From Acidobacteriota bacterium (GTDB taxonomy: Bacteria; Acidobacteriota; Vicinamibacteria; Fen-336; JAGNNV01): DNA of 64,000 nt. Position 1 is the stretch's first letter. Each line of letters starts with the position of its first letter. Positions 1-64,000 of the stretch are shown here, piece after piece. The stretch is from assembly GCA_032127745.1 (NCBI GenBank), contig JAQBHL010000235.1, positions 1,575 to 65,574 on the forward strand, written 5' to 3'. Under the pieces are notes generated by a model. It made no database searches, had not been told where the DNA came from, and worked only from the letters and a program-made list of their open reading frames with translations. The position numbers and the translations under genes are program-made.

Positions 1-3
1 CTT

Positions 4-1386
4 TTGCCCCTGGCCCTGCTTCACGTGGCGTCGACGCTTCCCGAATTCGATGTCCGGATCATCGACGCCCGGATCGAGCTCACTCCCGAGTCCACCCTGG
101 CCGAGCTCGCCGACCAGGCCGTGTGTCTCGGGGTGAGCGTTCCCACGGGCAAGCCGATTCTGGACGCACTGAGGGCGAGTCGGGCGGTGAAGCGTCGATG
201 CCCGGCCGTTCCCGTGGTCTGGGGCGGCTGGCACCCCTCGCTCCTGCCCGAACAGTGCCTGGCTTCGGCCGCGGTGGACGTGTGTGTGCGGGGCCCGGGA
301 GAGGAGACATTCCGCGAGCTCGTGATGAAGCTTTGGGCCGGGCAGGGTGTCGGCGAGGTCAGCGGGCTATCGTTCAAACGCGACGGAGCGGTGGTGAACA
401 ACCCGCCCCGAGCCCTCCGTGACCTCAACCTGTTTCCAGGGGTCAACCATGGCCTTGTCGACCTGGAGAACTACTTTGCCCGGCGAGGCGCGCGCGGCGT
501 GGACTACTGCTCATCCAGGGAATCCTCCCTCGAAAACGGATCCGGCGGCCCCCCGGTGGTCCTCCCGCAGCCCTGGAGCGGTCTACGCGCCGAGCGAGTG
601 GTGGCGGAGATCGCTCAGGCCGCGGCCCGATATCGACTGGACGAGGTCTCGTTCAGCGACGAAGACTTCTTCACTGACCTCGATCGCGCGGAGACGATCG
701 CGCGGGGGTTGATCGAGGCCCGGGTCGATATTCAATGGAAGGGCCGCGGCCGGCCCGACCATTTGCGCCGCCTCACCCCCGGACAATGGGCGCTGATGCG
801 GCACAGCGGCTGCCGCCGGGTGCACGTGGGCGCCGAGAACGGGCCGGCGCGCAGTCTCGATGCGGTCGGGAGGGGGAGCCATCTCGAAGCCTTGATCGAG
901 AGTGCAGAGCGGCTGCAGCAGGCCGGCATCGGCGCCCGGTTTTCGTTCATCGCCGGGCGTCCGAAGGAGACGGCCACGGCCCTGGCGGAAACCTACCGCA
1001 CAGTCAAGGCCTTGAGGAAGATCAGCGGCCGTTTCGAGACGCCCATCTATTTCTATTTGCCCTACCCGGGCGCCCAGCCCCCGGGGTCAGGCTTCGAAGC
1101 TCCGCGGCGTCTGGAGGACTGGGACAAGGTGGACCTGGATCACACGATCGGGTCATGGATATCCGAACCCGTCCGCAAATTCGTGCCTCGTTACAATTTC
1201 TACTTGCGCTATGCATTCGAGCCCGCGGAAGGCGGGCCGGGTAAGCGGGTGGCGCACTGGCTCGCGCGGCTCCGAGTTCGTTATGACTTCTATCGCTTCG
1301 ATTTCGAGCGCCGGCTGGTCGACCTGTCGAGACGACTGCGCACCGGAATGCCGCCCCGGGAGCAGCCCCTGACCGCGGAGGACTGA
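4..1386 (+). CDS. B12-binding-domain / radical-SAM-like protein, possibly 5'-truncated by the window edge; canonical CxxxCxxC not visible
   Basis: 460-aa ORF open to the window start. It has an N-terminal B12-binding-type segment (VVWGGWHPS) and downstream class-B radical-SAM-like blocks (VSFSDEDFF, VHVGAENG). The position where the Cys triad is expected reads YCSSRESSLENGSGG. Confidence 0.5.
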   Translation: MPLALLHVASTLPEFDVRIIDARIELTPESTLAELADQAVCLGVSVPTGKPILDALRASRAVKRRCPAVPVVWGGWHPSLLPEQCLASAAVDVCVRGPGEETFRELVMKLWAGQGVGEVSGLSFKRDGAVVNNPPRALRDLNLFPGVNHGLVDLENYFARRGARGVDYCSSRESSLENGSGGPPVVLPQPWSGLRAERVVAEIAQAAARYRLDEVSFSDEDFFTDLDRAETIARGLIEARVDIQWKGRGRPDHLRRLTPGQWALMRHSGCRRVHVGAENGPARSLDAVGRGSHLEALIESAERLQQAGIGARFSFIAGRPKETATALAETYRTVKALRKISGRFETPIYFYLPYPGAQPPGSGFEAPRRLEDWDKVDLDHTIGSWISEPVRKFVPRYNFYLRYAFEPAEGGPGKRVAHWLARLRVRYDFYRFDFERRLVDLSRRLRTGMPPREQPLTAED

Positions 1387-1623
1387 GGATGCGAATGCGC
1401 CTGGGCCGGACCGAACCCGGGCCGTCCCGGCCGCGCGCCAGGCACGCCAGAAGGTGGAGCGCCAAGAGTCAGGAGTCCGGCACGGAGCGCCCAAGCACCG
1501 GACCGTGCCCCGAAAGGCTCGCCGATCCGCACGCGCCGATGGCGAAACGAGGCGGCGATGGCGATCTGGTGGAACCGAGGTGCTATGCTTTTTGGGCTTC
1601 CATCCGCCGCCCAATCGTGAACC

Positions 1624-2175
1624 ATGACGCCATCCATTAACGACATCGACGAGCGCCTCGCGATCATGCTCGCAACCCGCGACGGAGGGCGGGATCCAAA
1701 GGACTTCTTCCTGGATCTGGCCGATCTGGTGGCGCGGGGGGCGGCGGAAAGTCTGGGCCGCCAGGTGGACGAGATCGGCATACTGATGGTCGGCACCGAC
1801 GGCAAATACCTCCGATTCGTGGCCCCTCGGAAGCTGTGCGATCTGGGCACCATTCCCACCACGAAACGGGACGCGATCGCGGTGAGTGTCTTCACCCGAA
1901 AAGTCGGCGAAGCCAACAACAATGTGCCCCTGGCCCGGCACGTAGCTTTTTTCGAGAGCGTCAAGGTAACGGACAAGGTGCGCCCCATCATGAAGATGGT
2001 GACCGTGCCCATCGTTGCCGGTGGACAGATCGTAGGCGTGGCCCAGGTCAGCAAGAAAGGCGACAACCTGGCGGAGGCCGGCCCCGACTTCAGCGCCGCG
2101 GACGTGCGTGCGGTCGCTCAGTATTTCGACACCAAGGCCTCCTTTCTTCTCGCCGCGCGCCCCGATCGGTTCTAG
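1624..2175 (+). CDS. GAF domain protein
   Basis: 183 aa with a GAF-like core (TVPIVAGGQIVGVAQVSKKG). The coding signal is clean and the 3' end overlaps the mutY stop by 4 nt in convergent orientation. Confidence 0.55.
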   Translation: MTPSINDIDERLAIMLATRDGGRDPKDFFLDLADLVARGAAESLGRQVDEIGILMVGTDGKYLRFVAPRKLCDLGTIPTTKRDAIAVSVFTRKVGEANNNVPLARHVAFFESVKVTDKVRPIMKMVTVPIVAGGQIVGVAQVSKKGDNLAEAGPDFSAADVRAVAQYFDTKASFLLAARPDRF

Positions 2176-3197
2176 CCGGAAACGATATCCGCCGCCCGGA
2201 TGGCCTTTCGGGACAGGCCGCCGAGCGGAAGCCGGGTCAGATCCTCTCGCGAGTGAAACGAGGCCTCGCCCTTGGGCCGCTTCAACAAGACTCCCCTGAA
2301 GATCGTGGCTTCGATCCGGTGATGGGTGACGGCGTGCCGAACCCTGGCCAGGGCCACGGGCTCGATACGCAGCGTTCCGCGGTAACGGTCGCCAAGGGTC
2401 TGGGGCGGGGCCTCGCGGCGGGGCAGGCCGGCATGGGGAAGTTCATAAAGCCCGCCCAGAAGACCGCCCTCCGGGTTGCGGACGAGGAGAATCTTTCCCC
2501 GCCGCTCCACCAGCGCCATTTCGACCGGGGTGTCGACGCCTGGCCGCCGCGGCCTGCCCGCGCTCCAGTGCTCCGGGCGAGAGCGGCCCTTGCAGTCCGC
2601 CGAGACCGGGCACCGCTCGCAGCCCGGTTTTCTCGGCAGGCAGACCGTGGCGCCGAGTTCCATCATGGCCTCGTTCCAGGGGCCGGGCGCGCGTGAGGAG
2701 AGGAGGTCCGTGGCCAGTCCTTGGGCCCGGGACGGGGCGAGTTGACCCACGGCATGGAGCCTCGACAGGACGCGGCGGACGTTGCCGTCGACCGCGGCGG
2801 CGCGGGTCCCGTAGGCGATCGACGTCACTGCGCTCGCGATGTACCGGCCCACGCCTTTGATCCCCATCGCGTTTGCGATGTCTCGTGGGAACAGACCGCC
2901 CCGGCTCCGGGTCACGAACTGCGCCCCCAGCCTTAGATTTCTGGCCCGCGAGTAGTAGCCCAGGCCCGACCACACGGAGAGGACGGCGTCTTCGTCCGCG
3001 GCCGCGAGCGCTTGGACCGTGGGGAATCGAGCCATGAAGCGCGCGTAGTAGGGGATGACGGTGGCGACGGTGGTTTGCTGCAGCATCACCTCCGAGACCC
3101 AGATCGCATACGCGTCCTTCGTCCGACGCCACGGAAGCGGGCGCTTGGCTTTCGAGAACCAGCGCAGCAGGGAGCGGCGAAGCCGAGCGACGTCCAT
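2172..3197 (-). CDS. mutY: A/G-specific adenine DNA glycosylase
   Basis: HhH-GPD block LPWRRTKDAYAIWVSEVMLQQT, 4Fe-4S loop CLPRKPGCERCPVSADC and a C-terminal NUDIX-like domain. Confidence 0.9.
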   Translation of the reverse strand: MDVARLRRSLLRWFSKAKRPLPWRRTKDAYAIWVSEVMLQQTTVATVIPYYARFMARFPTVQALAAADEDAVLSVWSGLGYYSRARNLRLGAQFVTRSRGGLFPRDIANAMGIKGVGRYIASAVTSIAYGTRAAAVDGNVRRVLSRLHAVGQLAPSRAQGLATDLLSSRAPGPWNEAMMELGATVCLPRKPGCERCPVSADCKGRSRPEHWSAGRPRRPGVDTPVEMALVERRGKILLVRNPEGGLLGGLYELPHAGLPRREAPPQTLGDRYRGTLRIEPVALARVRHAVTHHRIEATIFRGVLLKRPKGEASFHSREDLTRLPLGGLSRKAIRAADIVSG

Positions 3198-4051
3198 CAG
3201 GAACGGCGGCCGAGAACCACCCGCGGGATTCGGGCCAGGTCGTTCATGATTTCAACCGTCTTCAAGCCGGCGGCCTCGAACAAGCCGGCCACCCGGTCGG
3301 CCTGGCCCCGGCCGACCTCGACGGCCAGGAGGCCCGACGGTTTCAGGCGCTGGAGGGCGCCCGCCACGATCGTCCGAAAGGAGGAAAGATCGTCTGAGGG
3401 ATCCGCGAACAGGGCCAGATGCGGCTCGAAGTCGCGCACCTCGCGCGGGAGGCCGGCCTCGTCGGTTCGGGCGACGTAGGGTGGGTTGCTTACGATGGCG
3501 TCGAACCGCGTCGCGGCCTCCACGGCATCGAACCAGCGCGAAACTCGCAGATCGATCCGCTGCGCGAGACCCAGCCGGCGGGCGTTCTCGAAGGCGACTT
3601 TCAGGGCAGCCTCCGAGAGATCGACGGCCAGGGCCCGGGCCCCCGGAAGGTCGCGCAGGAGGGAGAGGGCGATGCAGCCGGAGCCGGTTCCGAGATCAAG
3701 GAGGCCGGGTGTCGGGACCGGGCTCAGGCCCTTCACCACCGCCGCCACCAGGATCTCGGTCTCGGGCCGGGGGATGAGTACCGAGGAATTGACCACGAAG
3801 TCGTCGCGCCAGAAGGCCGCCACGCCCAGGATGTACTGGATCGGTTCGAATCGTTCACGACGCTGAACCGCGGCCTCGAAACGAGTGGCGTCGCCGGGCG
3901 AGGGCAGTTCCTTCCCGTTCGCCAGCAGCTCCGCCCGGCTCAATCCGGAGATCCCGCGAAACAGGGTCTCGGCATCGAGGGCCGGGTTAGATGCCGGCGG
4001 GAAGCGCGCCGCCGCCGCCGCGATGAGCTGGGCGATCCGGAGAGGCGTCAC
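3197..4051 (-). CDS. prmC: Release-factor glutamine N5-methyltransferase
   Basis: NPPY motif (IVSNPPYV) and SAM-binding loop LDLGTGSGCIAL. It lies immediately downstream of prfA. Confidence 0.9.
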   Translation of the reverse strand: MTPLRIAQLIAAAAARFPPASNPALDAETLFRGISGLSRAELLANGKELPSPGDATRFEAAVQRRERFEPIQYILGVAAFWRDDFVVNSSVLIPRPETEILVAAVVKGLSPVPTPGLLDLGTGSGCIALSLLRDLPGARALAVDLSEAALKVAFENARRLGLAQRIDLRVSRWFDAVEAATRFDAIVSNPPYVARTDEAGLPREVRDFEPHLALFADPSDDLSSFRTIVAGALQRLKPSGLLAVEVGRGQADRVAGLFEAAGLKTVEIMNDLARIPRVVLGRRS

Positions 4052-4068
4052 GGACCCTCGGCCTCGCC

Positions 4069-5151
4069 TCAGTTCGCGGATTGGACGCGTTCGGCCTGGT
4101 GGGTGGCGACGAGTTGCGAGATCAAGGCGTCGAGTTCTCCGTCCATCGCGGTCTGGAGGGTGTGCAGAGTGAGTCCGATGCGATGATCGGTGAGCCTCGA
4201 CTGGGGGAAGTTGTAGGTCCGGATCTTCTCCGACCGGTCGCCGGTGCCGACCTGGGAGCGCCGATCGGCCGCGATCTCCTTGTTCTGCTCGGCCTGGGCC
4301 ACCTCATACAGACGGGACCTGAGGACCTTCATGGCCTTCTCTCGATTCTTGATCTGGCTCTTCTCGTCCTGGCACGAGACCACGGTGTTGGTGGGAAGGT
4401 GGGTGATGCGGACCGCGGAGTAGGTGGTGTTGACGCTCTGCCCGCCGGGCCCGGACGAGCAGAAGGTGTCGATGCGGATGTCCTTGGCCTCGATCCGGAC
4501 GTCGACCTCCTCCGCCTCCGGCAGGACCGCGACGGTGATGGTGGAGGTGTGGATGCGCCCCTGGGCCTCGGTGGCGGGAACGCGCTGAACCCGATGGACG
4601 CCGCTCTCAAAGCGCAGCTTCGAGTACACCTTGTCGCCCTCGATCATGGCGATCACTTCCTTGACCCCGCCCGCGCCGGAACGGGACATGGACACGATAT
4701 CGACCTTCCACTTCTGGCGTTCCGCGAATCGCTGATACATGCGGAACACTTCCTGGGCGAAGAGCGCGGCTTCGTCGCCGCCGGTGCCGGCCCGGATCTC
4801 AAGGATCACGTTCTTTTCGTCGTTTGGATCCTTGGGAATGAGGAGCGGGCCGATGGCGGCATCGGTCTCGTCGCGCTTGCGCTGCAGTTCCTTGAGCTCC
4901 TCGAGGGCCATGGTCCGGAGCTCGGCATCGGTCTCGGCTTTCGCCATCTCCTCGACGCTCGCCACTTCGGCGAGGAGCCGCTTGTACTCCGCGAACATCT
5001 CGACCACGGGAGCGATGTCGGATGCCTCCTTCGCGGTTCGGGTGATGCTGGAGACCGCACCGCTCGAGGAGGCGAGGCGAAGCATCTCCGCCTCGAGGTC
5101 GCGATGGCGACTCTCGATCTCCTTGAGCTTCTCGAAGGTGATGGCGTCCAT
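4069..5151 (-). CDS. prfA: Peptide chain release factor 1
   Basis: GGQ motif ([12 protein letters not shown]), RF1-type PAT tripeptide ([10 protein letters not shown]), 360 aa. Confidence 0.95.
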
Positions 5152-5233
5152 GGTCTGGAGGCGAAGGGTCCGGTCAGGTGGTCAGCGGAATCGGGGAGAC
5201 GCCCCGAGCGGGCGCCTCCACGGGTCTCCGGCT

Positions 5234-5449
5234 TCAGGCGCTCGCGCCGGCCCGCTTCGCGAACTTCTTGGTGAAGCGCTCGATGCGGCCCGCGGAATCG
5301 ACCAGACGCTGTTTGCCGGTGAAGAACGGGTGGCAGGTCGAACAGATTTCGACCCGGATCTCGGACTTGGTGGACCGGGTGGTCCAGTTGGCACCGCAGG
5401 CGCAGTGGACAGGGGTCTCGGTGTACTTCGGATGGATATCGGGCTTCAT
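5234..5449 (-). CDS. rpmE: 50S ribosomal protein L31
   Basis: MKPDIHPKY... with CxC...[10 protein letters not shown]. The start is trimmed from the 111-aa track ORF to the internal Met that gives a 71-aa protein. Confidence 0.9.
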
Positions 5450-5665
5450 GGCGGTCGGTTCTCTTTCTCCTGATGACTCCCGGTCCCGCTCGTCGCGGCT
5501 CCAGCCGAAGGGCGGGCGCGCACTCACGATCCTGTCGAAATCCGGGTGTCGGAACCGGGGATTGTACAACCCAAGCGGGGTTCAGTCCCACCGTCCTCCA
5601 CGGATGACCCTATAAACTCCGCGGCCGGGTTCGTTTTCAGCCCCACCGCTTTTTGAGGAATCAAG

Positions 5666-8140
5666 TTGATCAACGAGATCAAGTCGTACGAATTCGAGGA
5701 AATAGAGCGACGATGCCAGGAGCGGTGGCGAGCCGAGGGCACGTTCGAGGTGTCGGAGGACCCCACCCGACCCAAGTTCTACTGCCTGGAGATGCTGCCG
5801 TACCCCTCGGGCGACATACACGTGGGGCACGTGAGGAACTACTGCATCACCGACGTGGTTACCCGCTTCAAACGCATGCGCGGTTTCAACGTCCTCCATC
5901 CGATCGGCTGGGACGCCCTGGGATTGCCCGCGGAAAACGCCGCCATCAAGCACGGCACGCATCCCGAGGGCTGGACCCGCAGCAACATCGCGAGCATGAA
6001 AGCGCAGCTTCAGCGTCTTGGCTTCTCCTATGCCTGGAGTCGCGAAATCGCCACCTGCGACGCTTCCTATTACCGATGGAACCAGTGGTTCTTCCTGAAG
6101 ATGCTGGAGAGGGGCATTGCCTATCGCGCCAACTCCCCCGTCAACTGGTGTCCCTCCTGCCTGACTGTCCTCGCCAACGAACAGGCCGAGGGCGGACTCT
6201 GCTGGCGCTGCCGGAGCGTCATCGAGATCCGGGACATGGAACAGTGGTTCCTGCGGATCACCGACTATCAGGATGCTCTGCTCGACGACATGGAGGAACT
6301 GTCGGCCTGGCCGGAGCGTGTTCTGCAGCAGCAGCGCAACTGGGTCGGCCGCTCGGAAGGAGCGGAGGTTTCCTTTCCCACCGAGGACGGAGGGACGATC
6401 CGGATCTTCACCACCAGGATCGACACCATTTATGGCGCGACCTTCTGCCTGCTCGCTCCCGAACATCCCCTGGTGGACCAGCTCATGAACGGAGCCCCGA
6501 AGGAGAGCGCCCTGACCCTCGCCCGCCTGCGCGGCCAGGACCGCCGGGCCCGGCTCGCCGGCCAGGTCGAGAAGGAGGGCCTGTTCACGGGCCGCTACGC
6601 GAAGAATCCGTTCTCCGGCGAGCGGATCCCCATCTGGGTGGGCAACTTCGTCCTGATGGGCTATGGAACGGGCGCGATCATGGCCGTGCCCGCGCACGAC
6701 GAGCGCGACTTCGAGTTCGCCCGGAAGTACGGCCTGCGCGTTCATCCCGTCATTCAATCCCCCGAAGGCGCCCTGGACGGCGCCACCATGACGGAGGCCT
6801 ACACCGGGCCGGGAGTGGTGACGGGAAGCGCCGAGTTCGACGGCCTCGCCTCCGAGATCGCGATGGAGAAGATGTCTGCGCATGCGAGCGCCCACGGCTT
6901 CGGGGGAGTGAAGACCGCGTATCGACTCAAGGACTGGCTCATCTCGCGCCAGCGCTATTGGGGCACGCCCATCCCGGTGGTCTATTGCGACAAGGACGGG
7001 GTGGTGGGCGTGAGGGAAGCTGATCTGCCTGTCATCCTGCCTCCGGATGCGCCCTTCACGGGCGAGGGCGGCAACCCGCTGGAAAAGGTGGAGACCTTCG
7101 TCAGGGCCACGTGTCCGAAATGCGGCGGTCCGGCGCGCCGCGAGACGGACACCATGGATACCTTCGTGGATTCATCCTGGTACTTCTACCGCTACTGTTC
7201 TCCGACGACCGAGGACGCGCCGTTCGACAAGGCGGCGGTCAGGTACTGGTTTCCGATCGACCTCTACGTCGGGGGCATCGAACATGCCATCCTCCACCTC
7301 GTGTACTCGCGTTTTTGGACGAAGGTCATGAGGGACCTGGGGCTCATTGACTGGTCCGAGCCAGCGGCGCGGTTGTTTCCCCAGGGCATGGTGCACAAGG
7401 ACGGCGAGGTCATGTCGAAGTCGAAGGGCAATACCATTGCCCCCGACGACGTGATCAAGCGCTACGGCGCCGACACCCTCCGCCTGTATATCCTCTTCGC
7501 CGCCCCGCCTGAGCTCTCGATGGAGTGGAGCGAGACCGGAATCGAGGGTCCGCATCGGTTCCTGCTGCGGGTGTGGCGGGTGGTTCACAAGCGCGCGGGA
7601 ACCGCCTCCAGGGGTCGTGACTTCGCGAGTCTTTCCGAGAACGGAGCGGCCCTGCGCCGGAGGGTTCATCAGACCATCGCCCGGGTCACTGCGGACATCG
7701 ACGAACGCATCCATCTGAATACCGCGGTGGCGGCCCTGATGGAGCTGACCAATGACATCTACCGGCTGGAGGAGGGGCTCACCGGCGACTCCGACGAGGC
7801 CGCCCTCGGCGAGGCCCTCGATACCCTCGTTCTGCTGCTGAGTCCGTTCGCGCCGCACGCCTGCGAGCAGATGTGGTCGGATCTGGGGCACCCGAAGAGC
7901 CTGGTCGACGAAGCCTGGCCGGAGGCCGACCAAGCGGCCATGCGCGAAGACGCCAATGAAGTGGCGGTCCAGGTCAACGGCCGGATACGCGGCCGGGTGA
8001 TGGTGCCGGCTTTGGCCGACGAGGCCGCGCACAAGGCCCTGGCCCTCGCCGAACCCGGGGTGAAGGCGCAGGTCGAGGGAAAGACGCTGGTCAAAGCCAT
8101 CATCGTCCCCGGGCGACTCGTCAATCTGGTGGTGAAGTGA
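5666..8140 (+). CDS. leuS: Leucine--tRNA ligase
   Basis: 824 aa with HIGH-type motif (DIHVGHVRNY), KMSKS-type motif (VMSKSKGN) and a CP1 editing domain. Confidence 0.95.
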   Translation: MINEIKSYEFEEIERRCQERWRAEGTFEVSEDPTRPKFYCLEMLPYPSGDIHVGHVRNYCITDVVTRFKRMRGFNVLHPIGWDALGLPAENAAIKHGTHPEGWTRSNIASMKAQLQRLGFSYAWSREIATCDASYYRWNQWFFLKMLERGIAYRANSPVNWCPSCLTVLANEQAEGGLCWRCRSVIEIRDMEQWFLRITDYQDALLDDMEELSAWPERVLQQQRNWVGRSEGAEVSFPTEDGGTIRIFTTRIDTIYGATFCLLAPEHPLVDQLMNGAPKESALTLARLRGQDRRARLAGQVEKEGLFTGRYAKNPFSGERIPIWVGNFVLMGYGTGAIMAVPAHDERDFEFARKYGLRVHPVIQSPEGALDGATMTEAYTGPGVVTGSAEFDGLASEIAMEKMSAHASAHGFGGVKTAYRLKDWLISRQRYWGTPIPVVYCDKDGVVGVREADLPVILPPDAPFTGEGGNPLEKVETFVRATCPKCGGPARRETDTMDTFVDSSWYFYRYCSPTTEDAPFDKAAVRYWFPIDLYVGGIEHAILHLVYSRFWTKVMRDLGLIDWSEPAARLFPQGMVHKDGEVMSKSKGNTIAPDDVIKRYGADTLRLYILFAAPPELSMEWSETGIEGPHRFLLRVWRVVHKRAGTASRGRDFASLSENGAALRRRVHQTIARVTADIDERIHLNTAVAALMELTNDIYRLEEGLTGDSDEAALGEALDTLVLLLSPFAPHACEQMWSDLGHPKSLVDEAWPEADQAAMREDANEVAVQVNGRIRGRVMVPALADEAAHKALALAEPGVKAQVEGKTLVKAIIVPGRLVNLVVK

Positions 8141-8688
8141 TGCCCGGCTCTAAAGCCCCGCGCCCGAGGTCTGGCCTGGTTCTCGCTTCCCTGGCTCTCC
8201 TCAACCTGAGCAGCTGCGGGTACGGCCTGGTGGGGCGAGGCGGCGGCCTGGATCCGTCGCTCAAGAAGATCGCCGTTCCGCTGTTTCGTGATGCCACCGG
8301 CCGGACCAGCCTCGATCGGAAGATCACGGAGAAGGTCATCGAGGAACTCCTGAAGCGGGGGAAGGTCGACGTCGTCCAGACCATCGAAGGTGTGGACGCG
8401 ATCGTCGATGGCGAAATCGTCTCCTACCAGGTTCAACCGGTCGGATTTTCCGGCGGCGCGGACTCGACCACGGCCAGCCGGTACTCGATCACCCTGACCG
8501 CCCGAGTCCGGTTTTCGAAGCCCGGCGAAACCCAGGCGATATGGCAGAACGACGCTTTCGTCTATCGCGATGAATACGATCTTGGCTCGGACCCGTCCAC
8601 GTTCTTCGACCGCGAAGATCAAAGCGTCGACCGTCTGGCCCTGGCCTTCGCGCGAAGCCTGGTGGCGGCGATGCTGGAGGCGTTCTAG
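8137..8688 (+). CDS. lptE: LptE-like LPS-assembly lipoprotein
   Basis: Lipobox LLNLSSC followed by GYGLVGRG. It overlaps the leuS stop by 4 nt, matching the conserved leuS-lptE synteny. Confidence 0.6.
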   Translation: MMPGSKAPRPRSGLVLASLALLNLSSCGYGLVGRGGGLDPSLKKIAVPLFRDATGRTSLDRKITEKVIEELLKRGKVDVVQTIEGVDAIVDGEIVSYQVQPVGFSGGADSTTASRYSITLTARVRFSKPGETQAIWQNDAFVYRDEYDLGSDPSTFFDREDQSVDRLALAFARSLVAAMLEAF

Positions 8689-8702
8689 CCGGGGGCTCGA
8701 AC

Positions 8703-9488
8703 TCAGGGCCGGCGACCGCCCTTGCTTTCGTCCAGCTCTTCAGCACCCGGGTCGAAGAGCACGCGGAGGCCGGGCATGGCGTACTTCTTGAGCTCGGCCT
8801 CGTATTTCCCGAAGAGAACCTCGTTTTCGGGGGCGGTGCGCATCTCGGCCAGGCCCTTCGAAACCTCGCGAGAGCTCGCGGCCAGGTCGACGCCCGCCTG
8901 AGCGAGCGCCTCCCGGGCCTCCTTGGGCAGGGTCTCGACCCCGTTGCCTTTCATTCCCTTCATGGCCTCGGCCGCAGCCTGGCCCGCGATGGCCGCGCTC
9001 TCGATCGCCATCTTCCCCTCTTCTCCGAAGCCCTTCGCCATCGATTTGTAGACCTCGGCGGTGATGAACTCGTACTCCCGTTCCGACATCCCGTGCCTGC
9101 CCAGGGCCAGGGTTTCGGCCCGCCGGATCTCGCCCATGAGGGTGAGGCCGGTGGAGATGTCGCTGAAATCAACCGGCTTGCCCTCCTTGACCCTGGCCAT
9201 CCGGGATTCGATCTCCCCCCGGTATCGCTCGTAGACCGAAAAAACGCTGGCCCGGATCTCGATGAATCGAACCAGACGGTCCTCCGCGACCACGTGGTCG
9301 GGGGGGCGAACGAAGGGCACGGCATTCGCGGCCTTCCGAGCCTCCTCCACCGCGGGGCCGCCCCCGGTGACCTCCTCCATCTTGCCCTTGGCCCAGTAGC
9401 CGAGTCCGACCACTCCGGCCACGAAAAGGAAGACCGCGATGATCGACAGGGCCAGGCATCCGATAGCAAACTTCATCCAGGGTTTCAT
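8703..9488 (-). CDS. Hypothetical membrane-anchored protein
   Basis: The internal Met start MKPWMKFAIGCLALSIIAVFLFVAG gives one N-terminal TM segment plus a helical, Lys/Glu/Ala-rich soluble part. No family recognised. Confidence 0.5.
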   Translation of the reverse strand: MKPWMKFAIGCLALSIIAVFLFVAGVVGLGYWAKGKMEEVTGGGPAVEEARKAANAVPFVRPPDHVVAEDRLVRFIEIRASVFSVYERYRGEIESRMARVKEGKPVDFSDISTGLTLMGEIRRAETLALGRHGMSEREYEFITAEVYKSMAKGFGEEGKMAIESAAIAGQAAAEAMKGMKGNGVETLPKEAREALAQAGVDLAASSREVSKGLAEMRTAPENEVLFGKYEAELKKYAMPGLRVLFDPGAEELDESKGGRRP

Positions 9489-9572
9489 GATGGCTCCAGA
9501 CTCCACACGAAGCGGGCGGGCCGAATGGTACCTCGAACCCTCCGGTCGACCCTGTGACCATATACTGCGGCC

Positions 9573-9842
9573 ATGGAACCGACCTGGCATGACGGTCTTT
9601 CGCGCTCGGCGCTGGTGCAACTCGTCGAAGGCTTGCTTACGGCGATTGATCGGACTGTTCCCAAACTCGACGCCGTGGCCCACCACCTAGGGCTCCTCTC
9701 GCAGCAGGCGGAGGAGTTCGAGGTCGTGGGCGGAGTGGCCGATCAGGTGGCGGATATGTCGGACGAGCTCTACGCCGCCTCCGACCGCGAGCGGCTGAGG
9801 GAGTGGGGCAACGCCATTGATACTCCGGACAAGGCGCACTGA
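9573..9842 (+). CDS. Hypothetical small acidic protein
   Basis: 89-aa ORF in an otherwise unassigned gap. Composition is plausible but no motif was recognised. Confidence 0.3.
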   Translation: MEPTWHDGLSRSALVQLVEGLLTAIDRTVPKLDAVAHHLGLLSQQAEEFEVVGGVADQVADMSDELYAASDRERLREWGNAIDTPDKAH

Positions 9843-9961
9843 CCATCGAAAAACCGAAGCGGTGAAAGAAGCGGGCGAACCGGAGCAGCTTGTGCCGATG
9901 CGGCGCGCGCCTGCCTCTCCGCTGATCGTGCGCCCGTCCGGCCGAGCGCGGGGCTGAGTCC

Positions 9962-11431
9962 TTGAGTCTGTCCGGCCGCATCGAAGACCTGCCTCTTCTG
10001 GACATAGTCCAGATCGTGGCCTTCACCCAGCGAACCGGGTATATCCGGGTCGAGACCGAAGTGGGCGTTGGCGCCATCGTGTTTCGAAACGGGCGGGTGG
10101 TCGCCTGCTTCTCGCCCGGATCGTCCGAGCGAGTTCCCCGGACCGCGCTGGCCCCGGCGGAGTGGGAAAAGCGTCTCACCGCCGGAATCGCCGCCGACCT
10201 CGGAGCCCTGTCGCGGCTTCGCGACGGCAATTTCGGGTTCGTGCTTTCGAACGAAGTTCCCAAGCAGATCGAGGGCTACTCGCTGGAGCGGGAGACCCTC
10301 ACGGTGGGCGTGGACGCCCAGGAGCTTCTGCTGGATCTGGCCCGGGAGCTGGACGAGAGCCGGCGCGACGCCGCCACCGCTTTGGGGGCGCCCGAGGCCG
10401 CCCCGGCCATCGAGACGCCCATCCCGCCGGTGGCCAGGGGCACGGAGGTTCGGCCCTCCGTGCTGGTCGTGGACGACGAGCCCGATGTCCGCTCCTTTCT
10501 CATGAAGCGGCTGGTGGAGGGCGGTTACGAGGACGTGGTCGGAGCGGCCACGCTGGAGTCGGCCCTTCAACTGGCGCAGCAGATGGGTCGGGCCGGGTCC
10601 ATGTTTCTGGCCGTGGTGGATCTGTCGATTCCCGACCCCACCGGCGGGGAGCTTTCGGGGGGCCTGGAACTGACCATGCGCCTGCGGGGCTTCGCCAACG
10701 CTCCCCGAGTGGTGCTCGTGACCCCGGACCCGGACCCGAGCATCGTCCGGAAGGGGCGTCAGGCCGGCGCCCGGCGGGTGGTGTTCCGGCCCACTCTGGG
10801 CCGTCTCAACAAGGACCTCTTCGAACGTCATCTTGACGCCTTCTCGACCAAGCTCGTCAGGGTTCTCAGGCAGGTCACAGATGGCCGCCCGCATGGCTCA
10901 GTGGCCTCCGCCGCCCCGATTGGTCTCATCGACGGTCTCGACCTGCTCGGTTGCATCGCGGAGAGTGTCGGCATTCGCGATCTGCTCCTCCGGGTCGCGA
11001 GCGGTATGGTGGAACGGGTCATCCTCCTCATCCGCAGCGAGGACATCCTTTATCCGGCCTCGGGGGTGGGCTTTCCCCTCGGGCCGATGGGGTTCGACCT
11101 CACCCTCTCGGCCTACACCTCGCCTTTCGCCGAGGCTCTTCAGGGTCGCGCGGCTCAGAGCTTCGTGAGCGATGGGGGGTTCTGGAAGGAGATGTCGGCT
11201 CTGTCCATCCTCCGGGGTCGCTCACTGGAGGCGGCCCTCATTCCTCTGCGGGCCCACGGGGATGCGGTCGCACTGCTTTTCGTGGATAACCCGATCTCCG
11301 GGGAGGCTTTGACCCGGCTCGATCCACTTGAAGCCTTTGTCGAGGAAGCCGGCCGGCGACTGGAGGAACTCCGGGACCAGGATATGTCTCGAACCGGCAC
11401 CGTGACCAGAAGGGATACGATTCCGAGGTAA
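9962..11431 (+). CDS. Response regulator with N-terminal DUF4388 (PATAN-type) domain, receiver domain and C-terminal GAF-like domain
   Basis: DUF4388 signature LSGRIEDLPLLDIVQIVAF...GYIRVE, receiver block SVLVVDDEPDVRSFL and a C-terminal ~170-aa GAF-like region. Starts with TTG. Confidence 0.7.
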   Translation: MSLSGRIEDLPLLDIVQIVAFTQRTGYIRVETEVGVGAIVFRNGRVVACFSPGSSERVPRTALAPAEWEKRLTAGIAADLGALSRLRDGNFGFVLSNEVPKQIEGYSLERETLTVGVDAQELLLDLARELDESRRDAATALGAPEAAPAIETPIPPVARGTEVRPSVLVVDDEPDVRSFLMKRLVEGGYEDVVGAATLESALQLAQQMGRAGSMFLAVVDLSIPDPTGGELSGGLELTMRLRGFANAPRVVLVTPDPDPSIVRKGRQAGARRVVFRPTLGRLNKDLFERHLDAFSTKLVRVLRQVTDGRPHGSVASAAPIGLIDGLDLLGCIAESVGIRDLLLRVASGMVERVILLIRSEDILYPASGVGFPLGPMGFDLTLSAYTSPFAEALQGRAAQSFVSDGGFWKEMSALSILRGRSLEAALIPLRAHGDAVALLFVDNPISGEALTRLDPLEAFVEEAGRRLEELRDQDMSRTGTVTRRDTIPR

Positions 11432-11508
11432 TCGATGGCTGACTCAACCAATCGCTATCGGGAGTTGTCCGATTTCTTCGTCAAGACTCAGGACCTCGTC
11501 AGGACATC

Positions 11509-12252
11509 GTGCGCGAGAACGCGCAGTTGCGCGCCTGTCTGCGCGCCTTCGAATCGCTGGGCCAGAACGCTGAGGAGGCCGAGGTTAAGGCCCGGCTGCT
11601 CCGGTCCGAAGAAGAGCGCATGGCGCTCGACCGCAACTTCGGGCAGGCCCAGGGCGAGCTTCTGGGCATCCGGAAACAACTCATGGAGTCCACCCAGCGC
11701 TTCGCCGATTTGACCGAGCAGGTGGACCTCCTCACCAACCTGCACGTCGCCGCCTCCCAGCTCCACGCCTCCCTGGATCCCGCAGCGGTCCTCCGCTCGA
11801 TTCAGGAGATCGCGACCAACCTGGTGGGGGCGGAGGCGTTCCACGTCTTCATCGTCGATGAGAAGACCGGCCGTGCGGAACTGGTTCTGTCCGAGGGCCA
11901 GGAGGCTCTGACGAGCAGCGTGGGCCCGGGCGAGGGCATCATCGGCGCCTGTCTGGAGTCGGGCCTGCCGCACTTCGCCACCGATCCTCGCGTGCGGGCC
12001 GCGACTCCGTTCGAGGCTCCCCTCGCCGTGATCCCCTTCGACCTCAGCGGGGCGGTGGTGGGCCTTCTGAGCATCCACAAGCTCTTCCAGCAGAAGACCG
12101 CCTTCAGTGAACTCGACTTCGAGCTCTTCCGGCTCCTGGGCGCCCAGGCCGCGACCGCGGTGTTTGCCTCGCGCCTGCACATGACCTCGGAAAGGAAGCT
12201 TGCCACCCTTCGCGGCTTCATCGACATGCTCAAGGGGCCGGCCGGCCCCTAA
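11509..12252 (+). CDS. Coiled-coil + GAF domain protein (paralog A); the N-terminus is probably disrupted by a frameshift from an ATG at 11435
   Basis: It aligns with the 17134-17862 protein (LTNLHVAASQLHASLDPAAVLRSIQEIATNLVG versus LANLYVATFKLHGSLERPEVLAAITEILVNLVG). A 22-aa ORF starting 4 nt after the upstream stop continues naturally into this frame. Confidence 0.65.
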   Translation: MRENAQLRACLRAFESLGQNAEEAEVKARLLRSEEERMALDRNFGQAQGELLGIRKQLMESTQRFADLTEQVDLLTNLHVAASQLHASLDPAAVLRSIQEIATNLVGAEAFHVFIVDEKTGRAELVLSEGQEALTSSVGPGEGIIGACLESGLPHFATDPRVRAATPFEAPLAVIPFDLSGAVVGLLSIHKLFQQKTAFSELDFELFRLLGAQAATAVFASRLHMTSERKLATLRGFIDMLKGPAGP

Positions 12253-12306
12253 CCACTGATCGTGCTCGCCGGTGCGAGAGGAGCCGGCCTCGGCTTGGGC
12301 GGGGTC

Positions 12307-13335
12307 TCAGGATCGGGGCAGCATCTCGAGGATTTCGGACGCAATGTTCTGCAGAGGGACGATACGGGAGGCACCTCCCAACGAGATGGCCTCCTTGGGC
12401 ATTCCAAACACCACCGAGGAGGCTTCGTCCTGAGCGATGGTCTGAGCGCCTCGATTTCGCATCTCCAGAAGGCCGGCCGCGCCATCGCGACCCATTCCGG
12501 TGAGCAGGGCCCCCACGCTCCGTGGCCCGAAAGCCTCGGCCACGGAGCGAAACAGGACGTCGACGCTCGGGCGGTGCCGGTTGACGGGGGGCGCGGTGTC
12601 GATCTGAACCACGAAGCGAACCCCGTCCCGGATCACGGACATGTGCCGGTTGCCGGGGGCCAGTAACACCTCGCCCTGCCGGATCGGGTCTCCATCCTCC
12701 GCCTCCTTGACCTGCATGGGCGAGAGGCCGTTCAGACGTCCCGCGAAGGCCTTGGTGAATCCTCCGGGCATATGCTGAACTACAAGCACCGCCGGGGAAT
12801 CGCGCGGCATGGCTCCGAGGAGAAGGGCCAGGGCCTCGGTGCCGCCGGTCGAAGCGCCGATGGCCACCACCCACGAGGCGGCGATGCCTTTCGGAATCTG
12901 GGGTGGCGGCAGGCGCGGGGTTCTCAGGGGGAAGGGTCCGCGCTTCGACATCGCGGCGGCGCGAACCGTATCCACGAGAAGGGTCGCGGTATCGCTCAAG
13001 AAGTCCTTGACCCCGAGGCGGGGTTTGGGGAGGACGTCGATGGCCCCGCGCGCCAGGGCCTCGATCGCCACCGCCGCGTCCTCGCCCGCCCGGGCCGAGC
13101 AGATCACCACCGGAATCGGATCGGTGGCCATGAGCCGGGTGAGAAAGGTCAGACCGTCCATCCCCGGCATTTCGATGTCGAGAACGATCACCTGCGGTCG
13201 GCGGATGGCGATGCGCCGTGACGCGATGAAGGGGTCCGCGGCCAGGGCGACCTGGAACTCGCCGGACCGCTCGAGGAGTTCCTTGAGGGTCTGGCGAACC
13301 AGGGCGGAGTCGTCGACCACCAGGACATCGATCAT
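12307..13335 (-). CDS. cheB: Chemotaxis protein-glutamate methylesterase
   Basis: Receiver MIDVLVVDDSALVRQ...VLDIEMPGMDG and catalytic domain with IGASTGG. The start is trimmed from the 523-aa track ORF, and an ATGA overlap links it to cheR. Confidence 0.9.
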   Translation of the reverse strand: MIDVLVVDDSALVRQTLKELLERSGEFQVALAADPFIASRRIAIRRPQVIVLDIEMPGMDGLTFLTRLMATDPIPVVICSARAGEDAAVAIEALARGAIDVLPKPRLGVKDFLSDTATLLVDTVRAAAMSKRGPFPLRTPRLPPPQIPKGIAASWVVAIGASTGGTEALALLLGAMPRDSPAVLVVQHMPGGFTKAFAGRLNGLSPMQVKEAEDGDPIRQGEVLLAPGNRHMSVIRDGVRFVVQIDTAPPVNRHRPSVDVLFRSVAEAFGPRSVGALLTGMGRDGAAGLLEMRNRGAQTIAQDEASSVVFGMPKEAISLGGASRIVPLQNIASEILEMLPRS

Positions 13336-14201
13336 GACCTTGCCATCTCGGGCTTCCGGTAGATCGCGGGTTTCACCGGACGCTGGCCTTCGATTACCCC
13401 GACCAGACTTTCGGCGTGTCCCACGAACAGAAACCCCCCCGGCTTCAGCGCGCGCCACATGTGATCGATGACCTGGCGCTTGGTCTCCCGGGCGAAGTAG
13501 ATGAGGACATTGCGGCAAAGCACGAGGTCGAAGCTCGCTGCCGGCGCCGAAGGCGCAAGCAGGTTCATTGGCTCGAAACGGATGAGGCGGGCGGGGGAGG
13601 CCCGAAGGCGGATCCGGTCTGCGCCCGCGCTTTCGAAGCACCGGGCGTAGGCGGGCGGGATCTCCTTTTCGCGGGCTACTGGAAAGGTGAGAGTGCGCGC
13701 CGTCGCGAGGGCCCGAGTGGAAAGATCGCTGGCGAAGATGCTGATGCGGTGGCCCTCGGCGGCAGGAAGGCGGGAATCGAGCACGGCGGCGAGGCTCGCC
13801 GGCTCCTCGCCGGTCGAGCAGGCCGCGGACCAGATCTTCCGTTCCCGGTCCAAGGCGTCGCCTTTTTCCCGGCGCCATTGCGGGATGATCGTCTGCTCCA
13901 GAAACTCGAACTGCCAGCCCTCCCGGAAAAGCCTCGTTTCGTTGGTCAGCAGCCGATCGACCAGTTCGGCCATTTCCTCCTTTGGATGCGCGTCCAGATG
14001 CGCGACGTAATCCCGGTAAGAACGCAGCCGCAATTCCCTCAGTCTCCGGCCCAGCCGGGCCATGATCAGCGCCCCTTTGGCCTCGGTCAGGTGAACGCCG
14101 GTGTGGCTCTCCATCAACAGGCGTATCCGGGCGAACTCCCGCGGGCCGAGTTCGGGCAGAGCGGTCGGATCCGGGACCGGAGGCGGGCTCGTGCGCTCCA
14201 T
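13332..14201 (-). CDS. cheR: Chemotaxis protein methyltransferase
   Basis: CheR N-terminal helical domain plus SAM-binding IWSAACSTGEEPASLA. Confidence 0.9.
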   Translation of the reverse strand: MERTSPPPVPDPTALPELGPREFARIRLLMESHTGVHLTEAKGALIMARLGRRLRELRLRSYRDYVAHLDAHPKEEMAELVDRLLTNETRLFREGWQFEFLEQTIIPQWRREKGDALDRERKIWSAACSTGEEPASLAAVLDSRLPAAEGHRISIFASDLSTRALATARTLTFPVAREKEIPPAYARCFESAGADRIRLRASPARLIRFEPMNLLAPSAPAASFDLVLCRNVLIYFARETKRQVIDHMWRALKPGGFLFVGHAESLVGVIEGQRPVKPAIYRKPEMARS

Positions 14202-14251
14202 GAGCCTGTTCTAGGGGCGCGCTTCAGGGACCGCGGAAGCCGGGCGTTGCT

Positions 14252-14803
14252 TCACCTGGAACCATTTCCGGAGGCCAGGTCACGAACCGCGACCTGCTCG
14301 TTCGCGGAGAGGATCCGGTCGAGGTCGATGGCGAGCGCGAATCCGTCATCGAGCTTGAAAAGGCCCTGCAAAAACTCCACCCGGATCTGTGTTCCCACAC
14401 TGGGGGGAGGCTCGAGATCGGCGGGGGCGAGATCATGGATCTCGCTGACCAGGTTGGTCACCAGGCCCAGAGTGCTGGTTTCGCCGCCGAGGTCGGCCTC
14501 GACCAGAACGATGCAGGTCCACTCATCGGGAAGGATGGCCGGTTCGGAGAATTTCACCGCCAGGTCGATCACCGGAACCACTCGGCCACGCAGATTCATC
14601 ACGCCCTTGACCCAGGGCGCGGTTTGAGGGACGGGAGTGAGGGCCACGTGACGGATGATCTCCAGCACCTGGGTCAGCGGAATCAGGTACTGCCCCTTCC
14701 CGATCCGGCAGCGCAGCATCGACCGTTGCGAGCGGGAGGACGAGGCGTTCGGGGCCAGCGGAGGGGATTGGGTAAAGGTCATGGGCGTTCTCTGCAACCT
14801 CAT
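14252..14803 (-). CDS. cheW: Chemotaxis coupling protein
   Basis: CheW fold block YLIPLTQVLEIIRHVALTPVPQTAPWVKGVMNLRGRVVPVIDL. The start overlaps the cheA stop (TGATG); an alternative Met lies at 14782. Confidence 0.85.
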   Translation of the reverse strand: MRLQRTPMTFTQSPPLAPNASSSRSQRSMLRCRIGKGQYLIPLTQVLEIIRHVALTPVPQTAPWVKGVMNLRGRVVPVIDLAVKFSEPAILPDEWTCIVLVEADLGGETSTLGLVTNLVSEIHDLAPADLEPPPSVGTQIRVEFLQGLFKLDDGFALAIDLDRILSANEQVAVRDLASGNGSR

Positions 14804-16500
14804 CAGGACGCCTGCGCCGCGCGCAGCGCCACGGTTCGCTTCATGATGTCGGGAATGTCGAGGATCAGGCCCACGCAGCCATCTCCGAGGATGGCGGCAC
14901 CGAAAACGCTGGTGGCGCTTCGAAGGGCCCGCCCGATGGATTTGACCACGACCGGGGTGTCTCCGATCAGGGCGTCAACAATAAGACCCAGCCGGTGCCC
15001 GGCGTGTTCGACCACCACGATGTGACGATCGAGAGAACCGGCGGTGCCGAGAATCTGCTCTCCAAGCCTCAACACCGGGACCATGCCGGAGGGGAGGCGA
15101 AGCAGGGCGGTGCCGTCGGTCTGATAGGCGAGATCCTTCGGGGTGGCCAGGCACTGCTGGACCATGTCGATCGGGATCAGGTATCGATGAGAGGCCACTT
15201 GCACCAGCAGGCCCCGCAGGACGGCGAGAGTCAGGGGGAGGCGCACGCGGAAGAGGGTTCCCATCCCCGGCTTCGAGAGGACCTCGATGGATCCGGCGAG
15301 GTTCTCGATGGAGGATCTGACCGAATCGAGTCCGACCCCCCGGCCCGAGATCTGCGAGAGCTCGGCCGCGGTGGTGAGACCGGTGGCGAAGACCAGTTGG
15401 GCGGTTTCCCGGTCGTCGTCGCTGGTCTTGATACCCAGGGCCTCGGCGCGTTGGCGGATGGCCGCGAGGTCCAGACCGCCGCCATCGTCCTCGACCTCGA
15501 TCACAACCTGACCGGCGGCGGGAGAGGCGGTCACCGAAATCCGTCCGATCGCGGGCTTGCCCTTGGCCCGCCGGGTGGCGGGGTCCTCGACCCCGTGAGC
15601 GACCGCGTTACGCACCAGGTGCAGCAAAGCCTCGCTGAGACGATCGACCAGGGCCAGGTCGACCTCGACCTCCTCGCCCGAGATGTGCAAGACCACTTCC
15701 CGGCCCAGGCTCTCGGCCACATCCCGAGCCGTTCTTCGCTGGGAAGCCAGAATGGGACCGAGGGGCACCAGGCGAATGCCCAGGGCCAGGTCGGAGAGCC
15801 GGCCCAGCAGAGGCGTCGCCTCCTCGAGCGCGTCGCGCGTCTCGTCGGACAGGCCCGGCGAAGCCAGGAGGTTCTCGAGGCGGCCGCGGGAGACGGAAAT
15901 CTCGCTCGCCAGTTCGACCAGGGCATCGACGCGGGAGGTCTCGATACGCAGAGTCGGACGGGCCGCGCGAGCGTCCTCGGCGGTTTCTGGTTCGTGGCCG
16001 ACGTCGCCTCCGGTGGCGCGCATCAGGTCACTGGCCCGGCGCCCCCGGGAGCGCTTCCGTTTCCCGCCGCTTGGAGGGGTGTCCCCGGGCTCGCGGGAAG
16101 CCGGCGCGCCGAGGCTTCGCAGGTCCAGGGCCAGGCGTTGCTGGGCCAAAGACATCTGGTCCCCTGCCCGGGCCATCGGCAGGGCCAGCCGGATGGCATC
16201 CACCGCCTTGAGGAGAACGGCGATTGCCGCCTTCCCGGCGGGCTGGCGCTTCCTGATTCCCGACTTGACCACGGCCAGAGCGTCCTCGAAAGCATGGGCG
16301 AGGTGGGTGATCGAGTCGAAACCGAAGATTCCCGCATTGCCCTTCAGGGTATGAGCGTCGCGTTGGAGCGCCTCGATGGGGGAGTCGCTCCCTGGATCGT
16401 GCTCCAGGTCGAGGATCGCGGACTCCATCCTGATCAGGCGCTCCTCGGACTCCGCCAGGTTGACCTGCCGGAGGCGTTCCCAGTCGACGTCATCGTTCAT
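14803..16500 (-). CDS. cheA: Chemotaxis histidine kinase
   Basis: HPt H-box DAHTLKGNAGIFG, dimerisation and HATPase_c domains (GRGVGLD) and a C-terminal CheW-like P5. No fused receiver. Confidence 0.9.
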   Translation of the reverse strand: MNDDVDWERLRQVNLAESEERLIRMESAILDLEHDPGSDSPIEALQRDAHTLKGNAGIFGFDSITHLAHAFEDALAVVKSGIRKRQPAGKAAIAVLLKAVDAIRLALPMARAGDQMSLAQQRLALDLRSLGAPASREPGDTPPSGGKRKRSRGRRASDLMRATGGDVGHEPETAEDARAARPTLRIETSRVDALVELASEISVSRGRLENLLASPGLSDETRDALEEATPLLGRLSDLALGIRLVPLGPILASQRRTARDVAESLGREVVLHISGEEVEVDLALVDRLSEALLHLVRNAVAHGVEDPATRRAKGKPAIGRISVTASPAAGQVVIEVEDDGGGLDLAAIRQRAEALGIKTSDDDRETAQLVFATGLTTAAELSQISGRGVGLDSVRSSIENLAGSIEVLSKPGMGTLFRVRLPLTLAVLRGLLVQVASHRYLIPIDMVQQCLATPKDLAYQTDGTALLRLPSGMVPVLRLGEQILGTAGSLDRHIVVVEHAGHRLGLIVDALIGDTPVVVKSIGRALRSATSVFGAAILGDGCVGLILDIPDIMKRTVALRAAQAS

Positions 16501-16539
16501 GATTCACGGTTCATGATTCACACGGGGTTCATGATTCAC
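16495..16539 (-). repeat. Three direct copies of GTGAATCATGAAC spanning the cheA start codon and its leader
   Basis: On the plus strand, gttcatgattcac occurs at about 16495-16507, 16509-16521 and 16527-16539. On the coding strand each copy carries ATGAAC. Confidence 0.85.
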
Positions 16540-16567
16540 GCGGGACTCGTCTCAGGGTGATCGCCGA

Positions 16568-17086
16568 TCACCGGGCGGACGCTACTCCCTCGCCGGCCGG
16601 GCCGGCCGCGATGGTCGCGGTGGTGGACGAAGTCCCCTCAATGGTCTTGACCTCGAGGATACCCGTTCCGGTGCGGAAGCGAAGCCGCCGCGCGTGGGCG
16701 CCGCCGACATCCTCGAAGCCCACTTCGATGCCGTGGCGGCGCAGCACGCTGCGCGCCATCTCGGCATTGCGCCCGCCCAGACTGTCTCCTTGGGCTCCGA
16801 TCAGTCGGCCCACATTGGCGCCGCCCACGATGCGGGCCTCAAGGTCGCCGGGTCTCGACCCGGAGGCGAACAGACACTGAACCAGGTCCTCACAGGAGGT
16901 GTCGCCGTAGCGGCTGCGCTCGCGAGCGCTTCCTCCTCCCACCGCGAGGAGGAAGTGGTTCATGCCCCCTATCCCGCGAGCCCGGTCAAAAAGGCACACG
17001 GCCACGCATGGACCCAGGATGGTCGTCAGTTCCGCCGGTTCGTGAGGAACCACCCACTGGCCAGGCAGCAGGAAGATCTGCTTCAT
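16568..17086 (-). CDS. cheD: Chemoreceptor glutamine deamidase
   Basis: MKQIFLLPGQ...LGPCVAVCLFD...GGMNHFLL matches the CheD family. The start is trimmed from the 341-aa track ORF. Confidence 0.85.
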   Translation of the reverse strand: MKQIFLLPGQWVVPHEPAELTTILGPCVAVCLFDRARGIGGMNHFLLAVGGGSARERSRYGDTSCEDLVQCLFASGSRPGDLEARIVGGANVGRLIGAQGDSLGGRNAEMARSVLRRHGIEVGFEDVGGAHARRLRFRTGTGILEVKTIEGTSSTTATIAAGPAGEGVASAR

Positions 17087-17133
17087 TTGGGCTGGGCGTT
17101 GCTTCCGTTGTGGCAGGGCTGGTTCCGGGGCGC

Positions 17134-17862
17134 TCAGGCTCGAGAGACGAACAGAGCGGTGGCGGCGTGGGTGGTCAAAAGGTCCATGAGTTCGAGGTCC
17201 ACGTCGCCGAAGCTCCCGCCCTTCTGGGGGAGAAGGGAGAACAGGACTACGGCGCCGCTGAGATCGGATCCCAGGCGCAGGGGAATCACTGCGGTGACAT
17301 TGTCCGGCACCGGAGACGCGGGCAGGGGGTCCCGGCCCGCGATCCATGGGCCGCTGGCCTCGAAGATATCGGCCACGAAACCGGACCCCGCCGGGAGCTC
17401 CTTGATCGGACACGGGTGCGACGGAAATTCTCCAATGAGCTTCAGGTCGCCACTCAACCGCTCGAAGATCCCGAAGTTCTCGCAGCCCACGAGGTTCACC
17501 AGAATTTCCGTGATGGCGGCCAGCACCTCGGGGCGCTCGAGCGAACCGTGAAGCTTGAAGGTGGCGACGTAGAGATTGGCCAGACTCGTGCACTGCTGCT
17601 CCACCAGGGCGGACCGCTCGATATCCCGGCGGTTCTGGGCCAGCGCCTCATCCAGAACGTGTTTGAGCTTCACTCGCTCGGCTCGATGAGCGTCGCGATC
17701 CTCGCGCAGGCTCGAGAGTTCTTCGGAAATCCTGGTGTGCTTCTCTTCGAGTGACGCCACCAGGGACTTGAGCCGCTCGTTCTGCTCGAAGAGCTCCTCG
17801 GCGTGCTGGTGGGCGGACGCGGTCAGTTTCTGAACGAAGGCGCTCTTGTTGATGCGTGTCAT
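17134..17862 (-). CDS. Coiled-coil + GAF domain protein (paralog B), embedded in the che operon
   Basis: About 95 aa of heptad-like, Glu/Leu/Arg-rich N-terminus followed by a GAF-like domain. It is a paralog of 11509-12252 and sits between cheY and cheD with 3-nt and 47-nt gaps. Confidence 0.7.
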   Translation of the reverse strand: MTRINKSAFVQKLTASAHQHAEELFEQNERLKSLVASLEEKHTRISEELSSLREDRDAHRAERVKLKHVLDEALAQNRRDIERSALVEQQCTSLANLYVATFKLHGSLERPEVLAAITEILVNLVGCENFGIFERLSGDLKLIGEFPSHPCPIKELPAGSGFVADIFEASGPWIAGRDPLPASPVPDNVTAVIPLRLGSDLSGAVVLFSLLPQKGGSFGDVDLELMDLLTTHAATALFVSRA

Positions 17863-17865
17863 CGA

Positions 17866-18240
17866 TCAGTCATCTCCCAGGAGGGCGCGAACCTTGGCCA
17901 CCAGCTCCGTCGCGTTCACGGGCTTGGTGACGTAGTCGTTGCAGCCGGCGGCGAAGCCCTGAGCGATGTACTCTTCCTCGCCCCGGGTGGTGATGAGGAT
18001 GACCGGGATCAGGCGCGTGACCTCGTTCTGCCGCAGGGCCCGGCACGCCTCGATGCCGTTCATCCGGGGCATCATGACGTCCATGACCACCAGATCCGGA
18101 GGGGATGCGACGGCCTTGTCGACCGCCTCCTGTCCGTCCTTGGCCGAGACGACGTGGTACGGCTGTCGACCCAGCAGCATGGTGTTCATCATGAGCGCGG
18201 TGGGGGAGTCGTCGACGACGAGCACAGTCTTTTTTGGCAT
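17866..18240 (-). CDS. cheY: Single-domain response regulator
   Basis: MPKKTVLVVDDSPTALMM...VVMDVMMPRMNG...DYVTKP, 124 aa. The start is trimmed from the 279-aa track ORF. Confidence 0.85.
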   Translation of the reverse strand: MPKKTVLVVDDSPTALMMNTMLLGRQPYHVVSAKDGQEAVDKAVASPPDLVVMDVMMPRMNGIEACRALRQNEVTRLIPVILITTRGEEEYIAQGFAAGCNDYVTKPVNATELVAKVRALLGDD

Positions 18241-18487
18241 TGGCAGGTTGCTTCCGATGGAATGGTGGGGGTTGAGCCTACTTCCGCGCCCGCTGAGAGT
18301 TAAACGCCAGGCCACGTTAAGGCCTCTTGTGGGGTGTTCAAAATCGAGATGGAGAGAACCCCCAGCCTCCATGGGCCCGGAATCGCGGAAGAGCGGCGCC
18401 CGGACGGGCTTGGTAGACTGGCTCGTGTTGCCGAGCCATAACTCTTCTCCCCCTGACTGGCAGCCCATTTCTCTGGCCTCGCCGTTC

Positions 18488-19843
18488 GTGGCGCCGATCG
18501 AGCCGAAACGGGTAGGGCTGATCAGCCTCGGCTGCCCGAAGAACCTGGTGGATTCCGAGGTGATGCTCGGATCGTTGAAGCGCCGTGGCCACCAGATCGC
18601 CACCGATGTCGCGTCGGCGGACGTGATCGTGGTCAATACCTGCGCGTTCATCGACCGGGCCAAGCAGGAGTCGATCGACACCGTGCTCGAGATGGCGAGG
18701 CTCAAGACCCACGCCCCGGACGGCTACCCACGTCGTCTCATCGTCACCGGTTGCCTGGCCGAACGGCACGATGCCGACCTGCGTCGCGAGATCCCGGAGA
18801 TCGACGCCACCCTCGGAACCGGCCAGATTCCCGAGATCGTGGCCGCGGTGGAAGGGCGGGCCACCATGGTCGATCGCACCGCGAAGCGACCCGAATGGAT
18901 TTATGACGCGGATTCTCCACGGTTGCAGTCGACCGCTTCCCACACCGCCTTCGTCAAGATCTCCGAAGGCTGCGACTACACCTGCACGTTCTGCATCATT
19001 CCGACTCTGCGTGGGCTGCACCGTTCCCGGCGACCTGAAGACATCGAGAACGAAGTGCGACGCCTGGCCGCGGCGGGGGTCAGGGAGATTGTCCTGGTGG
19101 CGCAGGACTCGACCCGATACGGTCTCGACCTGGGACAGCGTGGCGCCTTGGCCCCGCTTTTACGGCGCCTCGGCCGAGTCGAGGGCCTGCGCTGGATCCG
19201 GGTGATGTACGCGTATCCCTCGACCGTCACCGACGAGATCCTCGACGCCATCGCGTCTGAGGAACGCGTGGTCAAGTACGTCGACATGCCTTTGCAGCAC
19301 GCCAGTGAAGCGGTATTGAAGCGTATGAAGAGGCCCACGGGTAAGGGGAACCTGCTCGGAATGGTCGAGCGGGTCCGCGAGCGGGTTCCGGGCGTGGCCT
19401 TCCGGACCACCTTCATCGTTGGCTTTCCCGGCGAGACCGAGGGTGATTTCAAGCAGCTGACAAGGTTCGTGGAACAAGCCGAGTTCGACCACCTGGGCGT
19501 CTTCACCTACTCGGACGAAGAGGGAACCGCCGCCTTCGATCTTGCCGGGCGGGTTCCGGCCAGGGTGAAGAAGGCCCGGCAGAGCGAGCTCATGCGCATC
19601 CAGAAGAAGATCTCGCTGCGGCGGAACAAGGCGCGGGTAGGGCAGCGGATGGAGGTCCTGGTGGAGGGTCCTCATCCCGATACCGATCTGCTGCTGGTCG
19701 GCCGGCTGGCCTCGCAGGCGCCGGAGATCGACGGTTCGGTGTTGATTTCCGATCCCGGCGAGACGCCACCGGGCCGGGGCGAGTTCGTGACCTGCGAGGT
19801 CACGAAAGCCCACAGCTACGACCTCGAAGTCCGGGTGGTTTGA
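18488..19843 (+). CDS. rimO: Ribosomal protein S12 methylthiotransferase
   Basis: N-terminal VGLISLGCPKNLVDSE, radical SAM triad EGCDYTCTFCIIP and a C-terminal TRAM domain. The start is uncertain: GTG at 18488 gives a typical 451 aa, and an in-frame ATG at 18371 is the alternative. Confidence 0.85.
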   Translation: MAPIEPKRVGLISLGCPKNLVDSEVMLGSLKRRGHQIATDVASADVIVVNTCAFIDRAKQESIDTVLEMARLKTHAPDGYPRRLIVTGCLAERHDADLRREIPEIDATLGTGQIPEIVAAVEGRATMVDRTAKRPEWIYDADSPRLQSTASHTAFVKISEGCDYTCTFCIIPTLRGLHRSRRPEDIENEVRRLAAAGVREIVLVAQDSTRYGLDLGQRGALAPLLRRLGRVEGLRWIRVMYAYPSTVTDEILDAIASEERVVKYVDMPLQHASEAVLKRMKRPTGKGNLLGMVERVRERVPGVAFRTTFIVGFPGETEGDFKQLTRFVEQAEFDHLGVFTYSDEEGTAAFDLAGRVPARVKKARQSELMRIQKKISLRRNKARVGQRMEVLVEGPHPDTDLLLVGRLASQAPEIDGSVLISDPGETPPGRGEFVTCEVTKAHSYDLEVRVV

Positions 19844-19875
19844 ACACGCCGTTCCCCAGGAAAAGAGGAAGTCCC

Positions 19876-21201
19876 ATGCGATCGCTGAAGCTGTCCGTCC
19901 TGCTTTTTCTCCTGGGCGCCGCCGTGCCGTCCGGCTTCGCGGAGCCGCCCTCCCGGCGCGAAGCGTTCCGACGGTTCCAGATGGGCTGCCAGATCCGATC
20001 TGACAAGTTCAACTACGTCCTGCCCGAGGTGATGCGGGAGAACAAAGTCGACATGTGGGTGGTGACCCTTCAGGAGCAGGCTTACGATCCCCTCTATGAA
20101 GACCTGGGCCGCGGCTACCCGGGCTCGATGCTCGGCTTCTACGTCTTTACCGATCGCGGAGGACCTCGCGTCGAGCGCGCCGCCCTGGGCATCGACGGAT
20201 ACATGCTCGAGGAATGCGGGGTCTACGACATCGTCGCCGGTCCGGACCTGGCCGCGTTCGTCAAGGAGAGGGACCCGAAGCGGATCGCTCTGAACTACTC
20301 GGAGGAGATCGGAGCGGCCGACGGATTGTCCCACTCCAGCTTCCAGAAGATCTCGAAGCTCCTGGGCGAGCCCTACGTGTCTCGCTTCGTCTCCGCCGAG
20401 AGGCTGGTGTCGGATTTCCGGTCCCGGCGCGTGGCCACCGAGATCGCGGCCTTTTCCGAGGCCGGGCAGAACTCGGTCGAGCTGGCCGAGCGCGCGCTCT
20501 CCAACGAAGTCATCACCCCCGGAAGAACAACCCTGGAGGAAGTGGCGTGGTGGATGCAGGAGGAATTGCTGCGTCGGGGCCTGGGCTCCTCTTTCGACAT
20601 GCCGTCCGTCTACATCACGGGGAAGAAGGGCATCGAGGGGCTCTCGAACGATCGCCTCATCCAGGGGGGCGACTTCCTGACCATCGACTGGGGGGTGTGC
20701 CTCATGAATTTCTGCACCGACGTGAAGCGGCAGGCCTACGTCCTCAGGGCCGGCGAAATCGCCCCGCCCCCCGGCTATCTGAACGCCTTCGCCCAGGCCA
20801 TGAAGGTCCGCGAGGTCATCAAGGGGAACGCGAAACCTTCAGGAACGGCCGCGTCCATGCTGAAGACGGTCGAGGGCGCCGTCGCCGCCGCGGGCTTCTC
20901 CGTGATGACGACGTTCAATCAGCCGTATGACGGCAACAGCACCGACGTGATGGTGGGGATGCATTCGGTGGGAAACACCGGCCACGGGGCTGGACCGTCC
21001 ATGGCCTTCTTCAATCCGAAGCGTCTGACCTACGACCTGAAGCCGGGCAATATGATCTCGGTTGAGTTCTTTGCCTACACGCCCCTGCCGGAATGGGGCG
21101 GCGCCAAACTCCGCGTTCCCATCGAAGACGACGCCCTTTTGACCGTGCGCGGCCTCGAGTTCCTTCATCCTCACTCCACCCGACTGCTGGTAATCAAGTA
21201 G
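19876..21201 (+). CDS. Secreted M24-family metallopeptidase (Xaa-Pro aminopeptidase/creatinase-like)
   Basis: Signal peptide MRSLKLSVLLFLLGAAVPSGFA, a creatinase-like N-terminal domain and a pita-bread-fold C-terminal region. Confidence 0.55.
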   Translation: MRSLKLSVLLFLLGAAVPSGFAEPPSRREAFRRFQMGCQIRSDKFNYVLPEVMRENKVDMWVVTLQEQAYDPLYEDLGRGYPGSMLGFYVFTDRGGPRVERAALGIDGYMLEECGVYDIVAGPDLAAFVKERDPKRIALNYSEEIGAADGLSHSSFQKISKLLGEPYVSRFVSAERLVSDFRSRRVATEIAAFSEAGQNSVELAERALSNEVITPGRTTLEEVAWWMQEELLRRGLGSSFDMPSVYITGKKGIEGLSNDRLIQGGDFLTIDWGVCLMNFCTDVKRQAYVLRAGEIAPPPGYLNAFAQAMKVREVIKGNAKPSGTAASMLKTVEGAVAAAGFSVMTTFNQPYDGNSTDVMVGMHSVGNTGHGAGPSMAFFNPKRLTYDLKPGNMISVEFFAYTPLPEWGGAKLRVPIEDDALLTVRGLEFLHPHSTRLLVIK

Positions 21202-21223
21202 AAGATACCTTCCCGCATTTCCG

Positions 21224-22054
21224 TTGTGGGGCAGCGGGAATGCAGAATACAGGGCCGCCTTGACCTCGATACTCTCTCTTCCTCTGTCCCTGCTGGGCGG
21301 CTTCGGTCGCGGGTGCATGGGCTTCGCCCGCCACGTGGGACAGATTTCCCTGCTCACCGTGCGGATCGTCAGCTCCGTGCTCCAGGGCGGCGTCTCCCTG
21401 AAGATGATCTTTGCCCAGGCCTACGAACAGGGCATCGGCAGCCTGCCTCTGGTCCTGGTAACCGCGGTGCTGTCGGGGATTGTCACCTCTCAACAGGGGG
21501 GCTACCAGTTCTCGTCCTCTATTCCCCTCTACGTCCTCGGGAGCGTCGTCACGTCCAGCGTGGTGCTCGAACTGGGACCGGTCATGACCGCCTTCGTGCT
21601 GATTGGCCGGGTGGGCGCCCGCATCACCGCGGAGCTCGGAACCATGGCCGTCTCCGAGCAGGTGGATGCCCTGATCTCTCTCGGCCGCGACCCCGTCCCC
21701 TACCTCGCCGCCCCGCGGGTAATCGCGGGGATGATCGTGACCCCGATTCTGGTGGGCGTGGCCAACGCGGTGGGCGTTTTGACCGGCCTCGTGTCCGCCC
21801 GGGCCACCATGGGCCTGGGCCCTGAGGGCTTCCTCTACGGCGCTCGCCTCTACTGGCATTCCTGGGACCTCTTCTACTCTCTGGCCAAGGCCTTCGTGTT
21901 CGGCTTTACGATTCCGGTGATCTCCGTTCACATGGGGCTCATCACCCATGGCGGCGCCGAAGGCGTGGGCCGCAACACCACCACCTCCGTCGTGTTCATG
22001 ATCATCACCGTCCTCGTGGTGGACGCCACCTTCCCGCCCCTCTTCCTGAACTAG
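21224..22054 (+). CDS. mlaE: Mla-type ABC transporter permease
   Basis: Polytopic MlaE/YrbE-like protein located immediately upstream of the ATPase and MCE genes. Confidence 0.8.
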   Translation: MWGSGNAEYRAALTSILSLPLSLLGGFGRGCMGFARHVGQISLLTVRIVSSVLQGGVSLKMIFAQAYEQGIGSLPLVLVTAVLSGIVTSQQGGYQFSSSIPLYVLGSVVTSSVVLELGPVMTAFVLIGRVGARITAELGTMAVSEQVDALISLGRDPVPYLAAPRVIAGMIVTPILVGVANAVGVLTGLVSARATMGLGPEGFLYGARLYWHSWDLFYSLAKAFVFGFTIPVISVHMGLITHGGAEGVGRNTTTSVVFMIITVLVVDATFPPLFLN

Positions 22055-22078
22055 GCGCAAACCGTCTTCGCGATATCC

Positions 22079-22921
22079 ATGGACCCCGAAGTCACCATCC
22101 AGTACCAGAACGTGCACAAGCGCTTCGACACCCCTGTGCTTTCGGGCGTCGATCTGAGCGTGATGCGGGGTGAGACGGTCTCCATCCTCGGGACCTCGGG
22201 AACCGGGAAGAGCGTCCTCCTGAAGACCACCATCGGCCTCGTCACGCCCGATCGGGGAGACGTGAAGATCGATGGAGCGAGCGTCTACCACTCGACCCGC
22301 ATCCAGGTGCGAGACGTGCGCCGAACCGTCCGGTATGTGTTTCAGTACGCGGCGCTTTTCGACTCTCTGAATATCTACGACAACGTGGCCATGGGCCTCG
22401 ATCCCGAGGAGATCCGGACCCTCAACCCGCGGGTGATGCTCGACCGGATTGCCAATTCGCTGGAAAACGTCAACCTCGAGCCCCGCAAGGTGCTGTCCAA
22501 GTTGCCCGCCGAGCTCTCAGGAGGCATGCGGAAGCGCGTGGGCCTGGCCCGGGCCATCGTGGGCGAGCCGAGAATCATTCTTTACGACGAGCCCGTGACC
22601 GGGCTCGATCCGGTCAACGCGGCCACCGTCAATCGGCTCATCATTTCGATCGCCGAGCGCACCAAGGTGACCTCCATCGTGGTGACCCACGATGTCGAGG
22701 GATCGCTCGAGATGTCGCATCGGGTGGCTCTGCTGGACAATGGCACCCTTCGTTTCGTGGGGACGCCCGACGAGTTTCGCCGGAGTGAGGACCCCCTGGT
22801 GATGGCTTTCGCCGACCGTCGCGCCGCGGCCAAAGCGGCCCTGGGGCTGATCGAGCATGAGGCCGACGATGACGACGACGCTGAATCCGCGCACGCGGTA
22901 TCGATTGGAGTAAGAGCATGA
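22079..22921 (+). CDS. mlaF: Mla-type ABC transporter ATP-binding protein
   Basis: Walker A GTSGTGKS, ABC signature LSGGMRKRV and Walker B ILYDEP. Confidence 0.85.
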   Translation: MDPEVTIQYQNVHKRFDTPVLSGVDLSVMRGETVSILGTSGTGKSVLLKTTIGLVTPDRGDVKIDGASVYHSTRIQVRDVRRTVRYVFQYAALFDSLNIYDNVAMGLDPEEIRTLNPRVMLDRIANSLENVNLEPRKVLSKLPAELSGGMRKRVGLARAIVGEPRIILYDEPVTGLDPVNAATVNRLIISIAERTKVTSIVVTHDVEGSLEMSHRVALLDNGTLRFVGTPDEFRRSEDPLVMAFADRRAAAKAALGLIEHEADDDDDAESAHAVSIGVRA

Positions 22922-23856
22922 CTGACAAGACCGCCGCGGTTCTGGCCCCGCCGGCCCGAGGAAAGCATCAGGAGTTGTGGGTGGGCCTTTTCGTGATCCT
23001 GGGCACCCTGGTGACCCTTTATCTGCTTCTGACCCTCACCGACGCGGCCATGTTCCGCGGCCGCTACATCGTTTCCAGCGTGGTGAAGGACGCGAGCGGG
23101 GTGCGCAAAGGGGACCCGGTGCAGATGCGCGGGGTGGGCATCGGGCGGGTCCAGAAGTTTCTGATCTCCGGATCCGGAGTCTCCGTCCACCTCGAGATCG
23201 AGGGGGAATACAGCAACATTCCGACCGACTCTCATGTGGAGCTGGTCAGCGCGGGTCTGCTCGGCGGCATGGTGGCCCGGGTGATTCCCGGCACCGGTCA
23301 GGAAATGGCTCGAAACGGAACCGTGCTCGCCGGGGAGATACCGGCCAGCATTCAGGATCAGGCCAATGACATCGCGGGCGAGGCCAAGAAGACCCTGACC
23401 CGGGTCCAGGAACTGCTCTCGGACCCCATGATCAAGAACACCCACAGCAGTGTCGAGGAACTGGATCGGCTCTTGAAGCGCCTGTCGTCGATCGCCGTCG
23501 AACAGCAGAAAGAGCTGAAGGCTCTGACCACCTCGATGCGGGAAGCATCCGACAACGTGGCCAAGGCGACCTCGCGGGAGGAGATCGACCGGGCCATGAA
23601 GCGGCTCGATACGCTGAGCGCATCGGCCGAGCGGACCGCGACCACGGTCGAGAGCTCCACCAAGGCGCTGGATGCGGTGCTGGGGCGAATCGAGCGGGGC
23701 GAAGGCACGCTCGGGAAGATGTCCACCGATGAAACCCTGTACACGAATCTGAACCAGACCCTCGAGAGCGTCAACGCCGCGTCGCTGGAGATGAAGAACC
23801 TGCTTGCCGATCTCAGGGCGAATCCGAAGAAGTACCTCAAGGTCAGCGTCTTCTAG
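22918..23856 (+). CDS. mlaD: MCE-domain protein (MlaD-like) with long helical C-terminus
   Basis: N-terminal TM segment, MCE core (VKDASGVRKGDPVQMRGVGIGRV) and a 4-nt overlap with mlaF. Confidence 0.8.
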   Translation: MTDKTAAVLAPPARGKHQELWVGLFVILGTLVTLYLLLTLTDAAMFRGRYIVSSVVKDASGVRKGDPVQMRGVGIGRVQKFLISGSGVSVHLEIEGEYSNIPTDSHVELVSAGLLGGMVARVIPGTGQEMARNGTVLAGEIPASIQDQANDIAGEAKKTLTRVQELLSDPMIKNTHSSVEELDRLLKRLSSIAVEQQKELKALTTSMREASDNVAKATSREEIDRAMKRLDTLSASAERTATTVESSTKALDAVLGRIERGEGTLGKMSTDETLYTNLNQTLESVNAASLEMKNLLADLRANPKKYLKVSVF

Positions 23857-24191
23857 TCGATCCCTGCGGATCCAAAGTCCGAAGACGAGGGCGATCCGGG
23901 CCACCACTTTGGTGGCGCCACCGATCCTCGAGGAAATTCATCAACTTGGCCGCGATCGTCGGGGGCCTGACGGTGTGGAAGGACCTGATCTGACCAGCTC
24001 GACTGCGCCTCGGGCGCGGCGGGCTAAGATGCCCGCCACTTTGGGCTGACAGGCTCCCCTGTGGGTGCGCCCGATCCAGGAGATGTTGCGATCATGAAAC
24101 TCACCCCGAGCCTCGGCATCACGCAGGGCGGCGAGGGCCTGCACGATGACAACGCCATCAGTTCGATGATGGCGCTCGGCGGTCCGGCCAA

Positions 24192-24905
24192 GTGATTCGG
24201 CGCCTGCCCCTCGTGGTGGCCGGGGTCGCCGCTCTTTGCGTCCTTATCGAAGATGTGCGCGCCCAACCGGCCCGGGTTCTGGCCCAAGGCTCGCCGGCGC
24301 TCCGGCCCGTGCGCCAGATGGCGGTCACATTCGACGATCTCCCCGCGGTGAGGGTGGCCCGGGGCGACCCGACCGCGCTCGCCGCCTTCACCCACCGCCT
24401 TCTCGCGAACTTCGCCAGGCGTAAGGTGCCGGTCGTGGGCTTCGTGAACGAGGGGAAGCTGACCGTGCCGGGCGAAGACCTCGCCGGCCGGCAGCAGCGA
24501 GTCGGCCTTCTCGCAAAGTGGGTATCGGCCGGGTTCGAACGGGGAAATCACACCTACTCGCACCGGAGCCTGAACGACTTGCCGATAGAAGAGTTCGAGG
24601 CTGACGTGATGCGCGGCGAACCGACGACCGCGACCCTTATGGCCGGCCAGGGCCGAAGACTGCGGTACTTTCGACAGCCGTTCCTGCAGGTGGGGCTGGA
24701 CCTCAGGAAACGCCGCGCCTTTGAAAGCTGGCTCCAGGCGCGCGGCTACGCCGTGGCCCCGGTGACCATCGACAACGACGACTACGTGGGCGGTTGGGGA
24801 ATCTCCTGGACGCACCATTGGGAGCAGGCCATGGGTCGCCCTCGTACCGGTTCGCCCGACCCGCCGTCGCGGGTCAGCGAAGCCTACGAAGAGGGACGCC
24901 AATGA
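24192..24905 (+). CDS. Polysaccharide deacetylase (NodB-type), apparently C-terminally truncated or degenerate
   Basis: Signal peptide and NodB motifs TFDDLP, GNHTYSH, YFRQPFL and IDNDDYV. The final LxH motif is absent and the last ~35 aa look non-homologous. Confidence 0.55.
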
Positions 24906-25837
24906 GCCTGTCGCGTTATCTTTCCTTCGCGCGGGACGAGTGGGCCCTGCTCCGCGGAAAGACCCCGCTCACTCTGGACGAGAGCGACCTTCAGGCCTTG
25001 CGCGGCCTCAACGAGCGCCTTGACCTGGAAGAGGTTCGTGATATCTACCTGCCCCTGTCGCGGCTGCTAAACCTCTATGTGGCCGCATCGCAGCAACTCG
25101 GGCTCGTGACCGATACCTTCCTGGGGAACACCGCGGCCCATGTCCCCTTCATCATCGGTCTGGCCGGCAGCGTGGCGGTGGGGAAGAGCACGACCGCACG
25201 CGTTCTTCGGGCCCTTCTCGCCCGCTGGCCCGATCACCCGAAGGTGGACCTTGTGACCACCGACGGGTTTATCTATCCGAACCGGGTTCTGACCAGGCGA
25301 AACCTGATGAGCCGGAAGGGTTTTCCAGAGAGCTACGACGTGAAACGGCTCATCGAGTTTATGGCCGCGGTGAAGGCGGGCGAGCCGTTCGTCGAGGCGC
25401 CGCTGTACTCCCACGTGGCCTACGACATCGTGGCCGACCGCGTCCAGAGCGTGACCGCTCCGAACATTCTGATCGTCGAAGGTTTGACCGTGCTTCAGAC
25501 CGCCGCTCAGGTCGCGGGCAAGCCCGCCAGGTTGTTCGTATCCGATTTTTTCGATTTTTCGATCTACATCGACGCCCACGAGTCCGACATCGAAACCTGG
25601 TATGTCGAGCGATTCCTTTCTCTGCGGGCCGGGGTATTCCAGGATCCCGCCTCCTACTTCCACCAATACGCGTCTTTGTCCGATGAGGACGCGATCGCCG
25701 AAGCGCGCAGGATCTGGCGGGACATCAACGGCCTCAATCTCCGCGAGAATATTCTGCCCACCAGAGAACGGGCCCAGCTCATTCTGGAGAAGGCCCCCGA
25801 TCACCGGATTGCCAGCGTCCAGCTGAGGAAGATATGA
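24902..25837 (+). CDS. coaA: Type I pantothenate kinase
   Basis: P-loop [17 protein letters not shown] and CoaA-type termini. The start is trimmed to MSLSRYLSF (ATGA overlap with the upstream stop). Confidence 0.85.
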
Positions 25838-25895
25838 CCCCGGGCGGGGCGGGGCCCGGACTGGCCGCGGTTTCTGAACCCGGTGTTGTGGCCGC

Positions 25896-26669
25896 TTATT
25901 CCCCGGTGAAGTTCGGCTTGCGTTTTTCAAGAAAGGCGCTTGTGCCTTCGAGCTTGTCCTGCGACTCGAAGGTCACGGCCTGGATCACCGACTCGAATAC
26001 CAGCCCCGACTGAAGAGGCATATTGGCGGAGGCGTTGAGCGCCTGCTTGGCCAGCCGGATGGCCAGGGGACCAAGGGCCATCACCCGACCGGCCATGGCC
26101 CGGGCCGCGGTCAACAACTCCGGGCCCGGCACGACCTCGCTCACCAGCCCGAACTCAAGGGCCTTTCTGGCATCCCATCGGGCCCCGGTGAGTATCATCT
26201 CCTTCGCCCGGCCCATTCCCACCACCCGGGGCAGGCGCTGGGTCCCGCCGGCGGCGGGGATGATGCCGAGGGTCGGCTCCGGCAGACCGAAAAGCGCGTT
26301 CTCCGAGGCGATGCGAAGATCGCAGGACAACGCCAGCTCGCAGCCTCCGCCCATGGCGAAGCCGTTGACGGCGGCGATGGCCACCGCGTCGTGATTCTCT
26401 ATGGCCGACATGAGCTTCGTGTTTATTCCGGCGAGGGCGTCCTTCCGCCCCCGGGCCCGGATGGCGTTGATATCCGCTCCGGCCACAAAGGATTTGTCGC
26501 CGGCCCCGGTTACGATGAAGACTGAGCATCCGGCCCTCGCGATCTCGGCGAGGGCGCGATGGAACTCCTCGACCGTGGGAAGGTCGAGCGCGTTGCGCTT
26601 GTCGGGCCGGTTCACGGTGACCATGGCCAGACGACCTTCGATGGCGAGCAGAACATTTGGGTCAGACAT
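25896..26669 (-). CDS. Enoyl-CoA hydratase/isomerase family protein
   Basis: Crotonase blocks VNRPDKRNAL, GDKSFVAGADI and GGGCELAL. The start is trimmed to MSDPNVLLAIEG. Confidence 0.85.
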   Translation of the reverse strand: MSDPNVLLAIEGRLAMVTVNRPDKRNALDLPTVEEFHRALAEIARAGCSVFIVTGAGDKSFVAGADINAIRARGRKDALAGINTKLMSAIENHDAVAIAAVNGFAMGGGCELALSCDLRIASENALFGLPEPTLGIIPAAGGTQRLPRVVGMGRAKEMILTGARWDARKALEFGLVSEVVPGPELLTAARAMAGRVMALGPLAIRLAKQALNASANMPLQSGLVFESVIQAVTFESQDKLEGTSAFLEKRKPNFTGE

Positions 26670-26975
26670 GGAAGAGGGCGCTCCTGTGACAATTCGCGGG
26701 ATTGAGGCGGCCTTTGGCGACGGAGAGTTTAGACTGCCGCCGATGAACGCCGTCCGTGCCCGCCTGGGAAGGCTCGTTCCCCTGCTCTTGGTCCTCACGG
26801 CAATGGCCCGGGCCGTCATTTCACTTCCGAGGGGCTCCAGGCCCGAGGGGGCAGGCCCAGTCCAGCCGGGCCGAAGCGGGGGCTGCGCCGCGCCGAACGC
26901 CTGGTCTTTGGCCGGCCGCGCGAGGTGTTTTGGACGGGTGACCACTACGGAACATTGTTGGCTTGAGGTGAGAGC

Positions 26976-27410
26976 GTGATCGATCTGGGGAAGTTGCTGC
27001 CGGGCGTGAGAGGAAGGTCGATTCATGTGGTCGAAACCGCGAAGGCGGCCGAGGTGGTGCAGAAACTGAAGAGCGCGGGTTTCTCGCTGCACATGATCAA
27101 CGGCGACCGAGCCAGGGACAAACTGACCTTCCTGGCTGCGGCAGCCGACGCATTCGAATTCTCGGCCCGCTTCCGCACGAACTGGGACGCCTTCATCGAC
27201 GCCTTCGCGGACTTCCTCGACACCGTCCCGATGCCGGCCGCCATCGTGTGGACCCGGGCCGACGTGCTGGTCCAGGGGGACCTTCAGAGCTTCATCGAGG
27301 CCATCACCACGTTCGACTCCGCCGCGGTTGAACGCGAACTCTCGGCGGAGGATGACGAGAAGGTTCAGGTCGAGTTCTTCGTTCTGATGGGCGAGCCGAA
27401 GCGGGGGTGA
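26976..27410 (+). CDS. Barstar-like (ribonuclease inhibitor family) protein
   Basis: INGDRARDKLTFLAAAADAFEFSARFRTNWDAFIDAFADF...AAIVW follows the barstar pattern (I.G....F...aF.FP.yFG.NlDAl.D). Starts with GTG. Confidence 0.45.
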   Translation: MIDLGKLLPGVRGRSIHVVETAKAAEVVQKLKSAGFSLHMINGDRARDKLTFLAAAADAFEFSARFRTNWDAFIDAFADFLDTVPMPAAIVWTRADVLVQGDLQSFIEAITTFDSAAVERELSAEDDEKVQVEFFVLMGEPKRG

Positions 27411-27491
27411 AAGACGAAGGCAGTGCCGCGCTCGCCCGGCGGCGTGTCGCCTGGGTCTAGAATCACCGGGGGTCCGCAGGGAGGATTTTTT

Positions 27492-28979
27492 ATGAGAGCC
27501 AGGTTCACGTTCGCGGCGTTTCTCGGGGCGGCGCTTCTGTCGTCGCAGATCCTTTCCGGCGGGACGGAGGGAGGAGTAAGGGGACGGGTGGCCATCGACC
27601 TTCAGGGTCTGGAAGGCGTTCCGCTCACCCTGGTGAATTTGTCCACTGGACAGTCGTTCAACGTGCGCACAGCCAGGGACGGTTTCTATTCCGTTTCGCT
27701 TCCCAGCGGTTCCTACGTGGTTTCGAGCCCGGGCGTGCGGGGACTCTCCATTGGCAAGGCTCGGCTTCTGATTCAGGTCTCGGCGGGCCGGTTCGCATCA
27801 GCGGACGTCGAGATGGCGCGATCGTTCGTGCAGGGTCCGGCCTCGGAGGGGCTGTCGATTTTTCACAACCCGATTGGATGCGTGGCTCGGAGCGAGTTTC
27901 CGGTCTTCGATGCGACGTTCGAACCTGCGGGTTTGGTGGTGAGCGCCAAGCTTTTCTTCAAGTCCAATCTGAGCGATGAGTGGTTCTACGTCGATTTTCA
28001 GACCCTCTCCGGCGATTTTCCGAGGTACAAGTGGACGCTGGTGCCGGACGCTTCGAATCCGGGAGCGGCGATTGCCGGCGATGACATCCGCCGCCGGTGG
28101 AACCCTCAGGGATTGCTTGAATCGGTCGATCCCGGCGTTCCGCCCAGCCATCGGTCCTTCCTTCCGAAGATCAACAAGGACTCGGGGATCAACGAGGTGA
28201 CCTACTACATTCAGGTCACGCTTGTTGATTTCACGGAGACGCGGTCGACCGAGACGGTCATCAAGGTCCTGACCGGCGGGGAGGCCTGCAAGAACGGCTT
28301 GTTCGGGGCTCCAGCCGGGGCGGCGCCCCAGGCGGGAGTGTCCGTCCTGACCGCCGGTGGTGTAGCCGGGGCTCCGGCAGGCTTCGGCGGCCTCGGACTG
28401 GGACTGGGCACGGGACTCCTTGGCGCGGGAGCGGGCTTGCTGCCGTTGGTCGTCGCCGAGGCCGCTGCAGGTGGAGGTGGCGCGCCGGGCCCGAGCCCGG
28501 ACGCTTCTCCCTCAGCCACCGCCACTCCATCCCCGACCGCGACACCCGGCCCGACGCCGACGCCGACGCCAACGCCGACGCCGACTCCGCCCCCTCCGGC
28601 CCCGACACCGACGCCGACCCCCGATCCCGGTCTGTGCAGCCTTGAAGTCTCCGTTGACCCCCCAGGCGGGAAGACCCCCCTGTGCCAGGCCGCGGTCTCA
28701 ACCGGCGGGCCGGTGACCCTGGTGGCCGCTTCTCAGTCGTTCAGTGTGTCATGCGACAGTACAGTCCAAATCAACGCCGTCCTGGCCCTACCGGCCTCGT
28801 TCCCGTATCCCGGCCTGGCGGCGAGCTGGGCCGGCAGTGCGTGCACCGGCGAGGCGGTCGACACACCTTGCGTCATCCTCCCAGCACTTCCTGCCGTTTC
28901 GACGGTGATTCTTGGGTGTGGGTGCGAGCCCGATATGCGCGGTTTCGCCTCAACTTGCGAGTCGCTCTCGCCAAAGTAG
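27492..28979 (+). CDS. Secreted protein (cassette 1): CarboxypepD_reg-like domain, conserved middle domain, Gly-rich hydrophobic stretch, Pro/Thr linker, Cys-containing InlB-B-repeat-like C-terminal domain
   Basis: Signal peptide MRARFTFAAFLGAALLSSQILSG with GGAGG 7 nt upstream of the ATG. Further blocks are GVRGRV...PLTLVNLSTGQSF...DGFYSVSLPSGSYVV, the linker PTPTPTPTPTPTPPPPAPTPTPTP and the C-terminal W.GSAC.G....PC.I pattern. Confidence 0.7.
   Translation: MRARFTFAAFLGAALLSSQILSGGTEGGVRGRVAIDLQGLEGVPLTLVNLSTGQSFNVRTARDGFYSVSLPSGSYVVSSPGVRGLSIGKARLLIQVSAGRFASADVEMARSFVQGPASEGLSIFHNPIGCVARSEFPVFDATFEPAGLVVSAKLFFKSNLSDEWFYVDFQTLSGDFPRYKWTLVPDASNPGAAIAGDDIRRRWNPQGLLESVDPGVPPSHRSFLPKINKDSGINEVTYYIQVTLVDFTETRSTETVIKVLTGGEACKNGLFGAPAGAAPQAGVSVLTAGGVAGAPAGFGGLGLGLGTGLLGAGAGLLPLVVAEAAAGGGGAPGPSPDASPSATATPSPTATPGPTPTPTPTPTPTPPPPAPTPTPTPDPGLCSLEVSVDPPGGKTPLCQAAVSTGGPVTLVAASQSFSVSCDSTVQINAVLALPASFPYPGLAASWAGSACTGEAVDTPCVILPALPAVSTVILGCGCEPDMRGFASTCESLSPK
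28551..28589 (+). repeat. Imperfect (CCGACG)n hexanucleotide tandem tract encoding the (PT)n linker
   Basis: The sequence reads ccgacgccgacgccgacgccaacgccgacgccgactccg. Confidence 0.8.
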
Positions 28980-29034
28980 TGAGGAGAAACTCCACCTCGC
29001 GCACGAAGTTGAATCGCGCCCGGATAGCCAGCAG

Positions 29035-30411
29035 CTAGGCGGGCCGGGGAGGGCGCTCTCCCCCGTCTGATCCGTTGCCGGCGAGCGCCAGACAGACGAA
29101 GAGAAGGAAGGCCCAGGTCGCGTTCGCGGGAATGCGGAAGACGGAGTCGACGAGGGCATGGGTGAGCGCGGCGGCCAGGCCGGCGAGCGCCGGTCGCGCG
29201 TGGATGTCTCGGAAGGCGCGAGGCGCGGCGATCCAGGCGAGCCGGACCAGGTAGGCGGTCAATAGCACTCCGAGGAATCCGCCCTCGATCATCCATTGGA
29301 GGTACTCGTTGTGCGCGTGCGGCCAGTATTCGTAGCGCACCACCCGCTGATAGGGCCAGTAGGCGGGCGCGAACGCTCCGATCCCGCAGCCGAAGAATGG
29401 GAAGAACTCGACCAGTCGAAGAACGTCCCGCCAGACCAGCAGGCGACTGGCCTCGAAATCGACATCCGCCATCCGCATGAAGGCGGCGGGGACGCCGGTG
29501 GCGAATAGAGCGAGGGCGAGGAGTCCGACCGACGCGAGCGCCAGTTTCGGCCGCGGGCACAGGGCCGGGGCCAGCGCGACGGCAAGGCCCACCCCAAGCG
29601 CGATCAGCCCTCCGCGCGACCCGGAAGCGGAGTTGGCGACAATGATGAGGATCAAGGCCATCAGAAGCGCGAGGTTCCGGGCGAACTGAGCCGATCGGGT
29701 GAAGGCCGAAAGGCTCCTCAAAGTCCCGTCCCTCGCGGCCAGGCCGAGCAGTCCGGCGGCGACGGACCCGGCCATGGCCAGGAGATTGGAGTAGTGGTCG
29801 CGGTTGTAGTATGGCCCGAAGATCCCGGCCTCGTGATCTCCAATGCCGGGGACACGATAGACGCCGTACAGCCAGTATGGATGAGAGGACCTGGATTGAA
29901 TCAAGCCCTCCAGAGCCAGCAGGCCGCCCACGCACGCCATACCCAGGAAGAGAACCTTCGTCCTTTGGGCCCGAGTCGAGAGAGACCCGCCGAACCCGGC
30001 GACGGCGAGTCCGTGGAGGCCGGCGATGAAGAGCCAGGCCTGTAGAGTCCCGGTCGAACTCACGGTCAGGGGCGCCCAGGCCGGGATCGCGGGCGGAGGC
30101 ACGAAGTGAGCCGCGAACGATCCCGGGGAAACGCTTCGCAGCACCGAGGATGGCAGTGGGATGAGTTGCAGGGCGAACAGGATGTGCAGGGCGACCATGG
30201 ATCTCGGCATCGGGTTAAGGCGGCCCGCGAACGGGACCGAGGCTGACCGCCGCCTGGCCGCCCAGGCGCAGGCGCCGAGAAGGATCCAGAGCCAGGCCAG
30301 CGACTGCCAGACTCCAAGTCCGACCGCTCCAAACATGAACGGTGCGAGCAGGGCGGTGGCCAGGGCCAGGGAGGCGCAGGCGCCGGAGGCACGATTTGGG
30401 TCGAAGGTCAC
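29035..30411 (-). CDS. Wzy_C / O-antigen-ligase-like polytopic membrane protein (cassette 1)
   Basis: At least 10 predicted TM segments and the Wzy_C signature WPHAHNEYLQWMIEGGFLG. Confidence 0.75.
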   Translation of the reverse strand: MTFDPNRASGACASLALATALLAPFMFGAVGLGVWQSLAWLWILLGACAWAARRRSASVPFAGRLNPMPRSMVALHILFALQLIPLPSSVLRSVSPGSFAAHFVPPPAIPAWAPLTVSSTGTLQAWLFIAGLHGLAVAGFGGSLSTRAQRTKVLFLGMACVGGLLALEGLIQSRSSHPYWLYGVYRVPGIGDHEAGIFGPYYNRDHYSNLLAMAGSVAAGLLGLAARDGTLRSLSAFTRSAQFARNLALLMALILIIVANSASGSRGGLIALGVGLAVALAPALCPRPKLALASVGLLALALFATGVPAAFMRMADVDFEASRLLVWRDVLRLVEFFPFFGCGIGAFAPAYWPYQRVVRYEYWPHAHNEYLQWMIEGGFLGVLLTAYLVRLAWIAAPRAFRDIHARPALAGLAAALTHALVDSVFRIPANATWAFLLFVCLALAGNGSDGGERPPRPA

Positions 30412-31112
30412 CGAAGGTTCGGCCTCACGGCCGCGGGTGGCGCCGGGGGGAGGACGGATATCTTCAGAAGAGTGCCGTCTTTCCCATACTCCATTCGGAG
30501 ATTCGCGTCGCCGTCCTCGTCGGTATCGAAATCCTCGAAGACCATATACCCGTTCCGGAATTCCTGGACTCGGTCGGTGCGGCCGTTGCCATCGCTGTCG
30601 ATCCGGTTCTCCACCAGGCGGTCGGCTTCGTAGACCCGGGTGAGCTCGAATTTCCCGTCCAGGTCCGAATCCACTTCCACCCGCGAAAGCAGGCCAGCGC
30701 GATCATAGGTCGCGACCTGGTCCGGCCGGTCTCCCGAACGGGCGGTGGCCGCCCGGAGCCTTCGACCCTCGGGCCCGAAGGTCTCCCACCTGTCCACCAC
30801 TCCATCGAAATCCGTGTCGGTCTCCTCCAGCCGTGCGCCACCCAGCCCCTGATAGGTCACGATCCGGTCGGAAATGCCATCCTGATTCCGATCCAGCACC
30901 CTGCGAACGACCGCGTGCGTGGTCAGGTCATAGGCGGTGAGTTCGAAGGGGAGTTGGATCACCCGAGCTTCCCGTCCGTTGGGCTCTATCTCAACCCGCC
31001 ACAGGGGGAGGTCAGCGAGCGAGGACCGGCGGCTGCACGACGCCAGAATCGCCGCCAGGGCCAGAACGAACGGAGCGCGCTGGGACCGGGGAGGTGATGA
31101 CATCGGGTTCAT
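30408..31112 (-). CDS. Lipoprotein with five DxDxDG-type calcium-binding-like loops (cassette 1)
   Basis: Lipobox LAAILASC. The five loops are DRNQDGISD, DTDFDGVVD, DSDLDGKFE, DSDGNGRTD and DTDEDGDAN. A 4-nt overlap links it to the ligase-like gene, and the start was chosen at MNPMSS. Confidence 0.65.
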   Translation of the reverse strand: MNPMSSPPRSQRAPFVLALAAILASCSRRSSLADLPLWRVEIEPNGREARVIQLPFELTAYDLTTHAVVRRVLDRNQDGISDRIVTYQGLGGARLEETDTDFDGVVDRWETFGPEGRRLRAATARSGDRPDQVATYDRAGLLSRVEVDSDLDGKFELTRVYEADRLVENRIDSDGNGRTDRVQEFRNGYMVFEDFDTDEDGDANLRMEYGKDGTLLKISVLPPAPPAAVRPNLR

Positions 31113-31205
31113 CTTATTCGGGCTCCGGCCTCCCCCCCCGGCTTCAAGCACAGCGTCATGAGGCGCTAGACTTCAGGAGATCGATCAAGAACTGGAGACC
31201 TAACC

Positions 31206-31508
31206 ATGACTCAGCAGGAAAACTCATCAAGCGCCGGCGTCCTTCTCTCTTTCGTTGTCGGCGGACTGGCGGGCGCGGCTCTCGCCATTCTCTTCGCGCC
31301 CCGGCCCGGGCGCGAGACCCGCGAACTGATTAGCGATCGCATGAAGGAAGGGCTGGTCAAGGGGCGAGAACTCAAGGATGAAGTGGTGGGCCGTTCCCAG
31401 CAGATTCGGGACCACGCGGTGGACTTCGTCGAGGAGCGGAAGGGGCGCCTGGGAAGCGCCATCGAGGCCGGACAGCAGGCCTATCGCGAAGGTCGCGATC
31501 GCGGGTAA
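31206..31508 (+). CDS. YtxH-domain protein
   Basis: GVLLSFVVGGLAGAALAILFAPRPGRETRE matches the YtxH signature. Confidence 0.7.
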   Translation: MTQQENSSSAGVLLSFVVGGLAGAALAILFAPRPGRETRELISDRMKEGLVKGRELKDEVVGRSQQIRDHAVDFVEERKGRLGSAIEAGQQAYREGRDRG

Positions 31509-31558
31509 CCGGGACAGGCAGCTCCTTTCACCAGACACCAGCACGCGGGATCAGGCAT

Positions 31559-32008
31559 ATGAATGAATGGGCCGTCTTCTTCCTGGGGGTCATGGCCCTC
31601 GCCCTGGTGGTGCAGTGCGTCTTCGTGGTGGTGGCGGCGCTCAGCTTGCGGCGCAGCGGCGAAAGGGTCACCGACCTCTGTCAGCGGTTCGAGGCGGACA
31701 TCAAGCCGACCCTCGAGGATCTACGAAGCGGGGCCGCAAACCTCCGGGCCATCTCGGATTCCGGGAGAGAGCAGGCCCAACGCATCGAGGCCCTTCTTTC
31801 CACCACCCTCGGCAGCATCGAGACCACGGTGGAAGCCGCGCGCCTGCTGGTGATGAAGCCTTTGGCCTCGCTATCGGATCTGTCCGCGTTCTGGGGCGGA
31901 CTTTGGCAGGGAATCCAGACCTATCGGAGCGAGGCGCCCGAGAGACGGACGCCGCCCGGCCCGGGCCGCCGTTCGGAGGACTCCGACGAGCATATGTTCA
32001 TCGGCTGA
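31559..32008 (+). CDS. DUF948-like membrane-anchored helical protein
   Basis: One N-terminal TM segment plus a helical region. The pairing with a YtxH gene is common. Confidence 0.45.
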   Translation: MNEWAVFFLGVMALALVVQCVFVVVAALSLRRSGERVTDLCQRFEADIKPTLEDLRSGAANLRAISDSGREQAQRIEALLSTTLGSIETTVEAARLLVMKPLASLSDLSAFWGGLWQGIQTYRSEAPERRTPPGPGRRSEDSDEHMFIG

Positions 32009-32132
32009 GATACCCGGAAATGCGCGTCACTTGGGGGTTAAGAATTCATCGTTGCAACAACCGGGGCAACGACCGGGGGCGCGACACGGGCGTCGAGAAT
32101 TTGTCCCGCTCCTCTCAAGCTGATGCAAGCTG

Positions 32133-33053
32133 ATGGATGACGCGACATCGGGGCGCGGGTCCAGAGGCCGGGGTGCTGACCTGCTGACCGAGGCCGCCCG
32201 TTGCATCGAGACCGACGTGCCGGCAGCCCTCGTCACCGTGGTCGGAGCCCAGGGGTCGACGCCGCAGCGTCCCGGGGCGAGGATGCTCGTCTTCGCCGAC
32301 GGATCGGTGACGGGCACGATCGGCGGCGGTTGCGTGGAGGCCGAGATGGCCAGGCGGGCCAGATTATCGATCGACAGCGGCCGGCCGATTCTCACCACCT
32401 ACGACCTGACTCCTGAACAGGCCGGGGATGAGGGGCTGGTCTGTGGGGGACGGATGGAGGTCTTCATCGAACCCCTCGAGGCTACGCCCGAGTTCGCCAT
32501 TCTGGGCGCCGGTCATGTGGCGCGCCCGCTGTGCGCCCTCGCCACCACGGCCGGCTTTCGGGTTTCGGTTCTGGACGACCGCGAGAAGTACGCCACTGCC
32601 GGCCGCTTTCCAGAAGCGCACCGGGTGCTGGTGTCGGGCTTCGACCACGCGGCGGAGGCGCTGGGTCTCACTCCCCGGTCCTACGCCATCGTGGTGACGC
32701 GGGGCCACCGCGGGGATGCGATCGCCCTCGCCTCCTGTCTCCCCCTGAGGCCGCGGTTCCTGGGACTCCTGGGCTCGAAGGCGAAGATGGTTCACGTGTT
32801 CGCGGATCTACTGGAGCGCGGCTTCTCCTCCGAGGACCTCGCGCGGATCGAGACCCCGGTAGGAATCGAGATCGGAGCGGAGACGCCCGAGGAAATCGCG
32901 GTGAGCATCGTCGCGCGGATGATCGCGGTCCGGAGGGGCGTGTCCGCGGGCCGAATCCGGTCGATGGCGGCCCAGGTCCCGGGCCGTCTGGCCCAGGTGG
33001 CGGCGACCCGCGACGCCGAAGTTGACGTGAAAGCGAGTGAGCATCGAGAATAA
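32133..33053 (+). CDS. XdhC/CoxI-family accessory protein
   Basis: XdhC_CoxI N-terminal block (ALVTVVGAQGSTPQRPGARMLV...GTIGGGC) and Rossmann-like domain FAILGAGHVARPL. Confidence 0.75.
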   Translation: MDDATSGRGSRGRGADLLTEAARCIETDVPAALVTVVGAQGSTPQRPGARMLVFADGSVTGTIGGGCVEAEMARRARLSIDSGRPILTTYDLTPEQAGDEGLVCGGRMEVFIEPLEATPEFAILGAGHVARPLCALATTAGFRVSVLDDREKYATAGRFPEAHRVLVSGFDHAAEALGLTPRSYAIVVTRGHRGDAIALASCLPLRPRFLGLLGSKAKMVHVFADLLERGFSSEDLARIETPVGIEIGAETPEEIAVSIVARMIAVRRGVSAGRIRSMAAQVPGRLAQVAATRDAEVDVKASEHRE

Positions 33054-33063
33054 CCCTGCAATC

Positions 33064-33957
33064 ATGAAGTGGACCCTGTTCCGGCTGGCCCTGGTCTGCT
33101 CGACGCTCGCCTCGGTTTCCCTCGCCCAGACCAGCGACCCTTCGGCGTTGAGGCCCGCCGACCTGATCGATGTCGTGGTTCTGGGGCAACCCTCGCTCTC
33201 CGCCGACTTCGTGGTCGATAAGGACGGGGGAATCAACTACCCTCTCATCGGGCGGGTCGAGGCCGCCGGTCTTTCGCCTTCGGACCTCGCCAGGAAGCTC
33301 CAGGCCCTCCTCGGGGCGGGCTTCATCCGGCGGCCGGAGGTCAATGTCCGGGTCAAGGAGTATCGGTCCCGACCGGTCATGGTTCTCGGAGAGGTGGCCA
33401 AGCCCGGAATCTATTCCCTTACGGGCGACAGATCCCTCATCACGATTCTGGCCGAGGCCGGCGGGCTGGCCTCTAATGCCGGCCACGAGGTGATGGTGGC
33501 GCGGCCTCCGGCCGGTAGCGAGGCCCTCGCCATCGAGCAATTCTCATCCGTGCCTATCGTTCCAGGCCTCTCCGACGTGGCTCGCCTGCCCAACGAGGAC
33601 GAGCTTCCGCCCGGGGCGCTCAAGGGCTCCGACATCTTCAAGGCCAGCTTTCGCGAGCTGCTGAAGGGCAATGCGGAGCAGAACGTCATCCTCGAGGGCG
33701 GAGATTCGATTTATGTGCCCCAGGCCGCCCAGATCTTCGTGACCGGCCAGGCCACCCGCCCGGGCTCGTTCAAGTTCATCGATGGAATGACGGTTCAGGA
33801 CGCGCTTCAACTCGCCGGCGGTACCTCCGACCGCGGGTCGATCAAGCGCCTCAAGATCGTCCGCTTCGAGGATGGGAAGCGCCGCGAGGTCAAGGTGCAG
33901 CCGACCGATCTGCTCCAGCCCGGCGACACGCTTAATGTGGGTGAGAGGTTCTTTTGA
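33064..33957 (+). CDS. wza: Polysaccharide export protein (Poly_export + SLBB)
   Basis: Signal peptide MKWTLFRLALVCSTLASVSLA and DFVVDKDGGINYPLIGRVEAAGLSPSDLARKL, followed by two SLBB-like segments. Confidence 0.8.
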   Translation: MKWTLFRLALVCSTLASVSLAQTSDPSALRPADLIDVVVLGQPSLSADFVVDKDGGINYPLIGRVEAAGLSPSDLARKLQALLGAGFIRRPEVNVRVKEYRSRPVMVLGEVAKPGIYSLTGDRSLITILAEAGGLASNAGHEVMVARPPAGSEALAIEQFSSVPIVPGLSDVARLPNEDELPPGALKGSDIFKASFRELLKGNAEQNVILEGGDSIYVPQAAQIFVTGQATRPGSFKFIDGMTVQDALQLAGGTSDRGSIKRLKIVRFEDGKRREVKVQPTDLLQPGDTLNVGERFF

Positions 33958-34033
33958 GTAGCCCGACGCTGCGACCGGCCGGCCGTCGCGGAGACAAGTC
34001 CGCGGGTGGTGATCTGATGCCTCGGGAGTCGTC

Positions 34034-36298
34034 GTGAGCTCCGCGGGAGGGGTTCTCCGGGCCGTCCCTCCTCCGGATGACCGGCGGTATCGCGGGGTGG
34101 AGCCTGCACCTTCGCCGGAGTCGACCTCCGAATGGGTTCGCTTCAGCCACTCCCTCTGGCACAGCCGCTGGCTGATCGCGGCGTGCGTCGTGGTGTCGCT
34201 CGTCCTCGCCACCGCATACAACTACACCGCGCGGCCTCGCTACGAAGCGGTGGCGCAGATCGAGATCCGCAAGACCCGCCCGGATCTTTCCCCGGGCAAA
34301 GACGTCGTCGAGGCGGTCACACCCGAGTGGATCGCGACTCAGTATCGCCTTCTGGTGGGAAAGTCGCTCCTGACCAAAGTGGTGGAGCGCTATGAATTCG
34401 GCGCCTCCCCGGAGCTCCGCACCGGGCCCATGCGATCGCCGGTCGAACTCGTCCGCAACCGGCTCTTCGGGCCATCCTCCGCGGACTTTGGGCCGGGCAT
34501 CCCGGTGGCGCCTGCGGTGGCCGCTTTCCGATCGCGGGTCAGCGTCCGCCCCATCGCCAGCACCAGCCTGGTCGAGCTGGTCTTCCGCGCCTATGACCCG
34601 AGGTTCGCGGCGATGGCCGCCAATGGCCTCGCCCAGACCTACATCGATGAATCTCGATCCGACCGGGCGGACCAGTCCACCGAGGCCACCCAGTGGCTGG
34701 AAGCACGGCTTCAGGCAGAGCAGCAGCAGGCCCGGTCGTCGTTCGAGGCCCTGCGCAGTTACGAGGATCGAAGCGGAAGCTCGAATCTCGAAGCCCGGCA
34801 GCGTTTGGTGGAGGCGAGGCTCCAGCAGGCGAGTTCGCAACTCCTGGAGGCGCGCAGCGACAAGGCCTCGAAGAAAGCTTACCTGGATCAGCTTCGTCGA
34901 ATGAGCAACGCCGAACTTCTGACCCTCCCGGAGCTCGCATCGAGCGCTTCGTTCCAGTCCAGCAAGACGGATCTCGTGGAAACGGAACTCCGCAAAGCCG
35001 AATTGGATCAAAGCCTGGGCCCCAGGCATCCGGATGTGGTGGCGCTCGACATCCGGATCCAGTCTCTGCGGGCCGCTCTGCTGTCCGAGGCTCGCGGGGT
35101 TGTTCGCGGCGTTGAGGGGTCCTATGAGGCCGCATCGAGACAGGAAAACGTCCTGTCCGAGTCCGCGCGCGCGGCCCAGACGGAGATGGCCTCCCTCCGC
35201 GACAAGTCGCCGGAGTACCAGACGCTGAAGCGCGACGCCGACACCTCGAACGAGATCGCCCAGGCCCTGGCCAAAAGGGGCAAGGAAGCCAGCGTCGAGA
35301 GCGCGATCAACGACCGCACGGTACGGCTGATCGAGCCGGCGGACGTTCCGACCAAACCGGTTTTTCCGAACCGCACCGGAAATCTTCAGATCGCACTCCT
35401 GGCCGGGCTCGCCACCGGCGTTCTACTGGTGGCGGCGAAGGAGAAGCTCGACACCACGCTCAAGACCCCCGACGACGTAAGGGACTCGCTGAACGTTCCG
35501 TTCCTTGGATTCGTTCCCGACCTCAAGACCGTGTCCGACGTGGTTCAAAGGCACAGCCTGAGCGCCATCCGTCACCCAACCTCCCCGTTGTCCGAATCGT
35601 ATCGAGTCATCCGGACCAACGTCATGGCCGTGGCCGCCACCACCAAGGCCCGGGTTTTGCTGGTGACGAGCATCCATCCCGGCGAAGGCAAATCCACCAC
35701 CGCCCTCAACCTCGCCGCCGCCATTGCCCAGACCGGCGCCAGCGCGATTCTGGTGGACTCGGACATGCGTCGTCCCACCGTTCACTCCAACCTCAGCCTG
35801 CCGCGCGGACCGGGCCTGAAGGATCTGTTGTCGCGCGGGGGGTCGTATCGAGAGGTGGTGCGCCAGGGCCCGATCCCGGGACTTTCCGCTCTCACCTCGG
35901 GCGGGATTCCGGACAACCCGGCCGAGCTGATGGGTTGTGAGGAAATGCGGACGCTCCTGAGCGACCTCGCCAAAGCCTACGACTGGGTCGTCGTCGATGC
36001 GCCGCCGGTCGGCGGCATGGCCGACTCCCTGGTCATGGGTGGGGTCGTGGACGGGATCATATTGGTGGTTGAAGGAGACCGGACTACGAAGACCGTGGGC
36101 GCGGACGGCGTGGCCCAGCTGATTTCGGTCGGGGGGCGGGTTCTCGGTGCGATTCTGAATCGCGTGGACGTCAAACGGAATGCGTATTACCTCTCGCGAT
36201 ACGCCACCGGCTATTACGGGGGCTATGGCTACTATGGGGCTGTCTACTCGAATTATTCGTCCAAGCCGAGGCCGGGAGAGCCAAAGCAGGGAAAATAG
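34034..36298 (+). CDS. wzc: Polysaccharide co-polymerase / BY-tyrosine kinase (Wzc/GumC-like)
   Basis: Wzz-type N-terminal domain with a long coiled coil, P-loop HPGEGKSTTALNLA, VDSDMRRP and the C-terminal Tyr cluster YYLSRYATGYYGGYGYYGAVYSNY. Confidence 0.85.
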   Translation: MSSAGGVLRAVPPPDDRRYRGVEPAPSPESTSEWVRFSHSLWHSRWLIAACVVVSLVLATAYNYTARPRYEAVAQIEIRKTRPDLSPGKDVVEAVTPEWIATQYRLLVGKSLLTKVVERYEFGASPELRTGPMRSPVELVRNRLFGPSSADFGPGIPVAPAVAAFRSRVSVRPIASTSLVELVFRAYDPRFAAMAANGLAQTYIDESRSDRADQSTEATQWLEARLQAEQQQARSSFEALRSYEDRSGSSNLEARQRLVEARLQQASSQLLEARSDKASKKAYLDQLRRMSNAELLTLPELASSASFQSSKTDLVETELRKAELDQSLGPRHPDVVALDIRIQSLRAALLSEARGVVRGVEGSYEAASRQENVLSESARAAQTEMASLRDKSPEYQTLKRDADTSNEIAQALAKRGKEASVESAINDRTVRLIEPADVPTKPVFPNRTGNLQIALLAGLATGVLLVAAKEKLDTTLKTPDDVRDSLNVPFLGFVPDLKTVSDVVQRHSLSAIRHPTSPLSESYRVIRTNVMAVAATTKARVLLVTSIHPGEGKSTTALNLAAAIAQTGASAILVDSDMRRPTVHSNLSLPRGPGLKDLLSRGGSYREVVRQGPIPGLSALTSGGIPDNPAELMGCEEMRTLLSDLAKAYDWVVVDAPPVGGMADSLVMGGVVDGIILVVEGDRTTKTVGADGVAQLISVGGRVLGAILNRVDVKRNAYYLSRYATGYYGGYGYYGAVYSNYSSKPRPGEPKQGK

Positions 36299-36404
36299 GC
36301 TGCCCCCTTGCCTTGACTCCCGCGACTCGTGTAGCCTTCGAACCATCCTGTAGGTCGTCGTAGCATCAAGCGGAACGAATTCGGGCTTTTGGAGGAATGA
36401 GACT

Positions 36405-37673
36405 TTGACAACCAAGAAATTTATGGGAGTGTTCCTCTCTGTCGCGATGGCGGTGCCGTCGGGGGCGACCACGGCGACCACGGGCACGGTGCGAGGGATG
36501 GTTTCGGTGGCGGGTCGAGGCCTCGCGGACCTTCCCCTGACTCTGGTCAACGTCGAGACCGGGAAGTCTTTCGCTATCCGCTCGGCCGCGGACGGATCCT
36601 TCACCGCCACTCTTCCCGCAGGCTCGTATGTGTTCTCCAGCCCCGGCCGGTCCGGTGTGGCCATTTCCAGGGCGCCATTGTCCGTGGAGGTGTTCTCGGG
36701 CAAGGTGGCTTCCGCCAACGTCGAAGTCGCGGCCTTCGGCCTGCAGGATGCCATGGCCGCCGCCGGCACCGCGACGATCAATCACGACCCGGTGGACTGC
36801 ATCACCGAGGGTGAATTCACCCTCATCGAGGCGACGTTCGAGCCCCTGTCTTCCCTGGTCAACGGCCGTTTGTACTTCCAGTCGAACCTGAGCCCCGAGT
36901 GGTTCTACACCGAGTTCGAGAAGATCGATCCGCCGGTCCCCGGCGGATGGACCCACCGTGCCTTCATCCCCAAGGTCAATAAGGACGGTGGAATCGAGAC
37001 CATCACCTACTTCCTGCAAGGGACCTCGACCGACTTCGCGGAGACGAAGTCGCCGGAAAAGACGGCCAAGGTGGTTGCTGGGGCCACGGATTGCGACGGC
37101 AAGCTGGCCCCCATTGGGAATCCGCAGGGTGCGATCTCGGTTCTTTCCGCCTCCGGAGGTTCGGCGGGAGCCGTGGCCGGGTTCGGTGGGGTGGCGGGCG
37201 CGGGTATCGGAGCGCTCGCCGTGGCAGGCATCGTGGTCGGCGTCGTGGCCGGCGGCGCGGTCGTCCGGGAAGCGACGAAGAGCACGCCCACGCCCAGCCC
37301 CACGGCGCCACCTGTGGGCCCAACCCCGCCGCCTTCTACACCGACACCCACACCGGTCCAGACCTGCAGCCTTGCCGTCTTCACCTCGCCCGTTGCCCCC
37401 GCGGATCCATTTTTCGGTGGCCGGTTCTGTACGGCTACGGTGGTTTCGAACGGTCAGAACCTGGGCGTCGTCGAGGGCGTGGGGCGGTTTACCGGCCTTC
37501 CGTGCACGGCGAGCATCTCGGTCTTCGCCAACGTGGCGCCGCAGTCTTCCATCCTTAGCACCCTTCCGGCCACTTGGTCGGGTGCGTGCGGCGGTTCGGC
37601 CCTGGGCGTGCCCTGCATCATCAATCCTCTAGTCACGGACCGGAACGTCGCGCTGGAGTGCCAGACCCGCTAG
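36405..37673 (+). CDS. Secreted protein (cassette 2), paralog of 27492-28979
   Basis: It has the same domain order as the cassette 1 protein. Alignable blocks include PLTLVNVETGKSF, FEP...LYFQSNLSPEWFYTEF, FIPKVNKDGGIETITYFLQ, a Gly-rich hydrophobic stretch, a P/T/S linker and W.GAC.G....PC.I. GGAGG lies 9 nt upstream of a TTG start; an alternative ATG is at 36423. Confidence 0.7.
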   Translation: MTTKKFMGVFLSVAMAVPSGATTATTGTVRGMVSVAGRGLADLPLTLVNVETGKSFAIRSAADGSFTATLPAGSYVFSSPGRSGVAISRAPLSVEVFSGKVASANVEVAAFGLQDAMAAAGTATINHDPVDCITEGEFTLIEATFEPLSSLVNGRLYFQSNLSPEWFYTEFEKIDPPVPGGWTHRAFIPKVNKDGGIETITYFLQGTSTDFAETKSPEKTAKVVAGATDCDGKLAPIGNPQGAISVLSASGGSAGAVAGFGGVAGAGIGALAVAGIVVGVVAGGAVVREATKSTPTPSPTAPPVGPTPPPSTPTPTPVQTCSLAVFTSPVAPADPFFGGRFCTATVVSNGQNLGVVEGVGRFTGLPCTASISVFANVAPQSSILSTLPATWSGACGGSALGVPCIINPLVTDRNVALECQTR

Positions 37674-37696
37674 ACGCGGAGTCTTGGCGAAGAACC

Positions 37697-37730
37697 GGGC
37701 CGGCCCCCTTCTGGGTCGGCCCTTTTCTTT
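37697..37730. terminator. Intrinsic (potentially bidirectional) terminator between convergent genes
   Basis: gggccggccc-ccttct-gggtcggccc forms a 10-bp GC stem with one G.U pair, followed by ttttcttt. Confidence 0.7.
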
Positions 37731-37797
37731 GCCTCGCAGGCAGCTGGGAGCCCGCAGCTCATCTGACCCGCAGGCTCAGATCGGGCCGGAGACCTGA

Positions 37798-39105
37798 TCA
37801 GGCCGGCCTGTTGTCGATGGTCGAGAGCGCCAGGACGCAGACCAGAACCGCCGCGTTCGCCGGGACGTGGCTTGGGAGATCCAATCCGGCCTGGAGGGCG
37901 AACGCGCCGCAGGCTCCAAGGAGGGGATCTCTCAGCGCGGGGTCGGCCTTGATGAACTTCCGCAGGCCCTGAAGGGCCAGGCCGATGGCCAGGATCCCCA
38001 ATGCACCGCCTTCGATGGCAGCTTGAAGGTAGTCGTTGTGCGCGTGTTGCCAGAATTCGTAGCTGGCGTTCCTCTGGTAAGGCCAGTAGGTGACAGCGAA
38101 GGTTCCGAAGCCCGAGCCGAAGGCGGGAAAGAAGCGAAAAAGAGTGGTCATGTCCATCCATGGCTTGAGCCGGCTCTCGAACAGATCCAGTCTTTGCAGG
38201 CGATCGGTCGCGGCCGCGCCGCTCAAAGCCAGAGCGGCCAGTCCCACACTCATCCCGGCGATGACGGGCGCCTTTCCAATCGCGCGCGCGGAGAACCAGG
38301 CCACCACGACGATCGCGGCGAGGGCCCCGGACCTGGAACCGGACGCGACGCTCACCACCACGAAGAAAAGAGCAATCCCCGACAGCAGGACGGCCCTCGC
38401 CAGCCGGTCTGGTCTGGAGAGCAGGGCGCCCAGGCTGCCTCGTTCCCGGACCAGTGTGCTGGCGAGGCCGGCGCTCAGACCGCAGCCCACCGCCATCAAG
38501 GTGGCGAAGTGATTTCGATTCAGGTACGGGCCGAAGGTTCCGGTTTCAAATCCTGAGGGAAGCACCACGGGCACGATTCCATAGAGCCAATACGGGTGGG
38601 CGGACCGCGACTGCCAAAGTCCCTCGCCGGCCAGAACCGCGAGGACGGCGAGGAGAGCGTGGACAAAGCTCTTGCGTCTGGGCTCCGGCATTCCCTGAAC
38701 GGCGAGGAAGAGCCCCTGAAGCCCGGCCACGTAAAGCCAAGCCTCCACGGTAGCTCCTTGGGATACTGAGATGGGCCGGAAGCGGCCGTCTCCAGGGTCT
38801 GGAAGAAAATGGGCTGCGAAGGAACCCGGTGAAATCAGCCGGAGGAGCTGCGCGGGCAGAGGGACCAGTTGAAGCATGAAGAAGGCGTGAAGGGGCAGAA
38901 GGGCGCGCGAAACCGCGACTCCGGCTCCGCAAAGGCCGTCATTCCCCGGTCGCTCCAGGCGAGCCGAGACGAGCCCGAGGCCGAGCCAGAGCGCAAAGAG
39001 CGGAATCCATTCCGACCGCTGGACCGTCCCGAACAGAAATGGGGTCAGGCCGGCGCTGGTCAGGGCGCACCCCGCGATGGTCCGGCGTATTCGATCGAGC
39101 CGCAT
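37798..39105 (-). CDS. Wzy_C / O-antigen-ligase-like polytopic membrane protein (cassette 2)
   Basis: Paralog of 29035-30411 with signature WQHAHNDYLQAAIEGGALG. Confidence 0.75.
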   Translation of the reverse strand: MRLDRIRRTIAGCALTSAGLTPFLFGTVQRSEWIPLFALWLGLGLVSARLERPGNDGLCGAGVAVSRALLPLHAFFMLQLVPLPAQLLRLISPGSFAAHFLPDPGDGRFRPISVSQGATVEAWLYVAGLQGLFLAVQGMPEPRRKSFVHALLAVLAVLAGEGLWQSRSAHPYWLYGIVPVVLPSGFETGTFGPYLNRNHFATLMAVGCGLSAGLASTLVRERGSLGALLSRPDRLARAVLLSGIALFFVVVSVASGSRSGALAAIVVVAWFSARAIGKAPVIAGMSVGLAALALSGAAATDRLQRLDLFESRLKPWMDMTTLFRFFPAFGSGFGTFAVTYWPYQRNASYEFWQHAHNDYLQAAIEGGALGILAIGLALQGLRKFIKADPALRDPLLGACGAFALQAGLDLPSHVPANAAVLVCVLALSTIDNRPA

Positions 39106-39121
39106 GGCGCCTCGGCTAGCC

Positions 39122-39769
39122 CTATTTGACCAGCCGCTCCACCTTCAAAATGGCGCCGGTCTTCGAGTGGATGATTCGGATATCCGCCCGGCCATCGCCG
39201 TCGCGGTCGATCTCCTCGCTGGCCAGATAGCCGGGACCCCAGTCCTGAAAGCGGTCGCGCCTGCCGTCGCCGTCGGTGTCCATCTCCACGCGACCGAGGC
39301 GCCCGTCGAGGTAGATCTCGATCCGTTCACGCCGGCCATCGCGGTCGGCGTCGATCTCGACCCGGGTCGTGGCCCTGGTCGCCGGATCGATCTCCACGAA
39401 CCTCTCTGGGGCCCCCCCTTTAGTGGACAGCGCGAAGCGGGTCATGATGCCCTCAGGGTTGTACTCCTCCCACCGGTCGATCTTGCCATCCCGGTTCTCG
39501 TCAATCTCCAGGCGATCCGGAGTGCTTCGGCCCGAGAAATAGGCAAAGACATCGGGCTTTCGGTCGCCGTTGCTGTCGAGGCGGATTTCGCGTAGCGTGC
39601 CGTCGAGCGCGTACAGGTACATGTACGGTGGCTTTTCGAGCACCCGGACATCGACGCCGGCGGCGTCCTTCGTCATCTTCCATGGGGGCAGATCCGGCGC
39701 GGGAGGCTGTGAGCCGAGGCCACAGGCCGTTGTTCCCGCCGCGATCCCGGCGATAATCAGGAGCCTCAC
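39122..39769 (-). CDS. Lipoprotein with five DxDxDG-type loops (cassette 2)
   Basis: Lipobox AAGTTAC. The five loops are DSNGDRKPD, DENRDGKID, DADRDGRRE, DTDGDGRRD and DRDGDGRAD. A GTG start at 39769 was chosen to avoid overlap with the divergent gene. Confidence 0.6.
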   Translation of the reverse strand: MRLLIIAGIAAGTTACGLGSQPPAPDLPPWKMTKDAAGVDVRVLEKPPYMYLYALDGTLREIRLDSNGDRKPDVFAYFSGRSTPDRLEIDENRDGKIDRWEEYNPEGIMTRFALSTKGGAPERFVEIDPATRATTRVEIDADRDGRRERIEIYLDGRLGRVEMDTDGDGRRDRFQDWGPGYLASEEIDRDGDGRADIRIIHSKTGAILKVERLVK

Positions 39770-39836
39770 CCGAGCATGATAACAACACCCGACCGAGCAT
39801 GAACCGATCACCCTGCCGCCGCGAGGGGCCCATCCG

Positions 39837-40781
39837 TTGAAGGACATCCATCTGTCGACGGAAGAACGGCAGAAATTCGAAGTCTGGGCCTTTGGAGGAG
39901 GGAAGGGCGGCACGGGCAAGAGCGCGCTCGCGGCCGCCGTCGGCTTCCAGCTGTCGAGGCAGGGGAAGCGGGTCCTGCTCGTGGATGCGGACTTCGGCGC
40001 CTCGAACCTTCACACCTGTCTGGGAGTGGCTCCGCCCGCCCGCTCGCTCCAGGACTTCGTCCGCGAGGGCGGAACCATGGCCGACGACTACGCCGTGCCC
40101 ACGCCCTATCCCAATCTTCGACTCATGGGCGGCCGCGTGGCCGAAGGAACGGGCGCGTTCCCGGTCGGCTGGGCAGCACGGCTGTCGACGGCCTTGAGGG
40201 CGCTTCCAGTCGACCTGGTCATCCTGGACCTCGGAGCGGGGGTCGCGGCGGAGACGATCGAGGCGATGAACCTCGCCGATCTCAAGGTCGTGATCGCCGT
40301 GCCCGAGCCGGGCTCCGTCGAGAACGTCGCGAGCCTGCTGCGCAGCCTGTGTCTTCAGCGTCTGGTCCAACGCCTTCCTTCGAACGAAGTGCGGCGGCGT
40401 CTGGTCGACCTCCAGGCCGGCCGGGACGGGGCGCATGTGCGGGATGTGAGCGACATCTTCAGGGAAATCGAGGCCGTGGATCCGGCGCTCCTGGGCGCAG
40501 GACGAGCCATCGTCGAGGAGATGTCGATCAGTCTGGTCACCAACCTGGTTCGCGACGATGTCGACCGGAACTTCGGAGCCCAGACCACGGCGGTCATCCG
40601 GCGCCACTTCGGCCTTCCCGTTTCCTACGCTGGCTTCGTGCATCATGACGATGCGGTCTGGCGGACCCTGCGGCGGGGGAAGATGTTCATGGTGGACGCG
40701 AGTCGGTCGCGCGCGGCCGAGGATGTGCGCCGCCTTTCGCGCAACCTCCTGCGGCGCGCCGACCTCTCACCGGTCTTCTAG
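39837..40781 (+). CDS. MinD/ParA-class P-loop ATPase
   Basis: Deviant Walker A FGGGKGGTGKSALAAA, LVDADFGASNLH and VILDLGAG. Starts with TTG. Confidence 0.7.
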   Translation: MKDIHLSTEERQKFEVWAFGGGKGGTGKSALAAAVGFQLSRQGKRVLLVDADFGASNLHTCLGVAPPARSLQDFVREGGTMADDYAVPTPYPNLRLMGGRVAEGTGAFPVGWAARLSTALRALPVDLVILDLGAGVAAETIEAMNLADLKVVIAVPEPGSVENVASLLRSLCLQRLVQRLPSNEVRRRLVDLQAGRDGAHVRDVSDIFREIEAVDPALLGAGRAIVEEMSISLVTNLVRDDVDRNFGAQTTAVIRRHFGLPVSYAGFVHHDDAVWRTLRRGKMFMVDASRSRAAEDVRRLSRNLLRRADLSPVF

Positions 40782-40802
40782 GTCGAAGGGAGCACTCGGA
40801 CG

Positions 40803-41414
40803 GTGATGAACAAGACCTACTACGAAATCCTGGGGGTCGCGCCCCACGTAGGCTCGGGGCAGATCCAGGCCGCTTATCGGTTCGCGCGCAGCCTGTACTC
40901 CGGCGAGACTGGTCCCAGCCACGGCCTGCTCGACTCCACCCAACGCGCGCAAATGTTGCTCCTGGTCGAAGAAGCGTACGCCGCGCTTTCCAATCCCAGT
41001 ACTCGCCGAGAGTATGACCTTCGGCTGAACGAGACCGGAACCCCGCCCACGACCGCGCGGGGGGCGACGGCAGCACCCCAGGCGGTGGCTCCTTCGGCGG
41101 TGACCGCTCGCTTCGAGCCCACCGTCCCTGCCCCGCGCGCACCCGAGATCAGCCTCGATCCGGTCCGAGTTCCGGAGGTCGTAAACGGCGCGGTCCTCAG
41201 GGCCCTGCGGGAGAGCCGGAACCTGTCGATCGATCAGATCGCAGCGCTGAGCAAGGTCGGGAGTCGGTTCCTGAGAGCCCTCGAGGAAGACCGCCATTCC
41301 GCGCTGCCCGGCCGGGTCTTTGCCCGGGGGTTTCTGATCGAGTACGCACGCGCCCTTCGAGCTTCGGAATCGGACCTGGCTGAGCGGTATCTACGGCACT
41401 GGAGGGAGGAATGA
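40803..41414 (+). CDS. J-like domain (no HPD) fused to RodZ-type helix-turn-helix
   Basis: YYEILGV...QIQAAYRFARSLYSGE has SGE where HPD is expected, and EEAYAALSNPSTRREYD follows. The C-terminal LRALRESRNLSIDQIAALSKVGSRFLRALEEDRHSALPGRVFARGFLIEYARAL matches the RodZ/HTH_25 pattern. Confidence 0.6.
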   Translation: MMNKTYYEILGVAPHVGSGQIQAAYRFARSLYSGETGPSHGLLDSTQRAQMLLLVEEAYAALSNPSTRREYDLRLNETGTPPTTARGATAAPQAVAPSAVTARFEPTVPAPRAPEISLDPVRVPEVVNGAVLRALRESRNLSIDQIAALSKVGSRFLRALEEDRHSALPGRVFARGFLIEYARALRASESDLAERYLRHWREE

Positions 41415-41557
41415 CTCAATCGGAGATGGGAGCCCCCGATTGCCGCAGTCTGCCCGGCAGGGGGATAGTCCCCCTTCCCGTCTCCGGATTCTCCACTCCG
41501 CCCTTGAAGGAGGGTCAGGGGTCCAGCCTGTCGGCGTCCCTCAGATAAGCTAATTTC

Positions 41558-42265
41558 GTGCAGAAGATTCCTCGCGCCCTGGACGACGCGGAAGTTCGCG
41601 TCCTCGGCGCTCTTCTGGAGAAGGAGCAGACTACTCCCGAGCTATATCCGCTCACCGTCAATGCGCTGATCCAGGCCGGCAATCAAAAGACCGCGCGCGA
41701 GCCTGTGATGGAGATGTCGGAAGGGGCGGTGCACGGCGCCCTCCGCCAATTGCTCGTCGACGGCTTCGTCCAGCGAACCGAAGGCGCCCGGGTCACACGC
41801 TGGCGCCATGCTCTGGATCTTCGGTGGGATCTCGATCCCGCCCGGAAGGCGGTCATGACCCTGCTTCTACTGCGTGGGCCTCAGACCCCGGGGGAACTGC
41901 GGAGCCGGAGCGAGCGCATGCATGCCTTCGCCTCCATCTCCGAACTCGAGGGCGCCCTGCTCGAACTCTCCGCCCCCCCCGAACCTCTTATCAAGGAGTT
42001 GCCCAAAGGGCCGGGACAGAAGGAAACCCGCTGGACGCACCTGGTGGGCGGCGGGGTGTCGGAGGAGACAGTGACGGCGGCGGTCCGGCGGTATGCCGCC
42101 GACGAAGGAGAGGACGTCCCCACGCGAATCGCCGATGTCAATCGCCGGGTTCGGGAACTCGAGCGGCTGGTCGCCCTGCTCTGGGCCGCCCACGAGGCCA
42201 AGCCGTCATCGACGCCCTCCGCCGATTCCGCCGCCACCGAAACCCGCCGTGATCCCGGCGCCTAG
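41558..42265 (+). CDS. YceH/DUF480 family protein
   Basis: LDDAEVRVLGALLEKEQTTPELYPLTVNALIQAGNQKTAREPV. Starts with GTG. Confidence 0.7.
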   Translation: MQKIPRALDDAEVRVLGALLEKEQTTPELYPLTVNALIQAGNQKTAREPVMEMSEGAVHGALRQLLVDGFVQRTEGARVTRWRHALDLRWDLDPARKAVMTLLLLRGPQTPGELRSRSERMHAFASISELEGALLELSAPPEPLIKELPKGPGQKETRWTHLVGGGVSEETVTAAVRRYAADEGEDVPTRIADVNRRVRELERLVALLWAAHEAKPSSTPSADSAATETRRDPGA

Positions 42266-42282
42266 ACCCGATACCGGAGCCC

Positions 42283-42534
42283 ATGCCCAACGAATACCAA
42301 GTCCAATGCGTCAAGCTCGGAGCGCTGCTTCCCGGGCTGGAAAAGCCGCCGTTCTCAAGTCCTCTGGGTCAACGCATCCATGCGTCGATCTCGAAGAAAG
42401 CCTGGGACATGTGGCAGGAAGAGTCACGCACCATCATGAACCACTACGGGCTCTCGATGGCCGACCCGGAGTCGCGCAAAAAATTGCGGGAGGAGATGGA
42501 GCGCTTTTTGTTCGGACCGGAGCCGGGCAGGTAG
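42283..42534 (+). CDS. yggX: Fe(2+)-trafficking / oxidative damage protection protein
   Basis: 83 aa reading V.C.KLG....GL..PPF...LG.RI...ISK.AW..W, typical of YggX. Confidence 0.8.
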   Translation: MPNEYQVQCVKLGALLPGLEKPPFSSPLGQRIHASISKKAWDMWQEESRTIMNHYGLSMADPESRKKLREEMERFLFGPEPGR

Positions 42535-42560
42535 CCGGCCGACAAGACAACTATCCGAAG

Positions 42561-42635
42561 TGGTGACCCGCGAGGGACTTGAACCCCCAACCAAAAGATT
42601 AAGAGTCTTCTGCTCTACCATTGAGCTAGCGGGCC
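42561..42635 (-). tRNA. tRNA-Lys (anticodon CTT)
   Basis: The reverse complement folds as a cloverleaf. The acceptor is ggcccgc/gcgggtc, the D arm gctc-aatggta-gagc, the anticodon stem gaaga/tcttt with loop ctCTTaa, and the T arm ggggg-ttcaagt-ccctc. The CCA end is encoded. Confidence 0.9.
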
Positions 42636-42717
42636 CTTGGCTCGATCAGGCAAGCGGCCCGTCGGCGCGAGCGGGAATTATCTTCGATCTGCCCCTGCCG
42701 ATCAAGGAAGGCCGGCA

Positions 42718-43914
42718 CTAAAAAGTCTGAACCTGGTCGCCAAACAATTGCACGACCGCATCTCCGAGGCGGGGCATTCGGGCGAATAGGCTGGCCGCCG
42801 AGTTGGCCAGCCTCCGGCGAGTGACCAGCCCGAAGAGGATTAGGGCGGCGGCGCCTTTCACCCGGCGGAGGGCCCGGATCTTCCGCTCGTAGCCCTGGAA
42901 GGCGACCGGGTCCGAGAACAGGGAGGCCCGAATCGCTTCGGCTCCGAGTACGCCGCTGGCGATGGCGTGGGCGATGCCTTCGCCGGTAAAGGGGTCCAGA
43001 AATCCGGTGGTGTCGCCGCAGGCGATGAAGGGTCCTCGAGCCTGCCTCTTCGAGATGAGGCGCAGCGGCCCCACGACTCCGATGGGCCCCTCGAACTCGG
43101 ACCCGGACAGCCGCTCGGCGATCTCCGGATAGCGATCGAGGTGCCGCCGGAAGTCGGCCTCGATAGTCCGCGGCCTCAGATCGACGCGCCGGTCGAAGAC
43201 GACGAAGCAGACGTTGGCGGTATTCCTCGAAAGCGGTGCGATTCCACAGTACCCGCGATCCCCCACGTGCATCTCGGCGAGGCTGGACAGGCCCGAAACG
43301 CCGCGGCAATGGGCCCGCACCGCGAAGCGGGCCGAGCCGGGGCTTCGAGGTTCCTGATCGATGAAGCCAAGCCGGCGCGCCAGAAGACTCTGGCGACCGT
43401 CGGCCACGATCACCCTGCGGGCGGTGATCTGGCAAGTGGACGCGCTTCCCGGGGCTCGCGCGTCCAGGACCGCCTCGCCCGAGGGCGTTTCCCGCCCTCC
43501 AACGATCTCGATCCCTTCGATGACTTTCGCGCCGCGAGCCCGCGCACTCGCGAGCATTTCCTGGTCGAACACGGTTCGTCGAATGGCGAGACCGGGGCCG
43601 CTCGGTCCGGACCGGTAGCGCCCGAGAAACGTCGTCCCCCGAGGCGACCGGATCCGCATACCCTGGATAAGCATGGGCGCGGAGCCTGGCTCCAGGTCGA
43701 GCTTGGGCTCCCACATGCCGATAGCGCGGAGACGCGCGAGTGCGCCGGGGGAGAGACTCTCCCCGCATATCTTCTCCCGAGGAAAGGTGGCCCGGTCGAC
43801 CAGGGTGACCCCAATCCCGGCGCTCGCGAGCTGAAAGGCCGCGGTAGCACCGGCCGGCCCGCCTCCAATCACCAGAACATCCGCTCTCTCGTCGATCCGT
43901 CCGTGGTCGGGCAT
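42718..43914 (-). CDS. FAD-dependent oxidoreductase (geranylgeranyl-reductase / aromatic hydroxylase-like family)
   Basis: Dinucleotide-binding DVLVIGGGPAGATAAFQLA and CGESLSP, 398 aa. Confidence 0.7.
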   Translation of the reverse strand: MPDHGRIDERADVLVIGGGPAGATAAFQLASAGIGVTLVDRATFPREKICGESLSPGALARLRAIGMWEPKLDLEPGSAPMLIQGMRIRSPRGTTFLGRYRSGPSGPGLAIRRTVFDQEMLASARARGAKVIEGIEIVGGRETPSGEAVLDARAPGSASTCQITARRVIVADGRQSLLARRLGFIDQEPRSPGSARFAVRAHCRGVSGLSSLAEMHVGDRGYCGIAPLSRNTANVCFVVFDRRVDLRPRTIEADFRRHLDRYPEIAERLSGSEFEGPIGVVGPLRLISKRQARGPFIACGDTTGFLDPFTGEGIAHAIASGVLGAEAIRASLFSDPVAFQGYERKIRALRRVKGAAALILFGLVTRRRLANSAASLFARMPRLGDAVVQLFGDQVQTF

Positions 43915-43940
43915 CGTGGTTGGGAACCGCCGTCCTGCAG

Positions 43941-44162
43941 CTAGTGTCCTGCCTCACAAGTACGTGGCCTATGCGAGTGTCGAGGCGCCCGGAGCGCAAG
44001 GCGCCGAGGAGGCCTCATATCCAGCATATGCCACGACGAGCACGCAAGGTCCGCAGGGCCGGTGAGGTGGACGAGGCCGCGAATCGGGCTCGTCCAGCAA
44101 CAAGGCGAGCCGGGATGCGTCGGCGCTCCCATGTGACGCGTACCTGCGAGGCAGGACACTAG
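43941..44162. mobile_element. MITE-like element, copy A (~222 bp, 24-bp terminal inverted repeats, CTAG at both ends)
   Basis: The left end ctagtgtcctgcctcacaagtacg and the reverse complement of the right end, ctagtgtcctgcctcgcaggtacg, differ at 2 positions. It is non-coding and a second related copy lies at ~49422-49576. Confidence 0.7.
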
Positions 44163-45241
44163 GTGCCCGACCCGGCCACGGCGCGCCAGAGGCTCAGTTC
44201 GATCGCGAAACCCGGGCCAAAGCCGATACCCAGGGCGACCTGACCCGGACCGAGTTCGCGAAGGGCCCGCTCCATGACGAAGAGAATGGTGGCCGAACTC
44301 ATGTTCCCATGATCGCGAAGCACTGATCGCGAGGGTTCCAGGAGGGCGGGAGAGAGGCCGAGTTCTTCCTCCGCCACATCGAGGACCTTTCGCCCGCCTG
44401 GGTGAAGGGCGAAGGCGGACAACTGGTCGAAAGAAAGCCTGTGCTCGGTCAGGAACTCGTCGACCAGGGGCTTCAGGCGGCCCCGCAGAGAGTCGGGCAG
44501 GCGTTTGTCGAGCACAAGCTTCAAGCCGCTCTCGATGACGTCGTAGCCCATCGAACCCAGCGAATCCGGCATGAAGCAACTCGCCGCTCCCAGAAACTCG
44601 ATCGCCGCCTCCTTGACCGCCGGATGTTCGGCGCCCAAGAGCACGGCCGCCGAGGCGCCGTCCGCGAAGAGGGCCGTGGCCACCAGGTTGGTGGCCGACA
44701 GATCGCGGGCCTGGAAAGTCAGGGACGAGAACTCGATCGCGATGACGAGGGCGGCGGCCCGCGGGTGAGCGGTGAGGTAGTCGGAAGCGCGGGCGAGGGC
44801 CACCGCCCCGCCGGCGCACCCCGACTCGGTGATCGGGAGCCGGGCGAGCCGCGGTCCCAACCGAAGGGCGTTGGCGATGTGCGCGTCGACGGCGGGAATC
44901 ATAAGGCCGGTGCACGAGCTGGAGACCAGGATGTCCACCCCGGAAAGGCCGGCTTTGGCAAGGGTGGAACGAGCGAGCGCGATTCCCGTATCGATCATGG
45001 CCTCCCGGTAGATCTCGTTGCGCTGGGCAAAGGTGGCCTCGGTGAAGACCTCGTCCAGAGGCTTCAGAGAAGACCGGCCGGAGACTCCTGCTCTCGAAAA
45101 CAGCCGCTCGACCGCTCGGGGGTCCGCCTCGCCTCCCGCCTGCTTGAGCCAGGCCACGACACCCGCGATGACGTCCGTCTGCTGGTGCCGGAACGGCGCG
45201 GGGAGAGTCTCAATGGTGGCGAGAAAGGGCAATGATCCCAT
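44159..45241 (-). CDS. Type III polyketide synthase (chalcone/stilbene synthase family)
   Basis: Active-site Cys context LVSSSCTGLMIPA, plus HPGGRKVLD and GFGPGF. The start is trimmed to MGSLPFLATIE (360 aa). Confidence 0.8.
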   Translation of the reverse strand: MGSLPFLATIETLPAPFRHQQTDVIAGVVAWLKQAGGEADPRAVERLFSRAGVSGRSSLKPLDEVFTEATFAQRNEIYREAMIDTGIALARSTLAKAGLSGVDILVSSSCTGLMIPAVDAHIANALRLGPRLARLPITESGCAGGAVALARASDYLTAHPRAAALVIAIEFSSLTFQARDLSATNLVATALFADGASAAVLLGAEHPAVKEAAIEFLGAASCFMPDSLGSMGYDVIESGLKLVLDKRLPDSLRGRLKPLVDEFLTEHRLSFDQLSAFALHPGGRKVLDVAEEELGLSPALLEPSRSVLRDHGNMSSATILFVMERALRELGPGQVALGIGFGPGFAIELSLWRAVAGSGT

Positions 45242-45332
45242 GGTCAGCAGACGGGCGGAGCGGTATTCATAAGGGGGCGGTGAGGGCACGACAGGAGCAG
45301 TCTGGGCGAGACGCCCGAGGTACGCCAACCCG

Positions 45333-45788
45333 CTAGAACGGGACGTCCCCATCGGAGGCCTGGAAATCGTCGGCAGGGCCGGATTCGCCCGGGCCGTCGG
45401 AGCCCACCGGGGCCCCCGAACCGCCGGATCGAGGCGCCGAGTCTCCGCGAGAACCGAGCAGGACGATCCTCGAATTGAATCCGCTGACCCTGATCTTCGT
45501 GACGTTCCGCTTGATGCCGTCCTTGTCGGTGTACTCGTCGTACTTGATCGAACCCTCCACGTAGAGGGGCTTGCCCTTCGTGACGTAGTCACGCACGACC
45601 TGGGCCGTCTTGCCAAAAACCTCGACCCGGTGCCACTCGGTCTTCTCCTGCTTCTGGCCCGACTTATCGGTCCAGCTCTCGCTGGTGGCCAGGGAAAAAT
45701 TCGCGATCGGTTCTCCCGACTGCGTATATCGGATCTCGGGATCTTTCCCGACGTTGCCAATGAGGGTCACTTTGTTCACGGAGGCCAT
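45333..45788 (-). CDS. ssb: Single-stranded DNA-binding protein
   Basis: The OB fold starts MASVNKVTLIGNVGKDPEIRYT, followed by a Gly-rich tail ending DGDVPF. Confidence 0.95.
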   Translation of the reverse strand: MASVNKVTLIGNVGKDPEIRYTQSGEPIANFSLATSESWTDKSGQKQEKTEWHRVEVFGKTAQVVRDYVTKGKPLYVEGSIKYDEYTDKDGIKRNVTKIRVSGFNSRIVLLGSRGDSAPRSGGSGAPVGSDGPGESGPADDFQASDGDVPF

Positions 45789-45853
45789 GAGGATCTTCCT
45801 TTTCTTGTGTCGTGGCTTGAGAGAGTCTGGGCTTGGGAGAGTGAGTTTGAGGG

Positions 45854-46618
45854 TCAGGGCTGAGCGAGCTTCTCGCGGGCCAGGCGGGCGGCGGGCGACC
45901 CCGGGAATCGCTCCACCACGAACCGATACTCGAGAACCGCCTGAGAACGACGCCCCAGGGCTTCCAGAGCCACCCCTTTCTTATATCGCGCGTCCGGCTG
46001 CTTGTCGCTGTCCGGGAAGTCCCGGAGCAGAGCGTTGAACGCGGTCACCGCGTCCTCGTATTTGGACTGGGCCTGAAGGCACTCGCCGACCCAGTACTGG
46101 GCGTTGTCGGCCAGATCCGTGTCTCGATAGAGTCGCAGATACTCCTGGAATCCCTGGATGGACAATTCGTAGTTCTTGCGGGCGAAGTCGCTGTAGGACT
46201 GCTGGTATAAATCACGAGGCGGAATGGGCGGGGGCTCGGCGGCGCCCGGGGCCAGACCGGGGGCGGTGGGGGAGGCGGCCCGGAGCCGGTCCGCGATCTC
46301 CGACAGCCGCTCCTGCTGGTCTTTGATGGCCACCATGGCCCGTTCATCCTGCACTCGGAGGTCCTGTTGAAGTTTCTTCAGAAGGGCATTCTGCTCGACT
46401 AGGATATCCATCAGCCGGCCCAGCTCCTTCTGTGTCGCCGCCTCGGCGTTGGCGCGAGCCTGCTCCCCTTCGGCCACCTGACCCTGGAGGGTGGCGATTT
46501 GCTGAGTGAGGGCCATGAATTCCTTCTTGTCCGCGCGCGCGGCGCTGGGAAAGGCAAGGGCCGAGATGGTGAGAAGGATGATGGTTCTGATTGGGATGAT
46601 GCGGTGATTCTCTGTCAT
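45854..46618 (-). CDS. cpoB: Tol-Pal system protein CpoB/YbgF (coiled coil + TPR)
   Basis: Signal peptide, coiled coil and TPR region YQQSYSDFARKNYELSIQGFQEYL...AQYWVGEC. It follows tolB. Confidence 0.75.
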   Translation of the reverse strand: MTENHRIIPIRTIILLTISALAFPSAARADKKEFMALTQQIATLQGQVAEGEQARANAEAATQKELGRLMDILVEQNALLKKLQQDLRVQDERAMVAIKDQQERLSEIADRLRAASPTAPGLAPGAAEPPPIPPRDLYQQSYSDFARKNYELSIQGFQEYLRLYRDTDLADNAQYWVGECLQAQSKYEDAVTAFNALLRDFPDSDKQPDARYKKGVALEALGRRSQAVLEYRFVVERFPGSPAARLAREKLAQP

Positions 46619-46698
46619 AGCTGTTCGAAGACCTTCGCTGAGAGGAATGGGAGGATATCGGACGATGCGTCCGGGCCGGGTCCGCTCGAGGTTCAAAG

Positions 46699-48048
46699 TT
46701 ACTTCACCGGCTGGCTCCAGTCCGGCTGGACGCTGTTTCCCGGCCCCACCGCGATGGATCTCATCATGGTCCCCATGCGGTCGATCTGGGCGAGTTGCCA
46801 GGTCCCCGCTCGATTGCAGGAAAAGACAAGATGTCGCCCGTTCGGCGCCCAGGCTGGATACTCACAGCTGCCCCGCCCCGTGGTGAGCTGCCGAACCTGC
46901 CCGGTCGCAAGATCGAGGACGGCGATCTCGAAGCCCCCATCCTCGAGACGCGAAGAGTAGGCGATCTCGGCGAATTCTCGCGAGGGGTTCCAGGCGCACG
47001 CATCATTGTAGCTGCCCACCCGGGACAGCCGGCGCAGGTTCAGACCCTCGCTGTCCATGACCCATAACTGGGCAGATCCGCTCCGGCCGGACGTAAAGGC
47101 AATCTCGAGCCCGGAGGGACTCCAGCAGGGTGCGGTGTCCTGCGCCAGGGTGCCGGTGAGATTGCGGGCGTGGGTCCCGTCGATGTTGGCCACCCAGATG
47201 TCGAAATTTCCCCTCCGGTTGGCGCTGTAAGCGATTCTGGTCCCGTCCGGTGAGACCACGGGGGCGAAGGCCTGACTGCTCGATCCCTCGCGGGTCACAT
47301 TCGGGACGCTCCGGCCCTCGAAAATCCACGAGAGGTAGATCTGGGGATCGCCGTTACGGTAGGAGGTGTAGACCAGACCGCGGCCTCCGGGAGTCCAGGC
47401 GGGGAGGATCGAGAGCGCCCGGTTCACCGTCACCTGGCGGACATTGAAGCCATCGTAGTCGGAGATGTAGAGCTCCTTTCGCTGCCGGTCCGGGTAGTCG
47501 CGATCGGAAACGAAGACCAGGCGGGTCCGGGTCACTCCCTGGATCGAAGCGAGGCTCAGGATGTCGTCCGCCGCCTGATGGGCAAAGGCCCGGAAAGTAT
47601 TGGGGTTCGTGGGCACGATCTTGCCGCCATAACGCTTGCTGATGATGGACGAAGAGCTGTCCACGTGGAACACCCGTGCCTCGACCCCGAAATCCGTTCC
47701 CTCCTGCGTGACTTCCAGAGTGGTCAGAACATTGGCGCCCACCGACTTCCAGTCCACGAAGTTCGGAACCCTGGGATCGACCAGGGGCAGGGATCGCATC
47801 AGCGACTCGGGAGTCAGCTGAAAGCCTTCGAAGTCGAGGTCGGCCTTCAGGACCTCGCGCACGATGCCGCAGGAGAGTCGCATCGGCTCGGCCATGGCCG
47901 AGCACGGGGCGATGGCCACGCGGGTGGCGCCGACCCCGCCGATGGTGATCTGGGCGACGTCCTGCGACTGGGTGGAGGCCGAGACGCCCGCGAGCGAGAG
48001 CACGAGGGACCCAAGACCCGCGCTAAGAAGTTGGCTTGAAGTTCGCAT
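46699..48048 (-). CDS. tolB: Tol-Pal system beta-propeller protein
   Basis: TolB N-terminal domain plus PD40 repeats (SPDGTRIAYSANRRGNFDIWV and others). Confidence 0.9.
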   Translation of the reverse strand: MRTSSQLLSAGLGSLVLSLAGVSASTQSQDVAQITIGGVGATRVAIAPCSAMAEPMRLSCGIVREVLKADLDFEGFQLTPESLMRSLPLVDPRVPNFVDWKSVGANVLTTLEVTQEGTDFGVEARVFHVDSSSSIISKRYGGKIVPTNPNTFRAFAHQAADDILSLASIQGVTRTRLVFVSDRDYPDRQRKELYISDYDGFNVRQVTVNRALSILPAWTPGGRGLVYTSYRNGDPQIYLSWIFEGRSVPNVTREGSSSQAFAPVVSPDGTRIAYSANRRGNFDIWVANIDGTHARNLTGTLAQDTAPCWSPSGLEIAFTSGRSGSAQLWVMDSEGLNLRRLSRVGSYNDACAWNPSREFAEIAYSSRLEDGGFEIAVLDLATGQVRQLTTGRGSCEYPAWAPNGRHLVFSCNRAGTWQLAQIDRMGTMMRSIAVGPGNSVQPDWSQPVK

Positions 48049-48822
48049 GGACTACCAGAGTTTCCTTTTCGTAGGCGTTTGGAAGGGGCCCGAGCTGGGT
48101 GCTGAGGACCGCTCTCTCGGCGAGACGGTCCAGAGTCGCCGATCCGGATGACTCGATAACCTCGACGTCAGCGACGGACCCGTCGCGATGAATGGTGAAG
48201 CTCACCTTCACGTTGGTCGCGAGGTTCGGGCGAATCTGCCGGGCCCAGGTCGCCCAGATCTTGTTCTGGGCGGCGGCGAGGTAGAACCCCAGGGCGCCGG
48301 TGGGGCCGGTGCTGCCGTTGATGACGCCGGGAGTCTGGGCGCTGAAGTCCAGTCCGCTGGCCGCGGTCGCCGCCCCGGGCGCGGGAGCCGACGCCGATGG
48401 GGGAGGTGAAGTCGCCGCGATCTTCTCCCGGGCGATCTCTCGCGATTCCGGCTTTCGCGGCTCTCTGGCGCTCCTCTTCCGATCCACGGGGGCGAGCCCC
48501 TTCTTGATCGGCACGGTCTCGGGTCTGATCAGTCGGGCCGGCGCGGGCGGCTGGGGCTCGGCCTGGGGAGGAGCGGCAACGGATTCCGGCGCGGGCTCGG
48601 AGGGAGAGGGTTCGACGGCGCGCGGGATACCTCCGCCCCGAGGCAGAGGGACCGCGAACCCGTCGATGACGTTGATCAGCCTCTGCGGCGGAGTCAGGAA
48701 GGCGAGGATCAGGAGAACGAAGAAAGCGGTGGCGTGGGCGGAACCCGAGATCAGGAGACTCCTCGAATAGCCCTCGTCCGCGAGCGCCTGACGGGTGATG
48801 AGGACACGCAACACGGGATCGT

Positions 48823-48826
<4 letters not shown>
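48023..48826 (-). CDS. tolA: TolA/TonB-family energy transducer
   Basis: N-terminal TM segment, Pro/Ala-rich spacer and a TonB_C-like C-terminus (VSFTIHRDGSVADVEVIESSGSATLD). The tolA assignment rests on its position between tolR and tolB. Confidence 0.65.
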
Positions 48827-49296
<470 letters not shown>

Positions 49297-49421
49297 CTTC
49301 CGGGTTGACCCGCGTCCGCCATTGTCCCGCCGGCTGAGGACGACGGCCGAAAACGCCCCATATTGGCCACTTTTCGGAATGGCCGGGTCCTCGCAAACCG
49401 TGACTGCCGAAGGCCGTCGAA

Positions 49422-49576
49422 GGCTCGCAAGCACGCGTCATGTCGAAGCGCCGATGCATCCCGGATGGCTGCGTGGCTCGTTGTTGCATCTGATGTATAT
49501 GCGGCCCCCTCGACGTCTCGCGCTCCGGGCGCTTCGATCCTCGCATGGGGCACGTATCGACGAAGAGCGACACTAG
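49422..49576. mobile_element. MITE-like element, copy B (shorter, internally deleted, opposite orientation to copy A)
   Basis: It aligns with the reverse complement of copy A, for example cacgcgtcatgtcgaagcgccgatgcatcccgg versus tacgcgtcacatgggagcgccgacgcatcccgg, and gcgctccgggcgc...gacactag at the right end. The left boundary is approximate. Confidence 0.6.
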
Positions 49577-50292
49577 GTGAAATTCCGTTCGACCATGCTG
49601 GTGAACTCCATGGCGAAATCGTCCATCGTGGCCGAGAGAGAGCGCACACGGTCGTTGAAGAAGTTGAAGAAGAGGGCGGCAGGAATGGCCGCGAACAGCC
49701 CGGCCGCGGTCGTGATGAGAGCCTCCGAAATGCCGGGCGCCACGATGGCGAGGCTGGCTGAACCCTGACGGCCAATGTCGCCAAACGCGTTCATGATGCC
49801 CCAAACCGTCCCAAAGAGTCCGATAAACGGCGAGACGCTCGCGGTGCTGGCCAGGAAGCTCAGTCGCTTCTCGAGCCGGGTCTCTTCGACGGAAGCTGCC
49901 CGGGCCAGCGCCCGCGACACCGCGTCGAGACTCTTGATCGCGGGGCGCTGGGAGCTGGCGCTGGATGCAGGCCGCACCTGCTGATTGATCTCCTGGTATC
50001 CGGCCTGGAACATCCCGACCAGGGGGGAGTAGGTGAGCTGGTTGGCCACCGCGTTGACCTCGGAAAACTTCTGACTCTTCCTGAACACCTCCAGGAAGCG
50101 CCTGGACTCCCGGGTGGCCCGGGCCAGAGTCGTCCACTTGTTGAAGATGATCCCGAAGGAGACGAACGAGAAGATCAACAGCACGAGGAGAACACTGATC
50201 GCAACCGGACCGGCGTGCTTCAGAAAGCCGAGGGGACCCTCGCCGAAGGCGTTCGCCCCGGCGCTTTGAGCGAGCAGGAATTCAATCATCAT
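49573..50292 (-). CDS. tolQ: MotA/TolQ/ExbB proton-channel protein
   Basis: Three TM segments and the conserved LASTASVSPFIGLFGTVWGIMNAF block. Confidence 0.85.
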   Translation of the reverse strand: MMIEFLLAQSAGANAFGEGPLGFLKHAGPVAISVLLVLLIFSFVSFGIIFNKWTTLARATRESRRFLEVFRKSQKFSEVNAVANQLTYSPLVGMFQAGYQEINQQVRPASSASSQRPAIKSLDAVSRALARAASVEETRLEKRLSFLASTASVSPFIGLFGTVWGIMNAFGDIGRQGSASLAIVAPGISEALITTAAGLFAAIPAALFFNFFNDRVRSLSATMDDFAMEFTSMVERNFT

Positions 50293-50395
50293 CTGTATCG
50301 TGTTGTAGACCCCTCAGAATCGCACAATATGTTGTGGAGGTCAATGAAGGGACCCTTATTGGGGCAGGTTCCATGCTACCCTCACCGGCCCTCCT

Positions 50396-52105
50396 ATGCT
50401 CCGCGTCCTGCGCATCGAAAACCTGGCCATCGTGGCCTCGGCCGAGATCGAATTCGGTCCGGGATTGAACCTCCTGACCGGTGAAACGGGCGCGGGCAAG
50501 TCCATCGTCGTCGATGCCCTTGGGCTGGTCTGCGGAGAGCGCGCCGATGGCGATCTGGTGCGGACGGGAGAGGAAAGGGGAACCATCGAGGCGATCTTCG
50601 ATGTTCCCCGCAATTTCGACTTCGGCGCTCTTGGGCTTGGAATCGAAGACGCGGAGGGCGAGGTGGCGATCCGCCGTGAGATTATGGCCACCGGTCGCAG
50701 TCGCGCCATGATCAACGGCGTCACCGTCTCGCTGGCCGGGCTCAGGACCGTCGGTCAGGAACTGGTGCAGATCTACGGGCAGCACCAGCACCACGCCCTT
50801 CTCAATCCCGACTTCCACCTCTCCTTCCTCGATCTGTTCGCCGGGCTCGAGACCAGGGCGCTGCGGACGCGCGAGGCCTTCGCCGAAGCGGGTGCGGCCG
50901 AGGCCGCCTTGAAGGACTTCCGGGAGGAGGCTCGTCAGTTCGGTCGCGAACGCGAGGCGCTGCGCTTTCAGGTCGAGGAGATTCGGCGCGCTGGCCTTCA
51001 GTCCGGTGAAGAGGAAGACCTGAGGGAGGAGCGCGTTCGGCTCCGCAACTCGGAGCGGCTTGGGGAGCTCACGACTGAAGCCTCCCGGCTCCTGGACGGG
51101 GGTGATGAAGACGCCGACAGTTCTCTGATTTCGCGCCTGCGCCAGCTGGGGAAGCGTCTGGATGAGATCACCCGTCTCGATGCCTCGGCCCTGCGGGATG
51201 CGGGCTCCCGGCATGCCGAGCTTGTGGCCGTCCTCAATGACTGGTCCGCCGAGATGGCCAATTACGCATCGTCGCTGGACGCGCAGCCGGGCCGAATCGA
51301 CGAGGTGGAGTCCCGGCTGGCAAACCTAGAGCGACTTAAGAAGAAATATGGGTCAAGTATCGATGAAATAACTGCTTTTCTGTCTGAGTCAGAGAACCGT
51401 TTGGCCGCCATCGAGGACCCTGAAGCGGAGGAGAAGCGGCTGTCTGCGGCGGCCGCGGCGGCGTGGGCGACCTATTGCAGCCTCGCGGGCGGCCTTTCCA
51501 GAGACCGACGCAACGTGGCCGGACGGCTGCAAAAGGCGGTGGCGAAAGAGCTCGGCGATCTCGCCATGGCGCAATGCCGCTTCGAGGTTCGCTTTGAACC
51601 CGGGTCGACCCCGACCTCCTTCGACTGGAAGGAACACGGCCTTGAGACGGGTGAGTTCTTCCTCTCCGCCAACCCGGGTGAAGCCCTGAAACCGCTTAAG
51701 GCCGTCGCGTCCGGTGGCGAACTTTCGAGAGCTCTGCTGGCTCTCCAGTCGCTCCTCAACGCACATCCGTCCGGGGCCGTGGTCTTCGACGAGGTGGACG
51801 CGGGTATCGGCGGGGCGGTGGCCGAGGCGGTCGGCCGCCGCCTGGCCACAGTCGCCCGGGAGAGGCAAGTCCTGTGCGTCACCCACCTGGCTCAGGTGTC
51901 CGCTTTTGCGGACCGTCATTACGTGGTTGAAAAGCGAGTGATCAGAGGAAGAACGATTACCGAGGTCCGGGAGGTCTCCGGCCGAGACCGGATCCGGGAG
52001 GTCGCCAGGATGCTGGCCGGCGAAGTGGTCACCGGCTCGGCCGAGAAGAACGCCGAAGATCTCATCGTTCGGGTGAAGCGGCTCGGCACTGGATCCGGGG
52101 CCTAG
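50396..52105 (+). CDS. recN: DNA repair protein RecN
   Basis: Walker A LTGETGAGKS, a long coiled coil, the SMC-type signature SGGELSR and Walker B VVFDEVD. Confidence 0.9.
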   Translation: MLRVLRIENLAIVASAEIEFGPGLNLLTGETGAGKSIVVDALGLVCGERADGDLVRTGEERGTIEAIFDVPRNFDFGALGLGIEDAEGEVAIRREIMATGRSRAMINGVTVSLAGLRTVGQELVQIYGQHQHHALLNPDFHLSFLDLFAGLETRALRTREAFAEAGAAEAALKDFREEARQFGREREALRFQVEEIRRAGLQSGEEEDLREERVRLRNSERLGELTTEASRLLDGGDEDADSSLISRLRQLGKRLDEITRLDASALRDAGSRHAELVAVLNDWSAEMANYASSLDAQPGRIDEVESRLANLERLKKKYGSSIDEITAFLSESENRLAAIEDPEAEEKRLSAAAAAAWATYCSLAGGLSRDRRNVAGRLQKAVAKELGDLAMAQCRFEVRFEPGSTPTSFDWKEHGLETGEFFLSANPGEALKPLKAVASGGELSRALLALQSLLNAHPSGAVVFDEVDAGIGGAVAEAVGRRLATVARERQVLCVTHLAQVSAFADRHYVVEKRVIRGRTITEVREVSGRDRIREVARMLAGEVVTGSAEKNAEDLIVRVKRLGTGSGA

Positions 52106-52123
52106 CCGAAGCGGGGAACACAC

Positions 52124-53449
52124 GTGGCGAAGGGAAAGTACTTCATCGAGACGTTCGGCTGCCAGATGAATGTCAACGACTCGGAGAAAGCCGCGGGCCT
52201 CCTCGAGTCGGACGGCATGGAGCGGGCGGACTCCGTGGAGGGTGCCGACGTTATCTTCGTGAACACATGCGCGGTCCGAGAGCGGGCGGCCGAAAAGCTC
52301 TATCATGCGGTCGGCCGCCACAAGGGACTCAAGAAACAGAATCCCGCCCTCAGGATCGCGGTCGGGGGCTGCGTGGCGCAGCTGCAGGGGGGGGACATCC
52401 TCGAACGGGCGCCGGCGGTGGACGTCCTTATCGGCACCCACAACCTTCACGACCTGCCCCGGCTCTTGCGCGAGTCGGCCGGGTCGGGTGAGCGCCAGGT
52501 CGCCCTCGATTCCAGGGCCGACGCATTCTCCGTCCCCTCCAGTCTCGTCGCCCATTCCAGTTCGGCCCGCGCGTACGTTACGGTGGTCGAGGGCTGCAAC
52601 CACGTCTGCAGCTTCTGCGTGGTGCCGAGAACCAGGGGGAAGGAAGTCTGTCGGTCTCCGGAGAGCATTCTGGAAGAGGTTCGAAGCCTCCTGGACCGCG
52701 GGTACCACGAAGTGATGTTCCTTGGCCAGACCGTGAACGCCTACCGATTCGGCGATGTCGATTTTCCCGATCTGCTTCGTCGGGTGCATGACGACGACGA
52801 TCGGCTGTGGCGTCTTCGCTTCACCACCTCTCACCCTGAGCACGTAGATGAGAAGTTTGCGCGATGTTTCGCAGAGCTGCCCCGCCTGGCTCCCTATCTT
52901 CACCTGCCCGTTCAGTCGGGGGCGGACGGCATTCTGGCCGATATGCGGAGGGGCTACACGTCGGCCGAGTACCTGGACCGTCTGCGCCTTCTTCGTTCCT
53001 TTCGAAGAGATCTGGCCCTCACCGCGGATGTGATCGTGGGCTACCCTGGCGAGACCGAAGATGACTTCGAGGCGACCTGTCGAGTCGTCCGCGAGTCGGC
53101 CTACGACGGCCTGTTCGTGTTTCTCTATTCGCCTCGACCGGGCACGACCGCCATCCGAAAGCCGGACGACGTGAGCCTGGTGGAGAAGAAGCGGCGCTTC
53201 AAGGTGCTGAACGAGCAGCAGCAGCGGCAGCAGCGCATACGGAATCAGAACCTCATTGGCCGGATCGATGAAGTGGTGGTGGAGGAGGTTTCGGCCCTCG
53301 AGGGGAAAGGCCGTACCCCGCACTTCCGGTTGGTCCACTTCGCACCTTCCGGGGCGGCTCCTTCAGTTGGGCCCGGGTCCCGCATTCAGGTCCGAATCAC
53401 CGAAGCCTTCCCGAATTCGCTGCGGGGCCAGGTGGTCGACGGGATATAG
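52124..53449 (+). CDS. miaB: tRNA-2-methylthio-N6-dimethylallyladenosine synthase
   Basis: ETFGCQMNVNDSE, radical SAM triad EGCNHVCSFCVVP and a C-terminal TRAM domain. Confidence 0.9.
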   Translation: MAKGKYFIETFGCQMNVNDSEKAAGLLESDGMERADSVEGADVIFVNTCAVRERAAEKLYHAVGRHKGLKKQNPALRIAVGGCVAQLQGGDILERAPAVDVLIGTHNLHDLPRLLRESAGSGERQVALDSRADAFSVPSSLVAHSSSARAYVTVVEGCNHVCSFCVVPRTRGKEVCRSPESILEEVRSLLDRGYHEVMFLGQTVNAYRFGDVDFPDLLRRVHDDDDRLWRLRFTTSHPEHVDEKFARCFAELPRLAPYLHLPVQSGADGILADMRRGYTSAEYLDRLRLLRSFRRDLALTADVIVGYPGETEDDFEATCRVVRESAYDGLFVFLYSPRPGTTAIRKPDDVSLVEKKRRFKVLNEQQQRQQRIRNQNLIGRIDEVVVEEVSALEGKGRTPHFRLVHFAPSGAAPSVGPGSRIQVRITEAFPNSLRGQVVDGI

Positions 53450-53695
53450 ATCTCCCTGATCATGAGGCGGAGCGGAGGGAAAAGCGGGGTCGTGTTCCGG
53501 CCGTGTGGCTGAAGAATACCGCGGAAGGATCGGCGGTCGTCCGTCTTGGGATCGATAGCGGAGCAGTGGCGTCGATGGCGGTCGGAGGGCGCTCGCATCC
53601 TTCGCGTCTGCGCTTCGAAGCGGCGGACATCAGTGACAACGGGAGTTTCTTTCGTTGACCGCGCAGAGATTCGTTCCTAAGATCCGTGGAACAAC

Positions 53696-54451
53696 ATGAT
53701 CGTTCTCGCTATCACGAACCAGAAAGGCGGCGTCGGAAAGACAACCACCGCCATCAATTTGGCCGCTGGCCTGGCCATGCGTGGGAAACGCACGCTGCTC
53801 ATTGATCTCGACCCCCAGGCCAATTCGTCGATGAGCTACCTGGACCTCAGCCAGGTCGACATGTCGACCTACGACGTTCTGATGGGCGATCGGACGCTGC
53901 CTGAGGTTATCCGGCCCACGACGGTGGAGAATCTTGTCATCGCTCCCGCCCGCATTTCCCTGGCCAAGGCGGAGAATAAATTGATCGGCGAACTGGAAGG
54001 GCACTTCAAGCTCCGCGATTCGCTCGATCCGTACAAGGCGAGCTACGACTACATCGTCATCGACACGCCGCCAACCCTGGGAATTATCACCGCCAATGCC
54101 CTGGTGGCATCGACCCACGTCCTCGTTCCGGTTCAGTCGAGCTACTTCGCCCTTGAGGGCACGGAGGATCTGCTGGAGACGGTTGAGAAGATTCGGGCCC
54201 GGCCGAATCCGGAACTGAAGCTCCTCGGCGCTGTCATCACCATGCACGACAAGCGCACCACCCTCGCCCGCGATGTTCAGAAGGCGATCGTGGATCTGTT
54301 CGGCACCAAGGTCTTTAAAACGACCATCACGAAGAGCATCCGACTCGAGGAGAGCCCGGCTCACCGGGAGTCGATTTTTACGTTCGCGCCCCAGTCCAGC
54401 GGGGCCTTGGAGTACTACAAGCTTTGCGAAGAGGTGATCGAACGTGTCTAA
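53696..54451 (+). CDS. parA: Chromosome partitioning ATPase
   Basis: NQKGGVGKTTTAINLA, 251 aa, overlapping the start of parB. Confidence 0.9.
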   Translation: MIVLAITNQKGGVGKTTTAINLAAGLAMRGKRTLLIDLDPQANSSMSYLDLSQVDMSTYDVLMGDRTLPEVIRPTTVENLVIAPARISLAKAENKLIGELEGHFKLRDSLDPYKASYDYIVIDTPPTLGIITANALVASTHVLVPVQSSYFALEGTEDLLETVEKIRARPNPELKLLGAVITMHDKRTTLARDVQKAIVDLFGTKVFKTTITKSIRLEESPAHRESIFTFAPQSSGALEYYKLCEEVIERV

Positions 54452-55310
54452 CGTCAAACGAGTCGGGCTCCCGTCGTCGCTTCGTATGCGTCATGACCGT
54501 CATTTTGTCGATCAGCTTGGACGCGCCGCTGGTTCGCCGGTCGGCCAGTTCATCCCCATCGAGGACATCGACCCGAATCCGAATCAGCCACGGCAAAATG
54601 TTGGAGACCTTACGGAACTGACGGCATCCGTTCGTGAGAAGGGGGTCCTTGAGCCGATCCTGGTCCGTCGTAACGAGTCGAGGTTCGAGATCGTGGCCGG
54701 TGAGAGGCGCTATAGAGCGGCAATCGAGGCCGGCCTCCCGGAAATCCCCTGCGTGGTGAAGGAACTGACCGATCCAGAGGCGATGGAAATCGCTCTGATC
54801 GAGAACCTTCAGCGGAAGGACCTGACCGCCTTTGAGGAAGCGGATGGTCTGAAGGTCCTGGCTGACGCCCACGGCTACACTCACGAAATGATGGCCGAGA
54901 AGCTCGGGAGAAGCCGAACGACGGTGACGGAGACACTGACCCTTTCGTCGATGCCCGATAGGGTCCGCGAGCTATGTCGGCTGGCCGACATTTCATCTAA
55001 GTCCGTTCTTATTCAGATAGTTCGGCAGCAGACTCCCGAAAAGATGGTGGCGTTCGTCGACGCATTGCAGAAGGCCGGTGGGAGCCCTACCAGAGCCGAA
55101 GCCCGGCGCCTGATCAAGGCCGTTCCAGATCGCAAGAATCGGGCTAAGAACTTCATCTTCAACTACAAGACGGGTCGTGATCGGGGACTATCCCTTTCGT
55201 TGAAGTTCGGGCGCGCCGACGTTTCAAAGGCAGACGTTCTGGCCGCTCTCGAGGAGCTGCTGGGAGAAATTCGCTCGAAGGACCCGAAGACGATCGGAAC
55301 GCGCTCTTAA
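54444..55310 (+). CDS. parB: Chromosome partitioning protein ParB/Spo0J
   Basis: ParB box LEPILVRR...FEIVAGERRYRAA plus an HTH region. Confidence 0.9.
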   Translation: MSNVKRVGLPSSLRMRHDRHFVDQLGRAAGSPVGQFIPIEDIDPNPNQPRQNVGDLTELTASVREKGVLEPILVRRNESRFEIVAGERRYRAAIEAGLPEIPCVVKELTDPEAMEIALIENLQRKDLTAFEEADGLKVLADAHGYTHEMMAEKLGRSRTTVTETLTLSSMPDRVRELCRLADISSKSVLIQIVRQQTPEKMVAFVDALQKAGGSPTRAEARRLIKAVPDRKNRAKNFIFNYKTGRDRGLSLSLKFGRADVSKADVLAALEELLGEIRSKDPKTIGTRS

Positions 55311-55344
55311 GGGGCAACCTGCTCTCCGGCTTGGTCAACAAAGC

Positions 55345-57411
55345 CTACCTGCCGGCCAGGACCATCAGGCGGTCCGCCACTTCAGACACGAAGGCCCGGC
55401 CCGCGAAGGCCAGCCATCCGGCCGCGAAAGCCACCGCAACCGTCGGTCGATAGGCCCAGAAGCGTGTCCACAGGACACCCAGGGCGAGGGCCAGGAGCGG
55501 GGATACAAACTCAAGGTCCTTGAGGTGCTGGAATCCGTTCGGGCTCGGGAGGCCGGCGGCCAGCAGACTGATCCAGACGCAGACTCCGCCCCAGGCGAAA
55601 AGCAGATTGCGAGCGCCGCGGTCGGACTGACGCCACTGCATCCAGAATCCGATCAGGATGGCGATCGCGTATAGGCCGTTGAAGCGCCAGAGCCGGGATC
55701 CGAGTCGCGCGAATCCCCGCGCAGGATTGAGCGTCGGACCAGCGAAGGGATCGTCTGTCGGATCCTCGCCGGTGCCTCCGGCGAGGGCCGGGTTGGCGCG
55801 ACGCAGGTTGTCCAGACGATCCAGAACGCGGGATTCAGGCTGAGGCTCGTGACGAGCGACGTTTTCGAGGACGGGCAAGTACCGCCAGTAGAATGTTCCC
55901 GCCGCCGCCGCCAGAGCCAGACCGGCAAGGAGGGAGACCCCGACGACCGCCTTCAACCCACCTGGACGCCGCCAGATCACTTCGGCCACCAGCATTCCTG
56001 CGATCAGAAGTCCGAAATTCGCGATCGACTGGGTGTAGACGAGAAACCCTGCGAGCAGGGCCGCGCCGGTCAGGAGGACCCGCTGGCGCGATGGTGCGGA
56101 AGTTCGGATCAACCTCACCAGAAGCAGCAGGCCCAGAGCGTCGACAAGCTGCCCGGCGAGCCCCGGGAAATAGCCGAGGGCCATTCGCCGGACCAGAAGG
56201 GGCTGGAAGGCCACAAAGAAAGCGCCGGCAAGGCTCGCATTCGCGCCGAATTCCAGCAGAACACCCAGAGCGAAGGTGAGCGCAGGGATGAGTGACGCGG
56301 CGACGATTCCCATCGCCAGAGTGGCGTCCATGGCATCGAGACCAGACGCTCGCGATACTCCCTGTGCGAGTAGATAAGACCCGGGGGGATAGGGGAACGG
56401 ATACCAGTTTCCATCGATCTGCTGGAGCCCGAGGCTGCGAGCGTACTGGATCTCGAAGATCTGGTCCAAAAACCTCGCAAACCCCGAATTCTTCAGCGTT
56501 TGAAGGACCAGTGCGTGGACGCGGTAATCGGGATAGAAAGCCTGTGGATTCAGGAAGATGGAGCGAGAGACCACCATGGCGATGGTCAGGGCGATGAGAC
56601 CCAAACGGGAGTGCCTCGGTACCCGAAGCCCCCCGACCAGGCGCCCGATGGCCGCCCCGATCACAAGCGTCAGAACTAGCGCAGGCAGACCGCCACGGAG
56701 GATTCGTTCTCCGGCCACCGGATCACCGGCGAAGCTGAATCCGATCAAAGCCGCCAGAGCGACACCCATCCCCCAGACCACGGTTTGGCTGCCACCCGCC
56801 AGCAGGAGCGCCAGGGCCGGAAGAGCAATCGCAAGCGCGCCCCGAAGGGTGCTCTCCGGCGGCGCGGAAAAACCCTCGGGCGACCGGATCTCTATCCAGT
56901 CGACCGCCACGCCCAGGGGACGAGAGTTCTCCACGATGGATTCAAGTAACACCGTAGCATTTGATGTACAAGCAACCTTTAGAAAATGAAATTCAATGAG
57001 TTCATAAGGACTCTCCAACCCCGCGCTTACCGTTCGCTGCCCAACGACCGCTCCGGAGATAGAGGCGCTGAGGAGGGCCGGATCCACGAAGTGTCTTCGC
57101 AGTCGAAGCCGTAGGGACCCCGGGCCGCAAAAACGCACCGGCAACATGACGGAAGACGAGGGAACGGAACTCCAGCGAAAATAGATGTCGCCATCGCGTT
57201 CCACATCCCGGAAGCCTCGTGCGTAGGCGCCGTCGGTGGGACCGAGGTCCACCACCGCCGACTTCGCGAGGGCATGGCCTGCGACCACGGCCAGCGCGCC
57301 CATCCCGCCCATGACGAGCGGCAGCAGCAGTATGAGGCGAACGCGCGAGCCCGGCTTCAGGCCTGCCGCGGGTTCTGGCGGCGCACTCGCCTCGATCGAG
57401 TCCAGGTTCAC
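55345..57411 (-). CDS. Large polytopic membrane protein with N-terminal extracytoplasmic domain (possible GT-C-type glycosyltransferase; family not recognised)
   Basis: 688 aa: one TM segment, a ~170-aa soluble domain and then at least 12 hydrophobic segments. It is divergent from the lipid cluster with a ~50-bp spacer. Confidence 0.45.
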   Translation of the reverse strand: MNLDSIEASAPPEPAAGLKPGSRVRLILLLPLVMGGMGALAVVAGHALAKSAVVDLGPTDGAYARGFRDVERDGDIYFRWSSVPSSSVMLPVRFCGPGSLRLRLRRHFVDPALLSASISGAVVGQRTVSAGLESPYELIEFHFLKVACTSNATVLLESIVENSRPLGVAVDWIEIRSPEGFSAPPESTLRGALAIALPALALLLAGGSQTVVWGMGVALAALIGFSFAGDPVAGERILRGGLPALVLTLVIGAAIGRLVGGLRVPRHSRLGLIALTIAMVVSRSIFLNPQAFYPDYRVHALVLQTLKNSGFARFLDQIFEIQYARSLGLQQIDGNWYPFPYPPGSYLLAQGVSRASGLDAMDATLAMGIVAASLIPALTFALGVLLEFGANASLAGAFFVAFQPLLVRRMALGYFPGLAGQLVDALGLLLLVRLIRTSAPSRQRVLLTGAALLAGFLVYTQSIANFGLLIAGMLVAEVIWRRPGGLKAVVGVSLLAGLALAAAAGTFYWRYLPVLENVARHEPQPESRVLDRLDNLRRANPALAGGTGEDPTDDPFAGPTLNPARGFARLGSRLWRFNGLYAIAILIGFWMQWRQSDRGARNLLFAWGGVCVWISLLAAGLPSPNGFQHLKDLEFVSPLLALALGVLWTRFWAYRPTVAVAFAAGWLAFAGRAFVSEVADRLMVLAGR

Positions 57412-57460
57412 TGCGCGGACGTTATGCTCCGTGGTGAGCGAGGGTCAAGAACCGAGGCAA

Positions 57461-58228
57461 ATGACGGCGAAACTGGCGATGGTGACCGGGGCCTCCTCCG
57501 GGATCGGCGAGGCCTTCGCGCGGGAGCTCTCGGCGCGAGGGTTCGCGTTGATACTGGTGGCTCGAAGGCGGGACCGGCTGGAGGACCTCCGGGCCCAACT
57601 GGTCCCGGCCAGAGTGGATACCCTGATCGCCGACCTGGCCACGGACGAAGGTGTGGTGGCGGTCTCGAGACGGCTCGAACTCGGCGGCGTGAAGCTCCTC
57701 GTCAACAACGCGGGCCTGGGTTACCGCGGCCCGATTGCCTCTCAGGCCGACTCGAACATCGTTCGACTGGTTCGAGTCAACCTGGAGGCGCCCATGCGCC
57801 TCTCTCGCGCGGCTCTTGGCCCCATGATCTCGGCTCGAAGCGGGGACATCATCAATGTGGTTTCCATGAGCGCGTTCCAGCCCGTGCCCTACCTGAGTGT
57901 TTACGCGGCAGCCAAGGCCGGGCTGCTCTCGTTCACCGAGGCTCTGGCCGACGAAGTGAGCGGAACCGGGGTCCGGATTCAGGCCCTGTGTCCCGGGAAC
58001 ATTCCGACCGGATTCCAGGAGGTCGCGGGCACCCGAGGGAGTCGCTTCGACCGGACGCCCTCCATGACCGCCACCTCGGTGGCCCGAAGCTCCTTGGATG
58101 CCGCCCTGGGCGATTCCCGGACCCTGCATCTGCCGGGAAGGCTCGACCGGCTTTCCCTGTTAGCCCAGAGGTTCCTGCCGAGGTCCGTCGCCCGGCGCGT
58201 GGCCGGAAGCCTCCTCAAGCCCGACTGA
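57461..58228 (+). CDS. Classical short-chain dehydrogenase/reductase
   Basis: TGASSGIGEAFA, NNAG and the catalytic YAAAK. The start is trimmed to MTAKLAMVTG. Confidence 0.85.
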   Translation: MTAKLAMVTGASSGIGEAFARELSARGFALILVARRRDRLEDLRAQLVPARVDTLIADLATDEGVVAVSRRLELGGVKLLVNNAGLGYRGPIASQADSNIVRLVRVNLEAPMRLSRAALGPMISARSGDIINVVSMSAFQPVPYLSVYAAAKAGLLSFTEALADEVSGTGVRIQALCPGNIPTGFQEVAGTRGSRFDRTPSMTATSVARSSLDAALGDSRTLHLPGRLDRLSLLAQRFLPRSVARRVAGSLLKPD

Positions 58229-58336
58229 TTCGCAGGCGTCGGCACCCCGGCGCCCCGGCACCCCGATCGAGACAGACGCAAGGCCCCCTGATATTATTCA
58301 GCCTCACCGCCGAACTATTCGACGAGGAACACCACC

Positions 58337-59608
58337 ATGCCCCCAGAATCCCACCCCGGAGCCAGTTTCGCGGAATACGACTATTCCAACTTTTACTACG
58401 GGGCCGGCGACGATCCCCTGAATCTGCTCGGGCCCTTCTCCGAGTGGTACCGGGAAGCCCTGCCGAACGGCTACTACCTGTATTCCGAGCCCCTCCAGGG
58501 TGCGCCCGAGACCCGAGTCAGAGTCCGGAATCGCAAGACCGGCCGGATCCATGACCTCATCAATATGGCGTCGTACAACTATCTGGGCATCTCCTATCGC
58601 CCGGAAGTCAAGGAAGCCGCCATCAAGGCGGTCGAGAAGTACGGTCTGGGGGCGTCTGGTTCGCCGATCCTGTCCGGGACTTTCGACATCCACGAGGAGT
58701 TCAGCGCCGAACTCGCGCGCTTCAAGGGCAAGGAAGCGGTGGTGGTATTCCCGACCGGCTACAGCGCCAACGTCGGTTTTATCTCCGGCCTGATGCGCGC
58801 GGGCGACTCCATCATCCTCGACCAGTACTCCCACGCCTCCGTGGTTGACGGCGCGATCCTGGCCAAGTCGAACACGGTGTTCTTCCGCCACAACAATCCC
58901 CTCGACCTGGAGCGGAAGCTCGGAAAGACCAGGGGGAAGAAGCTGGTGGTCGTCGAGGGCGTCTATTCGATGGACGGCGACATCTGCACTCTTCCCGAAC
59001 TGCTGGAAGTGGCCAAGCGCCACGGCGCGCGCGTGCTGATCGACGAAGCGCACTCGACGTTCCTGTTTGGTCCCACCGGCAAGGGGGTGGCGGAGCATTT
59101 TGGCCTCGATGATGAGGTTGATTTCCATCTCGGCACCTTCTCGAAGAGCCTGGGCGGGCAGGGCGGTTTCGTTGCGGGCAGCCGCAGGCTGATCGACTAC
59201 ATCAACGCCTTCGGCCGGTCCCGCTTCTTCTCGTGCAACCTTTCGCCCGTCCTCGTGGCCGGCCTGCTGGCCGGGATCCGGATCGTGCAGAAGGAGCCCG
59301 AGCTGCGGCAGAAACTGTGGTCGAACGTGGCCTTCCTCCGGCGTCGCTTCGCCGAGGAGGGTGTGGATATCGGCAAGTCCAATTCGCAGGTGATGCCGGT
59401 GATGGTCAACAACGACGCCCGCGTTTTCGCGGTCGCCGAGAAGATCCAGGACCGCGGGCTTTTCCTGCAGCCGGTGACCTATCCGGCAGTGCCCAAGCAC
59501 AAGTCGCGGTTGCGTATCTCGGTGTCGGCCGCCCACACTGAAGAGGATCTCGAGACCGCCGTGCGCGTGATCGCGTCCGTCTTGCGCGAAGAGCGTGTAT
59601 GTCCCTAA
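58337..59608 (+). CDS. PLP-dependent alpha-oxoamine synthase, serine-palmitoyltransferase-like
   Basis: INMASYNYLGIS, SMDGD, IDEAHS and the PLP lysine in GTFSKSLGG. The long N-terminal extension is atypical for BioF/Kbl. Confidence 0.75.
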   Translation: MPPESHPGASFAEYDYSNFYYGAGDDPLNLLGPFSEWYREALPNGYYLYSEPLQGAPETRVRVRNRKTGRIHDLINMASYNYLGISYRPEVKEAAIKAVEKYGLGASGSPILSGTFDIHEEFSAELARFKGKEAVVVFPTGYSANVGFISGLMRAGDSIILDQYSHASVVDGAILAKSNTVFFRHNNPLDLERKLGKTRGKKLVVVEGVYSMDGDICTLPELLEVAKRHGARVLIDEAHSTFLFGPTGKGVAEHFGLDDEVDFHLGTFSKSLGGQGGFVAGSRRLIDYINAFGRSRFFSCNLSPVLVAGLLAGIRIVQKEPELRQKLWSNVAFLRRRFAEEGVDIGKSNSQVMPVMVNNDARVFAVAEKIQDRGLFLQPVTYPAVPKHKSRLRISVSAAHTEEDLETAVRVIASVLREERVCP

Positions 59609-60267
59609 CCATCTATGGGTATCGGGACGCGATGAGCGCGTTCTTCGAGTTTCCCACCGAGAACGCCCGCGAAATCCTTCCCGATCACCTGGAGCCGGTC
59701 GAGGTTCATCACGGAACCAGCATCTTCGCCATGACCGCCTTCGACTTCAACGAGAGTTCGGTGGGTGAGTATGGTGAAGTCGTAATGGCCGTGATCGTTT
59801 CTCCGCTTGTAAAGCCGGGGGAGCGGCTCCCGAAATCGGCGATGTACCCGTATCTGGTGGCCACCACCACGAAGGCCGCGCGCGACCACGCCATCGAGCG
59901 CTGGCACCTGCCGCATTTCATGGAGGACGTCCAGATCGAGTTCGATCGCTCGGTTCCGAACCTGGGCATAGCCAGGGTGAAGGACGAGGCGGGCGCCCCC
60001 ATCGCGGACCTGACCATCGCCGCGCATACCTTCGCGCCCGTTAACCACCTGTATCAGTCCTTCATGAGCGATGACTCCGGGAAATACCTGGCCAGCATCA
60101 TCATGGAAGGCGACCAGAGCGAGCACGAAGACGAGAAGGGTTCCATCGTGCTCCATGACCACGAGTTCAACAAGGCGCTGAGCATCGAGGACGTCTACGA
60201 AACCCCTTTTCGCGAGTTGTGGATGCGAAGCGGACGGCAGACCTTCGATCCGTTGAAGACGCTCTAG
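59599..60267 (+). CDS. Hypothetical protein (possibly acetoacetate-decarboxylase-like beta-cone fold; unverified)
   Basis: 222 aa, overlapping the upstream stop by 10 nt, which suggests translational coupling inside the lipid cluster. Confidence 0.4.
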   Translation: MSLTIYGYRDAMSAFFEFPTENAREILPDHLEPVEVHHGTSIFAMTAFDFNESSVGEYGEVVMAVIVSPLVKPGERLPKSAMYPYLVATTTKAARDHAIERWHLPHFMEDVQIEFDRSVPNLGIARVKDEAGAPIADLTIAAHTFAPVNHLYQSFMSDDSGKYLASIIMEGDQSEHEDEKGSIVLHDHEFNKALSIEDVYETPFRELWMRSGRQTFDPLKTL

Positions 60268-60318
60268 GCGGCGCTCGTTCGGGGCCGGGCGGACGAATCA
60301 AGCCAAGCAGGATTCAAA

Positions 60319-61203
60319 ATGCCTCGCACCTTCGTCATCCTCAACCCGAATTCCGGCAAGGGCCGGGGTCTTCGTCTGGAGCCGCAAATCCGCGAGGTGT
60401 TCTCACGGCAGGGCGCCGGATTCGGTGTGACCAGGGGTCCGGGCGACGAGGAGCGACTCGCCCGCGCGGCCATCAAGGACGGTTTCGACCGGATCGTGGC
60501 CGTGGGCGGCGACGGAACCACCTCGAACGTCGGTCACGCCATCCTCGAGTCAGGCCAGAGCGTATCCCTTGGCATCGTCCCCGGTGGAACCGGCTGCGAC
60601 CTTGCCCGCAGCCTCGACATCCCTCAGAACGACCTGAGGCGCTGCGCGGAGATCGTGGCCGCGGGGAAGACGCGCTCCATCGACGTGGGCCGGGTCGAAG
60701 ATCGCCACTTCGTCAACATCGCCGGATTCGGCTTCGACATCGCGGTGCTGGAGCGCTCCTTTCGGGTCCGTTGGCTGCGCGGTGAACTTCTCTACCTCTA
60801 TTGCGCCCTGCTGGAGATGAAGGCCTACCCCGGCTTCGCCCTCACCAGCCTCCTCGATGGGAAGCCCGGACCCTCCGGGACCCACATGATGGTGATCGTC
60901 GCCAACGCGAAGAAGTTCGGCGGGGGATTCGCGATCGCGCCCCAGGCCTCCCTCGATGACGGCGAACTCGATATCGTGACCTTCGGGGACCTGGGATTCT
61001 TCGCCCGGCTCAAGGCCATGAGCGCCCTCATGAAGGGCCGGCACACCGACCTGCCGGACATCGCCGTCACGCGAGCCCGCCGCGCGGTGTTCGAGTTCGA
61101 CCGCCCTCCCTCCTTCGAAACGGACGGCGAATGGCGGCAGGCGCGAGGGACATCGCTGGTCATCGAGACCTTCCCTCGAGCCTTGAGCGTCCTGGTGCCC
61201 TGA
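60319..61203 (+). CDS. DAGK-catalytic-domain lipid kinase (YegS/BmrU/ceramide-kinase-like)
   Basis: FVILNPNSGKGRG and VAVGGDGTTSNV, with the C-terminal beta-sandwich typical of the family. Confidence 0.8.
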   Translation: MPRTFVILNPNSGKGRGLRLEPQIREVFSRQGAGFGVTRGPGDEERLARAAIKDGFDRIVAVGGDGTTSNVGHAILESGQSVSLGIVPGGTGCDLARSLDIPQNDLRRCAEIVAAGKTRSIDVGRVEDRHFVNIAGFGFDIAVLERSFRVRWLRGELLYLYCALLEMKAYPGFALTSLLDGKPGPSGTHMMVIVANAKKFGGGFAIAPQASLDDGELDIVTFGDLGFFARLKAMSALMKGRHTDLPDIAVTRARRAVFEFDRPPSFETDGEWRQARGTSLVIETFPRALSVLVP

Positions 61204-61976
61204 TGGCCATCATCCGCGCCCTGCGCAGTCTCATGGGGGTGCTGGCTTGTCTGCTCTTGCTCGGAGTGGTGGCGCCCGTTTGCCTGTATCTCGTGGTCAT
61301 TCCCGGGGGGGCTCTCCGGCCTCGTCGCCGGCAGGCACTCGGCGTCTTGTGGGCGAGCGCTATCGCGCGCCTTCTGGTGCGCCTCTTCCGAGCCGGCGGG
61401 GCCACGTTCCGGATCGAAGGTGAGATTGACTGCGGCCAGCCTGGCATGGTGATCATGAATCATCAGTCGGTCCTTGAAATCGCGCCCTTGATCCACATTC
61501 TCACCCCGCGATTACCTCGGTTCGTGGCCCGCGCGCGCTACGCCCGGTGGATCCCGACGGTCTCGCGGGCTATCTGGTATCTGGACTGCATCGTGATCGA
61601 TCCAAAGCGGGATCGGGCCGGGGCCGTGCTCGCCCTCCAGAGGGCGGCGGAGGCGGGGGTCCATCACGCGGTGATGCTTTTCCCGGAGGGACATCGCACG
61701 AGGGACGGCGAGATCGCGCCCTTCCGACCCGCCGGAGCCATCGCTCTCCTTAACGGCCGTCAGATGCCGGTATGGACGATCGTCGTCGACGGATTCTGGG
61801 AGCTGCGCCGCGTGGTCGATACGCTCTTCGGCCTGGGGTCGGTGAAGGGACGCCTGAAGGTGGTGGAGCGCGTCACGTCACCGGAGAATCCGGAGGACCT
61901 TCCGGCCTTTATCGAAGAGCGCCGCCAGAACATGATCCGTGAGCTCGCGAAGATGCGGGCCGAGGCTTCGCACTGA
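61203..61976 (+). CDS. PlsC-type lysophospholipid acyltransferase
   Basis: N-terminal TM segment, an HX4(D/E) variant NHQSVLE and FPEGHRTRDG. The start overlaps the kinase stop (TGATG). Confidence 0.75.
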   Translation: MAIIRALRSLMGVLACLLLLGVVAPVCLYLVVIPGGALRPRRRQALGVLWASAIARLLVRLFRAGGATFRIEGEIDCGQPGMVIMNHQSVLEIAPLIHILTPRLPRFVARARYARWIPTVSRAIWYLDCIVIDPKRDRAGAVLALQRAAEAGVHHAVMLFPEGHRTRDGEIAPFRPAGAIALLNGRQMPVWTIVVDGFWELRRVVDTLFGLGSVKGRLKVVERVTSPENPEDLPAFIEERRQNMIRELAKMRAEASH

Positions 61977-61999
61977 ACCCGCGAGAGAACGACGACCGC

Positions 62000-62929
62000 G
62001 TGCTTGACCGGCGCGGAATCGAACTCCGAGAGGAGATCGCTGCGGCCTCGGAAGGGACGCTGGGCGCGGCGATCTTCTTTGGCTCCCGGAGTTCCGGTGT
62101 GGTCACCACGGCGGCCAGCGCCTACGATCTGGTTCTCGTCTGCGATGAGCCGGGGCGCTTCTATCGGTCGGTCCATCACGCCGGCCTGCTTAGGAGAAAC
62201 CCGAGGATCCTGGCCGTCCTAGACGGGATCCTGGCGCCGACCCAGGTGCGACTGGCTCGCGACCCCTGGTTGGTCAAGGCGTCAGTGATTTCGACCCAGA
62301 CCCTCCTGCGGGCGACCTCGACCAGACGGCCCGACCAGTTCATGGCCGGACGGCTCTTTCAGGACGTTCACGTCGTTTGGGCGAGGGACGCATCGGCCGC
62401 GGACCAGGCGAGATCGGCTATCGACTCGGCTCGCCGGGTGACCCTGGACTGGGTATCGCCCGATCTGCCCGCTCGCTTCGACCCGTCCGACTATGTCAGG
62501 CAGTTGTTCCGAACCTCGTTCCGCTTCGAGGTCCGGCCCGAGACGCGCGGACGGGCGGACGCCCTGTTTGCCGCTCAATCCGACTATCTCGTGCCGCTGT
62601 TCGCGGGCGTGCTAGCTCTGCTCGCCGCCGAGCGCCGGCTCAACGCGCATCCGGACGGGACGTTCTCGCTCCCTGCGCCGGTCCGAGCAGGGCCGCGGCT
62701 GCGCCGGCGTCTCTTCCTCGAGTGGTCCAGAGTCCGGGCCATTGCCCGATGGCCAAAGCACGCGATCACCTTCGACGGCTGGCTCGACTACATCCTCAGA
62801 AAGGCGGAACGCCATTCGGGCGAGACCATCGTCCTGAGCCCGCTCGAACGTCGATTCCCCTTCATTTTCATATGGCCTCGGGCCTTTCGGTTTCTGGGCC
62901 GGCAGCGGCGCAAGGGAAGACCGTTATAA
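62000..62929 (+). CDS. Tam41/Mmp37-like putative nucleotidyltransferase (candidate CDP-diacylglycerol-type synthase)
   Basis: An NTase-like start AAIFFGSRSSGV...AYDLVLVCD and FMAGRLFQDVHVVW resemble the Tam41 blocks (YGSGVF, DFIF, LYLAGRLxKPV). The call rests on pattern memory only. Confidence 0.4.
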   Translation: MLDRRGIELREEIAAASEGTLGAAIFFGSRSSGVVTTAASAYDLVLVCDEPGRFYRSVHHAGLLRRNPRILAVLDGILAPTQVRLARDPWLVKASVISTQTLLRATSTRRPDQFMAGRLFQDVHVVWARDASAADQARSAIDSARRVTLDWVSPDLPARFDPSDYVRQLFRTSFRFEVRPETRGRADALFAAQSDYLVPLFAGVLALLAAERRLNAHPDGTFSLPAPVRAGPRLRRRLFLEWSRVRAIARWPKHAITFDGWLDYILRKAERHSGETIVLSPLERRFPFIFIWPRAFRFLGRQRRKGRPL

Positions 62930-62945
62930 GGTCCCGCAGGCATTC

Positions 62946-63710
62946 ATGCATTCCTCTCTTCGCAACGCCCTGATGTTCCTCGGGCTGGCTTTCGCTTCCA
63001 TGGTCGTCTACGCCGCCTTCGGCCGGAAACAGGACCAGGACGCGAAGGACAAGGGCACCCAGTTCGTCATGGGCCTCGGCAACTTTCTGGTCCACTGGTT
63101 TATGTGGGCGATCGGCCCGATCGAAAGGGTGAGCCTGGCCCTCAAGCTGACCCCGGACTTCTTCAACTGGCTGGGACTGTTCCTGGGCGGGGTGGCGGGG
63201 ATCCTCTTCGCCCTCAACCATCTGGGCTGGGGAGGGGTCGTGATTCTCCTCGGCGGGATCTGCGATGTCATGGACGGTCGGATGGCGCGCTCGATGAAGG
63301 TCGTTTCGTCCTACGGCGCCTTCATCGATTCCACGCTCGACCGGTTCGTGGAGGTATTCGCTTTTCTGGGCCTCGTCTTTTTTTTCCGCGGGCACGCCTG
63401 GGGACCGCTTCTGGCCGCGACCGCCATCACCGGCTCGCTGCTCGTGAGCTACACCCGCGCCCGGGGCGAGTCCCAGGGCGTGCTTTGCAGGGAAGGCCTG
63501 ATGCAACGGGCCGAGCGCATCGCACTCCTCGTCTTCGCGGTCTTCTTCGATGGTCCGATCACCCTGACCTTCGGCCTCGAGGGCGGCTCGGTGGTGCTGG
63601 TGGTTCTGGCCGTCATTTCGCTCGGCACCTTCGCCACCGCCTTCCACCGCACGCTCTGGATCGGAACGCGCCTGCGCGAGCGCGATCAGGCGCCGCCGCC
63701 GACTCGGTGA
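62946..63710 (+). CDS. CDP-alcohol phosphatidyltransferase family protein
   Basis: The motif D(x)2DG(x)2AR(x)8G(x)3D(x)3D reads CDVMDGRMARSMKVVSSYGAFIDSTLDRFVE. The protein has multiple TM segments. Confidence 0.85.
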   Translation: MHSSLRNALMFLGLAFASMVVYAAFGRKQDQDAKDKGTQFVMGLGNFLVHWFMWAIGPIERVSLALKLTPDFFNWLGLFLGGVAGILFALNHLGWGGVVILLGGICDVMDGRMARSMKVVSSYGAFIDSTLDRFVEVFAFLGLVFFFRGHAWGPLLAATAITGSLLVSYTRARGESQGVLCREGLMQRAERIALLVFAVFFDGPITLTFGLEGGSVVLVVLAVISLGTFATAFHRTLWIGTRLRERDQAPPPTR

Positions 63711-64000
63711 AGCCGGTCTCCATCGTGGTCCGCGAGGACGCGACGGTTCCCTTCGACCGATGGTTCGCCACGGAGCTCGGGCAGATCCTTGAGCGCACGG
63801 TGCCGCGGGGGCTCGCACGAAAAGCCATCGTCGCGGGCCTGGTCGCGGTCGGAGGTCGCATCGAACGAAACCCGGGGCTCATGCTCAGGCGAGGGCCTTC
63901 GGTGTTCGTCCGAGGTCTGGAGTGGCTCCCAAAGCCTGAGGCGGGGAGGCGACTCCGCATTCTCCATGAAGACGATTCGGTGATCGCCGTCGACAAACCT
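63707..64000 (+). CDS. RluA-family pseudouridine synthase (5' part; runs off the window)
   Basis: The frame starting at a GTG that overlaps the upstream TGA reads VKPVSIVVRED...ARKAIVAGLVAVGGRIERNPG (S4-like) ...RILHEDDSVIAVDKP (RluA motif). It is absent from the ORF track because there is no stop inside the window. Confidence 0.65.
   Translation, partial: MKPVSIVVREDATVPFDRWFATELGQILERTVPRGLARKAIVAGLVAVGGRIERNPGLMLRRGPSVFVRGLEWLPKPEAGRRLRILHEDDSVIAVDKP

Follow-up and report, generated by a model that had tools for sequence, protein, structure and literature searches.

The cyanobacterial Tax/Pix pathways are built from PatA-type regulators (PixG, PixE and TaxP), the CheY PixH, the GAF-containing MCP PixJ and the CheA PixL. 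Output to the type IV pilus motor runs through the PATAN domain (bioRxiv 10.1101/2021.06.11.447907; PMC11181946), and the PATAN domains of Synechocystis bind PilB1 and PilC (bioRxiv 10.1101/2021.06.11.447907). CheF of archaea (with ArlCDE) is an adaptor, class-specific and encoded in che operons, that binds CheY~P and provides the link to the motor (PMC2666748, PMC7534055). MCP genes commonly lie away from che operons, and Geobacter genomes carry 2-3 cheD genes versus 1-2 cheC genes (PMC2577667).

The window described here, a 64-kb stretch of DNA from the genome of a marine-sediment member of the Vicinamibacteria (Acidobacteriota), contains an ordinary, complete Che-type chemosensory operon. 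The reading favored in this work, held with moderate confidence as a whole, is that the operon is intact, that its own MCP has been deleted but an MCP encoded elsewhere feeds it, and that the coiled-coil GAF (cc-GAF) protein encoded within it is an output or adaptor partner of CheY, not a receptor.

Gene content of the che cluster

The operon lies on the minus strand in the order cheY > cc-GAF > cheD > cheA > cheW > cheR > cheB. This order and the short or overlapping junctions, both described in an earlier sequence-only reading of the same DNA, are confirmed by the coordinates, and all gene calls of the region agree with Pfam and NCBIfam profile searches. The features are as follows:

9962..11431, plus strand: PATAN(DUF4388)-REC response regulator ending in a GAF-like domain (Pfam DUF4388 4e-15, Response_reg 9e-10)
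11435..12252, plus strand: cc-GAF2, long helix and GAF domain (Pfam GAF_2 3e-11; longest clean ORF in the window 11509-12252)
12307..13335, minus strand: cheB, REC and methylesterase (Pfam CheB_methylest 1e-65; NCBIfam CheB 6e-116, above cutoff)
13332..14201, minus strand: cheR methyltransferase (Pfam CheR_N and CheR)
14252..14803, minus strand: cheW (Pfam CheW 5e-32)
14803..16500, minus strand: cheA with P1 (Hpt), P3, P4 and P5 (Pfam Hpt, H-kinase_dim (weak), HATPase_c and CheW)
16568..17086, minus strand: cheD deamidase (Pfam CheD 1e-19; NCBIfam CheD 7e-33)
17134..17862, minus strand: cc-GAF1, helix and GAF domain (Pfam GAF_3), an accessory gene conserved in this Che class
17866..18240, minus strand: cheY, stand-alone receiver and first gene of the operon (Pfam Response_reg 6e-30)
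18260..18456, no strand: deletion scar, 197 bases without counterpart in relatives
18512..19843, plus strand: rimO, housekeeping (Pfam UPF0004, Radical_SAM and TRAM_2)

The cheA and cheW genes overlap by 1 nt and cheR and cheB by 4 nt; cheY and cc-GAF1 are separated by 3 nt, and the remaining operon gaps measure 47-67 nt. Pfam detects no P2 domain in CheA. The translation of cheD, read directly, contains Thr21, Cys27 and His44, presumably at the positions of the catalytic residues of Thermotoga maritima CheD (matched by residue number, not by alignment to a CheD structure). The cluster encodes no CheC, CheX, CheZ or FliY detectable by Pfam or NCBIfam, and no cheC was seen in the window, as the sequence-only reading had noted; a cheD without cheC is not unusual given the Geobacter counts above. 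The same gene set is found again in several classes of Acidobacteriota and also in Nitrospirota, Myxococcota and other phyla. In all relatives, as in the window, rimO bounds the cluster.

The PATAN-REC regulator and the second cc-GAF gene are convergent with the che operon. Synteny of the regulator gene extends to every close relative, and in a distant contig (a 32% relative) a PATAN-REC > GAF pair directly follows cheB. The proposed DUF4388-REC-GAF architecture stands for its first two domains, which Pfam matches, and fails by sequence for the third: the C-terminus has no Pfam match even at E<=5, and hhalign gives a probability of 0.4% against the cc-GAF family. REC+GAF dual-sensor kinases (6oaq/6ob8) are the best matches of the protein's AF2 model (pLDDT 73), across ~335 columns, and the C-terminal domain as modeled is GAF-like by fold only. 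The protein is probably a second output regulator of the pathway, and its PATAN domain, by analogy to the cyanobacterial PatA-type regulators, would address the type IV pilus motor. Pfam scans of large ORFs found no pilus or flagellar genes in the 64-kb window.

The cc-GAF2 gene was correctly recognized as a paralogue of cc-GAF1 (the two are 37% identical over the GAF part), but its start was misplaced. One G is missing after base 11500 in the window; because that G is present in the relatives and in contigs of each of the four sequencing runs that contain this population, the start at 11509 is a frameshift artefact. The true start is the ATG at 11435, giving a product of ~272 aa.

Deletion of the receptor gene between rimO and cheY

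No MCP signaling domain was detected in the 64 kb by tblastn with the Tsr signaling domain (best E 1.4), and Pfam scans returned no MCP domains in the other large ORFs of the window; the earlier remark that no MCP gene lies in or next to the operon thus holds for the entire window. In all six of the closest species-level relatives (82-86% identity; loci L007/L014 and L009-L013) and in one relative at 51% identity (L001, with two MCPs), one or two HAMP-MCP genes are positioned exactly at this rimO-cheY junction. The cognate receptor in this Vicinamibacteria subclade, normally encoded between rimO and cheY, is a standard transmembrane HAMP-MCP of the periplasmic-domain type. Each of its arms is one heptad shorter than in E. 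coli Tsr, a length that fits class 34H.

Coming from cheY, homology to the relatives ends at 18259; coming from rimO, it ends at 18457. The scar between these points occupies the position of ~2.0 kb, including the MCP gene, in relatives; no MCP remnant is detectable there, and the filler was found only in the window, L004 and L006. There is an exceedingly small chance that the missing MCP is an assembly artefact. The missing G of cc-GAF2 shows that the window has one or more consensus errors, but the identical rimO-cheY junction, as a "skips 1987" joint, occurs in Logan contigs of four runs (depth 8-12), and it is also found in L004-L006 and in an NCBI MAG contig. The junction is supported by four independent run assemblies and one MAG. 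The receptor-less state is derived, a recent, lineage-specific and clean deletion of ~2 kb.

The dN/dS values of CheA, CheW, CheR, CheB and CheD against relatives are 0.10-0.20 (cheB ~0.10, cheR 0.13-0.17), the same as among MCP-bearing relatives, although after a very recent deletion such selection tests give the same result for a working and a freshly orphaned system. Relative-rate counts for the same five proteins are 53-64 window-unique versus 60-66 relative-unique substitutions. Judged by these comparisons, the remaining che genes, which are intact, are subject to purifying selection and evolve as fast as those of receptor-bearing relatives. For this reason it is assumed that an MCP encoded elsewhere in the genome, of which the window covers 64 kb, probably feeds the pathway, which would then still be functional. 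The operon is unlikely to be a freshly orphaned, non-functional remnant in which the receptor is gone and the rest has not yet decayed. The loss of the cognate MCP would fit such a remnant, as would the CheY counts of 5-7 window-unique versus 1 relative-unique substitutions (p 0.03-0.10) and the four metagenomes, in which no contig has >=80% nucleotide identity to the ligand-binding region of the relatives' MCP. However, all nine genes are intact in read-level data, none of the four run assemblies contains the sole frameshift (in cc-GAF2), the five other Che proteins have low dN/dS and no rate acceleration, and MCPs are often encoded apart from che operons (PMC2577667).

The cc-GAF family and its proposed role

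The cc-GAF proteins are ~250 aa long and consist of one ~100-residue helix followed by a GAF domain; in the AF2 model of cc-GAF1 (pLDDT 92) the helix has 99 residues (6-104). Foldseek returned generic GAF matches only for cc-GAF1, and the nearest solved folds are cNMP-binding GAFs. The junction motif LANLYVA[ST][YF].LH is invariant, together with LL..HAATAL. Conservation within the family is lowest in the pocket-lid region of the GAF domain, which argues against a single small ligand common to all members. The family includes at least 826 clusters at 50% identity (E<=1e-10) and at least 553 genome loci. Searches of family databases and the literature found no named family or paper describing it, and this large, uncharacterized and widely conserved family is apparently new to description.

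The order cheY > cc-GAF > cheD > cheA is kept down to ~32% identity in Vicinamibacteria, Holophagales, Thermoanaerobaculia, Blastocatellia and Chloracidobacterium, and also in Nitrospirota and Myxococcota. This recurrence, which the sequence-only reading had proposed to check, supports cc-GAF as a real, conserved component of the pathway. A stand-alone receiver gene lies directly beside cc-GAF in 70 of 83 copies (directly upstream in 56); no adjacent receiver gene was detected for the other 13 (e.g., Thermoanaerobaculia copies after a PD40-amidohydrolase gene). Pairs of REC and cc-GAF genes without che genes adjoin hybrid kinases, EAL phosphodiesterases, a GAF-adenylate/guanylate cyclase and a PilT/PilB-type ATPase.

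It is very improbable that the cc-GAF proteins provide the sensory input to the array, replacing the MCP toward CheW and CheA and serving as the substrate of CheR, CheB and CheD, as the sequence-only reading had suggested. The 64 kb without an MCP, the resemblance of the long helix to a receptor arm, one strict methylation-consensus match in cc-GAF1 (SALVEQQCTS, residues 84-93), and four of 45 cc-GAF clusters, from other lineages, that likewise have no MCP within 10 kb are in its favor. Yet, among 80 species-representative loci, an MCP accompanies cc-GAF in 41 of the 45 clusters that have four or more kinds of che gene, and also in every close relative, so cc-GAF is no substitute for a receptor; the receptor between rimO and cheY in the relatives clearly matches this Che class, and the state of the window is a derived deletion. 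Furthermore, cc-GAF has no similarity to the MCP signaling hairpin, and some cc-GAF genes are accompanied by a receiver only. As for modification, the EE/QE pairs listed earlier are not conserved in the family, the flanks of the lone consensus match are not conserved either, and the helix motif in which it sits, E-[EQ]-[EQ]-N, is equally conserved in members far from any cheD, cheR or cheB.

The same motif bears on two other roles. A CheY~P phosphatase of this Che class, analogous to CheZ, CheX or CheC and using an acidic and an amide side chain on the long helix, is doubtful. It would fit a cluster that lacks CheC, CheX, CheZ and FliY, the tight linkage to cheY, and a nearly invariant helix Glu with [EQ][EQ]N after it, immediately ahead of an invariant Asn; CheZ likewise works from a long coiled coil. 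But the CheC/CheX signature D/S-X3-E-X2-N-X22-P is not matched in the alignment inspected by eye (Tyr at -4, Leu at +23), the window's own clade has Cys in place of the Asn of E-Q-Q-N, and CheZ, CheX and CheC are absent from the Foldseek matches. A CheC-like partner of CheD, whose receptor-mimicking helix would bind CheD and regulate deamidation, is quite unlikely. Chao et al. reportedly found in 2006 that CheC binds CheD by receptor mimicry, cc-GAF adjoins cheD in ~48 loci, and the strict receptor-consensus match at residues 84-93 occurs in the window clade. However, cc-GAF remains beside cheY in loci that lack cheD or have it at another place (L051, L059, L074 and all cc-GAF2-grouped copies), the motif is no less conserved without cheD, and the small-residue flanks of the consensus are missing in most members.

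In the favored reading, cc-GAF would be a coiled-coil partner of the adjoining CheY-type receiver, an output or adaptor module with putative binding to CheY or CheY~P. It may integrate a small ligand, possibly a cyclic nucleotide, through its GAF domain, and cc-GAF2 would have the same role for the PATAN-REC regulator.

Comparison with known chemosensory systems

The Frz/Dif systems of Myxococcus xanthus and the Wsp/Chp systems of Pseudomonas likewise combine a Che core and adaptation enzymes, with non-flagellar outputs in those systems via receiver proteins that have coiled coils or other modules that do not bind DNA. FrzS and AglZ are REC proteins with a coiled coil, whereas the coiled coil of cc-GAF is on a different polypeptide from the receiver. 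The clusters of these systems retain an MCP of their own, like those of the window's relatives and unlike the window, and are not known to have a coiled-coil-GAF protein.

The CheC-CheD pair of Bacillus subtilis and Thermotoga maritima shares with cc-GAF a gene directly upstream of cheD in an operon without other phosphatases, but the CheC fold and the CheC/CheX active-site signature are both absent from cc-GAF, which keeps to cheY when cheD is separate. Tax/Pix is alike in its Che-like operon with a stand-alone CheY and a PATAN-REC regulator, and GAF domains occur in both pathways. In Pix, however, the GAFs are bilin-binding sensors inside the MCP, whereas here GAF domains are in separate 250-aa coiled-coil proteins beside receivers, and the relatives' cognate MCP is an ordinary periplasmic-domain HAMP receptor. 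In addition, the window system has CheD, CheR and CheB, and its PATAN regulator has the extra C-terminal GAF-like domain. Archaeal CheF differs in sequence and fold (DUF439 versus helix and GAF), and CheY binding by cc-GAF is putative; both are conserved, lineage-restricted accessory genes of che clusters, and CheF is a dedicated CheY partner, the role proposed here for cc-GAF.

Composition of the chemosensory cluster

The window has a G+C content of 65%; its nearest public relatives are MAGs labeled Vicinamibacteria (a class of Acidobacteriota), and the runs that contain its sequence are marine-sediment metagenomes. Every gene name that the sequence-only reading assigned to the chemosensory cluster is upheld by Pfam and NCBIfam, and the gene junctions are either overlaps of 1 nt and 4 nt or gaps of 3-67 nt. 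Two of the genes encode paralogous proteins, cc-GAF1 and cc-GAF2, that consist of a long helix followed by a GAF domain.

Genes of the chemosensory cluster (window positions, strand, identification)
9962-11431, +, PATAN(DUF4388)-REC regulator (Pfam DUF4388, 56 bits, cutoff 25; Response_reg, 39 bits, cutoff 30.2)
true ATG at 11435, +, cc-GAF2 (Pfam GAF_2, 44.3 bits, cutoff 28.6)
12307-13335, -, cheB (Pfam/NCBIfam)
13332-14201, -, cheR (Pfam/NCBIfam)
14252-14803, -, cheW (Pfam CheW, 5e-32)
14803-16500, -, cheA with P1, P3, P4, and P5, without P2 (Pfam)
16568-17086, -, cheD (Pfam and NCBIfam)
17134-17862, -, cc-GAF1, helix plus GAF (Pfam GAF_3, 35.8 bits, cutoff 27)
17866-18240, -, cheY (Pfam Response_reg, 6e-30)
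18512-19843, rimO, the cluster boundary

The CheA domains identified by Pfam are Hpt (2e-13), HATPase_c (1e-15), CheW (1e-15), and, weakly, H-kinase_dim (1e-3). Read from the translations, CheY has the residues DD, D54, T, and K-P, and CheB has the catalytic motifs GASTGG, QHMP, and GRDG. CheD has Thr21, Cys27, and His44, presumably at the positions of the catalytic residues in T. maritima CheD. The adaptation enzymes CheR, CheB, and CheD all have Pfam and NCBIfam matches and dN/dS values of 0.1-0.2, and the regulator has a PatA-type architecture, in which a receiver comes after the N-terminal PATAN/DUF4388 domain. Scanned for promoters and terminators, the operon gave nothing above shuffled expectation. 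Judged by its sequence, the system resembles a Che-type pathway in all features tested, with the sole exception of the receptor, which the window lacks. The presence of cheD without cheC, earlier regarded as an oddity, is common elsewhere; Geobacter genomes, for example, carry 2-3 cheD versus 1-2 cheC genes (PMC2577667).

The cc-GAF2 product, at first read as a 247-aa protein starting at 11509, is really about 272 aa long and begins at the ATG at 11435; its first 22 codons directly follow the PATAN stop and lie in a different frame in the window. One G is missing after base 11500, which splits the gene into two frames. All relatives have this G, as do the contigs from each of the four runs in which the window population occurs, so the frameshift most probably reflects an error in the window consensus. 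All four runs also differ from the window at 11666 (G>C).

The GAF domain that had been placed at the C-terminus of the PATAN regulator is recovered by fold and not by sequence. Its C-terminal 170-200 residues have no Pfam match at E<=5, and their comparison with the cc-GAF family by hhalign was negative. In an AF2 model of the regulator (pLDDT 73), the best matches are the REC+GAF dual-sensor kinases 6oaq and 6ob8, over about 335 columns, and the C-terminus may be termed “GAF-like” at the level of fold with moderate confidence.

The rest of the 64-kb window encodes housekeeping genes, an exopolysaccharide locus, Tol-Pal, ParAB, RecN, MiaB, and a type III PKS; it holds no receptor, pilus, or flagellar genes. 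The exopolysaccharide-type locus (27423-39105), which also includes a CarboxypepD_reg protein, is some 9 kb away from the che genes. Two ORFs with good third-position GC, 8703-9686 (327 aa) and 55345-57411 (688 aa), lack any Pfam match; the former has a syntenic counterpart in relatives, an unannotated gene of 257 aa between the PATAN regulator and lptE.

Other loci in the window
29035-30411 and 37798-39105, Wzy_C (O-antigen ligase-like) genes, exopolysaccharide locus
34034-36298, Wzz/GNVR plus P-loop tyrosine-kinase-type gene, exopolysaccharide locus
42718-43914, FAD-dependent monooxygenase, adjoining the type III polyketide synthase
44159-45760, type III polyketide synthase (chalcone/stilbene synthase family)
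50396-52105, recN, named by eye from its N-terminal sequence, adjoining the MiaB/RimO paralog
52124-53449, radical-SAM methylthiotransferase (MiaB/RimO paralog), which cross-matches RimO in tblastn
53696-55310, parA/parB-like genes, named by eye, with the MiaB/RimO paralog upstream

The receptor site between rimO and cheY

A tblastn search of the 64 kb with the Tsr signaling domain (best E 1.4) agrees with the earlier statement that no MCP (methyl-accepting receptor) gene lies near the operon. All seven relatives examined carry an MCP at the orthologous site. In the six closest, species-representative MAGs whose cc-GAF1 is 82-86% identical (L009-L014), the order is MCP > cheY > cc-GAF > cheD > cheA; in five the contig also covers rimO, which lies immediately before the MCP, and the four with long enough contigs continue through cheW, cheR, and cheB to a convergent cc-GAF2 and PATAN gene. 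A more distant relative (L001, 51%) has two MCP genes at the same site. Since all of these genomes carry it there, the MCP is ancestral at the rimO-cheY site.

Homology to the relatives ends on the rimO side at window position 18457, 55 bp upstream of rimO, and resumes on the cheY side at 18259, 19 bp upstream of cheY. The 197 bases between have no match in the relatives and stand in for about 2.0 kb; searches of the 271-bp rimO-cheY spacer for an MCP remnant (blastn-short and blastx) gave only chance words. An assembly artefact could produce such a gap, and this reading has next to no chance of being right: the same junction was recovered from two runs assembled separately in Logan and from one NCBI MAG (L004-L006), and the contigs of four runs, placed on a relative's locus, each show an identical joint that skips 1987 bases, at a depth of 8-12. 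On this comparison of loci, the receptor-less state reflects the recent loss of a gene and no new mechanism.

The relatives' MCP is of an ordinary type, with two TM segments, a HAMP domain, and 2-4 canonical methylation sites. Against Tsr (36H), both of its arms show a symmetric 7-residue gap, consistent with class 34H. Four further cc-GAF che clusters (L026, L064, L072, and L086) have no MCP in the flanks examined, and the last three of them terminate in cheB > cc-GAF > cheY. The window cluster may thus not be the only one of this class to lack a receptor.

All of the operon genes are intact. In a relative-rate test (Tajima-type counts with L001 as the outgroup; dN/dS by NG86), substitutions in CheA, CheW, CheR, CheB, and CheD are balanced, with 53-64 unique to the window versus 60-66 unique to the relative, and pairwise dN/dS between window and relatives (0.10-0.20) is in the range found among the receptor-bearing relatives. 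Only CheY is in excess, with 5-7 changes specific to the window lineage versus 1 per relative (p 0.03-0.10, marginal), an excess that may mark an initial adjustment to the lost receptor or may be noise. No decay of the operon is detectable. As dS between the lineages is about 1 and the deletion possibly far younger, the test excludes long-term pseudogenization and is compatible with fresh orphaning; a freshly orphaned, dying operon is nonetheless an unlikely description.

Simple relocation of the same MCP gene is also unlikely, because the contigs of the four metagenomes have no match of at least 80% nucleotide identity to the ligand-binding part of the relatives' MCP. In the same contig mapping, coverage is confined to the universally conserved hairpin (L009 9023-9256), where many unrelated MCPs match. 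Receptors encoded apart from che operons are usual in bacteria with dispersed MCPs (PMC2577667), and the input most likely comes from a different MCP encoded elsewhere in the genome.

The cc-GAF family and its genomic neighbors

In an AF2 model of cc-GAF1 (59-sequence alignment, pLDDT 92), an unbroken helix of 99 residues (6-104) is followed by the GAF domain. Both paralogs score above the Pfam gathering threshold as members of the GAF superfamily, and the cc-GAF1 model has Foldseek GAF matches with E down to 7e-7. Foldseek and PDB profile searches gave generic GAF (and coiled-coil) matches only, the best structural ones being cAMP-bound Lcd1, the GAFs of PDE2/5/10, and a Geobacter MCP GAF. 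The proteins have no NCBIfam model and no Pfam name narrower than “GAF,” and no paper in the literature library searched describes che clusters that contain a coiled-coil-GAF gene. The label that JGI gives to family members, “regulator of replication initiation timing,” was rejected as a coiled-coil annotation artefact.

The family comprises at least 826 clusters at 50% identity (E<=1e-10), and at least 553 cc-GAF loci are found in one-genome-per-species data. Lengths among the best 150 of the 826 clusters are mostly 210-305 aa (160-344 overall); among the longest members there are no REC-cc-GAF fusions, and the extra length is an unrelated N-terminus or a frameshifted tail. Hosts include Vicinamibacteria, Thermoanaerobaculia, Holophagales, Blastocatellia, Chloracidobacterium, and Nitrospirota (Manganitrophus, Thermodesulfovibrionales), as well as Polyangiales, Planctomycetota, Rokubacteria, and Fischerbacteria. 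At four loci of Thermoanaerobaculia (L020, L024, L029, and L031, about 6500-10800), the cc-GAF gene stands in a different setting, with no receiver or che gene nearby, and its sequence overlaps the end of a gene whose product is about 1150 aa long; in L020, the only one scanned, this product is a PD40 beta-propeller plus amidohydrolase.

Conservation peaks at the junction of helix and GAF ([RQ]Y[VIL]E[VI]E[QE][QE]N.N-LANLYVA[ST][YF].LH) and again in the last helix (D.EL..LL..HAATAL). The GAF pocket is not the most strongly conserved part, and the usual pocket-lid segment is variable.

Neighborhoods were compared at 88 loci annotated by tblastn with the window proteins and the relatives' MCPs, of which 80 are species-representative and contain 83 cc-GAF genes. 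A stand-alone receiver gene is directly adjacent on the same strand in 70 of the 83: upstream (cheY > cc-GAF) in 56, and downstream, mostly as cheB > cc-GAF > cheY, in 14. At least four kinds of che gene are present at 45 of the 80 loci. The typical order, with cc-GAF between cheY and cheD, is cheY > cc-GAF > cheD > cheA > MCP > cheW > cheR > cheB. At about 20 loci cc-GAF occurs without che genes, usually still adjacent to a receiver. Neighbors at such loci include hybrid PAS/GAF kinases (L015, L035), and the receiver and cc-GAF pair also lies beside EAL phosphodiesterases (L003 8460-11274, L016 686-3958), a GAF-adenylate/guanylate cyclase (L067 9900-12155), and a PilT/PilB-type ATPase (L053 9599-12177), which hints at a link to cyclic nucleotides and the pilus motor. 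In Vicinamibacteria cc-GAF2 is paired with the PATAN-REC regulator, and one distant contig carries cheR > cheB > PATAN-REC > GAF (278 aa) on one strand. These counts indicate that the constant partner of cc-GAF is the receiver domain, rather than the receptor, CheW, or CheD.

The first interpretation of the family, that cc-GAF replaces the receptor as input or as modification substrate, is very improbable. An MCP co-occurs in 41 of the 45 loci rich in che genes, and the window state is a derived deletion. The EE/QE pairs on which the substrate idea drew are not conserved, nor is any site of the form [ASTG][ASTG]xx[EQ][EQ]xx[ASTG][ASTG] for CheR, CheB, or CheD. By the strict pattern, positive-control MCPs have 2-4 sites, cc-GAF1 one (SALVEQQCTS), and cc-GAF2 none; such a site is present in only 14 of the 59 family members, its flanks vary, and its motif is equally conserved where cheD, cheR, and cheB are absent.

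A CheC-like partnership with CheD would be consistent with the gene order in the window. It is quite improbable, as cc-GAF remains with cheY where cheD is missing or elsewhere (L051, L059, and L074). More attractive, if still rather unlikely, is a CheY~P phosphatase: the cluster has no CheC, CheX, or CheZ, and the cc-GAF helix carries a Glu-x-x-Asn. However, the CheC/CheX/FliY signature D/S-X3-E-X2-N-X22-P is lacking, with Tyr and Leu at the flanks (alignment by eye), the E-X2-N of most members is E-Q-Q-C in the window clade, and no CheC or CheX structure is among the Foldseek matches.

Candidate output role and related systems

Established Che biochemistry suggests that an MCP encoded elsewhere would control CheA through CheW, that CheA would phosphorylate CheY, CheB, and probably the PATAN-REC regulator, and that the receptor would be adapted by CheR, CheB, and CheD. 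From adjacency and anatomy, cc-GAF1 may be a dedicated partner of CheY and cc-GAF2 of PATAN-REC, each probably a coiled-coil dimer that would dock through the conserved bundle at its junction; both would act as output adaptors. The PATAN domain could address the type IV pilus motor, as in Synechocystis PixE/PixG, where it binds PilB/PilC (bioRxiv 10.1101/2021.06.11.447907; PMC11181946). The EAL and cyclase neighbors and the nearest cNMP-binding folds make a cyclic-nucleotide input to the GAF domain possible, an idea weakened by the variable pocket.

Taken together, we tentatively propose that cc-GAF proteins are a new, widespread class of CheY-binding output adaptors, in which the junction (LANLYVA..LH / HAATAL) may dock a phosphorylated receiver and the GAF domain integrate a second input, possibly a cyclic nucleotide, so that in Acidobacteriota, Nitrospirota, and relatives Che pathways would be coupled to a non-flagellar output (e.g., the type IV pilus motor). 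If so, the window lineage is a natural receptor-deleted variant whose cc-GAF module now listens to another MCP or kinase.

The real novelty is the conserved, CheY-linked cc-GAF module with its candidate function, whereas the receptor-less state is ordinary gene loss, an explanation of the orphaned enzyme set that stops a false lead. The module is a large, uniform, unnamed family of about 250 aa in a chemosensory class widespread in Acidobacteriota and several poorly studied phyla, and a concrete candidate for how a stand-alone CheY gives output in non-flagellar Che systems. The window lineage and its receptor-bearing sisters also offer a natural comparison for the fate of a Che pathway after loss of its cognate receptor.

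Among described systems, the cyanobacterial Tax/Pix operons come closest, sharing CheY and PATAN-REC outputs and the involvement of GAF domains; in contrast to cc-GAF, their GAFs are sensor modules inside the MCP. As an output adaptor, cc-GAF would have its conceptual parallel in archaeal CheF, a che-operon product that connects CheY~P with the motor (PMC2666748, PMC7534055).
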